This document shows, in pieces, positions 1 to 35,548 of a stretch of 35,548 nt of DNA. Source of the stretch: a virus (taxonomy: Duplodnaviria > Caudoviricetes); IMG/VR virus record IMGVR_UViG_3300010376_000087, positions 1 through 35,548 of that record; one strand, written 5' to 3'. A program made the position numbers and the translations under genes. The notes under the pieces were generated by a model. That model was not told the DNA's origin. It did not search any database and was given only the letters and a program-made list of their open reading frames with translations. Position 1 is the first letter of the stretch. Every line of letters starts with the position of its first letter.

Positions 1-138
1 CTCGACGACCCACAGCCGGACCGCCTGCTCTCCGCACACGAAGGTTTCCGGCTCCGACATGAACTCGCGGCAACCGGGATGCGGCCCCCACACCTCGATC
101 GTGGCGTCGCACCGAACTTCGACCTTGCTGTCAACCAT
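1..138 (-). CDS. Hypothetical protein, partial (runs off the left edge)
   Basis: ATG at 138 on the minus strand after a GAAAGG SD; open frame MVDSKVEVRCDATIEVWGPHPGC... to position 1; downstream of the leftward promoter at 638-666. Confidence 0.55.
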   Translation of the reverse strand, partial: MVDSKVEVRCDATIEVWGPHPGCREFMSEPETFVCGEQAVRLWVVE

Positions 139-632
139 CACTGCCTTTCCTCTGCTGCTACTGCGTTTCGCAACAGACGACGTAGGCCCAGCCGAAGCTG
201 GGCCTCATCGTCAAACTGCGAACAGCTACCAGCGGCTACGCCGACTCCCAAAACCGCCGAATGTCCAGATCGCTGTACCAGCCGCTGGCCCACCCGGCGG
301 CGACGATTTCGCCGCTGCGTTCCCGGCTTGCTCTCGGTGAGCCGGTCAACCGGGGCGTCTCTGCCAACGCCGCGCATCGTCGTCGGCTACTGGCTGCTGT
401 TGGCCAAGCACCGACATCTCCCTCGTCAGGGCCACGATGACATCTGCCCTGGGGGGGTCCGCTACCGACTACGTGGTGGGTGGTGATGAGGCTGGCTACC
501 CCGGCTACCGGATCCACCAGCGTCTGTCAACCGCTGCCTTCACCGGCACCCTGCCTGCGATTACTGGAACCGCGGACCTGGCCCTTCCGCCCACATGGAG
601 CTTCCGTCTCCCCCTTCCCCTGCTGGGAGCAA
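139..632 (-). ncRNA. Candidate long structured leader or ncRNA
   Basis: No convincing ORF between promoter and ATG 138; stems 184-192/197-205 with cUUCGg loop on the minus strand (extends to 176-212), 229-237/280-288 and 297-303/309-315. Confidence 0.45.
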
Positions 633-637
633 CTCCC

Positions 638-666
638 AGCTTAGTACACTAACTAGCCTAGGTCAA
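638..666 (-). promoter_or_regulatory. Leftward sigma70/SigA-like promoter
   Basis: Minus strand TTGACC (666-661), 17-nt spacer, TAAGCT (643-638). Confidence 0.7.
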
Positions 667-687
667 GTCAGGGACCTCACGCGTCTG

Positions 688-703
688 TGATAGACGTCTA
701 TCA
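688..703. repeat. 16-bp palindrome copy 1 (TGATAGACGTCTATCA)
   Basis: Exact copy, between divergent promoters. Confidence 0.97.
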
Positions 704-775
704 GACTCCACTGCCGCGGCCTGCTCTCTCCCTGCCACCCCACTGCGCTGTCAGAGGATTCAGGTAAGATTCAGG

Positions 776-804
776 TTGACTTCGGCCACTAACTGGGCTA
801 AGCT
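776..804 (+). promoter_or_regulatory. Rightward sigma70/SigA-like promoter, probably leaderless
   Basis: TTGACT (776-781), 17-nt spacer, TAAGCT (799-804); GTG start at 813. Confidence 0.7.
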
Positions 805-812
805 AGCTGGCT

Positions 813-1010
813 GTGCCCAACACTGCACCGAACAAGGACACCTACGGGCTGGTCGCCAACCCGACCCGCCCGCGGACGAAGAACGATCAGGTCGGCGTCA
901 ACATCACCTTGCCGTTCGACCTCCACCGCAAGCTGAAGATCAAGCAGATCCAGCTGGACCTGACCCTCACCGAGGCCATGACGGCAGCGGTCGAGGACTG
1001 GGTCAGGTGA
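813..1010 (+). CDS. Ribbon-helix-helix DNA-binding protein (Arc/ParG-like)
   Basis: 65 aa; VGVNITLP beta strand followed by two helices (DLHRKLKIK, LTEAMTAAVEDW). Confidence 0.7.
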   Translation: MPNTAPNKDTYGLVANPTRPRTKNDQVGVNITLPFDLHRKLKIKQIQLDLTLTEAMTAAVEDWVR

Positions 1011-1198
1011 CCTCAACAGGATCCGACTGCCCCACCGGCAAACGCCAATTCGCCACCAAGGCCGCCGCCATCGGCTTCGCCTGCTCCCTCAGGGGCAGGC
1101 GGGGCCGGTCGGCCAACGCCTTTCGGTGCGACTTCTGCCGCTGTTGGCACGTCGGCAACAAAGGCGGTGACACCTCGAAAGGACGGACCAGACGTTGA
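1007..1198 (+). CDS. Small Cys/His zinc-finger-like phage protein
   Basis: GTGA overlap with upstream stop; CPTGKRQF...FRCDFCRCWH pattern. Confidence 0.65.
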   Translation: MTSTGSDCPTGKRQFATKAAAIGFACSLRGRRGRSANAFRCDFCRCWHVGNKGGDTSKGRTRR

Positions 1199-2127
1199 AC
1201 CCCAAACCTCCTGATCACCTCGGCATCCAGCACCTCGAATGGCTGCTGGTCAGCGAGCTAGAGATGGCGCCCCCACAGTGGGGACGCCCTCTCCGGCCCG
1301 GCGACATCCGTGCGATGGCACACGACTTCGACCCTGACAAGTTGGGAGCCGTGGCGATCTGGGCACGCAAGAACCTACCAGCGGGCCGCGGCAAGTACGT
1401 GATCTGCGACGGCCAACACCGCGTCGCCGCCGTGCGGCTGGCCCTCGGCAACGACCAGCGGGTGCCCTGCCTGATCTACGAGGGACTGACCATGGAGACG
1501 GCTGCCGAACTGTCCCTCGGCCTGCAGGAGCGCCGCAACCTCCACCCGCTGGACAAGCACCGCGCCGCCCTGGCCGCCCACGAAACGCGGGCCGTCGAGG
1601 TCGACAAGGTCATGACCACGCTGGGCCTGCACTTCGTCTACACCGCCAAGGGCACCGACCGGGGCCGCATCTCGGCGGTCGGAGCCTGCTACCAGGTCTG
1701 GTACCGCATGGCCGCCCCCGGCCTGGAGCGGGTGCTGAACATCTGCAGCCAGGCCTGGGACCGGACCTCGGCGGGCTACGCCAGTCCGGTGCTGAAGCTG
1801 GTCATGACCGTGCTGGCCGCCCATGACGGCGAGGTCGACGATGTCCACCTGGGCGAGACGCTCGCTCTGCGGTCGCCCGCCCAGTGGGTGTCCAAGGACG
1901 TCATACCCCGGCGGCCCATCTCCTCGCTGGCCCAGGACGTCATCATCGAGTACAACAAGGCCCGGCGCGGGGCCAGCCGCCTGTCCGAACTGACGCCGTC
2001 GCAGTACGAGGCCGCCGCCAAGCGCAAGCCCTCGCCGACCGTGCGAGGGCCGGTCGAGGGCCGCACCACGGCTACCAAGAGCCGGTCCGGCTCGTCCACC
2101 CGGCCCAACCGGCGGCGACCCAGCTAG
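1195..2127 (+). CDS. ParB/Srx-fold protein, DGQHR type (DUF6551-like)
   Basis: DFDPDKLG...YVICDGQHRVAA...VPCLIYEGLT motifs; helical C-terminal part and basic tail. Confidence 0.75.
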   Translation: MNPKPPDHLGIQHLEWLLVSELEMAPPQWGRPLRPGDIRAMAHDFDPDKLGAVAIWARKNLPAGRGKYVICDGQHRVAAVRLALGNDQRVPCLIYEGLTMETAAELSLGLQERRNLHPLDKHRAALAAHETRAVEVDKVMTTLGLHFVYTAKGTDRGRISAVGACYQVWYRMAAPGLERVLNICSQAWDRTSAGYASPVLKLVMTVLAAHDGEVDDVHLGETLALRSPAQWVSKDVIPRRPISSLAQDVIIEYNKARRGASRLSELTPSQYEAAAKRKPSPTVRGPVEGRTTATKSRSGSSTRPNRRRPS

Positions 2128-2442
2128 GCGCCCACTGCGCTCGGCCATTTTCTAAGGCCCACTGCGCCCTCGCTGCCCAGGCCCAGCTTCCAGCCCTGCG
2201 TCTGCCGAAATGCAGCCCAGGCCTGCGAGGCGAGCCTGGGCAGCCTCTGTACGGCCACCCAGCAGAACGCGGCAGGTCCCGTATTGCGGAACCTTTGGCG
2301 TGCCACCTCTGGTCGTACGTATGTTCAACCTGCCACCTAAGCCTTCCGCAGGACGCGAATGGATGGTTATGAGTAGGGCTGGCATCGCCTCCAAAGCGCA
2401 CCCTGTACGCCATTGTGGGCTGCGCCTGATAGACGTCTATCA
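2128..2442. repeat. ~300-bp diverged intergenic repeat, copy A
   Basis: Shares GCGCCCACTGCGCTC, AAGGCCCACTGCG, a 46-bp core (2298-2343), GGGCTGGCATCGCC and CCCTGTACGCC with 9695-10017; ends in the palindrome. Confidence 0.85.
2427..2442. repeat. 16-bp palindrome copy 2
   Basis: Exact copy, 9 nt upstream of the tRNA-like element. Confidence 0.97.
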
Positions 2443-2451
2443 TCAGGCTGA

Positions 2452-2524
2452 CCGGCCTTAGCTCAATGGACAGAGCGTCGGCCCACGAAGCCGAAGGATC
2501 CTCGTTCAAGTCGGGGAGGCCGGA
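2452..2524 (+). tRNA. tRNA-Arg(ACG)-like gene (C33 instead of U33, no encoded CCA)
   Basis: Acceptor CCGGCCT/AGGCCGG; D arm GCTC-AATGGACA-GAGC; anticodon arm TCGGC-CCACGAA-GCCGA; T arm CCTCG-TTCAAGT-CGGGG; A20 Arg identity element; A15:U48. Confidence 0.85.
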
Positions 2525-2526
2525 CG

Positions 2527-3984
2527 ATGCCTGGCTTCACGTCACCCGCCATCCTGTTCCTCAACAGCTGGGATTCCCCCGAACGGGCCTTCTGCAAACA
2601 GGTCTTCGGCGCCCTGCCCAGCCGCGGCTACACCCGCTACGTCGAGCCGTGCGCGGGCGCGTTCGCCATGCCGATGGTGGCCGAGAACTCGGGCTGGAAG
2701 CCCGCGGCCATGGAGTGCAGCGACACCAGCCTCTACTCGGCCATCGTGGGCGACCTGCTGGCAGGCAACGATCTGGCCGCACTGGACGTGCGGGTCGACG
2801 GCGATCCCGTCGAGCTACCAGAGGAGCCGCTGGACCAGGCCGCCCACCTGCTGTGGGTCCAGCTGCTGTGCCGGACCCAGGCCCGCCCCGAGGTGGACTA
2901 CTGGAAGACGCTGATCGACGACCTCACCGACAACCGCCAGACCCACGTCGACTCCATCACCAAGCGGCTGGCCGGGCTGATGGAACGGCTGGCCGGGCTG
3001 CACTACGAGCCGCTCGATATGTGGGACCACATGGAGCGCGTGGTCAACGACCCCCACACCATCGTCAACTGCAACCCGCCCACCTACTTCAAGGGCTTCG
3101 AGCGGTTCTTCGACACCAAGGACCGCCTGACCTGGAACGTGCCCGACTACCAGTTCTTCGACCCGGCCACCGGCGTCGACCGCCTCGTACGTATGTTCGA
3201 TGGGGCGCCCGCCCTCATGCTGTGCCTGCAGCAGAAGCCGCCGGGCCAGGCCTGCCACCCGACGCCGGTCTTCGCCCGCGACCTCAGCCTGGGCCAGTAC
3301 GTCTACCTCATCAGCAACCGGCCCGACGAGGTCTTCGCCATCACGGGCGGGCCGAAGGTCAGCCGCCACCAGGTCCCCGACCTGACGCCCGGCAACCTGC
3401 CGGTCATGCCCAACGACTACGCCATCACCGCTGGCTCGGTCGTCGAAGCGGTGCCGGTCAAGCAGCCGGTCGCCGATTACTACCGCGCCCTGTGGATGCA
3501 CCGCCTGATCGGCGACCCCGGCGGCAACAACCTGCTGCTACTGGTCGACAAGCAGGTGGCGGGCATCATCGGCTACAGCCTGGCCAGCCTGTCCAAGCCC
3601 TACACGTCCGACAGCCGCTGGTCCAAGCACGCCATCCTGCGCTTCGCCATCGGGGCGCCCCATAAGACCTTGCGCGTAACCCGGCTGGCCACCATGGTCG
3701 CCCTACAGCGGTCGACGCTGGAACTGACCGCCACTCCGGCCACGGCCATGTTCGTCCAGGCCAGCGAGGGCATCGTCACCGTCGAGTACACCCGCCGCGA
3801 CGAGTCAAAAGGCCTGCGCGGGCTGATGACCCGCATCGAGAAGCGCAAGAAGCCACCGGACGGCTTCCAGCTGATCTACGCGGCTGACTGGCAGGACCAC
3901 GACTACGGTCGGGTCCTCACCGACTTTCTGGCCAAGGAGGCGTCGTGGGGCAAAGCCCGAGCAGCGGCAAAGCAACCGGCGTAG
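2527..3984 (+). CDS. DNA modification protein: Dam-like adenine methyltransferase fold plus a C-terminal domain (possibly GNAT/Mom-like)
   Basis: YVEPCAGAFAM resembles SAM-binding motif I; NCNPPTY resembles the (D/N)PPY catalytic motif; extra C-terminal region containing LLLLVDKQVAGIIGY. Confidence 0.65.
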   Translation: MPGFTSPAILFLNSWDSPERAFCKQVFGALPSRGYTRYVEPCAGAFAMPMVAENSGWKPAAMECSDTSLYSAIVGDLLAGNDLAALDVRVDGDPVELPEEPLDQAAHLLWVQLLCRTQARPEVDYWKTLIDDLTDNRQTHVDSITKRLAGLMERLAGLHYEPLDMWDHMERVVNDPHTIVNCNPPTYFKGFERFFDTKDRLTWNVPDYQFFDPATGVDRLVRMFDGAPALMLCLQQKPPGQACHPTPVFARDLSLGQYVYLISNRPDEVFAITGGPKVSRHQVPDLTPGNLPVMPNDYAITAGSVVEAVPVKQPVADYYRALWMHRLIGDPGGNNLLLLVDKQVAGIIGYSLASLSKPYTSDSRWSKHAILRFAIGAPHKTLRVTRLATMVALQRSTLELTATPATAMFVQASEGIVTVEYTRRDESKGLRGLMTRIEKRKKPPDGFQLIYAADWQDHDYGRVLTDFLAKEASWGKARAAAKQPA

Positions 3985-4730
3985 CCGAGCAGCGCATGCA
4001 GATCGCCGACGACCTCTGGATCGAGTGGGTCGACCTCAACGCGCTGCGGGAACAGGACATCAACGCCCAGCAGATGCAGCCACGCCAGATGGACCGCCTG
4101 ACCGAGAACATCCGCCTGCGCGGCCAGATCGAATCGCTGCCTTACTGCTGCCAGACCGAGGCCAACGGCCCCATCTCGGTCATCAGCGGCCACCACCGAG
4201 CCAGAGCCGCCCGCGCCGCCGGACTGACCCGCATCCCGGTCATCATCGACCGCCAGCCCATGACCAAGAGCCGGATCACGGCCAAGCAGATCGCCCACAA
4301 CGAACTGGTCGGGGAGCCGGACCGCGACATCCTGGCTCAGATGGTCGCCAGCCTGGAATCGGTCGACGACATGCTGCTGTCCGGCCTGGACGAGAACTGG
4401 CTGCCCACGCCCGGCCCTGACGACACCCAGCTGCTGATCCCCCACGCTGAGTTCGACTGGCGCCTGGCCACCCTGCTGTTCCTGCCCGGCCAGCTGGACC
4501 GCCTCAACGAACTGGCCGACCTGTGCAGCGGCAGCGACTTCGTGGGCGTGGCCCAGGCCGATCAGTTCGACAGCTTCTCCAAAGCCATGGTCGCCTTCGC
4601 CCGCGTCCGCAACGTCAAGAACCTGGCCGTCGTGGTCGACGTACTGACCCAGATCGCCCTCCGCGAGGTCGACCAGATCAAAGCCGATGCCATCGCCGCC
4701 GCCGCCGCAGCCGCCGCCGCTTCGCCCTGA
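3945..4730 (+). CDS. ParB/Sulfiredoxin N-terminal domain protein
   Basis: AAGGAGG SD before GTG 3945 (alternative ATG 3996); NAQQM...LTENIR...ISVISGHHRARAARAAGL matches the ParB GxxRxxA motif. Confidence 0.8.
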   Translation: MGQSPSSGKATGVAEQRMQIADDLWIEWVDLNALREQDINAQQMQPRQMDRLTENIRLRGQIESLPYCCQTEANGPISVISGHHRARAARAAGLTRIPVIIDRQPMTKSRITAKQIAHNELVGEPDRDILAQMVASLESVDDMLLSGLDENWLPTPGPDDTQLLIPHAEFDWRLATLLFLPGQLDRLNELADLCSGSDFVGVAQADQFDSFSKAMVAFARVRNVKNLAVVVDVLTQIALREVDQIKADAIAAAAAAAAASP

Positions 4731-4777
4731 CCCCGACCTCATCGGGTACATGGAGGGCGAGCCGCTGTGGCGCCGCC

Positions 4778-4793
4778 TGATAGACGTCTATCA
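4778..4793. repeat. 16-bp palindrome copy 3
   Basis: Exact copy, left boundary of the inverted terminase block. Confidence 0.97.
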
Positions 4794-4822
4794 CCGGATC
4801 CGCAGCCTGCTCTCTCTCCCGC

Positions 4823-6283
4823 CTAGAAAATCCGGAACTCGCCCAGAACCACCCGCTCCGCATGATCGAAAGCCCACAGGGCCGTCGTGGCAGCGGTCAG
4901 CGGACTGATCGACACCGTCGACTGGCGGCGGCCCCAGGCCCAGGCGTCACCCAGCGACCGGCGGACCGCAGCTGCCGCAGCTGCGTCGAGCGCCGCGTTG
5001 GGCCGGTAGCGGACCGTCAACTCGTCACCCATGAAGGCCTCCAGCAGCCCGGCGCAGGCGGCCACGTACTCCTTCGTCTTGACCGGCATCAACTCCAGGC
5101 CCAACCGGGTGCAGCGGTCGGCCACGTCCAGGGCCGGACCGGCGGCGTCGTAGCTGATGGCCACCGGCTGCAGCTTGTCCCGCAGCTGCAGCAGCCGCTC
5201 CGGCACCCAGCCCGACGTGGGCCGGTAGTCGGCCACCTCCAGCCGGGCGTTCCCACCGCCGTCCCGCCAGGCCGCCACGATGCAGGCGTCGGTGCGATCC
5301 AGCGCCACGTCGAAGCTGAGCGAGCAGTCCCCGATCGGCGGCAGGGGCTGGTCGGGCGAGGCCGCAGCCATCCAGGCCGTCCGCGGGATGACCCGAGCAG
5401 CTGTGTGAATCCAGCGGTTTCCGTAGGCCCGGCTGAACTCCTCGTTACCCATCTCGTCCAGCGCCGCATACATGGCGGGGGCGAAGATCGTCCGGCCATA
5501 CGCCGGGTGGTACGTGGGCCAGCTGGCCTCCTGCGTCGGGTCCAGGTGGTCGGGGCAACTCCACTCGAAGAACGCCCGGCCCTCCTGGCGGCCTGCTTCT
5601 ACATCTGCCCGTCCTCCCTCGACGCTGCCCAGCCACCACGTAGAGCTATCGTCGCCCGCCGTAGATACCTTCCAGACCTGGGCGTTGGCCTTCGTGGCCT
5701 GGGTCGGGACGATGGCCTGGTCGATAGCCCGCCCTCTGGCCAGGTCGAACACCCAGCTTTCGTCGATGACGACCAGGTCGGTGTGCTTCGAGTGCAGCGC
5801 ATCGGGCTGGGGCGGGAACGGTCGGATCATCCCGCCCGACTGCAGCCACTTGACGTGCTCCGATCCGCTGGCCCGCCGCAGTTCGAGCAGATCGGCCAGC
5901 GGGTCCAGCTGGGGCCAGTGTTCGTTGACCAGCCAGTCGACCGCGTCCTTGCCGGACTGCATTGTGTACCAGACCCGCGCCCGCTTCAGCGTCAGCGCCC
6001 GGTGGTCCATCGTCACCCCGAACAGCCAGGTCTTGCCCGACTGCCGGGGCACGGTCACGTCGACGACCCGGTACACGAAGCGGCCATCGGCGTCGACCTC
6101 CAGGGCCACATCGGCCACCAGCCGCTGCCAGCCCATCAGCGGCAGGCCCAGCACCTGCGCCAGCCGGGCCACTGCCGGACCGTAGGTCTTGCGGCTGGGG
6201 TTGCGCTTGGTCGCCCAACGCGGCGGCGGATATCCGTCGAAATCGGCTGCCTTCGGCGTCAGGGTCGGGGCGATCGCTGCCAT
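4823..6283 (-). CDS. terL: Terminase large subunit
   Basis: LMGWQ (Q motif), VPRQSGKT Walker A, VVIDES Walker B, STAG coupling motif, SFDVA RNase H-like nuclease; start ATG 6283 inferred. Confidence 0.92.
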   Translation of the reverse strand: MAAIAPTLTPKAADFDGYPPPRWATKRNPSRKTYGPAVARLAQVLGLPLMGWQRLVADVALEVDADGRFVYRVVDVTVPRQSGKTWLFGVTMDHRALTLKRARVWYTMQSGKDAVDWLVNEHWPQLDPLADLLELRRASGSEHVKWLQSGGMIRPFPPQPDALHSKHTDLVVIDESWVFDLARGRAIDQAIVPTQATKANAQVWKVSTAGDDSSTWWLGSVEGGRADVEAGRQEGRAFFEWSCPDHLDPTQEASWPTYHPAYGRTIFAPAMYAALDEMGNEEFSRAYGNRWIHTAARVIPRTAWMAAASPDQPLPPIGDCSLSFDVALDRTDACIVAAWRDGGGNARLEVADYRPTSGWVPERLLQLRDKLQPVAISYDAAGPALDVADRCTRLGLELMPVKTKEYVAACAGLLEAFMGDELTVRYRPNAALDAAAAAAVRRSLGDAWAWGRRQSTVSISPLTAATTALWAFDHAERVVLGEFRIF

Positions 6284-6299
6284 TAGCCCGCCGCTCGTT

Positions 6300-6617
6300 T
6301 CCAAACGCCTCCAGAAAGGAGAGTTGGGAGGTTGATGGGTGGTGACGACCGCTGCCTCCAAAAAATGCCTACGCGGCTGCTAGCTGCTGCCACTGCTACC
6401 ACCGCTGCCACTGCCACGCTGCGGCCACCACGCCAACGCCAACGCGAACGCCCACCTCCCATCGATCGAAACGTCTGCCAACTACTACTGCTGTGGGCAG
6501 CACAGCCATCTGCTGTGTGCGGCACCTCCACATCAGCAGCAGCCTCCTCCTCAGCTGTGGGCTGACAGCAACTGCTACAGCCAACAACTACTGCTGCTGA
6601 CCTACCATCCATCCTCA
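6300..6617. other. Low-complexity intergenic region, candidate packaging (cos/pac) region
   Basis: A7 tract at about 6360, CTG/CCA/CTA triplet-like repeats, CAACTACTACTGCTG-like direct repeats; lies between divergent terL and HNH. Confidence 0.35.
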
Positions 6618-6914
6618 GTGCCCAGTCTCGATCCTCGTCTGGCCTCCAAGGAGTGGCAGCGATTACGGAAACTGATCCTGCAACGGGACAACTTCGTATG
6701 TCAGATCCACTCTCATTACTGCCTCGGTCTGGCCACCGAAGTCGACCATATCGACCCACCTCTCGATGGCGGATCGTTCTGGGATCCAGCCAACCTTCGA
6801 GCCAGCTGCAGGCCATGTAACGCTCGCAGAGGCGGCCAATATCGCGCTCAAAGAGCGGAGCGTTCCAGCTTCGGCTATCGGCAGCCGATCGTGCCCATGG
6901 AGACACGTCTGTAA
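6618..6914 (+). CDS. HNH endonuclease (HK97 gp74-like terminase cofactor)
   Basis: WQRLRKLILQRDNFVC...ATEVDHI...NLRASCRPCN. Confidence 0.9.
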   Translation: MPSLDPRLASKEWQRLRKLILQRDNFVCQIHSHYCLGLATEVDHIDPPLDGGSFWDPANLRASCRPCNARRGGQYRAQRAERSSFGYRQPIVPMETRL

Positions 6915-7403
6915 CTAGCTGGGCTGGGCTAGCTCTGCTGCCAGCCGATCCCAGGCGTCCTCTGTCTCTGCCTTGGCCCCCTGCAGTTCGGCCACACTGA
7001 CGATCAGCGTCTGCCGTTCCAGCTTGGCGCCCAGGTCCAGCAGCCGGGCTGCCACCACCAGCGGTATCTCACTGGCCTCCACGCCGTTGAACGAGGCCAG
7101 GCCTTTCATCAGCAGAGCGCGTCCAGCCCGGCGGTGGTTGGCGTGCATCGTTCGGATGGCGTCCAGCCGCTCCTGATCGTCCACGCGATAGCACTCGTCG
7201 TCCCAGGCCTCAGCCCGATCCCACCAGTCCCACTTGGCTGCCCACATCCGGACCGATCGGCTGGTGACGTGCGCCGTGGCCGCCACATCGTCCAGCCGCC
7301 GTTGCGACGGCGCGGTGTCGCGGAGCGTTCTAAACGCCGCGTAGGCCCGACTCGGTTCGCCGTGCTGGCGTTCCCACCGGGCTGGACTGCTGGCCTCAAC
7401 CAT
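6915..7403 (-). CDS. terS: Terminase small subunit (HTH type)
   Basis: WERQHGEPSRAYAAFR...WAAKWDWWDRAEAWD pattern typical of TerS-like proteins; adjacent to HNH/terL; start ATG 7403 inferred. Confidence 0.7.
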   Translation of the reverse strand: MVEASSPARWERQHGEPSRAYAAFRTLRDTAPSQRRLDDVAATAHVTSRSVRMWAAKWDWWDRAEAWDDECYRVDDQERLDAIRTMHANHRRAGRALLMKGLASFNGVEASEIPLVVAARLLDLGAKLERQTLIVSVAELQGAKAETEDAWDRLAAELAQPS

Positions 7404-7446
7404 GACGCTCAGTATGCCAGGCCGACTTCCGCTCATTTCCGCCCCG

Positions 7447-7462
7447 TGATAGACGTCTATCA
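7447..7462. repeat. 16-bp palindrome copy 4
   Basis: Exact copy, right boundary of the inverted terminase block, between divergent genes. Confidence 0.97.
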
Positions 7463-7485
7463 GGCCGCGTGGCAAACTGACTGCC

Positions 7486-7719
7486 ATGCGACTCACTGCG
7501 ACTCAGCGCAACAAGCTGCCGCGGAGCGCCTTCGTCTACCACGGCGGACCTCGGTCCAACTGGCGCTATCCGGTGCCGACCAAAGCCCAGGCTCGCAGGG
7601 CGGGCATCTCCGAAACCCAGCGCAAATCCATCCACGGGGCCGCCGTCAGCTACGGCGCCCGCAAGTCCACCCGCGGATCCAAGGCCACCATCAAGCGGGT
7701 CGTCAGCCGCCGCAAGTAG
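7486..7719 (+). CDS. Small basic protein (DUF6582-like)
   Basis: LTATQRNKLPRSAF...RYPVP motif; very Arg/Lys rich. Confidence 0.6.
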   Translation: MRLTATQRNKLPRSAFVYHGGPRSNWRYPVPTKAQARRAGISETQRKSIHGAAVSYGARKSTRGSKATIKRVVSRRK

Positions 7720-7767
7720 CTCCCTACCTCCGACGCCTTTCATGGCGTACCCTTGCGGGGCGTGACC

Positions 7768-8991
7768 ATGGTGGCAGCTGGTGGAGCGATAGCGCGGGTC
7801 AGCCTGCGGCGCGACGGCGGCCTTATCCCGCCCGCTGGTGTGGCCCCTTCCATGATGTACGGCGTCCCTGGCCCCTACGTCTTCGACGCCACCTCAGCCC
7901 GCAAGGTGCCAGCGGTCGGACGAGCCATCCAGCTGTACGGCGGCATGTGCAAACAGATGCCGCTCGACGCCTACCGAAATGGCTCGCTCCTACCACGACC
8001 CATGCTGCTGGCCCGGCCCGACCCCGACCGCGGACGGCCCTGGTTCGTCCAGTGCAACGTCGAGGACTACCTGCTCAATGGCAACGCCATCGCCTACGTG
8101 ACCAGCCGCGGGTCTGACGGCTGGCCCACGTCGCTGGTCTGGCTACCAGCCAGCTGGGTCTACATCCAGTGGACGCCGTCCATGGCCGAGGACGTCACCT
8201 ACTACTACGCCGCCTGGGGCAGCCAGCCGCTGAACAACGACGACGTCATCCACGTCCGCCGCGGCGCCGACCGCATGTACCCGGTACGGGGCGTGGGCGT
8301 CGTCGAGGAGCATCTGACCACCCTGGACCGGGCCGCAGCCGAGGAGGAGTACGAGACCAACACCCTCCAGGGCGCCGCGGTGCCGTCAGTGGCGGTCATC
8401 GCCCCTCAAGCCCAGATCGACGACACCGCTGCCGAGGCCGCCAAGGCCATGTGGGTCAGCAAGTTCGGCGGCTCCACCCGCGAGCCAGTCATCCTGCCCA
8501 ACGGCACCCAGGTCATCCCACTGGCCTGGTCGCCCAGCGACACCCAGCTGATCGAAGCCCGCAAGCTGACCCTGCTGGACATCGCCAACCTGTTCAACCT
8601 GGACGGCTACTGGCTGGGCGCCCCGGTGGCGGGCATGACCTACCGCACCGCCGGGCCGCAGTACCAGCAGATCCTACGGACGTCGATCGAGCCGGTCATA
8701 ACCGACTTCGAGGACGAGTGGAGCTACCGGCTGCTGCCCCGCGGCCAAACCATCCAGTTCGATCGCAACAAGCTGCTGGCCGACGACTTCGCCACCACCG
8801 CCAACGCCGTCGTGGCGCTGGTAACCGCCCACATCATCACCCCGCAACAGGGCTTTTCCCTCATGGGCCTGTCGGCCACCCTTCAGACCAAAGGCGGACC
8901 ATCCGACCCACCACCCGACCAACCCCCACAGCCACCGCCGCTACCCGACGCCCAGTCGGCGCCGCAGCCGGAAGGAGCGACCACGCCATGA
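7768..8991 (+). CDS. Portal protein (HK97 type)
   Basis: VPAVGRAIQL, YLLNGNAI, DVIHVR, DTQLIEARK, IANLFNL; position before protease and capsid; alternative start GTG 7762. Confidence 0.92.
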   Translation: MVAAGGAIARVSLRRDGGLIPPAGVAPSMMYGVPGPYVFDATSARKVPAVGRAIQLYGGMCKQMPLDAYRNGSLLPRPMLLARPDPDRGRPWFVQCNVEDYLLNGNAIAYVTSRGSDGWPTSLVWLPASWVYIQWTPSMAEDVTYYYAAWGSQPLNNDDVIHVRRGADRMYPVRGVGVVEEHLTTLDRAAAEEEYETNTLQGAAVPSVAVIAPQAQIDDTAAEAAKAMWVSKFGGSTREPVILPNGTQVIPLAWSPSDTQLIEARKLTLLDIANLFNLDGYWLGAPVAGMTYRTAGPQYQQILRTSIEPVITDFEDEWSYRLLPRGQTIQFDRNKLLADDFATTANAVVALVTAHIITPQQGFSLMGLSATLQTKGGPSDPPPDQPPQPPPLPDAQSAPQPEGATTP

Positions 8992-9599
8992 TCCCCATAC
9001 CAGAGGTGCGGATCTACCAGACCGGCCTGCAGCTGCGTGACACCCAGCTGGTCGGCAAGCCCTACAAGTACCTCGAAGGCCGCGCTGTGCCCTTCGAGGT
9101 CTGGGCTGACGTCGGCTGGTTCCTCGAACAGCATCTGCGCGGCAGCCTGGACCAGACCACCAAGGCGGGCAGCGGCCAGCGTCTGCCACTGCTGCTGTTC
9201 CACAACAACCGCTCATTTCCCATCGGATCGGCGGAAAGCTGGGACCACCAGGATGACGGGCTGCATGGCGTCTGGCGGCTGAACGAACTGCCGGAGGCTC
9301 AGCAGGCAGCCCAGCTGGCCGAAACGGGCGACCTCGGCTACCTGTCGATCGGCTTCCAACCGGTCAAGAGCAGCTGGGAATACGTCGATGACTGGAACCC
9401 CGACCTGGGGCCGGACCACAAGGACCGCGTGACCCGGCAGGAGTCGCGGCTGCTGGAGGTCAGCCTGACGCCCACACCGGCCTTCGCCGACGCCGAGGTG
9501 ACCATGGTCCGTTCCGCCGAGCGGCAGCGGCCACGGGGCGAGATGAAGGTCGACATCTGGCGCCGCGAACTGGACCGCATCAAGGCCGGTTCGCTGTGA
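8988..9599 (+). CDS. HK97-family prohead protease
   Basis: ATGA overlap with portal stop; LEGRAVPF, LLLFHN, LSIGF, LLEVSLTPTPAF. Confidence 0.9.
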   Translation: MIPIPEVRIYQTGLQLRDTQLVGKPYKYLEGRAVPFEVWADVGWFLEQHLRGSLDQTTKAGSGQRLPLLLFHNNRSFPIGSAESWDHQDDGLHGVWRLNELPEAQQAAQLAETGDLGYLSIGFQPVKSSWEYVDDWNPDLGPDHKDRVTRQESRLLEVSLTPTPAFADAEVTMVRSAERQRPRGEMKVDIWRRELDRIKAGSL

Positions 9600-9691
9600 G
9601 CCACCTGCAGGCGGGCGTCCTGGTCGTGGAGGTCGGCATCATCGCCATCGCCTACCTGGCCACCCTGATCGCTGGCTTCCGCCGACCATAA
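9596..9691 (+). CDS. 31-aa putative membrane peptide
   Basis: GTGA overlap; MSHLQAGVLVVEVGIIAIAYLATLIAGFRRP has a single hydrophobic helix. Confidence 0.55.
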   Translation: MSHLQAGVLVVEVGIIAIAYLATLIAGFRRP

Positions 9692-9694
9692 CTC

Positions 9695-10017
9695 GCGCCC
9701 ACTGCGCTCCGCGGTTTTTCAAGGCCCACTGCGACCCGCTGCATAAACCACTGCCGCGGCTGCATTATGCAACCCAGGCCTGCATAGCCAGCCTAGAACG
9801 CCTCTAGATTCCGACCGGGCGCAGGCTTCGTTGGGGAGGAGTAAGCCAGCGTCCGAGCGTGCCACCTCTGGTCGTACGTTTGTTCAACTTGCCACCTAAG
9901 CCATTCCTACTGCGTTACGGGGTGAGTGTGGGTGGGCTGGCATCGCCCCCAAAGCGGTCCCTGTACGCCCTCTATAGCTGCGCCTTCTGCTGCCGGTTGC
10001 GTGATAGACGTCTATCA
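9695..10017. repeat. ~300-bp diverged intergenic repeat, copy B
   Basis: Core 9857-9902 matches 2298-2343 at 44/46 nt; same block order; ends in the palindrome. Confidence 0.85.
10002..10017. repeat. 16-bp palindrome copy 5
   Basis: Exact copy upstream of the capsid gene. Confidence 0.97.
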
Positions 10018-10216
10018 GCTACCTTCCGCCCCACATAGCCACGACCGCGGCCAACCCGTCCGAGGCCGGGCTGAGGCCGAGGAACAGCCGGACGTGCCAG
10101 CCGTCGAGGCGGCGCCCACTGAGTCCTCACCTACCAGCCCACCTGACTGAGACAGTTGAGCGCCCTGCATCTGCGCTAGCCGTAGCCCTTCGTCTGACCT
10201 CAGGAGGTCTGCCGCC

Positions 10217-11602
10217 ATGGCACGAAACATTGTCCTGCAACGCCTACTCGACGAGCGGGACACCCTCGTCGACACCATCGAGAACGTGCTGATGCAGGTC
10301 GAAGGCCGCGACCTGACCGACGCTGAACAGCAGGTGCTGGAACGGACGCGTGAGCGCATCAAGGAGCTTGACGCCCAGATCAAGCCACTAGAGGAGTACG
10401 AGCGGGTCCGCGACGCCCACCGTGACACCCGCGCCGACCTGGCGCCGGTGCCGCCACCGCCCAACGGTCGGGTGCCGGACCGCGTGCCTGCCGAGCCGCG
10501 CCGCATGGACGGCATCGACCCCAACGCCCCCACCTACCGCAGCGCCGGTGCCTACGTCGTCGACTACCTGCGGGCCTTCGGCATGATGGAGCGCGGCGTC
10601 CGCGACGAGTCAGCCATGGCACGGGTGGTCCAGAGCCGTGCCGTCGCCGACCAGAAAACCACCGACAGCACCGGCATCCTGCCCACCCCCATCGTCGGGT
10701 CCGTCGTCAACCTCATCGACGCCACCCGCCCCTTCATCTCCAGCCTGGGCGGCAGCAAACCAATGGGCGGCATCCCCGGCGCCACCTTCACCCGGCCCAA
10801 GATCACCCAGCACACCACGGTCGGCCAGCAGGTCCCGGCAGGCGGCGCAGGCGAGAAGACCCAGCTGCCGTCGCAGAAGATGGTCGTCAGCCCGGTCAGC
10901 TTCTCCAAGAACACCTACGGCGGCACCGTCGACATCAGCCGCCAGGACATCGACTGGACCGACCCATCGGCCTGGGACATCCTCATCAGCGACCTGGCCA
11001 ACGTCTACGCCGTCCAGACCGAGACGGCCTGTTCCGCGGCCTTCAAGGCGGCAGCCACCGCCACGCCGGTCGCGGTAGCCACCAACGACCTCAAGGGCTG
11101 GACCCTGGCCCTCTACACCGCGGCCATGCACAGCTACTCCGGCGGCCTCCAGATGCCCGACCGGATCTGGTGCAGCCTCGACGTCTGGGCCGCCCTCGGC
11201 TCGCTGGTCGACGTGGCCCGCGTGGCCATCCCGGTCGACACCGCCCGCGAGATGGGCGCACCGGGCACCTCGTCCATCGCCAACTTCTCCGGCGACATGC
11301 TGGGCGTGCCCCGGATCGTCTGCCCGACCTTTGCCTCCGGGACCTGCATCGTCGGACCCTCCGGCCTCTACGAGGTCTACGAGGAGGTCATCGGGCTGTT
11401 GAGCGTCATCGAACCGTCCATCCTGGGCGTGCAGGTGGCCTACGGCGGCTACCTGGCCCAGGGCAGCCTGGCCGCCCCGGCCTTCATCCCGCTGACCATG
11501 CCGTCCGGCATGCCCACCGCCCTCGACACCGGCCCGGTCGACGCCCCCGCCGACGCCGACGCGCCAGCAGCCCCCAGCGGCAGGGCCGCCAAGCAGGCCT
11601 AA
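10217..11602 (+). CDS. Major capsid protein (HK97 fold, N-terminal coiled-coil delta domain)
   Basis: AGGAGG SD; N-terminal coiled coil (RDLTDAE); GILPTP, GEKT, YGGTVDISRQ, MLGVP. Confidence 0.92.
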   Translation: MARNIVLQRLLDERDTLVDTIENVLMQVEGRDLTDAEQQVLERTRERIKELDAQIKPLEEYERVRDAHRDTRADLAPVPPPPNGRVPDRVPAEPRRMDGIDPNAPTYRSAGAYVVDYLRAFGMMERGVRDESAMARVVQSRAVADQKTTDSTGILPTPIVGSVVNLIDATRPFISSLGGSKPMGGIPGATFTRPKITQHTTVGQQVPAGGAGEKTQLPSQKMVVSPVSFSKNTYGGTVDISRQDIDWTDPSAWDILISDLANVYAVQTETACSAAFKAAATATPVAVATNDLKGWTLALYTAAMHSYSGGLQMPDRIWCSLDVWAALGSLVDVARVAIPVDTAREMGAPGTSSIANFSGDMLGVPRIVCPTFASGTCIVGPSGLYEVYEEVIGLLSVIEPSILGVQVAYGGYLAQGSLAAPAFIPLTMPSGMPTALDTGPVDAPADADAPAAPSGRAAKQA

Positions 11603-11604
11603 CC

Positions 11605-12018
11605 ATGTCGTGGACCCTCAAGTCACGCGGCAGCTGGGGCGAGGCCACCAGCAGCGCCCCCGGTACCGACTTCCCGGCAGTCCTAGCCCTGCCGGGAAGC
11701 TGGCACTGGTTCCCCGGCGCCACGACACTGCTGGTCCGCAAGGACCAGTGGCCGTCGCTGGCCGCTCCACCCGTCATCGACGCCATCACCCCCATCACCG
11801 GCCCAGCCGCTGGCGGGACCGGCGTGACGCTGACCGGGTCGGGCTTCTCGGGGACGACCGGCGTGACCTTCGGCGGCACCGCCGCTACCGGCCTCATCGT
11901 CAACGACCCCGGCACCGTGACCTGCATCACCCCGGCCCATGCGGCTGGGGCGGTGCCAGTCGTACTCCAGAACCCCCGCGGCAACGTCACCGCGGCTGAG
12001 CAGTACGCCTACGTCTGA
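11605..12018 (+). CDS. IPT/TIG (Ig-like) domain virion protein, possible decoration protein
   Basis: PVIDAITPITGPAAGGTGVTLTGSGF...VTFGG...ITPAHAAGAVPV. Confidence 0.8.
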   Translation: MSWTLKSRGSWGEATSSAPGTDFPAVLALPGSWHWFPGATTLLVRKDQWPSLAAPPVIDAITPITGPAAGGTGVTLTGSGFSGTTGVTFGGTAATGLIVNDPGTVTCITPAHAAGAVPVVLQNPRGNVTAAEQYAYV

Positions 12019-12395
12019 TGTCGGCCTGGCCAACGCTCAAGGAGGTCCGCGGCCTGCTGCGCCTGCAGCCGGACGCCACCGAGGACGGGTACATCCAGAC
12101 GGCGTTGGCCGCCGCCATCGACTACGGCATGCGGGCCATGGGCGCCAACGTGACCATCGTCACCAACAGCGACGGCACCCAGACCATCACCGGCACCCCC
12201 ATCTACCCGATCGACACCACCCTGCTACCAGACGGCGCCCACCAGGCCTGCCTGCTGCATGCCGCCCGGCTGTACCGCCGCCGCGACTCCATCGACGGGA
12301 CACTGGGCTTCGGCGATCTGGGCGTGGTCCGGGTCGGTCGTACCGACGCCGACGTCTTTGCCCTCTACGGCACCTACCGAGTCGGCTTCGCGTGA
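12018..12395 (+). CDS. Head-tail adaptor (gp6/gp15-like)
   Basis: WPTLKEVR...ACLLHAARLYRRRDS; synteny. Confidence 0.8.
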   Translation: MSAWPTLKEVRGLLRLQPDATEDGYIQTALAAAIDYGMRAMGANVTIVTNSDGTQTITGTPIYPIDTTLLPDGAHQACLLHAARLYRRRDSIDGTLGFGDLGVVRVGRTDADVFALYGTYRVGFA

Positions 12396-12784
12396 GTTGG
12401 GACCGCTCCGTGGCTGCCCCCGCGCTCGCCCAGGCCATCACCGACGCCGCCACAGCGGCAGGCTCACTGGCCACCGTCTTCGAGAAGCCGCCCGGCACCC
12501 TCAACCCACCAGCCATCGTCGTCGGGCGGCCCTCCGAGGTCCGCTACGGCGTGGCCGCCCTCGGCATCGACGAGTGCGATCTGCCGGTGCTCTGCCTCGG
12601 GCCGATGGACGGCGAGGACGACGTGGCCGCCCTCATCACCCTGGTCCGCAAAGCCATCACGGATCCTCAACTGGGCGGGGCTGTCCAGACCGCCTACCCG
12701 GCCATCGAACGCAACTGGCGGCAAGTCAACGTGGCCGGGACCGACCTGCTCCAAGCCGAAGTCAGCTTCGTCATTCTCATGTAG
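12392..12784 (+). CDS. Tail terminator or neck protein
   Basis: GTGA overlap; PPGTLNPPAIVVG motif; between adaptor and major tail. Confidence 0.65.
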   Translation: MSWDRSVAAPALAQAITDAATAAGSLATVFEKPPGTLNPPAIVVGRPSEVRYGVAALGIDECDLPVLCLGPMDGEDDVAALITLVRKAITDPQLGGAVQTAYPAIERNWRQVNVAGTDLLQAEVSFVILM

Positions 12785-12797
12785 CCAGGAGGCAGCC

Positions 12798-13517
12798 ATG
12801 ACCGATACCGACGTCCTCGAACCCACCTTCGGCAACGGCGGCAACGGGCCACCCACGGTCGGCCTGACCGCCGCTGGCGACCCGGTCCCGCCCACCGCCA
12901 ATCCGCTCATTCTCAACGACGCCTACTTCGAGCTAACCGGCGTCAACCTGCGCTGCCTGGTCAAACACCTCGAAGTCAGCCCGGAGAACAAGCCGGTGAC
13001 GGTGACCAGCTTCTGCGCCGAGACGGACTACCCCGGCGTGACCAAGTGGCACCTGCGAGTGACCTTCTACCAGAGCTTCGACTCCGGAGCGGTCTACGCC
13101 ACCCTCAACGCCGCCTACCAGGCCTACGTGGCCAGCGGCACCCCGGCTCAGTTCCGCGCCCGGCCCTACTCCAGCAAGGTCGCCTCAGCCACCAACCCCA
13201 TCATCTCGGGCTACGCCATCCCGCAGCCGTTCGACCTCATCATCGGGGACGCCGGGGCGGCCAGCGAGGTGCCGATCGACTGGAACCTGACCGCCGTGCC
13301 CACCGTCGACACCGGCAGCGTGGCCGCCACAGGCGCCACCTCGGGCGCGCCGGGCTACTACTCGCCTTCGGGTGCCCAGACCCCGGCCAACCTGGCTGCC
13401 CTGACCGGCGTGACGGCCACGCCCGCCGCCGCCTGGGCCACCGGTCAGTACGTCATCACCGCCGACCTGCTGGCCGCTCACTGGACCGGCGCAGCCTGGG
13501 CCGCTGGCAAGGCGTAG
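12798..13517 (+). CDS. Major tail protein
   Basis: AGGAGG SD; beta-rich core (ILNDAYFELTGVNL...VTSFC...WHLRVTFYQSF); Ala-rich C-terminal extension; synteny. Confidence 0.75.
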   Translation: MTDTDVLEPTFGNGGNGPPTVGLTAAGDPVPPTANPLILNDAYFELTGVNLRCLVKHLEVSPENKPVTVTSFCAETDYPGVTKWHLRVTFYQSFDSGAVYATLNAAYQAYVASGTPAQFRARPYSSKVASATNPIISGYAIPQPFDLIIGDAGAASEVPIDWNLTAVPTVDTGSVAATGATSGAPGYYSPSGAQTPANLAALTGVTATPAAAWATGQYVITADLLAAHWTGAAWAAGKA

Positions 13518-13973
13518 GTGGCCGCCAAGACCAAGACCGTCGTCGAGGCACAGGTCGTGGGCATCCAGGCTCTGACCCGCGACCTGCTCCGGCTGGCCGA
13601 CGAACATTCCGGCCAGCTGCTGCCCTACCTGCAGCGAGCCGCCATGCAGGCCATGTACCCGATCGCCGACGCCACCCGCGGTGCGCTGCCCCATCTAACC
13701 GGGCGGTTGGCCGGGACGGTCCGCGTGGCCAAGTCCCGCACCGGCGCCTCAGTGCGGGAGGGCGGGATCCACGGCGTCGTCTACGCCGGGCCGGTCGACT
13801 TCGGTGGCTACCCCGACGATCGCCCCTACCTGCCCAACGGTCGCTACCTGTTCCCCACCGCCCAGAAGCTGTCCAGCAAAGCGGAGAGCATCTACAACGT
13901 GGCCGTGGCTAAGGCGCTGGAGGGCATGGTCTGGACCAACACCACCTCGACCCCTGGAGCGGTCCATGACTGA
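13518..13973 (+). CDS. HK97 gp10-like neck or tail-completion protein
   Basis: VVGIQAL...PHLTGRLA...VYAGPVDFG...RYLFP. Confidence 0.7.
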   Translation: MAAKTKTVVEAQVVGIQALTRDLLRLADEHSGQLLPYLQRAAMQAMYPIADATRGALPHLTGRLAGTVRVAKSRTGASVREGGIHGVVYAGPVDFGGYPDDRPYLPNGRYLFPTAQKLSSKAESIYNVAVAKALEGMVWTNTTSTPGAVHD

Positions 13974-14352
13974 CGCTGGCTTCCCACCGGCCCCACCGCC
14001 GGAGCGCAACTTCATCGACGACGTCGGTGATAGACGTCTATCACCCGACAGCGACCTGGGGCCGCTGCCCACCGTCATCGAAATCTCCACTGCGTTCGCC
14101 TCCCGCATGCCATCCCAGCGCGTCATCGACCTGCTCAAACACGTCGAGCCGGACCAGAACTTCAGCGAAATCGCCGAGAACCAGCCACCCCGGCTGCTGG
14201 CTTTTCGGGCGCTGCTGCGGGACCACCCCAACCGCGACACCACCTCCCTCTGGCTGCACGCCTACGACTGCGAGGTGGCCCTACAGGACGTGGACCCTAC
14301 GAACGGCAAGTCGCCGACGCCATGGCCTCCTTCTGTGCCTACTACCACATGA
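13966..14352 (+). CDS. Tail assembly chaperone (gpG-like)
   Basis: Immediately upstream of the tape measure gene; ends ...DVDPT... with an overlapping -1 frame ORF. Confidence 0.7.
   Translation: MTDAGFPPAPPPERNFIDDVGDRRLSPDSDLGPLPTVIEISTAFASRMPSQRVIDLLKHVEPDQNFSEIAENQPPRLLAFRALLRDHPNRDTTSLWLHAYDCEVALQDVDPTNGKSPTPWPPSVPTTT
14028..14043. repeat. 16-bp palindrome copy 6 (intragenic)
   Basis: Exact copy, encodes DRRLS in the chaperone N-terminus. Confidence 0.97.
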
Positions 14353-14468
14353 AGCCTGACGAGGCCGATGGCCTGCCCGACGTGATGTGGGACGCCATGG
14401 TTCGCCACATGCAAGCCGAGGCAGCGGCCATCGAGAAGGCCAACCGCCAGACGCAAACCAGGAGGTGA
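14292..14468 (+). CDS. -1 frameshift extension of the tail assembly chaperone (gpGT-like)
   Basis: The -1 frame from GGACCCTAC reads PYERQVADAMASFCAYYHMKPDEADGLPDVMWDAMVRHMQAEAAAIEKANRQTQTRR, stopping 3 nt before the tape measure start. Confidence 0.65.
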   Translation, partial: GPYERQVADAMASFCAYYHMKPDEADGLPDVMWDAMVRHMQAEAAAIEKANRQTQTRR

Positions 14469-14471
14469 GCC

Positions 14472-16757
14472 GTGCCTGGCCCCTCGGTCATGGTGCGGAT
14501 CCTCGGCGATCTGTCCGGCCTCGCCAACGCCTTCAAGTCCGCCGCCACCACCGGGGCCAAAGTTGGCTCCGGACTGCATGACGCCATCAGTCCGGCGCTA
14601 GCCGCCCTCAACCAGACCGGCGTCCTCGGCCCCTTCACCGAGGCGCTGGACGGCGTCGACCAGTCCATCCAGACCATCAAGACCCACATCCACGACATCC
14701 CGCTGGCCCTGGTCGGGGTCGGCGCAGGCGTGGCCGCGGTCGGCACCGCCCTGTCCTTCGCCGGGTCCAAGGACCAGCAGGCCCACGCCCAGCTGCAGGC
14801 TGCGGTCCAGGCCACCGGCAAGAGCTACGACACCTATGCCGACCAGATCGAAGCGGCCATCAAGCACCAGGAGCATTTCGGCAGCACCGCAGCCCAGACC
14901 CAGGACGCCCTCCGCATCCTGACCCAGGCCACCAACGACCCGGCCAAAGCCCTGCAGCTGCTGAACACCGCCACCGACCTGGCTGCCGCCAAGCACGAAA
15001 GCCTGACCTCTGCCTCTACCCAGCTGGCGCGGGGCTACAACGGCGCGACCAAGGTCTTCAAGGAGTTCGGCATCCAGGTCACCACGACCACCAAGCTGAC
15101 CTCGGAGATGACCAAGGCCACCGGCGAGGTCACCCGCGCCGACAACAACGCCGCCACGGCCAAGCAGAAGCTGAGCGACCTCATGGCCGAACTGTCGGCC
15201 AAGGGCAAGATCAGCCTGGCCGACCAGGTCAAACTGGCCCAGGCCCAGGCCGCGGTGACCAAGGCCGAGGAGGACGGCCACAAGAAGGTCAAGGGCAGCG
15301 CCAAGGAACTGGCCACCGCCCAGGAACGGCTGGCCCTGGTCCAGGCCCAGGTAGCCGACAAGACCAAGCTGTCGGTGGCCGACCAGATCAAACTCCACGA
15401 AGCCCAGCAGAAAGTCACCACCACCACCGCGGCCCAGCGCAAGGCCCACGAAGACCTCAAGCAGGCCCAGCAGGACACCGCCAACGCCACTCTGGCCAAC
15501 GGCAAGGCCATGGACATCCTGGGCCAGAAGCTCAAGGGCCAGGCCGCCGCTGCCGCCGACACCTTCACCGGCAAGCTCAAGGACATCAAGGCCCACATCG
15601 AGGACCAGGTCGCCACCCTCGGCCAGAAGTACGGCCCGGCCCTACAGGGCGCGGGTGCGGCCATGGCCGGGCTGGGCACCGCCATGAAGATCGGCCAGAC
15701 GGCCATGAAGGCGGCCAAGGACGCCGCCCTCGGCACCCGCATCGAACTGGCCGCCCTCAGCGCCTGGGAGAAGATCACCGCCGCTGCCACTTTCATCCTC
15801 GACGCCGCCATGGACGCCAACCCGCTGGTCCTCATCGCCCTGGCCGTGGTGGCCCTGGTCGGGGTCATCATCCTGCTGGTCACCCACGTCAAGATCGTGC
15901 GCGACGCCTTCCTCGACCTCTGGAAGTGGGTCAAAGCGGCCTGGAACGGCATCTGGCAGGCCATTCTTTTCGTCTGGGACTGGATCAAGAAGAACTGGCC
16001 GCTGCTGCTGGGCATCCTCCTCGGCCCCATAGCCCTGGCCGCCGCGCTCATCTACAAGTACTGGGACCAGATCAAGAAGGCCGCCAAGGCCGTCGTCGAC
16101 TACATCGTGTCGATCTGGAACGGGCTGGTCGGCTTCTTCTCCGGCATACCCGGCCGACTGTGGGCGGTGGCCTCCGGTGCCTGGAACTTCCTGTCCAACG
16201 AGGCCAGCACCGTCTACGGCTGGATCGTCAACACCTGGAACGCCATGATCCGCTGGGTCGCTGGCATACCCGGCGACATCGCCCGCGCCATGTCCGGTAT
16301 GTGGAACTTCCTGTCCAGCCAGTTCACCACCGTCTGGGGCTGGATCCAGGGCACCTGGGGCCGCATGTGGGGCTGGATCGTCAGCCTGCCCGGTGCCGTG
16401 GCCCGCGCCCTCGGTGGGATGTGGAACGTCATGGCCTCAGCCATGCGGGCGGCCCTCAACTGGGTCATCGACATCTGGAACAGCCTGCACTTCAAGATCG
16501 GCGGCTGGCACGTCGGCCCGGTCAGCCTGCCCACCGTGACCATCGGCATGCCCACCATTCCCCACCTGGCCCAGGGCGGGCTGATGACGCAGAGCGGGCT
16601 GGTCTTCGCCCACGCAGGCGAGGTCATCACGCCTGCCCCGGCCGCCACCCACCGCGGCCCGGTGGTCCACATCGACAACGCCCACTTCAAGGAGACGCTG
16701 GACGTGGAGGCCTTCATGCGCCGCGTAGCCTGGGTCGCAACCGCCAAGGCCATGTGA
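14472..16757 (+). CDS. Tape measure protein
   Basis: 761 aa; Ala/Lys helical; ANPLVLIALAVVALV hydrophobic segment; Trp-periodic repeats; PHLAQGG...AGEVI C-terminus. Confidence 0.92.
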   Translation: MPGPSVMVRILGDLSGLANAFKSAATTGAKVGSGLHDAISPALAALNQTGVLGPFTEALDGVDQSIQTIKTHIHDIPLALVGVGAGVAAVGTALSFAGSKDQQAHAQLQAAVQATGKSYDTYADQIEAAIKHQEHFGSTAAQTQDALRILTQATNDPAKALQLLNTATDLAAAKHESLTSASTQLARGYNGATKVFKEFGIQVTTTTKLTSEMTKATGEVTRADNNAATAKQKLSDLMAELSAKGKISLADQVKLAQAQAAVTKAEEDGHKKVKGSAKELATAQERLALVQAQVADKTKLSVADQIKLHEAQQKVTTTTAAQRKAHEDLKQAQQDTANATLANGKAMDILGQKLKGQAAAAADTFTGKLKDIKAHIEDQVATLGQKYGPALQGAGAAMAGLGTAMKIGQTAMKAAKDAALGTRIELAALSAWEKITAAATFILDAAMDANPLVLIALAVVALVGVIILLVTHVKIVRDAFLDLWKWVKAAWNGIWQAILFVWDWIKKNWPLLLGILLGPIALAAALIYKYWDQIKKAAKAVVDYIVSIWNGLVGFFSGIPGRLWAVASGAWNFLSNEASTVYGWIVNTWNAMIRWVAGIPGDIARAMSGMWNFLSSQFTTVWGWIQGTWGRMWGWIVSLPGAVARALGGMWNVMASAMRAALNWVIDIWNSLHFKIGGWHVGPVSLPTVTIGMPTIPHLAQGGLMTQSGLVFAHAGEVITPAPAATHRGPVVHIDNAHFKETLDVEAFMRRVAWVATAKAM

Positions 16758-17659
16758 TGCAGCCCGGCACCACCTGTGTCCGCCAGGCCTGGCTGACCCT
16801 CGGCTCGCTGACCATCCAACTGGAGAACGTAGCGGGCGGCTGGTTCTGCAGTTCGCTGGACCTCGGCTACCCCGAACCACGCGAGGTCATCCAGAACCGG
16901 CCCGACACGGACGGGGCGATCGACCGAACCCGGTACATGGGCGCTCGCATCGTGTCGGCCGAGATTCACGCGCTGGCCGGAGCCGGTGCCCGCATCGACG
17001 ACATAGCCGACAACTTCGCCCCCTTCATGGTGCCCAACGCCCGGCCGGTGCTGCACTACATCCTCGACCGGCCGGGCGCCGCCGAGCGCACCATCAACCT
17101 GCGCGCCATGGGCTACAGCTGGGCCGTCAACAGCCCGGTGGAACGGCAGATCCAGCTGCAGTGGAAGGCCGCCGATCCCACCGTGCGCGACCCAACCGTA
17201 CAGACCGCCACGTCCTACACCGGCACCCCGACCGGCAACGGGCGCACCTACCCGCTGTCGTTCTCCCGGCAGTACCCGGCCACAGGCGGCGCACCCTCGA
17301 CCGGCACCATCAGTTCTCCCGGCAACCTGCTGGTGCGACCGCTGCTCTACATCTACGGCCCCGTCACCGCCCCGGCGGTCACCTTCACCCCGACCGGCTC
17401 CACGCCCGTCTCCAAGGTGGCCTTCGTCCCCTCGTTCCGCATCGACGCCGGACACTTCGTCCTGGTCGACACCGTCAACAAGACCGCCAACCTGGACGGC
17501 CCCAACGGCGCCTCGGAACTGGCCTGGCTGGACTGGTACAACACCACCTGGCCCATCCTGCCCATCCAACCCGACACCACCAGCATGGCCATGACCGGCT
17601 CCTCCACCAGCGGCTCCACCCAGGCCCAGGCCACCTGGCAGGACGGCTACCTGACATGA
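16757..17659 (+). CDS. Distal tail (Dit-like) protein
   Basis: Follows the tape measure gene; RPDTDG...GARIV, PLLYIYGPVTAP, WQDGYL end. Confidence 0.75.
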   Translation: MQPGTTCVRQAWLTLGSLTIQLENVAGGWFCSSLDLGYPEPREVIQNRPDTDGAIDRTRYMGARIVSAEIHALAGAGARIDDIADNFAPFMVPNARPVLHYILDRPGAAERTINLRAMGYSWAVNSPVERQIQLQWKAADPTVRDPTVQTATSYTGTPTGNGRTYPLSFSRQYPATGGAPSTGTISSPGNLLVRPLLYIYGPVTAPAVTFTPTGSTPVSKVAFVPSFRIDAGHFVLVDTVNKTANLDGPNGASELAWLDWYNTTWPILPIQPDTTSMAMTGSSTSGSTQAQATWQDGYLT

Positions 17660-18981
17660 CCTGGCCCACCGGACGGGCCGCCGTCCTCGACTTCGAGGCC
17701 GAGGCTGATAGACGTCTATCACCCGACGTACGAGCCGCACCGGGCACCTACCCGGTGCCAGCGGGCCGGGGCCAGTGGCGACTAACGCTGCACAGCCGGG
17801 ACTTCACTGCCAACCAGACGCCCTACCAGACCACCATCGGTGCCCTGCCCGACGCCATCAACCGCAAGCTCATCCGGCAGTGGAACCAACCCAGCCAGCT
17901 GGACTTCACCATCGACGGGCGATCAGCCCAGGCCGCCCTCCTGGCCGAGCTACAGCAGGACGTCATGGCCTGGCGTTGGGATGACACCGCAGGCGTGGAC
18001 CGACCGCTGTTCCGGGGCGTGGTGTCGCAGACCCAGGACGTGCTGACTGCCGACAGCCATCTCATCAACGTGACCGCCCACGACTACGCGGGCATGTTCG
18101 CCCGACGATTTCTCACCAACCCCGCCACCTACACCAACGCCGACCTGGACGACATCGTGGCCGACATCCTCAACAAGGCCAACAACGTGGTGACGACCAG
18201 CGGCACCTCCATGTCCCCCGGTTCCAGCATGCCTCTGACCATCCAGATGGCCAACCCGGACGGCACCACCCGCAGCGCCAAGACCGGCACCCTCTACACC
18301 AACACCTACAACGCCTCCACCGGCCTGACCGACATCGTCAACGAACTGTCCAAGCTGCCCAACGGCTTCGACTTCGACGTGCTGCCCACCGGCCTCAACG
18401 GCACCGCCGACGCCCTGCGGATCTTCGCGCCCTACCAGGGCGTGCAACGTAGCGACCTGGCCCTGGTCTACGGCTCCTCCATCACCGCCCTGACCCGCTC
18501 CGTCGACTCCAGCACCTACGGCAACTACTGGCGGGTCATCGGCAACGCCCAGTCGACCTCACCGGGCACCACCCAGCTGGTAGCCGAAACCTGGAACACC
18601 GACTCCAACAACGTCTCCACCCGGCCCATCGGGCTGTGGATGTCCGCCGACAACGCTCCCTCGCTGACCACTGCGGCCGCCCTCACCGCCCAGGCCAACG
18701 GCGACCTGGCTCTGTACGGCACCCTCATCCCCACCTACCAGCTGACGCTGACGCCCGGCTTCTACTACTACGGCGGCCCCTACATGGGCGACGTGGTACC
18801 ACTGGTCATTCGCTCCGGCCGCCTCAACGTCAACACCAACGTCCGCGTACTGGGCATCACCTACAACATCGGGGACGACGGCGAGGAGGACGTCGACCTG
18901 ACCGTGGGCCAGCCCGGCCGCACCCTCGTCCAGATGATCCAGCAGAGCCAGAGCGACGTCAACGCCCTGGCCCGGAGGTGA
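17656..18981 (+). CDS. Minor tail or baseplate hub protein
   Basis: ATGA overlap; LFRGVV, GFDFDV, MGDVV, VRVLGITY motifs. Confidence 0.7.
   Translation: MTWPTGRAAVLDFEAEADRRLSPDVRAAPGTYPVPAGRGQWRLTLHSRDFTANQTPYQTTIGALPDAINRKLIRQWNQPSQLDFTIDGRSAQAALLAELQQDVMAWRWDDTAGVDRPLFRGVVSQTQDVLTADSHLINVTAHDYAGMFARRFLTNPATYTNADLDDIVADILNKANNVVTTSGTSMSPGSSMPLTIQMANPDGTTRSAKTGTLYTNTYNASTGLTDIVNELSKLPNGFDFDVLPTGLNGTADALRIFAPYQGVQRSDLALVYGSSITALTRSVDSSTYGNYWRVIGNAQSTSPGTTQLVAETWNTDSNNVSTRPIGLWMSADNAPSLTTAAALTAQANGDLALYGTLIPTYQLTLTPGFYYYGGPYMGDVVPLVIRSGRLNVNTNVRVLGITYNIGDDGEEDVDLTVGQPGRTLVQMIQQSQSDVNALARR
17706..17721. repeat. 16-bp palindrome copy 7 (intragenic)
   Basis: Exact copy, encodes DRRLS in the hub N-terminus. 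Confidence 0.97.
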
Positions 18982-18985
18982 CCGC

Positions 18986-20035
18986 ATGACCCGCTACACG
19001 CCGCTGTGGGAGCAGGCTGGCTCCTACGCCGCCAGCCAGGACCGGATGCTCCTGCGAGCCATCTTCGCCGGGAACACCGCCAGCAACGCCGGGGACTACA
19101 TCAACGGGATGCGGGTGTCAGTGGCCTCCGGCATGACCGTGAACGTCGCCCCCGGCACCGCCGTCGTCCACGTCGTGTCGCCAGTCGGCTCGATCGTCTG
19201 CGTGTCCGACGCCGTCGAGCAGGTCACGCTGGCACCCGCCCCACCGTCCGGCCAGTCCCGCTGGGACGGCATCATCGCCCAGGCCCGGGGCAACGACTTC
19301 GACGGCGGCAGCAACAACGACTTCGTCATGACCGTCGTCCAGGGCACGCCCGCCGCCTCCAACCCAGCCTTCCCTGCCGTCCCCTCCCAGGCCGCTCTGC
19401 TGGCCTGGGTCAACGTGCCAGGCGGGGCGGCCAGCCTGGTCGCGGCCAACATCACCGAAGCCCGCGTGTCCCGGCTGTCCGGCCTGTGGGAACCGCCGCT
19501 GGCCGCCGCCGACCCGTTCACCTCCTTCACCGACCCCTGGGGCGAGACGTGGATCGCCAAGGGCGGCGTGCTCAACGGAACCTGGAAACGGGCCAGAGAC
19601 GTGCTCAGCTGCTACATCTACCGATCGGCAGCCTGGTCCACGCCGAGCGCCGCAGACATCCAGGTCCCGTTCGACAGCGTTTTGACGGGCATGGACCCCT
19701 TCGGGATGGCGGCCAGCCTCAACACCAACACCGCCCGCATCATCGCCCCCATAGCCGGAAACTACCTCCTTACCACCAGCGCGGGCACAGGGTCGGGCAC
19801 CATGCAACTCATCCGAGCCTGGAAAAACGGTGTCGCAGGGGTCAGCCAATCGGGCCAATACATGATCGGTCAGCCATCTGGCGTCACCAGCACCACCGTC
19901 TATGCCGGAAGCTGGATCGTCAAACTGGCGGCAGGGGACGACGTTTCCCTGTGGGTGCGGACCAGCGCCGCCGTGGCGCTAACCGTCAACTCCCAAATCA
20001 CCTTCCTGACCGCCACCTACCTCGGCACCAGCTAA
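18986..20035 (+). CDS. Minor tail or receptor-binding protein with C1q/TNF-like C-terminal beta sandwich
   Basis: GMTVNVAPGTA, RWDGIIA, GTPAASNP N-terminal motifs; VPFD...APIAGNY...LAAGDDVSL C-terminus. Confidence 0.7.
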   Translation: MTRYTPLWEQAGSYAASQDRMLLRAIFAGNTASNAGDYINGMRVSVASGMTVNVAPGTAVVHVVSPVGSIVCVSDAVEQVTLAPAPPSGQSRWDGIIAQARGNDFDGGSNNDFVMTVVQGTPAASNPAFPAVPSQAALLAWVNVPGGAASLVAANITEARVSRLSGLWEPPLAAADPFTSFTDPWGETWIAKGGVLNGTWKRARDVLSCYIYRSAAWSTPSAADIQVPFDSVLTGMDPFGMAASLNTNTARIIAPIAGNYLLTTSAGTGSGTMQLIRAWKNGVAGVSQSGQYMIGQPSGVTSTTVYAGSWIVKLAAGDDVSLWVRTSAAVALTVNSQITFLTATYLGTS

Positions 20036-20048
20036 AGGAGGCCCCACC

Positions 20049-20384
20049 ATGAGCTACGAGACGCAAGCCCTGCTGGAGGCCGATGGCGACTTTCAGCAAC
20101 GCGCCCGCTCCTGCACCGTCCAGCAGGCGGACTACTACAAGGACGCCGCCGCCGCCGACCAGAAAGCGCTGGCCTACGGCGTGCTACGAGACGACCCCGG
20201 TTTGGTGCCCACGTTCATCCGGCTGGCTGCCGCCGGACCCGGCGTGGCCGACAAGGTCGACACGGGCAACGGCACCATCGACAGTTCGCTGGTGCTGGAC
20301 GCAGACCTCTTGTCCCTGACGCAGGGCAACTGGCCCATCGTCACCTCCCTCTACTTCAACACAGACGGGACACCCAGGCCGTAG
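20049..20384 (+). CDS. Hypothetical protein (tail region)
   Basis: AAGGAGG SD; 111 aa; phage-like codon usage. Confidence 0.75.
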   Translation: MSYETQALLEADGDFQQRARSCTVQQADYYKDAAAADQKALAYGVLRDDPGLVPTFIRLAAAGPGVADKVDTGNGTIDSSLVLDADLLSLTQGNWPIVTSLYFNTDGTPRP

Positions 20385-20385
20385 C

Positions 20386-20401
20386 TGATAGACGTCTATC
20401 A
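20386..20401. repeat. 16-bp palindrome copy 8
   Basis: Exact copy, 1 nt after a stop codon, ahead of the lysis genes. Confidence 0.97.
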
Positions 20402-20416
20402 CCCAGAGGAGGAACC

Positions 20417-20539
20417 ATGTCCGACATCCCGACGACCGGCCCCGACCCCGAACCAGAGCCGACCCCCGAACCGGCCGAGGAGCCATCCCACGGCGACACC
20501 ACGCCCGAGGACGAGGTCGGCTACGAGGGACAACGGTGA
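20417..20539 (+). CDS. 40-aa acidic Pro/Glu-rich peptide
   Basis: AGGAGG SD; MSDIPTTGPDPEPEPTPEPAEEPSHGDTTPEDEVGYEGQR; GTGA overlap with the endolysin start. Confidence 0.6.
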   Translation: MSDIPTTGPDPEPEPTPEPAEEPSHGDTTPEDEVGYEGQR

Positions 20540-21381
20540 CCCTCAACCGCATCTGGATCGCCTCGCCCAACTACTCCAGCCGCGGCGGCAGCAAGGTCCG
20601 GCTGATCGTGCTGCATACCAGCGAGGGGGCGACCAGCTACTCCAGCCTCGGCTCGTTCTTTGCCAACCCCTCCTCACAGGTGTCCAGCCACGTCGGCATC
20701 GACGACACCAAGGGCCAGATCGGCGAGTACGTCCACCGCGGCGACAAGGCCTGGACATCAGCCAACGCCAACCCGGTGGCGGTCCAGGCCGAACTCTGCA
20801 CGCCCTCAGGAGCAGCCATGGGCTGGAGCGCCGCCACCTGGCAGCAGCATCCCAACATGCTGGCCAACGCCGCCGAGTGGATCGCCGAGGAGGCCGCTGC
20901 GTTCGGCATACCCATCGTCAAGCTCACGGCCCAGCAGGCCCAGGGCGGCAGCGCCGGGGTCTGCCAGCACGTCGACCTCGGCAGCTGGGGCGGCGGCCAC
21001 ACCGACTGCGGACCCAACTTCCCCATCGACCAGGTCATCGCCCAGGCCGGAGGGCAGAAGCCCAGCCCGCCGCAGCCCACACCCACGCCACCTCCGGCGG
21101 GCAAGGCGCCGCCATTTCCCTACCCGGCCAGCGACTATCTGGGTCAGCCGTCCCCCGACCCACACTGTCATTCCGGCTTCTACGGCGGCGTGGATACGCA
21201 GAACGTCCGCACCTGGCAACAGCAGATGGCCGCTCGCGGCTGGAACATCGGCGTGGACGGCCAATACGGGCCACAGAGCGAGGGCGTCTGCCGCCAGTTC
21301 CAGGGCGAGAAGGGCTTGAGCGTGGACGGCCTGGTTGGGCCGCAGACCTGGGCGACCAGCTGGACGGCGCCGGTCACCTGA
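20536..21381 (+). CDS. Endolysin: N-acetylmuramoyl-L-alanine amidase (Amidase_2) plus peptidoglycan-binding domain
   Basis: IVLHTSEG, SSHV, AW...N, HTDCGPNFP; C-terminal VDGQYGP...FQ...GLSVDGLVGPQTW. Confidence 0.92.
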   Translation: MTLNRIWIASPNYSSRGGSKVRLIVLHTSEGATSYSSLGSFFANPSSQVSSHVGIDDTKGQIGEYVHRGDKAWTSANANPVAVQAELCTPSGAAMGWSAATWQQHPNMLANAAEWIAEEAAAFGIPIVKLTAQQAQGGSAGVCQHVDLGSWGGGHTDCGPNFPIDQVIAQAGGQKPSPPQPTPTPPPAGKAPPFPYPASDYLGQPSPDPHCHSGFYGGVDTQNVRTWQQQMAARGWNIGVDGQYGPQSEGVCRQFQGEKGLSVDGLVGPQTWATSWTAPVT

Positions 21382-21385
21382 CCAT

Positions 21386-21628
21386 GTGGACCCGGCCAAG
21401 CTCGTCGCAATCCTCACCGGAGTAGGCGGCATCGTGACCGCCACGGGCGGCGTGCTGCTGGCCATCCGGGCGGCGCGGGACAAGGAGCGCAAAGCCGCCA
21501 AGAGCGAAATCGACGAACTGTCCCACGAACTGTCCGACGAGCGCCACCAGCGACTGCAGGCCGAACGCCGGGTCTACGACCTCTCCCTCAAACTGGCCCA
21601 GCATGGCATCGACCCGACCGACCCGTAG
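21386..21628 (+). CDS. Membrane protein with coiled coil (holin or lysis accessory candidate)
   Basis: One N-terminal TM helix then a charged coiled coil; directly after the endolysin. Confidence 0.6.
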
Positions 21629-22115
21629 CCCGGTGCTGGTCTTCATCGTGGCGGGCGTGCTGCTGGGCTGCTCCGTGGCCGCCACCGCCTACGCCATCAA
21701 CAACAACCCCACCGTCGCAATCCCCGGCCCGCCAGGCAAGACTGGCCCAGCCGGACCGCAAGGAGCCACAGGTGCCACAGGACCAGCCGGACCCACAGCT
21801 ACGGGCACGCCGGGAAGCGTGGGAGCGCCAGGCCCCACCGGAGCGACCGGCAAAACGGGCAGTCCCGGTGTGGCCGGAACGCCGGGCCAGGCCGTCACCG
21901 GCCCCGCCGGATCGGCGGGCAAATCCGGTACAGCTGGCCCGGCTGGACCGCCCGGTCCTGCTGGCCCTCCTGGGCCTACCGGGGTTGGCAAGACCGGACC
22001 CCCTGGTCCACAGGGCCTCCCCGGTCCCACCTGCCCCGCCAACCACTCTCCCATAACCGTCGAGGTCAAGACCACCAAGGGCGGCACCGCAGTCATCCTG
22101 GCCTGCGCCGCCTGA
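21603..22115 (+). CDS. Membrane-anchored or secreted collagen-like protein
   Basis: Hydrophobic N-terminus, long Gly-X-Y run, C-terminal Cys pair. Confidence 0.8.
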
Positions 22116-22121
22116 GCCGCC

Positions 22122-22223
22122 ATGCGCCGCCGCGAGGGCTGGCTACTACTGGCCGCCTTCATCGTCGTCACGGCCTGCCTGCTGGCCTTCTGCATGGGCG
22201 TTCTGCTGGCCGAACTGCTCTGA
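22122..22223 (+). CDS. 33-aa membrane peptide
   Basis: MRRREGWLLLAAFIVVTACLLAFCMGVLLAELL. Confidence 0.55.
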   Translation: MRRREGWLLLAAFIVVTACLLAFCMGVLLAELL

Positions 22224-22224
22224 G

Positions 22225-22541
22225 GCGCTCCGCGGATTTCTAAGGCCTACTGCGCCTGGGCTGCCTCAACCACAGCCGCCGCCACATGGTGCAATACAGG
22301 CAGCCTGGGCGACCTCCATACGCCTCTGAACAGCCACCGGGCGCAGGCCTCATTGGGTGGGGGATGGCTGACCGATTGACGTGCCACCTGGCGGGGGATT
22401 TCTAGCGGCGTTGCCTCTATTGCCAATCAATCTGCGGGAATGGGTGAGTGTGGGGAGTTCCGCCGACGCCCCGAAGCGATCCCTGTACGCCCTTTAACCA
22501 CTGCGGTTTCTGGCTCCGACCACACTGATAGACGTCTATCA
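22225..22541. repeat. ~300-bp diverged intergenic repeat, copy C (most diverged)
   Basis: GCGCTCCGCGG, TAAGGCCTACTGCG, ACCGGGCGCAGGC, GTGCCACCT, GGGTGAGTGTGGG and CCCTGTACGCCCT blocks shared with copies A/B; ends in the palindrome. Confidence 0.75.
22526..22541. repeat. 16-bp palindrome copy 9
   Basis: Exact copy, 6 nt upstream of a TTGACA -35 box. Confidence 0.97.
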
Positions 22542-22547
22542 CATCGC

Positions 22548-22577
22548 TTGACAACAGCCGCCTAACTGTGCTAAGCT
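22548..22577 (+). promoter_or_regulatory. Sigma70/SigA-like promoter of the replication operon, probably leaderless
   Basis: TTGACA (22548-22553), 18-nt spacer, TGn-extended TAAGCT (22572-22577); ATG at 22586. Confidence 0.75.
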
Positions 22578-22585
22578 GACTGTCT

Positions 22586-22783
22586 ATGCCTAGACGCGTT
22601 CTCTACGACCGGGAGCAGGCCGCCCGGTATCTGAACATCCACCCGCAGACGCTGTTCCGCTGGGTCCAGCGCGGCCAGATCCCCTTCATCCAGCGCACGC
22701 CACGCGGCAAGCTGTTCTTCCGACGCCAGGACCTCGAAGCCACCCTCAAGCCAAAGGTCGGCGGCCATGACGAAGCAGCCTGA
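22586..22783 (+). CDS. Excisionase/MerR-like HTH DNA-binding protein
   Basis: YDREQAARYLNIHPQTLFRWVQRGQIP...FRRQDLE. Confidence 0.85.
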   Translation: MPRRVLYDREQAARYLNIHPQTLFRWVQRGQIPFIQRTPRGKLFFRRQDLEATLKPKVGGHDEAA

Positions 22784-22970
22784 CGAAGCCCCGCTGTGCG
22801 AGTGCGGCTGCGGCCTCCCGGTCAAGAGCCGCAAGAACGGCGTCTGGTCCCGCTGGCGTCCCGGCCACAGCAGCCGCAAGGGCAACTGGCGCGAGCGCAC
22901 CCCGGAGAAGGTCAGCGCCCAGGCCAGCCGCTGGCTCGACGAGCAGCTGCGACTGTTCGAGGAACCATGA
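22767..22970 (+). CDS. Small CxCGCG-motif protein
   Basis: PLCECGCGLPV...GH; coupled overlap with the next gene. Confidence 0.65.
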   Translation: MTKQPDEAPLCECGCGLPVKSRKNGVWSRWRPGHSSRKGNWRERTPEKVSAQASRWLDEQLRLFEEP

Positions 22971-23506
22971 GCGTCGACCTCAGCCAGCCCCACCCCTACC
23001 GCAGCTGGGTCGACGAGAACGACTGCGGCAACACCTGCTGTCTGGCCCCGGTCCTCGACCCCATCCACATCCACCCCCGCCGCATACGGGTCGACGTGCG
23101 CGGCACGCCCATCCCGCAAGGCTCCCTTCGTCTGCACCCTCTCCCCAACGGCAAGACCGCGGCACGGTATCCCGCCACCGTGTACGCGTGGAGAGGCCAG
23201 GTGCAGCAGGCCGTCGCCCAGCTGGAAGAACCGCCGCTGGGGGGCGCGGTAGAACTCCGGCTGGGCTTCGACCTGCCCCGTCCCATGGGCCACTACGGCA
23301 CTGGCCGTAACGCCGGGGTCGTTCGCCCCTCGGCCCCGGCGTGGCCCACCGTCATGCCCGACGTGGACAAACTCGCGAGGTGCATCTGCGACGCCATCAC
23401 CGACGCAGGACTATGGCACGACGACAGCCAGGTCGTCAGCCTGACCGCAGCCAAGCGCTATGGCTCCCCGCCCGGCGTCCTCATCCAGATCACCGAACTG
23501 CTGTGA
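22967..23506 (+). CDS. rusA: RusA-family Holliday junction resolvase
   Basis: GTPIPQGS, PDVDKLAR...DAIT...WHDDSQVV...KRY. Confidence 0.9.
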   Translation: MSVDLSQPHPYRSWVDENDCGNTCCLAPVLDPIHIHPRRIRVDVRGTPIPQGSLRLHPLPNGKTAARYPATVYAWRGQVQQAVAQLEEPPLGGAVELRLGFDLPRPMGHYGTGRNAGVVRPSAPAWPTVMPDVDKLARCICDAITDAGLWHDDSQVVSLTAAKRYGSPPGVLIQITELL

Positions 23507-23634
23507 CCGACGACGACACCTGCTCAGCCTGCGGCCACCGCCGCGACCAGCACACCGGCCGCAACGGACTGTGCCGGGCCACTGAAGGCCCGCTCGAATG
23601 CAAGTGCCACCACTTCCGCCAGGAGCGACCGTGA
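23503..23634 (+). CDS. 43-aa Cys/His-rich zinc-binding peptide
   Basis: CSACGHRRDQH...C...CKCHHF; GTGA overlaps at both ends. Confidence 0.6.
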   Translation: MTDDDTCSACGHRRDQHTGRNGLCRATEGPLECKCHHFRQERP

Positions 23635-25007
23635 CCCAGACCTCCATCCCGCTGACCGCCATCAACGCCAGCCCCGACCCCACCCGCCGCGACCAGTGGG
23701 GCCGCTACCTCATCGTGCCGCCCACGGGTGGACCGCCGGTCGGCTACACCCGCGTCACCACCGTGGCCAAGACGCTGGACAACGGCGGCGGGCTGGCCGA
23801 CTGGAAGGCCGCCATGACCGCCAGCGGCATCATCATGCGCCGGGGCCTGCGGGCCGAATGGGAGGCGCTGCTGGCCGTCCACGGCGACCCCTGGTACGAC
23901 GGCGACGCCAGCAAGGCCGAGTGCAAACGGCTGGTCAGCGAGTGCGCCGCCGTGGGCGGGGCCAACGACCGGCGCCAGATGGGCAGCAGCCTCCACACCA
24001 TCACCGCCCTCGTCGACCTGGGCAAGGCCCCGCAGCACCTGACCAGCGAGACGGAGCGCGACGTCGACGCCTACGTCAACGGCCTGGCCGCCGCCCACAT
24101 CAGCGTGGTCCCCGGCGCCGTCGAACTGGTCACGGCTCTGGACAGCTACCAGGTAGCCGGGACCTTCGACCGGCTGGCCATCGTGCCCGGCTTCGACCTG
24201 CCGCTGATCGCCGACCTCAAGACCGGCGCCAACCTGGAGTACAGCTTCCAGTCCATCGCCGTCCAGCTGGCGGGCTACAGCCGGGGCGAGCGGCTCTACC
24301 AGCAGGGCGCAGCCAAGGACGGCAGCCAGGACCACAGCCAGCCCATGCCTGCCGTCGACCAGGACTGGGGGCTGGTCCTCTGGCTCAAGGCGGGCGAGGG
24401 CGTCTTCGAGCTATACCTGGTCGATCTGACCGAGGGCTGGCACGCGTTCCAGCAGAGCATGTGGGCGCGCAGCTGGGCACGGTCCAACCCGCAGCGGCTG
24501 TACGCCCCGGCCAGCAACAACCAGGGCATGACCATCCCCGTCTCCAGCGACGACCTCACCGCCCAGCTGGAGGCCAGCCTGGCCACCCATCCCAGCCACC
24601 CACAGCCTGTGGACAACGGCCATCCACAGCCTGTGGACGTGACAGACGTCTATCAGCAGCCCGTCCCGCTGGACGCCGACACCGTCAAGACGCCCGGCTT
24701 CTCCCCGGCGGCGCAGGACCTGGAGACAGTCCACGACGTCCGCAACTGGCTGCAGCAACGCATCGACGACATCGGCCAGCACGCCCAGGCCCGACAGGCC
24801 CTCGGCAAGCTGTGGCCGGACAACATCCCCACGCTGCGTGCGTCCACCAACCACACAGCCGAACAGCTTGGCGCCATCGAGCGACTGCTCGACGACGTCG
24901 AGAGGCGCTACGAACTCCCGTTCGGAGAGCCTTCCCCCGGAGCCGCCAAGGTCCTCGACCTGTTCCCCGGCTCCACCATCCAACCAACGAACAAGGAGCC
25001 TGCGTGA
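23631..25007 (+). CDS. PD-(D/E)XK (Cas4/RecB-like) exonuclease
   Basis: YTRVTT, GSSLH, AGTFDRL, IADLKTG, QLAGY motifs. Confidence 0.85.
   Translation: MTQTSIPLTAINASPDPTRRDQWGRYLIVPPTGGPPVGYTRVTTVAKTLDNGGGLADWKAAMTASGIIMRRGLRAEWEALLAVHGDPWYDGDASKAECKRLVSECAAVGGANDRRQMGSSLHTITALVDLGKAPQHLTSETERDVDAYVNGLAAAHISVVPGAVELVTALDSYQVAGTFDRLAIVPGFDLPLIADLKTGANLEYSFQSIAVQLAGYSRGERLYQQGAAKDGSQDHSQPMPAVDQDWGLVLWLKAGEGVFELYLVDLTEGWHAFQQSMWARSWARSNPQRLYAPASNNQGMTIPVSSDDLTAQLEASLATHPSHPQPVDNGHPQPVDVTDVYQQPVPLDADTVKTPGFSPAAQDLETVHDVRNWLQQRIDDIGQHAQARQALGKLWPDNIPTLRASTNHTAEQLGAIERLLDDVERRYELPFGEPSPGAAKVLDLFPGSTIQPTNKEPA
24600..24640. repeat. Tandem CCACAGCCTGTGGAC repeats containing DnaA-box-like sites
   Basis: TGTGGACAA at 24608-24616 is the reverse complement of TTGTCCACA; imperfect boxes at 24620-24628 and 24632-24640. 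Confidence 0.55.
24640..24655. repeat. 16-bp palindrome copy 10 (1 mismatch, TGACAGACGTCTATCA; intragenic)
   Basis: In the exonuclease linker, encodes TDVYQ. Confidence 0.9.
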
Positions 25008-25465
25008 TGCAGTCCATTCCCATCGACCAGCTACAGAGCAGCCCGGCCGCCAGCTTCAAGCAGTTCGGCGACCAGTACGTCGGCGTCATCACCGCCATGA
25101 AGGAGACGCACCAGACCGACACCCAGGGCAAGGTCAAGCTGTTCCCGTCCGGCGACCCCATGCCGGTCTGGATCATCACCATCGAGACGGCTGACGGCGA
25201 GACGGTCAGCCTGTGGGCCAAGGCCGGGAAGGCCGTCGCCGTCAAGGGCAGCGGCAAACCGATGATGGGCGCCATCGTCGACGCGGTCAAGGCCGCCGGG
25301 GCCAAGGCCATCGACGTGGGGGCCAAGCTGGGCGTCGTCTTCACGGGCGAGTCCGACTTCACGCCGCCGCTCAACCCGACCAAGCTGTTTACGGCTCAGT
25401 ACGCCCCACCGGCCCCACAGACGGCCAGCATCCCGGTCGACCTGTTCAGCCAGCAGCAAACGTGA
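25007..25465 (+). CDS. Single-stranded DNA-binding protein-like (OB fold)
   Basis: ASFKQFGDQYVGVI...GDPMP...AVKAAGA...GAKLGVVFTGE...KLFTAQY; follows the exonuclease. Confidence 0.65.
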   Translation: MQSIPIDQLQSSPAASFKQFGDQYVGVITAMKETHQTDTQGKVKLFPSGDPMPVWIITIETADGETVSLWAKAGKAVAVKGSGKPMMGAIVDAVKAAGAKAIDVGAKLGVVFTGESDFTPPLNPTKLFTAQYAPPAPQTASIPVDLFSQQQT

Positions 25466-25620
25466 TCCGAGGCCTGCGCTGGCGCCTCCGACGCTGGCAT
25501 GCCGCCCGGATGCTGTTCCGGGCGGCGCAGGCCTTCGAGCGCCACCCCGACAACGGCCACCACTACCTCATGTGGGTGGCGGCCCAGCAGCTGGCCACCG
25601 TCGACAACCAGCGACCGTGA
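25462..25620 (+). CDS. Hypothetical protein
   Basis: GTGA overlaps on both sides; 52 aa. Confidence 0.5.
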   Translation: MIRGLRWRLRRWHAARMLFRAAQAFERHPDNGHHYLMWVAAQQLATVDNQRP

Positions 25621-25913
25621 CCCGGCCTAGCGACCGCTCACAGCCCCTGTGCGCCCCGCTCCCGGCCGATCCCACCCCGACCGGCACCAGGGTCGTGGTC
25701 AAGGCCAGAGGGCGCTACAGGGGCATGCCGGGCACCATCGTGGTCATCAACGACGAGCGCAGCGAGCGCAGCGGCCAACTGGTCCACCGCGAGTACGGCG
25801 TGGCCTTCAAGCCCACCAGCATCGGCTGGTACCGGGGCCGGGAGCGGCGGCTACGGCAAGGGGCCGATTGCACCTGGTTCGCGCCGGAGGAACTGGCAAT
25901 ACTCGACAGCTGA
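25617..25913 (+). CDS. Hypothetical SH3/KOW-like protein
   Basis: GTRVVV...GRYRGMPGTIV...WFAPEEL. Confidence 0.55.
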   Translation: MTRPSDRSQPLCAPLPADPTPTGTRVVVKARGRYRGMPGTIVVINDERSERSGQLVHREYGVAFKPTSIGWYRGRERRLRQGADCTWFAPEELAILDS

Positions 25914-25939
25914 CAAAGACCGCCCATCCCCCCAACAGG

Positions 25940-25968
25940 GCAGACCCCGCCGGAGGGGCGGGGTCTGC
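25940..25968 (+). terminator. GC-rich hairpin (terminator or processing site)
   Basis: 12-bp stem GCAGACCCCGCC/GGCGGGGTCTGC, 5-nt loop, no U tract. Confidence 0.5.
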
Positions 25969-26005
25969 GTGGCGCTTACCGAACTTCCCGAAAGGAGGCG
26001 CTGGC

Positions 26006-28024
26006 ATGGACCCTACCCCACTGATCCCATTGCCCAGCGGCACGGCTGACTTCCTGACGGCCATCTGGGGCGACGGACCCCACAGCATCTGCTGGTTCGA
26101 CGCCAGCGGGTTCCACTTCGACATCGTCACCCACCCCGGCCACATCCTCGAAAAGCTGAGCCAGCTGCAGACCGTCGACGTCTGGGTCGGCGCCCATCCC
26201 CTCAAGGCCCGACCACTGCGGGGCCGGGGCGACCGCGACGACGTAGCCCAGGTCGTGGCCATCCCGGCAGACCTTGACTGGCAGCACCCGACCCGCCGCA
26301 CCGACGACCCACTCCCGACCGAGGCCGAGGTGCGTGACGGCCTGGCCAAGCTCGGCCACGACGTGCAGCCCAACCTGGTCGTCCACTCCGGTCACGGCCT
26401 CCAGCCTTACTGGGTCCTGGCCCATCCCGTCGAGCCGGACGAGGCCGAGGCGCTGATCGACCAGCTGAATACCGCCCTCGCTCGCGTCGGACTGACCAAC
26501 GGCCGCAGCGACCTGCCCAGCATTCTGCGGCTGCCCGGCACTAACAACCACAAGGGCGGCGACAGCGTGCCGGTCACGGTCGAGCGCTACCTGCCCGACC
26601 ACCGCTACACAGCTGCCTGGCTCCGCAAGCACCTGCCACAGGCGACCGGAAGCGGGCGGAAGGGCGGCGGCACCAAGCACCACACCGGCAGCGTGACCCA
26701 CGACCAGCAGCTGCTGGTCAACCACATCGTCACCGTCTACCACGGCCACTCTCCAGCCGTGTGGCGCGATGGGAGCGTCCACATCGTGCGCCCCGGTAAG
26801 CCTGCTGACGGGACCAGCAGCCTGAGCGTGATCGTGGGCGAAGACGGCGACGCCATCGCCACCAACTTCTCCGACCACTGGCCCGGCCTGCAGAAGGACC
26901 AGAGCTACATGCTGGGACCGGATGGCCAGCTGCACCACCCCAGCGACCCGCTCGCCCAGGTCACCATCAACGTCAATCAGCAAACGCCAGCAGTGATAGA
27001 CGTCTATCAACCTGACGCAGCAGACATCTACATCAACTGGCAGGAGTTCGCAAAGCGAGACACCGTCGCCCACCAATGGCTAGTCGAGGACTTCTGGCCT
27101 CTCGGCCGAGCCATGGCACTGTGGGCCAACGCCAAGGAGGGCAAGAGCGAACTCGCCCTCTGGTGCGTCGGCAACCTGGCCATGGGCATCCATCCCTGGA
27201 CCGGCGACCCCGTCCCACCCATCGACATCGCCTACTTCGACTTCGAGATGACCGACGACGACCTGGACGAACGGCTCAGCGACTTCGGCTGGGATCTGGA
27301 CCGGCTGGACCGGCTGCACTACGCCCTGCTGCCACCGATCTACCCGCTCAACACCGAGGACGGCGGCAAACAGCTGCTGAGCTACATCGAGAGCGTGAAC
27401 GCCAAGGCCGTGGTCCTCGACACCTTCGCCCGCGTCGTGACCGGAGACGAGAACGACGCCCGCACCGTCGACGACTTCTACCGCCACACCGGCATCCGAC
27501 TCAAGCAACAGCGGATCGGCTACCTGCGCCTGGACCATGGCGGTCACGACAAGTCCAAGGGCCACCCCCGTGGCACCTCAGCCAAACTCGGGGACGTCGA
27601 CGTCATCTGGCGCCAGCGCCGCCACCCGTCCGGCAATGTCCAGCTGACTTGTGGCAACGCCAGCCGCCTGGCCTGGGTCGGACCCGAACTGAACGTCGAC
27701 CGCAACGTCAACGTCGTCACAGGCGAGGTCAGCTACTCCATGCCCATCCGCTTCGGCTGGCCTGCAGGCACCGCCGAGAAGGCCGCCGACCTCACCACGG
27801 CGGGCGTCCCGCTGGACGCCGGGCGACCCGCCGCCATAGCCGCCCTCAAGGCCGCTGGCCTCAAGCCTGGCCGCTGGGCCGTCCTCTCGGCCGCCCTCAA
27901 GTTCCGCCGCGAGCAATCGGGCACAGTTGCCGGGCCCACCCCCAACCCACCTGTGCCGCCCTCTGACCAGGGCAACTCCGGCACAGGTCCCGTCGATCTG
28001 TACTCTGACCAGCCAAAACAGTGA
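26006..28024 (+). CDS. Primase-helicase: RepB-like AEP primase plus RecA/AAA_25 helicase
   Basis: GAAAGGAGG SD; ADLD, VHSGHGLQPYW, ILRLPGTNNHK; ANAKEGKS Walker A, DFEM, VVLDTF Walker B, LDH, RGTSA. Confidence 0.88.
   Translation: MDPTPLIPLPSGTADFLTAIWGDGPHSICWFDASGFHFDIVTHPGHILEKLSQLQTVDVWVGAHPLKARPLRGRGDRDDVAQVVAIPADLDWQHPTRRTDDPLPTEAEVRDGLAKLGHDVQPNLVVHSGHGLQPYWVLAHPVEPDEAEALIDQLNTALARVGLTNGRSDLPSILRLPGTNNHKGGDSVPVTVERYLPDHRYTAAWLRKHLPQATGSGRKGGGTKHHTGSVTHDQQLLVNHIVTVYHGHSPAVWRDGSVHIVRPGKPADGTSSLSVIVGEDGDAIATNFSDHWPGLQKDQSYMLGPDGQLHHPSDPLAQVTINVNQQTPAVIDVYQPDAADIYINWQEFAKRDTVAHQWLVEDFWPLGRAMALWANAKEGKSELALWCVGNLAMGIHPWTGDPVPPIDIAYFDFEMTDDDLDERLSDFGWDLDRLDRLHYALLPPIYPLNTEDGGKQLLSYIESVNAKAVVLDTFARVVTGDENDARTVDDFYRHTGIRLKQQRIGYLRLDHGGHDKSKGHPRGTSAKLGDVDVIWRQRRHPSGNVQLTCGNASRLAWVGPELNVDRNVNVVTGEVSYSMPIRFGWPAGTAEKAADLTTAGVPLDAGRPAAIAALKAAGLKPGRWAVLSAALKFRREQSGTVAGPTPNPPVPPSDQGNSGTGPVDLYSDQPKQ
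26994..27009. repeat. 16-bp palindrome copy 11 (intragenic)
   Basis: Exact copy, encodes IDVYQ in the linker before the helicase domain. Confidence 0.97.
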
Positions 28025-28101
28025 CCGGCACACCTACCCGGCACAGCCGGGCACACCTACCTGCGGCTAGTGGGCTAGTGCAGCCCCCGTAAGGGGGCAC
28101 A
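27920..28101. repeat. GGCACA iteron-like cluster, candidate replication origin
   Basis: GGCACA at 27920, 27980, 28027, 28040, 28050 and 28096, inverted at 27952; GGCACACCTACC twice; hairpin 28083-28098. Confidence 0.55.
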
Positions 28102-28136
28102 GCCCAGCCGGACCTCAACCCCACGAAAGGATCGCA

Positions 28137-28349
28137 GTGCCCACCTGCCGCGAACTCAAACCGGACGGCTGGCCCAGCCTGCGCTGGCGCAAGGACGGCG
28201 GCGAACGAAAGACCAACCGCTACCCGACCACTTGCCATCTCTGCGGTGATCGCCTCGAACCCGGCGAGGCCATCACCGGCCAGTTCGACCGAGCCGCCAA
28301 CCGCATCGTCAGCTGGTCCTGCGGGCCGGGGCGCTGGCAGCGACCATGA
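28137..28349 (+). CDS. Hypothetical CxxC protein
   Basis: GAAAGGA SD; NRYPTTCHLCGDRLEPGE; ATGA overlap. Confidence 0.6.
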   Translation: MPTCRELKPDGWPSLRWRKDGGERKTNRYPTTCHLCGDRLEPGEAITGQFDRAANRIVSWSCGPGRWQRP

Positions 28350-28885
28350 CGGACGACCTCGACCCTCAGTGGACAGCGCTGGCCGAGCTTGGCAGGCTGA
28401 CGGGCCATGTCGTCTGCCGATGCAGCGACCCGGCTTGCGGCCTCCTGCAAATGGCCCGCTACCGACCAGCCAGCCAGCCCTGGCCGGTCTGCGTCAACCA
28501 CCCCGGCTCGCTGTCCGCCAACCGCCTCACCGGCTTCCCGCGGGTCGCCCCGGTGATGGATCCGCAGCTGACCCTCAACAAGCGGCCCGGAGAGCCGCGT
28601 ACCGACAAGCAACTCCTGGCCGCCGGACTCATCAGACGTCCGGCTGCCGCCAACCACAGGAGCACCATGACCCATGCGACGCCTACTGCTGCTGACCCTC
28701 CTCCTGGCCGCCTGCTCACCGGCAGCTGTGAGGACGACTGCCAGACCGCCTGCGCCTACCCTGGCCAGTTCTCCGAGTGCGCCCTCGGTGCCCTCGACAA
28801 CCAGGCCACCACCAACGACAGCCAAGCCAGCGCCGGTCGTGCGACCAACCACGACCACTCGACCGGCACCGACCCCGACGACTGA
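28346..28885 (+). CDS. Hypothetical Cys-containing protein (3' end overlaps the next gene)
   Basis: ATGA-coupled start; about 210-nt overlap with the Rpf-like gene makes the C-terminus uncertain. Confidence 0.4.
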   Translation: MTDDLDPQWTALAELGRLTGHVVCRCSDPACGLLQMARYRPASQPWPVCVNHPGSLSANRLTGFPRVAPVMDPQLTLNKRPGEPRTDKQLLAAGLIRRPAAANHRSTMTHATPTAADPPPGRLLTGSCEDDCQTACAYPGQFSECALGALDNQATTNDSQASAGRATNHDHSTGTDPDD

Positions 28886-29189
28886 CCCTCCAACGACACG
28901 GGCGACCACCCTCACCACGGCCAGGCCGTCGCCAGCCGTGACGGTACAGCAGCCGCAGAGCTACGCGGGGGCCGTAGCGCCGGAATCTTTCCGGGCCTGC
29001 GTCGAGCTACGCGAGTCCGGTAACGGGAGGGGCAGCAGCAACCTCTATGGCTTCCTGCCCTCCACCTGGGCCAGCCTGGGCCGATCGGGTAGTCCGGGGA
29101 ATGCCAGCTACAGCGAGCAGACAGCCGCCTTCGAGCAGCTGTACGCCCGCGACGGCCGCCAGCCCTGGGCGCCCTACGACGGCTGCTGA
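28674..29189 (+). CDS. Lipoprotein with Rpf-like (lysozyme-fold transglycosylase) domain
   Basis: MRRLLLLTLLLAAC lipobox; Pro/Thr linker; CVELRESG (catalytic Glu), YGFLPSTW, ASYSEQ, GRQPW...C. Confidence 0.8.
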   Translation: MRRLLLLTLLLAACSPAAVRTTARPPAPTLASSPSAPSVPSTTRPPPTTAKPAPVVRPTTTTRPAPTPTTDPPTTRATTLTTARPSPAVTVQQPQSYAGAVAPESFRACVELRESGNGRGSSNLYGFLPSTWASLGRSGSPGNASYSEQTAAFEQLYARDGRQPWAPYDGC

Positions 29190-29212
29190 TGCCATCTGGC
29201 ATACTTCCCGCC

Positions 29213-29464
29213 ATGGCTTCCCAGGAGCAGGTCGACCAGATCAAGTCCGACGTCACCGCCCTACAGGCGGCCAGCGCCGCCGCCGCCAACCAGATCGCCA
29301 CGCTCACCGACCAGGTGCTGGCCCTGCAGGCGGGCGACATCTCCGACGAGCAGATCGCCAACCTCCACCAGGCCCTGGCCGACGTGACCGGCGAACTGGT
29401 CAGCGCCGTCGAGGAGTCGCAGGCCGCCCTCAGCGGCAGCGACGACGAGGACGACCGCGGCTAG
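29213..29464 (+). CDS. Acidic coiled-coil protein
   Basis: Heptad-like Ala/Gln/Leu pattern; preceded by TGGCATACT-N7-ATG. Confidence 0.65.
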   Translation: MASQEQVDQIKSDVTALQAASAAAANQIATLTDQVLALQAGDISDEQIANLHQALADVTGELVSAVEESQAALSGSDDEDDRG

Positions 29465-29470
29465 CGACAC

Positions 29471-29508
29471 AAAAAAGCCGCCCCGGCCGGAGCCGGGGCG
29501 GCCTTCTC
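29471..29508 (-). terminator. Rho-independent terminator at the convergence point (probably bidirectional)
   Basis: 11-bp stem 29477-29487/29492-29502, A6 on the left (U6 on minus strand), CTTCT on the right. Confidence 0.85.
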
Positions 29509-29510
29509 GG

Positions 29511-29526
29511 TGACAGACATCTATCA
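29511..29526. repeat. 16-bp palindrome copy 12 (2 mismatches, TGACAGACATCTATCA)
   Basis: Supplies the TGA stop of the minus-strand gene ending at 29524. Confidence 0.85.
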
Positions 29527-29682
29527 CGGGTCTTCGTCAGCGGACGGCAGCGTGAACTCGAACACCAGCCCGCGGGACGGGCTGGACAGCTGGATACCGG
29601 GCCAGGCCTCATCCAGGGCCAGCAGCAGCTTGGCGAAGAACGCGATGGACGGCGGCTCGACGAAGCGGACGCTGAACTTCAC
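29524..29682 (-). CDS. Hypothetical protein
   Basis: GTGA-coupled start with GGAGGAG SD; 52 aa. Confidence 0.55.
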   Translation of the reverse strand: MKFSVRFVEPPSIAFFAKLLLALDEAWPGIQLSSPSRGLVFEFTLPSADEDP

Positions 29683-29879
29683 GGCTCCTCCCGCTCCCGC
29701 ATGACCCAGCCGAACGCCGAGAACAGCGACCGGCTGGCGGACTTGATGGCGTCGAGGGCTTCCCACTCCCCGCGGGTGCCGGGCTTGAGCAGCTGCTCCA
29801 GCCGGGTGGCCTGGCCGACCAACTCGTCGTGCAGCTGCCGCCACCGCTCGGCCTCGTACTGGCTGATCGGGCTAGCCAC
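29679..29879 (-). CDS. Hypothetical protein
   Basis: 66 aa, helical; coupled overlaps. Confidence 0.6.
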   Translation of the reverse strand: MASPISQYEAERWRQLHDELVGQATRLEQLLKPGTRGEWEALDAIKSASRSLFSAFGWVMREREEP

Positions 29880-30375
29880 GGATCGCCTCCACCACCGCCG
29901 CGAAGGTCATCGCGTCCATGGCCGACTCCATCAGGTCGTCGGCCTCCAGCCGCTCCAGCGTGCCGTCGTCACGCTGGCGGTAGCGCCGGGCCAGCGTGAA
30001 GTCCTGGCCGGGGTGCGTGCCCCAGCACTGAACGAACAGGCACTCGACGGCATCGGCGGACTGGCTGGGCGGCGTGGCCCGCTTGGCCTCCTGGGCCGTG
30101 GTGCCCACCGGCAGCACCCGCGTCCAGGCGTCGCTGACGAACAGCACGAACTCCACCGGCTGGGCCTCGCGGACCTGCATGGCCACGGCTTCGGCCATCA
30201 TCCGCTTGACATCCGGCACCCGCTCGTCGAACGGTGTGGCCACGATCTGCAGCCTGTCGTGGCCATGGATGAACCAGGTGGCGGCCACACCGCCATCGCC
30301 CTGGCTTCGGAACTGCCAGGCCCGCTCCAGTATCTGGCGGGCGATGGCCACCCGCTGCTGCTTGGTCATCTTCAC
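29872..30375 (-). CDS. Hypothetical protein
   Basis: GGAGG SD; VLFVSDAW and PSQSADAVECL motifs; alternative ATG 30369. Confidence 0.7.
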   Translation of the reverse strand: MKMTKQQRVAIARQILERAWQFRSQGDGGVAATWFIHGHDRLQIVATPFDERVPDVKRMMAEAVAMQVREAQPVEFVLFVSDAWTRVLPVGTTAQEAKRATPPSQSADAVECLFVQCWGTHPGQDFTLARRYRQRDDGTLERLEADDLMESAMDAMTFAAVVEAIRG

Positions 30376-30662
30376 AACGCCACCTCCCTCCGGCGCCGGG
30401 GCTGATGCTCGATCAGCCACACCTTGGCCTCGCCCCGCGTCAGCGAGCGAGCGACCTCCAGATACGCATCGGTCAGGTCGTACCAGGTGCTGACCGGCTT
30501 GCCGTCCCAGCCCAGCCACTGGAACCGGAACGACGTGCAACGGTCGCAACGGGCAGGCTGACTGTGGCCGGATGACGGCCTGGCGAAACGCAGGTCCGGC
30601 GCAGCGGTGTCCCAGGCATGGCCGAACGCTCGGCACAGGACCAGGATTCGGGGCGGCGTCAT
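30372..30662 (-). CDS. Hypothetical zinc-binding protein
   Basis: CRAFGHAW...RCDRC. Confidence 0.65.
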   Translation of the reverse strand: MTPPRILVLCRAFGHAWDTAAPDLRFARPSSGHSQPARCDRCTSFRFQWLGWDGKPVSTWYDLTDAYLEVARSLTRGEAKVWLIEHQPRRRREVAL

Positions 30663-31006
30663 CGCCTGGCCGCCTGACCGATTTCGTCGGGACCGTCCAC
30701 GACCGCGACCGGCGCGACCACCTCCCGGCGGAACACGGTGACCCGGTAGACCGTCGAGCGGTTGGTCGCCTCCACGTAGAACGGCAGCTGCTCGGTGGTG
30801 CGGAGCATGCGGTGGACCTCGAACTCGACGCCGTCCTCGCGGTGCTCAGCCACTTCGGACTGCAGCCAGCCTTCAGCCCGCAGCAACGAGGCATCACGAT
30901 CGGCGTAGACCTCGACCAGGCTGATCGGCTCGTAGCCGTAGACGCTGGCGCCGTCGTCGTCAGGGTTGTTCACCGCGGTAACGGTGAACACGAACACGGT
31001 GGCCAT
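30659..31006 (-). CDS. Hypothetical protein
   Basis: AAAGGAGGT SD before ATG 31006; 115 aa. Confidence 0.7.
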   Translation of the reverse strand: MATVFVFTVTAVNNPDDDGASVYGYEPISLVEVYADRDASLLRAEGWLQSEVAEHREDGVEFEVHRMLRTTEQLPFYVEATNRSTVYRVTVFRREVVAPVAVVDGPDEIGQAARR

Positions 31007-31085
31007 CCAGGCCACCTCCTTTCGGGTAGCTGCCTGCGCCCTCTGGCCAGGCAGGGTGGGAGAGGTGGTCGACCTCACCGCGACC

Positions 31086-31110
31086 AACCCCCGCCTGATG
31101 GGCGGGGGTT
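31086..31110. other. Intergenic hairpin
   Basis: 10-bp stem AACCCCCGCC/GGCGGGGGTT. Confidence 0.55.
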
Positions 31111-31134
31111 AGCGGGCGCTGCGGTCAGCCGGGG

Positions 31135-31150
31135 TGATAGACGTCTATCA
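31135..31150. repeat. 16-bp palindrome copy 13
   Basis: Exact copy; supplies the TGA stop of the DUF488-like gene. Confidence 0.97.
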
Positions 31151-31621
31151 ACAGCCGCCGTACGGGTCCTGCCGGGCCGGGGGCAGTTCGGGTATCTCGA
31201 TCTGCCAGCGGCTCCAGAACCACTCGGCCAGCCACCGCCGATGGCAGCACTCGCCGCGGTGGACGTTCTCGTAGCAGAGCAGCACCAGCCGCCGCCCGGC
31301 GTGATTGGTGACCAGCTGGGCCAGACGGCCCAGCTGAGTGGCGGGATCGCTGTCCATCCGGGCGTAGTAGCTGGCCTCCCCGACCGCATCGTCCTCCTCG
31401 CGGAACTCCGAGTAGGACGGCTGCCACCACTTCGGCCCCATGACCAGGCCGGTGGACTGGTTCCACCAGCGGTACTTTTCGGGGCCGCCACGGGTGATGC
31501 GGACGCCGACGCCAAGCTCCGGGCGGAAGTCGATGTACCGCCCGGTCACCACGCTGGCGTGGCGGACCGCCTCCAGGTCCGCCGCCGCCAGCAGGCTGTG
31601 CGTGCTGTGTAGCTCGGTCAT
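31148..31621 (-). CDS. DUF488-like protein
   Basis: LVLLCYE...CHRRWLAEW motif; ATGA overlap with the vWA gene. Confidence 0.7.
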   Translation of the reverse strand: MTELHSTHSLLAAADLEAVRHASVVTGRYIDFRPELGVGVRITRGGPEKYRWWNQSTGLVMGPKWWQPSYSEFREEDDAVGEASYYARMDSDPATQLGRLAQLVTNHAGRRLVLLCYENVHRGECCHRRWLAEWFWSRWQIEIPELPPARQDPYGGC

Positions 31622-33588
31622 AGCCACGACCTCATCCGCTCCGCAGCCACCCGGCGGAACAGCCGGGCCAGTTCCTCGGCCCGGTCGATGTGAGCCGCGA
31701 ACTGGCAGCCGTGCTTGTCGTCGCCAGCGCCCCGGCCCAGCAGCGCCATCACCGTCGTCACGCCCATCTGGCCCATGGCCTCGATGACCTCGGCGGCGTC
31801 ATCGTGCTGCTCCCACTTCATCGACCCACCGGGACCGCGGACCAGCTTGCTGGTGCCGAACCACTCGCCATCGCTGAGCACGATCAGCAGGCGGTTCTTG
31901 GCGTCGCTGCTGGTCAGCACCCGCAGCGATTCCAGCAGCGCCGACTTCGGCTGCGTCCCGCCCATGGCGGACGGGATGAACATGCGGTCGTCGGGCCGCT
32001 GGCCCGGCTCGGCCAACAGCCGGTGCGGACCGGACTCGTAGCAGATGACCGTGCAACGGCCCTCCAGGTCGTCGACGGCGTGGCGGATGGCCCACGCCGC
32101 CCGGCCCAGCGCCTTCATCTGGCTGCCCATGCTGCCGCTGACATCCAGCAGCACCATGACCTCCATCTCGCTGGCGTCCATCATGCCCGGCTCGTAGCGA
32201 TCGAACAGTTCGTCCGCGTCGCAGTACGGATCGACCAGCCGCCGGACGTTGAGCCGACCACTCTCCACCCGCTTCAGCCACCCCGGCTCCGTCTCGTCCT
32301 TGATGTCCAGCAGGGCATCGCTGACTTCGGCGCGGAGCCGCCGGGCCGCATCGTCCGCCGGGATCCAGCGACCGATGGGCCGCTCGCCCTCGGCGTCCTC
32401 GCCGCCACCACGCCCGTAGTCCAGGGCGTCCAGCACGGAGCCAAGCTCCTCGCTGGCCTGGGCGTCCTCGTCGATCTGGCCCTTGGCCGCATCCCGCAAC
32501 TTCTCGCGGATGTCCTTCTGGCTGATCGGCTTGGACCCAGGCCGGTTGCCAGCCCCGCCGCCGGGACTGCCGGAGTCGCCACCCTGGCCCTGCTGTCCGT
32601 CCGACCTGGTGGTTGGGGTCTTGCCAGCCTCGTCGCCGGGCTGCTGACCCTCATCGGCGTCGCCCTTCTGGCTGTCGCCGGGACCGGAGCCGCTGCCCTG
32701 GTCGCCGTCGCCACCATCATCGCCCTCCTCGGGGCCGGAGCCACCGTCGCTGTCGCTGTCGGCGTCAGGATCGGCAGCCGGATCGCTGGCCACCGGAGGG
32801 CCGTCGCCGGGGTTGCCGTCGATGTTCGGCTCGCCACCCACCGACACGAAGCCACCGCAGCCGCCGTTGCCGGTGGGCTGCTGGTCGTCGAACAGCGCCA
32901 CCAGATCCTGCAGGATCTGCCAGGCCTCGTCGGCGTCGGACTCGCCGGGATCCATCAGCAGCTGGTACTCGCCCACCATCCGCGTCACCTCGTCGGTGAA
33001 ACGCTGGCCCTGGCGGAACACCATCCGGGCCTTGGCCGCTGACCGCACCTCGTCGGGCAGCCACGTCCGCCCGGCCAGTAGCAGCCAGGCGTTTGCATCG
33101 TCGCTGACCAGGTGGTGCGACAGGGCCGCGGTCAGGTAGCCGCGCCACGGCCCGAACTTGGCCAGCACCAGCCGCTCCTGCCGCTGATCCTCAACGATGT
33201 TGTGCATGTTGGCGATGCCGGGCAGGAACGACCGCTCCGACTCCAGCACGCGGAACATCAGCGTGCTGTCCCGCCGGGGGCTGAACAGGACGTGGCCCAG
33301 TTCGTGAGCGTTCGTGCCCAGCCACACGGCCACGTCCACCTTCTGCCAGGGCGTGGGCATCTTCGCCCAGTTGAAGCTGACCTTGTCGCCCTCCAACGTG
33401 GTCCACGCTGGCGCCGGGCCGCTGGCCTCGACGGTCACGGTGTCCATGTCGATCGACAGGATCTGATCGGTGAGCCGCAACTCGCGGGCCAGGCGCTGGA
33501 GCCTGACCAACTCACGCGGCGTGAGCTTGGCATCGTCGAGGTCCAGGTTGACCTCGGTCCTGCCACGCCTCAGGTTTGCATCGGACAT
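31618..33588 (-). CDS. HEXXH metallopeptidase-like plus vWA domain protein (CobT-like MoxR partner)
   Basis: AHELGH, NIVEDQRQE, acidic Gly/Asp linker, SGRLN, LLDVSGSM MIDAS, GGT, LSDG. Confidence 0.85.
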   Translation of the reverse strand: MSDANLRRGRTEVNLDLDDAKLTPRELVRLQRLARELRLTDQILSIDMDTVTVEASGPAPAWTTLEGDKVSFNWAKMPTPWQKVDVAVWLGTNAHELGHVLFSPRRDSTLMFRVLESERSFLPGIANMHNIVEDQRQERLVLAKFGPWRGYLTAALSHHLVSDDANAWLLLAGRTWLPDEVRSAAKARMVFRQGQRFTDEVTRMVGEYQLLMDPGESDADEAWQILQDLVALFDDQQPTGNGGCGGFVSVGGEPNIDGNPGDGPPVASDPAADPDADSDSDGGSGPEEGDDGGDGDQGSGSGPGDSQKGDADEGQQPGDEAGKTPTTRSDGQQGQGGDSGSPGGGAGNRPGSKPISQKDIREKLRDAAKGQIDEDAQASEELGSVLDALDYGRGGGEDAEGERPIGRWIPADDAARRLRAEVSDALLDIKDETEPGWLKRVESGRLNVRRLVDPYCDADELFDRYEPGMMDASEMEVMVLLDVSGSMGSQMKALGRAAWAIRHAVDDLEGRCTVICYESGPHRLLAEPGQRPDDRMFIPSAMGGTQPKSALLESLRVLTSSDAKNRLLIVLSDGEWFGTSKLVRGPGGSMKWEQHDDAAEVIEAMGQMGVTTVMALLGRGAGDDKHGCQFAAHIDRAEELARLFRRVAAERMRSWL

Positions 33589-33607
33589 TTTCTGATTTCC
33601 TTTCGGG

Positions 33608-33623
33608 TGATAGACGTCTATCA
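33608..33623. repeat. 16-bp palindrome copy 14
   Basis: Exact copy; supplies the TGA stop of the AAA+ gene. Confidence 0.97.
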
Positions 33624-34547
33624 GGCCGCGATACCAAGCTCGCGGGCGATCTGATCGCGGACGGCTTCGAGCGCCCGGCTGACCGGACCCTCCTCGTCGT
33701 CGTTGAAGTGGTTGACGAAGAAGTACTCGGCCATGCCCATGTCGAGGTCGACGGCGTGCTCGACGAACTCCATCAACATGTTCGTGCTGACGGGAGTGCG
33801 AATCTCGGCCAGCGACCTCAGGTTGTAGGCCACGTCCAGCAGCTGCGGCGACCTGCCGCAGGGCAGCTGCTCCTCCACGGAGCGGTCGTAGCCCCACTTG
33901 AAGGGCTTGGGGAGCCGGTTGCCAAACGCCTCGTTCAGCCGGACCGTCCCCTGGTACTTCGGGTTGTACGCCACGCCGAACAGCGTCGGCTGGATGACCG
34001 GGCGGCCATTCTTCGGCATCCCACCGCGACCGGCCCGGATGACCTCACCGTTCTCGGGCACCGACATGGCCCGCATCACCGACAGCAACCCGTGGTAGCT
34101 GGCCGTGATCCGCTGGTGGGCCAGGTTGGCCTCGTCGATCAGGTTGGTGCCGCCGTAGCGGACGATCAGCGTCATGTCGCCGTCGATGAAGCTGACGCTG
34201 CCATCGGGGCCGATCGACGTGCGGCCAATGATGACGCCGGGGTCCATGGCCCCGTTGCACTCCACGACGTTGAACGGCAGCCGCCGGTAGGCCGAGTAGG
34301 CCCGGAACAACGTCGTCTTCGACGACCCGGTCGGACCGGCCAGGGCCACGTTCGACCGCTTCATCACGGCGTAGTCGAGAAGGTCGAAGTCGTACCAGCC
34401 GCGGATCGTCCGGTGGACGTACGCCTGGGCCAGCCGCTCGTCGGGGATCATGGCCTCGACCCTGGCCCGGTCGTGTTCGGGCACCAGGTTCAAGTCGAAG
34501 ACCGGAGCCGGGAACCGGCTGGTCTGGGGGGCAGTAGCAGTGGCCAT
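33621..34547 (-). CDS. MoxR/CbbQ/CobS-type AAA+ ATPase
   Basis: GPTGSSKT Walker A (variant), LIDEAN Walker B, YNPKYQG, LNEAFGNR, STNML. Confidence 0.88.
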   Translation of the reverse strand: MATATAPQTSRFPAPVFDLNLVPEHDRARVEAMIPDERLAQAYVHRTIRGWYDFDLLDYAVMKRSNVALAGPTGSSKTTLFRAYSAYRRLPFNVVECNGAMDPGVIIGRTSIGPDGSVSFIDGDMTLIVRYGGTNLIDEANLAHQRITASYHGLLSVMRAMSVPENGEVIRAGRGGMPKNGRPVIQPTLFGVAYNPKYQGTVRLNEAFGNRLPKPFKWGYDRSVEEQLPCGRSPQLLDVAYNLRSLAEIRTPVSTNMLMEFVEHAVDLDMGMAEYFFVNHFNDDEEGPVSRALEAVRDQIARELGIAA

Positions 34548-34680
34548 CAGGCCACCCTCCTTTCGGGTAGGCCGCGACCGGACTGGCCGCGGGATGGGAT
34601 GGAGGACATCCGCACCGGCCAGCCGCCCAGCCCCGGTGAGGGGACCAGGCGACTGAGCCGCTGAGGACAGCCGGTGGGGA

Positions 34681-35433
34681 TCACAGATCCCGCAGATCAC
34701 CTGCCACGACTTCGGCCTCGCCGTCAGCCTTGGCGGCTGGCGTGGCGACCGGAGCAGCCGGAGCAGCAACAGCGGGGCCGCTGCCCTTCTTGGCTGCGCT
34801 GGCCTTCTGGCTGGCCTTGGCCCGCAGCTTCTCGACGTGGGCCAGGACCTTGCTGAGGCCGCTGTGCAACTCGTCCAGTTCGTTGCTGGGCGTGGTGCCG
34901 GGAATCGACTGGATCAGCTTCTGGCCGCCGCTGCGGATGTCGGTGAGGACGTCGGCGAGCGTGGTGGCCGCCGCCGACGCCGCCGCACGGGCGGCGGGCG
35001 TGGTGGGGGCTGGCTTGCCCTGCTGGATGGCCACCGCCTTGCGGACGGCGGCGACGGTGACCTTGTCGGCCCCGCCCACGGTCTTGACGACCGCCTCCAG
35101 CAACTTCACCCCGGCGTCGATCGTCGGGAGCTTTTCGACTTCACGGTGGGCCGAGAAGCTGACACCGGCAATGCGCTTGGCCTTCGGCCAGTTCTTCGCG
35201 CTGTCCCGGTAGAGCCGGAGCGTGTTGGCCGACAGGTTGCCGAGGACCCCGGCAGCCATGGCCTTCTCAACGACCTGGTCGAAATCGTTGGTGCCCGGAG
35301 GATTGGTGACCAGGAGGGCGTCGGCCAGCGACCAACGGTCCTCCTCGGAGTTGATCGACCGCATGGCGTCGATCACATCGTCCAGCTGGGCCGCGCTGGG
35401 GCCAGCCGGGGCGGTGGTTGTTGCGGTGGGCAT
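34681..35433 (-). CDS. Putative DNA-binding protein (LmbU-like motif)
   Basis: GAAAGG SD; RWSLAD...TLRLY...RIAGVSFSAHREV resembles the LSFxHHxEV motif; Ala/Lys-rich tail. Confidence 0.55.
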   Translation of the reverse strand: MPTATTTAPAGPSAAQLDDVIDAMRSINSEEDRWSLADALLVTNPPGTNDFDQVVEKAMAAGVLGNLSANTLRLYRDSAKNWPKAKRIAGVSFSAHREVEKLPTIDAGVKLLEAVVKTVGGADKVTVAAVRKAVAIQQGKPAPTTPAARAAASAAATTLADVLTDIRSGGQKLIQSIPGTTPSNELDELHSGLSKVLAHVEKLRAKASQKASAAKKGSGPAVAAPAAPVATPAAKADGEAEVVAGDLRDL

Positions 35434-35480
35434 TTCTGCCTTTCTCCTGCTGCTACTTGGCTTCGCAGACAGGCGGCAAC

Positions 35481-35504
35481 GACCGGAGCCAACCGGCTCC
35501 GGTC
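35481..35504. other. Intergenic hairpin
   Basis: 10-bp stem GACCGGAGCC/GGCTCCGGTC. Confidence 0.55.
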
Positions 35505-35527
35505 CCACCGTCAAACCTGCGCTGCCG

Positions 35528-35543
35528 TGATAGACGTCTATCA
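35528..35543. repeat. 16-bp palindrome copy 15
   Basis: Exact copy, 5 nt from the window end. Confidence 0.97.
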
Positions 35544-35548
35544 ACGGC

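Follow-up and report, generated by a model that had tools for sequence, protein, structure and literature searches.

The window, meaning the whole stretch of 35,548 nucleotides that was analysed, carries on its + strand a rightward cassette of four ORFs. These encode an RHH protein (813..1010), a ParB-fold protein of the DUF6551 family (1195..2127), a predicted DNA-modifying enzyme in which a Dam fold is fused to a GNAT domain (2527..3984) and a second ParB-fold protein, ParB2 (3945..4730; its start may be 3996), whose ORF overlaps that of the enzyme. A terminase large subunit follows on the - strand (4823..6283). This cassette had been described by a sequence-only reading, and its coordinates and strand were confirmed in the sequence, as were three palindromes lying inside or abutting it: 688..703, upstream of the RHH gene, 2427..2442, just before a tRNA gene, and 4778..4793, between ParB2 and the terminase. 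The same reading reported neither ParA nor integrase, and searches with PF13614 (ParA) and PF00589 (tyrosine integrase) were indeed negative in the window record, which is rated 100% complete; ParA was found in 0/5 family records, the window record included, and in 14/14 control rings.

Four features had been overlooked: the GNAT domain, the tRNA gene (2452-2524), a 63-codon ORF and a repeat. The ORF (1007..1198, +) encodes a Cys-containing protein of 63 residues that matches phrog_14788 (E 4e-4) and is 79% identical to its counterpart in locus L001. The repeat, of about 310 bp and ending in a palindrome, lies at 2128..2442, with further diverged copies at 9695-10017 and 22216-22541.

The protein at 1195..2127 does contain the DGQHR motif by which it had been named, but its family is DUF6551 (PF20188, 56 bits, cut-off 26.8); the DndB/DGQHR profile TIGR03187 fell below its cut-off (21.8 vs 58.85 bits). 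For phage fusions of DUF6551, binding of CTP or ATP is described (PMC12704722). As a DUF6551 ParB occurs in only 2/119 enzyme loci, the protein is accessory and outside the conserved module. The stretch holds two systems that are probably separate, a tRNA/enzyme/ParB unit and an RHH/palindrome system.

The tRNA, enzyme and ParB unit

Both halves of the enzyme cleared the curated Pfam cut-offs. Residues 8-284 matched DAM-like-phage1 (PF22555; E 5.5e-66, 223 bits, cut-off 27) and residues 304-471 matched GNAT-phage-like (PF22559; E 4.7e-30, 105 bits, cut-off 27). A structural model (pLDDT 91) resembled Dam (2ore; Z 13.0, rmsd 4.5, 199 residues aligned) and Mom (8bv8; Z 9.2, rmsd 3.6, 144 aligned), other GNATs tying with the latter. 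No sequence kinship was found between the GNAT domain and Mu Mom, either by hhalign with a 38-row profile (probability 0.07%) or as a Mom family match in Pfam. The comparison yielded no residue-level alignment to the catalytic R111, S124 and R151 of Mom or to its HTH-like insertion. Among 38 homologues, E40, G44 and D66 of the Dam fold are invariant, as are H325, R383, R386, T418, E426, K428, R431 and Y451 of the GNAT domain.

The EPCAG and NPPTY motifs on which a methyltransferase fold had been proposed are present, and the Dam fold stands. The conserved catalytic motif IV of Dam-type N6-adenine methylases is (D/N)PPY. The 38 homologues depart from it: motif IV carries an additional T (NPPTY), and the residue at the first position is N in 28, A in 7, C in 2 and Q in 1. 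Because the Asn is kept in just 28/38, and because the GNAT domain and the tRNA had been left out of account, methylation is probably the wrong chemistry for this enzyme.

ParB2 consists of a nucleotide-binding domain, a linker and C-terminal helices. Its model resembles KorB (8qa8; Z 10.3, rmsd 2.5, 93 aligned) and its motifs EQDxNA, SGHHR and HN are invariant in 38 homologues; the model gave no match to a DNA-binding HTH, its middle being of low confidence. Contact with the enzyme is predicted. The modelled complex scored 0.78, against 0.00 for the best of three controls, a mark reached by 116/157 solved complexes and 2/215 mismatched pairs, although this calibration is rough here (own alignments, three chains). 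The runs share at least 86% of contacts, with a partner pLDDT of at least 86, and the interface is centred on ParB2 residues 138-171. In the model a ParB dimer would wrap the enzyme, with the linker at the place of the HTH in a canonical ParB.

A ParB gene follows the enzyme in 116/119 loci, the three exceptions stopping at contig ends, and the next long ORF encodes TerL in 33/36 non-redundant loci, the TerLs coming from several unrelated PHROGs. Together with the domain make-up, these counts support the earlier suggestion of a DNA-modification module linked to the terminase.

The tRNA gene at 2452..2524 (+) is tRNA-Arg(ACG)-like. It forms a good cloverleaf (Rfam tRNA, 57.9 bits), ends 2 nt ahead of the enzyme ATG and has C1-G72, A20 and a non-canonical C33; CCA is not encoded. 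A tRNA gene lies within 2.5 kb upstream of the enzyme in 81/99 loci (ARAGORN default, redundant set) and in 0/90, 0/82 and 0/78 control segments (0/250 in all). In the non-redundant set it was found at 28/38 loci by default and at 32/38 by an anchored search; the latter detected none at 6/38, four of which have more than 2 kb of upstream sequence. The tRNA, the Dam-fold/GNAT enzyme and the ParB form a conserved three-gene unit beside the terminase, whose order is kept across phyla.

The anticodons among the relatives are of Arg, Lys, Pro and Gly types, and all 90 default calls start with CC regardless of anticodon. Anticodon class mostly follows enzyme clade, a match that stands for few independent events, as kin share labels; an exception is L078, where a Lys-clade enzyme has an Arg-like tRNA 1.9 kb upstream. 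Judged by their sequences these tRNAs look poor for decoding: 28/32 were flagged for C33 or A33, U37, an anticodon loop of 6 or 24 nt (6/32) or a T-stem defect. The Lys-type tRNAs combine C1-G72 with T-stem bulges, the T loop of both Gly-type tRNAs contains TGC, and the L050 tRNA looks canonical. The window tRNA is predicted to be a dedicated aminoacyl donor.

The RHH protein and the dispersed palindromes

The earlier RHH assignment was borne out. A 7-row profile matched RHH structures only (all six PDB matches), the best being SvtR (2kel, E 5.5e-7), with weaker matches to Omega, ParG and ORF56; Pfam 56B_RHH was found in 6/7 members at a loose threshold.

The 16-bp palindrome TGATAGACGTCTATCA occurs 15 times in the window, with 13 copies perfect and none expected (100 shuffles). 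Beyond the three sites at the cassette, copies end the second and third 310-bp repeats (10002..10017 and 22526..22541), another lies upstream of 34681-35433 (35528..35543), and sequence matches were found at 7447..7462, 20386..20401, 29511..29526 (two mismatches), 31135..31150 and 33608..33623. Four of the 15 fall inside genes: a predicted gene (14028..14043), a predicted tail gene (17706..17721), an exonuclease gene (24640..24655, one mismatch) and a primase/helicase gene (26994..27009, with about 1 kb of the gene on each side). The mean spacing is 2489 bp (CV 0.26), and spacing as even was seen in 0/20,000 random placements and 0/20,000 gene-junction placements.

The palindrome is common to a phage family, where its occurrence tracks the RHH gene and not the enzyme. 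Arrays of at least 10 sites were present in 6/7 family records with both RHH and ParB vs 0/3 with only one detected (10 records), although the palindrome search itself had supplied four of these six array records, and the six records found solely via another gene give 2/3 vs 0/3. G408 has the RHH gene and no sites, G407 has ParB only and no sites, and G004, a partial record, has three variant sites. In L171 and L175 no palindrome lies immediately upstream of the RHH gene. The pattern suggests that the RHH protein is the likely binder of the palindromes and that 688..703 is likely its autoregulatory site.

Loading of the ParBs at the palindromes in the manner of parS had also been proposed. This is not supported: homologous cassettes generally occur without dispersed palindromes, such arrays being absent from 28/31 non-redundant enzyme+ParB loci of at least 12 kb (at most three copies of any spaced inverted repeat), DUF6551 is rare (1/5 family records tested), the ParB2 model, of low confidence in its middle, showed no HTH, and the palindrome follows the RHH gene. 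A window-type RHH was missing from 116/119 enzyme loci.

Proposed mechanism and alternatives

The reading favoured here, at somewhat better than even chances, is that the three-gene unit moves an amino acid, in the window probably arginine, from its own tRNA to a base of the phage DNA, the RHH protein and palindromes being separate. It is based on analogy with Mu Mom. A host synthetase would charge the phage tRNA, which would be withheld from the ribosome. The Dam fold would grip DNA and flip out the target base, and may still use SAM; the GNAT domain would then load the exocyclic amine with the aminoacyl group, a step for which Mu Mom uses glycine. The substrate would be DNA, rather than tRNA or protein, and the base probably adenine. 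ParB would activate the enzyme or hold it on double-stranded DNA with no specific site needed, as for the ParBs of the T-dioxygenases, and the bulky mark would stop restriction. The RHH protein would use the palindromes as operators, an autoregulatory site having expanded into a genome-wide array.

In an integrated self-marking scheme, a revised form of the earlier proposal, RHH bound at the even sites would replace the missing HTH and load or hold a ParB-enzyme clamp, so that phage DNA alone is marked. The even spacing, the four sites retained within genes and the joint occurrence of RHH and ParB with arrays are consistent with this, as is the lack of enrichment of the site in host-like genomes (4/401 Actinomycetota, single copies; a control pattern in 5). 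The scheme is nevertheless doubtful, given how many enzyme loci lack an array or a window-type RHH and how many array records were palindrome-derived. In addition, array phages draw their ParBs from several distant subfamilies, G005 has both genes yet just three variant sites, the spacing in G003 is not even (CV 0.68, P 0.17), and ParB-dependent dioxygenases modify E. coli and lambda DNA site-free (PMC13229309).

An unusual SAM-dependent DNA methylase carrying an acyl-CoA GNAT, beside an ordinary phage tRNA that aids translation or evades host anticodon nucleases, is an unlikely reading of the locus. Arg and Lys tRNAs are frequent targets of such nucleases. The Dam fold with its three invariant residues, the NCBI/UniRef name ('putative antirestriction adenine methyltransferase') and a SAM synthetase within 10 kb of the enzyme in 43/119 loci (8/38 non-redundant) all point towards methylation, but the inserted T and the replacement of the motif IV Asn by Ala, Cys or Gln in 10/38 point away from it. 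Moreover, normal decoding would be impossible for the 6/32 tRNAs whose loops are 6 or 24 nt long, and an acceptor CC/GG common to Arg, Lys and Pro types, with a fixed place before the enzyme, is unexpected for a translation supplement.

A fuller combination, in which RHH every 2.5 kb loads the HTH-less ParB clamp with its enzyme, arginine from the private, non-decoding tRNA makes a cationic base on phage DNA only, and sister phages use this address system for Gly-tRNA or ABC-ATPase/GNAT enzymes, is improbable as a whole.

That the tRNA is instead a cis-regulatory leader, a processing signal or a substrate of the GNAT, and not a donor, is more improbable still. Only 2-3 nt separate tRNA and start codon in L001, L050 and the window, and the paired 3' strand of the window tRNA holds the likely ribosome-binding site, GGAGG; other clades, however, have 17-1872 nt at this place and often encode the CCA end, and decoding elements decay while amino-acid identity elements persist. 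Least credible by far are parS-type centromeres for plasmid-prophage segregation, to which one or other ParB-fold protein would bind: the 16-bp dyad symmetry, the negative tyrosine-integrase search in the window record, the invariant NTP motifs of ParB2 and nucleotide binding by DUF6551 fusions (PMC12704722) would suit them, but no ParA was found in the five records, two array phages encode integrases, 4/5 records lack DUF6551 and ParB2 relatives are present without arrays.

Relation to known systems

If the proposed aminoacyl transfer is correct, a widespread enzyme family with its own Arg-, Lys-, Pro- or Gly-anticodon tRNA predicts several undescribed DNA bases, some positively charged; phage tRNA genes would gain a non-translational reason, and a second enzyme class would come under orphan-ParB activation. 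Two cultured phages allow a direct test, since Microbacterium phage ValentiniPuff has an unannotated tRNA ahead of the enzyme and so does Faecalibacterium phage FP_Brigit; a table in the ValentiniPuff paper appears to give 0 tRNAs.

Mom modifies DNA using Gly-tRNA (PMC13219725) and, in the parts of the literature compared here, Mu Mom alone is described as modifying DNA via a charged tRNA, host glycyl-tRNA. The window enzyme shares with it (8bv8, PMC13219725) the GNAT fold and, by prediction, amino-acid transfer from a charged tRNA onto DNA bases and an anti-restriction role. Unlike Mom, to which it has no relation in sequence, its GNAT is joined to a Dam fold, has a ParB partner and is served by its own atypical tRNA. 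Since Mom runs on an ordinary host tRNA, a private tRNA is not demanded by the precedent; the donor is host Gly-tRNA only for Mom, and Arg, Lys, Pro or Gly is predicted for the window family.

HTH-less phage ParBs activate a partner enzyme (PMC13229309). In the T-dioxygenase pair 5mYOX176/ParB176 the ParB is built of an NBD, two helices, a linker and a C-terminal domain and lacks an HTH, as ParB2 appears to; its enzyme, a post-replicative modifier near the terminase, is modelled at the place of the DNA-binding domain of ParB (PMC13229309). The enzyme class is different, the tRNA is found only here, and activation is shown there and predicted here. The ParB-terminase (ParB-Tls) loci (PMC4738411) share the PF22555/PF22559 family and the terminase-adjoining gene order; in the text seen from that report methylases are predicted and a tRNA is unmentioned, whereas the window unit has one.

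Atypical dedicated tRNAs also feed the Fem aminoacyl transferases of Staphylococcus, whose non-proteogenic tRNA-Gly have a TGC T loop (PMC7826273), as do the Gly-type members here. The tRNAs of the present family differ in being phage-encoded, with DNA the predicted acceptor, and mostly specify other amino acids with C1-G72.

The 17-bp palindromes of Cluster O mycobacteriophages, whose function is unexplained, and the Cluster A stoperators (PMC4351075) resemble the window sites in their number within one genome, in dyad form and in lying both between and inside genes. A candidate binder for an evenly spaced palindrome bears on such dispersed palindromes of actinophages. The window sites differ from both in their very even spacing and in a candidate RHH binder that tracks them, and from the asymmetric, oriented stoperators (PMC4351075) in being, at 13/15, perfect palindromes.

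The conserved neighbourhood of the enzyme

The ORF at 2527–3984 (+) was found to encode two domains, DAM-like-phage1 (PF22555) and GNAT-phage-like (PF22559), a fusion overlooked by the sequence-only reading. Its model (pLDDT 91) matched E. coli Dam (Z 13.0, rmsd 4.5, 199 aligned) and also GNATs, Mu Mom being one of the tied matches (Z 9.2, rmsd 3.6, 144 aligned). Searching PDB sequences with a profile of the enzyme yielded no significant match, and residue-level mapping onto Mom gave no alignment. Across 38 homologues the SAM-site residues of the Dam fold and eight residues of the GNAT domain are invariant, and the motif IV Asn is kept in 28. SAM synthetase lies near 8 of the 38 non-redundant enzyme loci, so a SAM step may persist in the action of the enzyme. 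Six homologues (P0008, P0029, P0032, P0045, P0067 and P0069) are 720–770 aa long, one named as a Hint-domain protein and one with PF14528, which suggests intein insertions.

Enzyme loci were gathered from other records (118, or 119 with the window; one source search contributed the best 80 of 141). ParB2 (3945–4730, +) or its counterpart directly follows the enzyme in 116 of the 119, the three misses stopping at contig ends; in 33 of 36 non-redundant loci the long ORF that comes next encodes the terminase large subunit. By default ARAGORN calls, a tRNA gene lies within 2.5 kb upstream of the enzyme in 81 of the 99 loci with enough sequence, compared with 0/90, 0/82 and 0/78 in controls; at a relaxed threshold these values became 93/99 and 4/90, 1/82 and 0/78. 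This 99-locus set is redundant, one tRNA being common to 26 loci. Among the 38 non-redundant loci a tRNA was found in 28 by default call and in 32 by anchored search, and two of the six anchored-search misses have less than 500 nt of upstream sequence. Calls made with -ps80 were discarded, as control segments scored too (58/90).

The sequence-only reading had treated a ribbon-helix-helix (RHH) protein (813–1010, +), a ParB-like protein (1195–2127, +), the enzyme and ParB2 as one cassette. All four ORFs are where it placed them and, in line with its failure to recognise ParA or an integrase, neither a tyrosine integrase nor ParA was found in the window. However, the RHH gene is present in only 3/119 enzyme loci and the ParB-like gene in 2/119. 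This implies that the conserved unit consists of tRNA, enzyme, ParB and terminase, and that the four-gene cassette is a local juxtaposition. The supposed DGQHR protein at 1195–2127 belongs instead to DUF6551, its score for the DndB/DGQHR family lying under the cut-off. The unit is also present, with a tRNA that is not annotated, in two cultured phages: in ValentiniPuff the tRNA has a 6-nt anticodon loop and lies at the genome end, which precedes gene 1 if the genome is circularly permuted, and in FP_Brigit it is of Lys type.

The window record itself (35.5 kb, 68% GC) is a tailed phage rated complete. Its large and small terminase genes (4823–7496) lie on the minus strand and the portal and capsid genes on the other; a plus-strand HNH gene separates the two terminase genes. 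One DNA assembly covers 1–8519 with 4 differences and may be the source of the window; no RNA dataset containing the window sequence was listed. At another enzyme locus, L127, a second ORF of the same enzyme family (phrog_7858, 12131–13342) comes right after the ParB gene, suggesting that one ParB is shared by two enzymes.

Features of the associated tRNAs

The tRNA-Arg(ACG) gene of the window (2452–2524, +), also overlooked previously, stops 2 nt before the enzyme ATG and scores 57.9 bits with Rfam. Rfam run over the whole window at gathering level failed to show it, so a blank there is weak. All 90 default ARAGORN calls begin with CC, pairing with a GG end, whatever the anticodon; this claim rests on the unanchored calls, as the CC-anchored search is circular for C1–G72. 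Anticodons among the 32 non-redundant tRNAs include Lys (16), Arg (7) and Pro (3). Anticodon class largely tracks the enzyme tree, with exceptions such as that at L078, and as kin share labels the independent events are few.

U33 and a purine at 37 are near-invariant in tRNAs, a rule with which the Rfam consensus line agrees. At least one oddity is present in 28 of the 32: position 33 other than U, a pyrimidine at 37, an abnormal loop or a faulty T stem; the anticodon loop is of 6 nt in five and 24 nt in one. In the window tRNA position 33 is C, and the arginine identity elements A20 and C35 are retained. Two loci of a distant subfamily with both Pfam domains, L020 and L025, have Gly tRNAs whose T loop contains TGC; a search for further Gly-type loci returned the query alone. 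At three other loci (L130, 9887–9977; L136; L140) the enzyme is preceded by tRNA-like genes whose anticodon loop contains an inserted hairpin.

The palindrome array and its candidate binder

The palindrome TGATAGACGTCTATCA occurs 15 times in the window, 13 copies being perfect, where none is expected by chance. Three of these, at 688, 2427 and 4778, bear out the palindromes claimed beside the cassette. The mean spacing is 2489 bp (CV 0.26), an evenness equalled in 0/20,000 random and 0/20,000 gene-junction placements. Of the sites, eleven fall between genes and four within predicted genes, one of the latter being in the primase gene, ~1 kb from both of its ends. The 16-mer is also found across a family of related phages with capsid proteins only ~30% identical. 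Spacing is even in G002 (19 sites, CV 0.44), G406 (10, CV 0.33), G409 (12, CV 0.42) and G410 (13, CV 0.51), and in G003 (12, CV 0.68, P 0.17) the evenness is not significant. Lineage variants (L168, L176, L171, L035) either carry symmetric paired changes at the third position or are degenerate in the central 4 bp, which points to two 6-bp half-sites being recognised. A host-factor site was discarded as an explanation, the palindrome not being enriched in 401 Actinomycetota genomes.

Three diverged non-coding repeats (~310 bp; column identity 69%) end in the palindrome and precede the tRNA operon (2128–2442), the major capsid gene (9695–10017) and an HTH gene (22216–22541), with a counterpart in L001 (4770–5089). 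A structured RNA was rejected for them, there being no Rfam match and an unfavourable covariation term (4 sequences).

A profile of the protein encoded at 813–1010 matches RHH structures only. An exact or variant palindrome lies within ~200 nt upstream of the RHH gene in 9 of 12 RHH loci; L004 has a weak one and L171 and L175 none. The palindrome itself was the route to many of these loci; of the five reached through another gene, 3/5 have the site. Metagenome matches to RHH have it in 3/3, one a duplicate (116 loci were kept after removal of those that match the window itself). In L176, where the RHH gene is displaced by 6 kb from its usual place, a palindrome is beside it there. Array phages carry differing cassettes (Arg-type, Gly-type, ParB with ABC-ATPase/GNAT, lone ParB) and two have integrases. 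Among 31 non-redundant enzyme loci of at least 12 kb, seven shorter ones being left out, arrays are confined to the window, L001 and L050. Judged by gene neighbourhood, then, the palindrome is a follower of the RHH gene rather than of the enzyme. The core of the palindrome probably resembles known RHH operator boxes; by eye, no covariation was apparent between the strand residues of RHH and the variants of the site.

The sequence-only reading had ParB clamps loaded at the palindromes and marking phage DNA, and had named in advance, as counting against this, cassettes generally without dispersed palindromes; 28 of the 31 enzyme loci are of that kind. It is unlikely that RHH at the palindromes loads ParB for such marking. 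In favour of it, arrays of at least 10 sites occur in 6/7 records with both RHH and ParB and in 0/3 with only one detected; in the unbiased subset this falls to 2/3 and 0/3, one of the three being 62% complete.

A promoter scan gave no sigma-70 match; by eye, possible divergent promoters (TTGACN, 17 nt, TAAGCT) flank the palindrome at 688, at 640–669 (−) and 776–804 (+). The gene at 34681–35433 (−) forms, with those for a MoxR-type ATPase (33621–34547) and a vWA protein (31618–33588), a family-wide three-gene unit divergent from RHH. Its product, with a weak LmbU-like match only, was rejected as the palindrome binder: it has no fold assignment, and G407 and G408 carry the gene without sites. 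In the sister phages L004 (1138–2835), L170, L171 and L176, an alternative modification cassette pairs a ParB with an ABC-ATPase/GNAT fusion. L175, the one complete family member without palindromes, has a long GC-rich tandem repeat (~1700–2000) upstream of RHH.

ParB2, predicted chemistry and known systems

Complex modelling of the enzyme with ParB2, as proposed in the sequence-only reading, supports binding. The score was 0.78 for the enzyme with a ParB2 dimer and 0.00 for the best control; the former mark is reached by 116/157 solved complexes and 2/215 mismatched pairs, counts that are only rough for this job. The runs share at least 86% of contacts, with partner pLDDT of at least 86. The tightest predicted contacts to the enzyme come from ParB2 residues 140–168, the place of the HTH in a canonical ParB. 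No HTH chain was among the fold matches listed for this middle part, a low-confidence region in which absence excludes nothing.

We suggest that the dedicated tRNA would donate its aminoacyl group to a flipped base, in the window probably arginine onto adenine. Mom is reported to move glycine from Gly-tRNA onto adenine N6 in dsDNA (PMC13219725). Counting against the suggested transfer, the enzyme shows no relation to Mom by sequence, a tRNA is missing from some loci, and several of the tRNAs that are present appear canonical.

ParB–terminase modification loci have been published as predictions (PMC4738411; PMC7824862), orphan ParBs are described as common in phages (PMC12704722) and dispersed palindromes of unexplained function are described in Cluster O phages (PMC4351075). 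No link of the enzyme family to tRNA, nor a description of this palindrome, was found in open full text at the level of listings and passages. The TGC T loop of the Gly-type tRNAs is shared with the non-proteogenic tRNA-Gly of Staphylococcus, for which it is given as a mark (PMC7826273). Phage ParBs with an NBD and a C-terminal domain, without a DNA-binding domain, are reported to act as activators of their cognate T-dioxygenases, with DNA of E. coli and of lambda as substrates, and this activation survived NTP-site mutations (PMC13229309). The predicted outline of ParB2 is like theirs: an NBD (18–125), two helices, a low-confidence linker and C-terminal helices.

Follow-up and report, generated by a model that had tools for sequence, protein, structure and literature searches.

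We consider it somewhat more likely than not, by analogy with the Mom protein of phage Mu, that a tRNA-Arg(ACG)-like gene in the 35,548-nt stretch of phage DNA analysed here (the window) supplies an RNA that can be charged but does not decode, and that donates arginine for a Mom-like aminoacylation of the phage DNA. The downstream gene encodes a fusion of a Dam-like and a GNAT domain, and it is the GNAT domain, absent from the initial annotation of this DNA, that points to the donor role. The window (35.5 kb, 68% GC) looks like a tailed phage, and named relatives of the phage suggest an actinobacterial host. The features discussed are collected in Table 1.

Table 1. Features of the tRNA-enzyme cassette and its surroundings (window coordinates)
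Feature	Position	Strand	Basis or remark
16-bp palindrome	2427..2442	.	One of 15 window copies; ends 9 nt before the tRNA
Palindrome copies (starts)	688, 2427, 4778, 7447, 10002, 14028, 17706, 20386, 22526, 24640, 26994, 29511, 31135, 33608, 35528		
tRNA-Arg(ACG)-like gene, predicted private aminoacyl donor	2452..2525	+	ARAGORN, Rfam, folding, family features
Parts of the tRNA-like gene	A20 = 2470; C33 = 2484; anticodon 2485-2487; A73 = 2524; C74 = 2525		
Acceptor tag of the tRNA-like gene			C1-G72/C2-G71/G3-C70
SD-like GGGGAGG, in T-stem and acceptor 3' strand	2513..2519	+	7 nt before ATG; anti-SD pairing -10.5 kcal/mol
485-aa fusion protein: Dam-like PF22555 (residues 11-284) and GNAT PF22559 (residues 304-471)	2527..3984	+	Pfam, AlphaFold2 model
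ParB-like gene that overlaps the fusion gene at its stop codon	3981..4730	+	Homologue downstream in 46/48 representative loci
Terminase-like genes and HNH, beyond ParB	4823..7496	-	On the opposite strand, unlike most relatives, where the strand is the same
DUF488-family gene, displaced in the window	31148..31627	-	In relatives usually upstream of the cassette

The initial annotation described a cloverleaf running to 2524, followed by C2525-G2526 and an ATG at 2527, and this was borne out. ARAGORN called a tRNA-Arg(ACG) at 2452-2525 with a score of 115.6, its sole call in the window at the default threshold; 27 further calls at a relaxed threshold all scored 93.7 or less. Rfam RF00005 matched a 600-nt stretch over model positions 1-71 with the full cloverleaf (57.9 bits, E 6e-12; gathering cut-off 29 bits), and the empty result of the whole-window gathering scan was a filter miss. 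Both the MFE and the centroid structure were the cloverleaf (z -2.25), which spans 2452-2524, with A2524 as discriminator and the anticodon loop at 2483-2489. The ArgRS determinants A20 (A2470), C35 (C2486) and G36 (G2487) are present. The initial annotation was also right that position 33 is C (C2484) instead of the U33 of translating tRNA-Arg; it lies in a 7-nt loop and is the sole decoding defect, A37 (a purine), G18G19 and the T-loop being retained. The lack of an encoded CCA end, likewise correctly described, turned out not to be unusual: the gene encodes just C74 of it, a common situation in Streptomyces, and 59 of 68 tRNA genes of a control Streptomyces genome lack CCA. A scan of 2100-2600 for sigma-70 promoters and terminators found none and no sigma-70 consensus. 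A non-coding block of about 65 nt (window 2310-2375, L001 approximately 2765-2832) is near-identical between the window and its closest relative, more so than its flanks, and might be a promoter or a small RNA.

Homologous loci were drawn from viral, genome and metagenome collections and from two named phages, giving 198 loci. A start was called in 195; two truncated at the 5' end and an end fragment of phage ValentiniPuff were left out. The first set comprised 44 clusters at 90% identity, the window being one; 41 were evaluable and three had too little upstream DNA. ARAGORN found a same-strand upstream tRNA beginning with CCG in 38 of the 41, and a covariance model built from 55 copies recovered those of L098 and L109, so that 40 clusters have such a tRNA-like gene. 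The exception, L107, yielded no tRNA-like element even with the family model. Among ARAGORN hits scoring at least 100 in the 195 loci, 158 of 159 were upstream, on the same strand and with a CCG start; in L190, which has short upstream DNA, the copy is cut by the contig edge. A set of distant homologues (78 of 80 loci with a start, forming 19 clusters, of which seven Lys clusters overlap the first set) contained a tRNA-like gene in every cluster, upstream in 18 and after the gene in one. Sixteen of these begin with CCG, a start that is absent from three copies of the Glu/Asp clade. With Gly, Glu and Asp added by this set, the tRNA types linked to the fusion family are Arg, Lys, Pro, Gly, Glu and Asp.

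The tRNA lies 2-4 nt from the gene in four clusters, representing two lineages, and 14-1,872 nt away in the other 34 of 38. The linkage implied by the initial annotation is thus conserved, whereas the abutment is not. An attachment-site remnant was ruled out, since the tRNA gene sits within a cassette, typically in the order DUF488 gene, tRNA, fusion gene. The cultured lytic Microbacterium phage ValentiniPuff (MH825712), tabulated with 0 tRNAs (PMC7302621, in extract), carries an unannotated tRNA-like gene (L004:1855-1927, approximately 62354-62426) with a 6-nt anticodon loop; it precedes gene 1 by 102 nt, an interval that spans the end of the permuted genome. In L055 (1055-2990) and L186, an insert of 1.9-2.1 kb separates the tRNA from the enzyme gene, and one ORF within it has a weak ADP-ribosyltransferase-like match.

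The acceptor elements C1-G72, C2-G71 and G3:70 are common to all 65 distinct first-set copies, as is C74, which a separate count gave as 64/64. Among 55 aligned copies, 98% of stem cells were paired and 12 of 16 pairs showed two-sided changes, in a structure excluding the T-stem, which suggests that the tRNA fold is under selection across the family; pairs 1-72 and 2-71 were C-G in 55/55 and 3-70 was G-C in 54/55. As a control we used the tRNA genes of two cassette-carrying genomes, 77 from Streptomyces and 69 from Blautia, with two weak hits left out and nine of the Streptomyces-file tRNAs lying on a small contig that looks foreign. In each genome C70-G71-G72 occurred in the linked copy only. 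The linked copy was also the only tRNA without U33 in Streptomyces (U33 being found in 145 of the 146 control tRNAs) and the only one without the D-loop GG in Blautia.

A20, C35 and U/G36 are bacterial arginine identity determinants (PMC9976931, in extract). In the Arg-type copies, counted here with near-identical copies included, as are the Lys-type ones below, the D-loop reads GGA in 34/36 and the remaining two keep the A, so that an A follows G in 36/36; C35 with G/U36 was found in all 33 parseable loops, and U73 in 33 copies. A canonical anticodon loop (7 nt, U33 and purine 37) was found in only 2/36, those of L005 and L125; purine 37 occurred in 13 of 25 7-nt loops, and other copies carry a 6-nt loop (8/36, including L001, the closest relative) or an inserted arm (3/36). 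The upstream tRNAs of L085, L090 and L095 are 89-nt copies with an extra arm in the anticodon region and intact acceptor and T arms. The Lys-type copies retain the D-loop GG in 6/27 (21/27 lack it) and GGA in 0/27, show a bulge in the T-stem in 24 of the 26 that were parsed and combine a CUU anticodon with A73 in 26/27. Because the determinants and the acceptor end are kept and decoding features are lost, selection appears to serve a synthetase and an acceptor-reading enzyme, not the ribosome.

These counts bear on two other readings of the RNA. The initial annotation had offered, as an alternative, a tRNA variant resistant to anticodon nucleases; the RNA would then be an altered tRNA-Arg that supplements decoding, or else a decoy for such nucleases. 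The window copy would suit this, with its 7-nt loop and its intact A37, G18G19 and T-loop, and CGC and CGU make up 175 of the 362 Arg codons in 11 long ORFs. We nevertheless find it highly improbable, because the relatives have the 6-nt loops, inserted arms and scarcity of canonical loops just described, the hosts already own a tRNA-Arg(ACG), and neither the placement beside one gene nor the CCG tag with its invariant acceptor end would be explained. Alternatively, the RNA might be an uncharged structural cofactor or scaffold that is bound by its acceptor end, the anticodon being a relic. An invariant acceptor end beside decaying anticodon loops fits this, and it would account for identical GNAT domains occurring with Arg- and Lys-type tRNAs; the selective survival of synthetase determinants (C35 with G/U36, GGA in Arg-type but not Lys-type copies, the Lys-type CUU with A73, and C74 throughout) makes it quite unlikely. 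The donor reading has points against it as well: Mom makes do with the tRNA of its host, so that this kind of chemistry does not require a private one, and the window tRNA has a single decoding defect, with the loops of L005 and L125 being canonical.

The initial annotation called the downstream gene a methyltransferase. A Dam-like domain is indeed encoded, but the 485-aa product is a Dam-like/GNAT fusion, which scored 223 bits on PF22555 (DAM-like-phage1) and 105 bits on PF22559 (GNAT-phage-like) against a cut-off of 27. The database name of such proteins is 'putative antirestriction adenine methyltransferase', and the family of Dam-like/GNAT fusions may be one that Iyer et al. (2013, NAR) describe. 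It is large, with 447 clusters (50% identity) at E<=1e-30. The annotated start at 2527 was upheld: among 56 homologues P7 is invariant and F4 nearly so, and the phrog_7858 match begins at residue 2, which rules out a later start codon. NCBIfam and PADLOC gave nothing for the fusion protein, and a PDB sequence search (query A1) gave spurious V-ATPase matches only.

The AlphaFold2 model of the fusion (pLDDT 91) matched Dam over residues 8-268 and GNATs over residues 301-457; the full-length model was used for all fold searches, a single-sequence fold of the GNAT domain being unusable (pLDDT 32). The best structural matches of the Dam-like domain were DNA adenine methyltransferases (PDB 2ore: Z 13.1, rmsd 4.5, 199 aligned, by model comparison). 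Canonical Dam-type N6-adenine methyltransferases have an FxGxG SAM loop and a (D/N)PPY catalytic motif. Here the SAM-binding loop departs from FxGxG, position 46 (the second glycine) being F in 93/97 sequences, and the catalytic motif reads NPPTY, with N in 70/97 and A in 23/97; E40 and D66 are invariant in the 97 sequences. Because these Dam motifs are altered, methyltransferase activity of the domain appears doubtful. In 5/48 loci (e.g., L002:993-2171) the cassette is preceded by a gene for SAM synthetase, a weak hint of SAM use. Several homologues of 720-790 aa (P0008, P0029, P0067, P0069 and others) carry an insertion near residue 190, beside NPPTY, which is probably an intein; database sources name a Hint domain.

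The GNAT domain aligned with Mom (8bv8) at Z 9.2, rmsd 3.8 and 147 residues, the longest GNAT alignment among the matches listed, and the match ties with those to acetyl-CoA GNATs and protein N-acetyltransferases (Z 8.8-9.6). Foldseek placed Mom at rank 40 (E 0.012) for the fusion model. At the sequence level, the domain matched PF22559 alone at E<=10 and not the Mom family PF25680, on which Mu Mom itself scored 253 bits; an hhalign comparison with Mom, a weak test with a one-sequence Mom template, gave no match (E 0.31).

Two positions from the invariant T418, residue 420 varies with the tRNA type: E accompanies the Arg type in 22 of 23 proteins, Q the Lys type in 17 of 18, M the Gly type in 5 of 5 and also the Pro type, and C the Glu type in 7 of 9. 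The pattern is confounded with phylogeny, as each tRNA type is largely one clade and independent events are few. An E at this position would suit an acidic pocket for arginine. L055 and L186 carry Arg-type and Lys-type tRNAs, respectively, yet their GNAT domains are identical and the proteins differ only in residues 16-141; the correspondence of enzyme with amino acid is thus not a strict one. Either the case for such a correspondence is weakened, or the pair suggests that swapping the tRNA changes the mark. On the latter view we offer, as less likely than not, a broader proposal: that one enzyme scaffold with a private tagged tRNA (C1-G72/C2-G71/G3-C70) could write amino-acid DNA marks (Arg, Lys, Gly, Glu, Pro, Asp) across a widespread phage family, that the mark could be changed by a tRNA swap alone, as suggested by L055 and L186, and that the window would make an arginine-bearing adenine.

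The evidence for DNA as the target comes from two sources, the modelled Dam fold and the gene neighbourhood (Table 1). A DUF488-like gene precedes the cassette in 35/48 loci, and five of six tested were DUF488-type Pfam matches, mostly weak. The displaced DUF488 gene of the window adjoins a pair of AAA (MoxR-like) and vWA genes (31618-34769, minus strand), and L025 carries a second pair, a Dam-like gene without a GNAT match and a ParB gene, directly after the first (5182-7214). The acceptor might instead be something other than DNA: the GNAT could use its private tRNA to place arginine on a protein (such as ParB, terminase, or one from the virion or the host), or it could acylate the charged tRNA itself, in the manner of TacT/AtaT-type GNATs. 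All of the tRNA evidence would fit this just as well, Mom and protein N-acetyltransferases tie as matches of the GNAT fold, and aminoacyl-tRNA protein transferases and tRNA-acylating GNATs exist (PMC13219725, in extract). We regard this as unlikely, because the GNAT is fused to a domain that structurally best matches DNA adenine methyltransferases and the cassette lies beside ParB, DUF488 and terminase genes, ParB-terminase loci being predicted DNA-modification sites (PMC4738411, in extract).

According to the initial annotation, the tRNA-like element hides the Shine-Dalgarno sequence (SD) of the downstream gene. GGGGAGG does lie inside the T and acceptor stems, as annotated, and pairing of the anti-SD with the 3'-terminal 14 nt of the tRNA has an energy of -5.7 to -10.5 kcal/mol in the four abutting clusters versus -1.1 to -6.9 in the 34 others (p 0.0007, overstated since the four clusters are two lineages). 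The buried SD is beyond chance in the abutting lineages. The initial annotation read this as possible cis-regulation, in which the fold hides the SD and 3' processing frees a nearly leaderless mRNA, timing the expression of a potentially toxic DNA modifier. That part of the claim which concerns the SD itself stands: it is real, well spaced and recurs in both lineages, L020 keeps GGGAGG despite the resulting acceptor mismatch, and folding of a 150-nt precursor predicts a paired SD (unpaired probability 0.02). However, the predicted accessibility varies with the stretch folded (0.47 unpaired for 2450-2545), the identity elements and the CCG tag are left unexplained, and the tRNA is distant in 34 of 38 clusters, and after the gene in one cluster of distant homologues. 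Because of this distance, and because many of those 34 clusters have a separate SD of their own, translational gating cannot be the reason why the RNA is kept, and cis-regulation as its function is very unlikely. In the window lineage the tRNA has absorbed the ribosome-binding site of the gene, and we think it conceivable, at somewhat less than an even chance, that as a secondary role beside that of donor it couples enzyme translation to tRNA processing. Folding of 2450-2600 in the window also gave an alternative, unproven hairpin in which the first codons pair with the 3' strand of the acceptor stem.

The palindrome noted 9 nt upstream is where it was said to be, and it is not unique to the tRNA. 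Its 15 copies (13 exact, 0 expected) are spaced at 2-4 kb, several within ORFs; other viral contigs also carry several copies (one has 17 loci), and in L005 some 475 nt separate it from the tRNA, to which it is adjacent in L001. A tRNA-specific signal was thus ruled out. In the window and L001 it continues into a hexamer, TATCAT, that stands 8 nt before the tRNA, and it might be an operator over a -10 box. The copies could be parS-like or operator sites, and the proteins that might bind them are ParB-DUF6551 (1195-2127) and a small RHH-like product (813-1010).

In the mechanism that we propose for the donor, the tRNA and the enzyme gene would be co-transcribed, the tRNA trimmed and its CCA completed by the host. 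Host ArgRS would charge it via A20, C35 and G36. The GNAT domain would read the C1-G72/C2-G71/G3-C70 tag together with the aminoacyl group, so that it draws on the private tRNA instead of the tRNAs of the host, and the Dam-like domain would bind DNA and present an adenine, probably without normal methyltransferase action, with NTP-dependent assistance from ParB. By analogy with Mom, an adduct derived from arginine would result at N6 of adenine in the phage's own DNA, which might protect it from nucleases or ease its packaging.

If this is true, tRNA-dependent DNA hypermodification would be a large diversifying system, as large as the family itself, reaching beyond the glycine of phage Mu and owning non-translating tRNAs, which would give a function to odd or unannotated phage tRNA genes. 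New DNA bases with arginine or lysine would be predicted, and the enzyme/tRNA pair might be used to place amino acids on DNA. The copy in cultured ValentiniPuff makes the donor claim directly testable. The open-access literature searched covered Mom and general ParB-terminase methylase loci; it contained no description of the cassette, of a linked tRNA or of an arginine-bearing adenine, and the available portions of PMC12839542, PMC12704722, PMC7824862 and PMC7302621 do not describe the cassette. The window protein belongs to both PF22555 and PF22559, and that literature names neither these families nor the linked tRNA.

Among known systems, Mom (PF25680, PDB 8bv8) shares the phage GNAT fold and the chemistry, here predicted, from aminoacyl-tRNA to DNA adenine: with Gly-tRNA as donor it attaches glycine to adenine N6 in double-stranded DNA, likely reads the acceptor end and accepts all host tRNA-Gly isoacceptors (PMC13219725, in extract). 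Unlike Mom, the window enzyme belongs to another Pfam family without a sequence match, is fused to a Dam-like domain, has ParB and DUF488 partners and brings its own tRNA, whose amino acid type varies among relatives (Arg, Lys, Gly, Glu, Pro, Asp). Judged from sequence, the enzyme is not a Mom member; the system would work like Mom. Dam and DpnM of ParB-terminase loci (PMC4738411, in extract) resemble it in the Dam fold (Z 11.5-13.2) and the place beside ParB and terminase, whereas the window protein has F for the second SAM-loop glycine, NPPTY with a variable Asn for DPPY, and a fused GNAT. The non-proteinogenic tRNA-Gly of Staphylococcus aureus, which lacks G18G19 (PMC4052509, in extract), and its Fem transferases, of which FemX reads the 2-71 pair (PMC2655667, in extract), are alike in that synthetase identity is kept, translation features (G18G19, T-stem) are lost and a GNAT-fold transferase reads the acceptor stem. 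The staphylococcal system is chromosomal and uses glycine with peptidoglycan as acceptor; the phage tRNA is linked to its enzyme gene and has DNA as its predicted acceptor, and in the Arg type it is chiefly the anticodon loop that is disabled.
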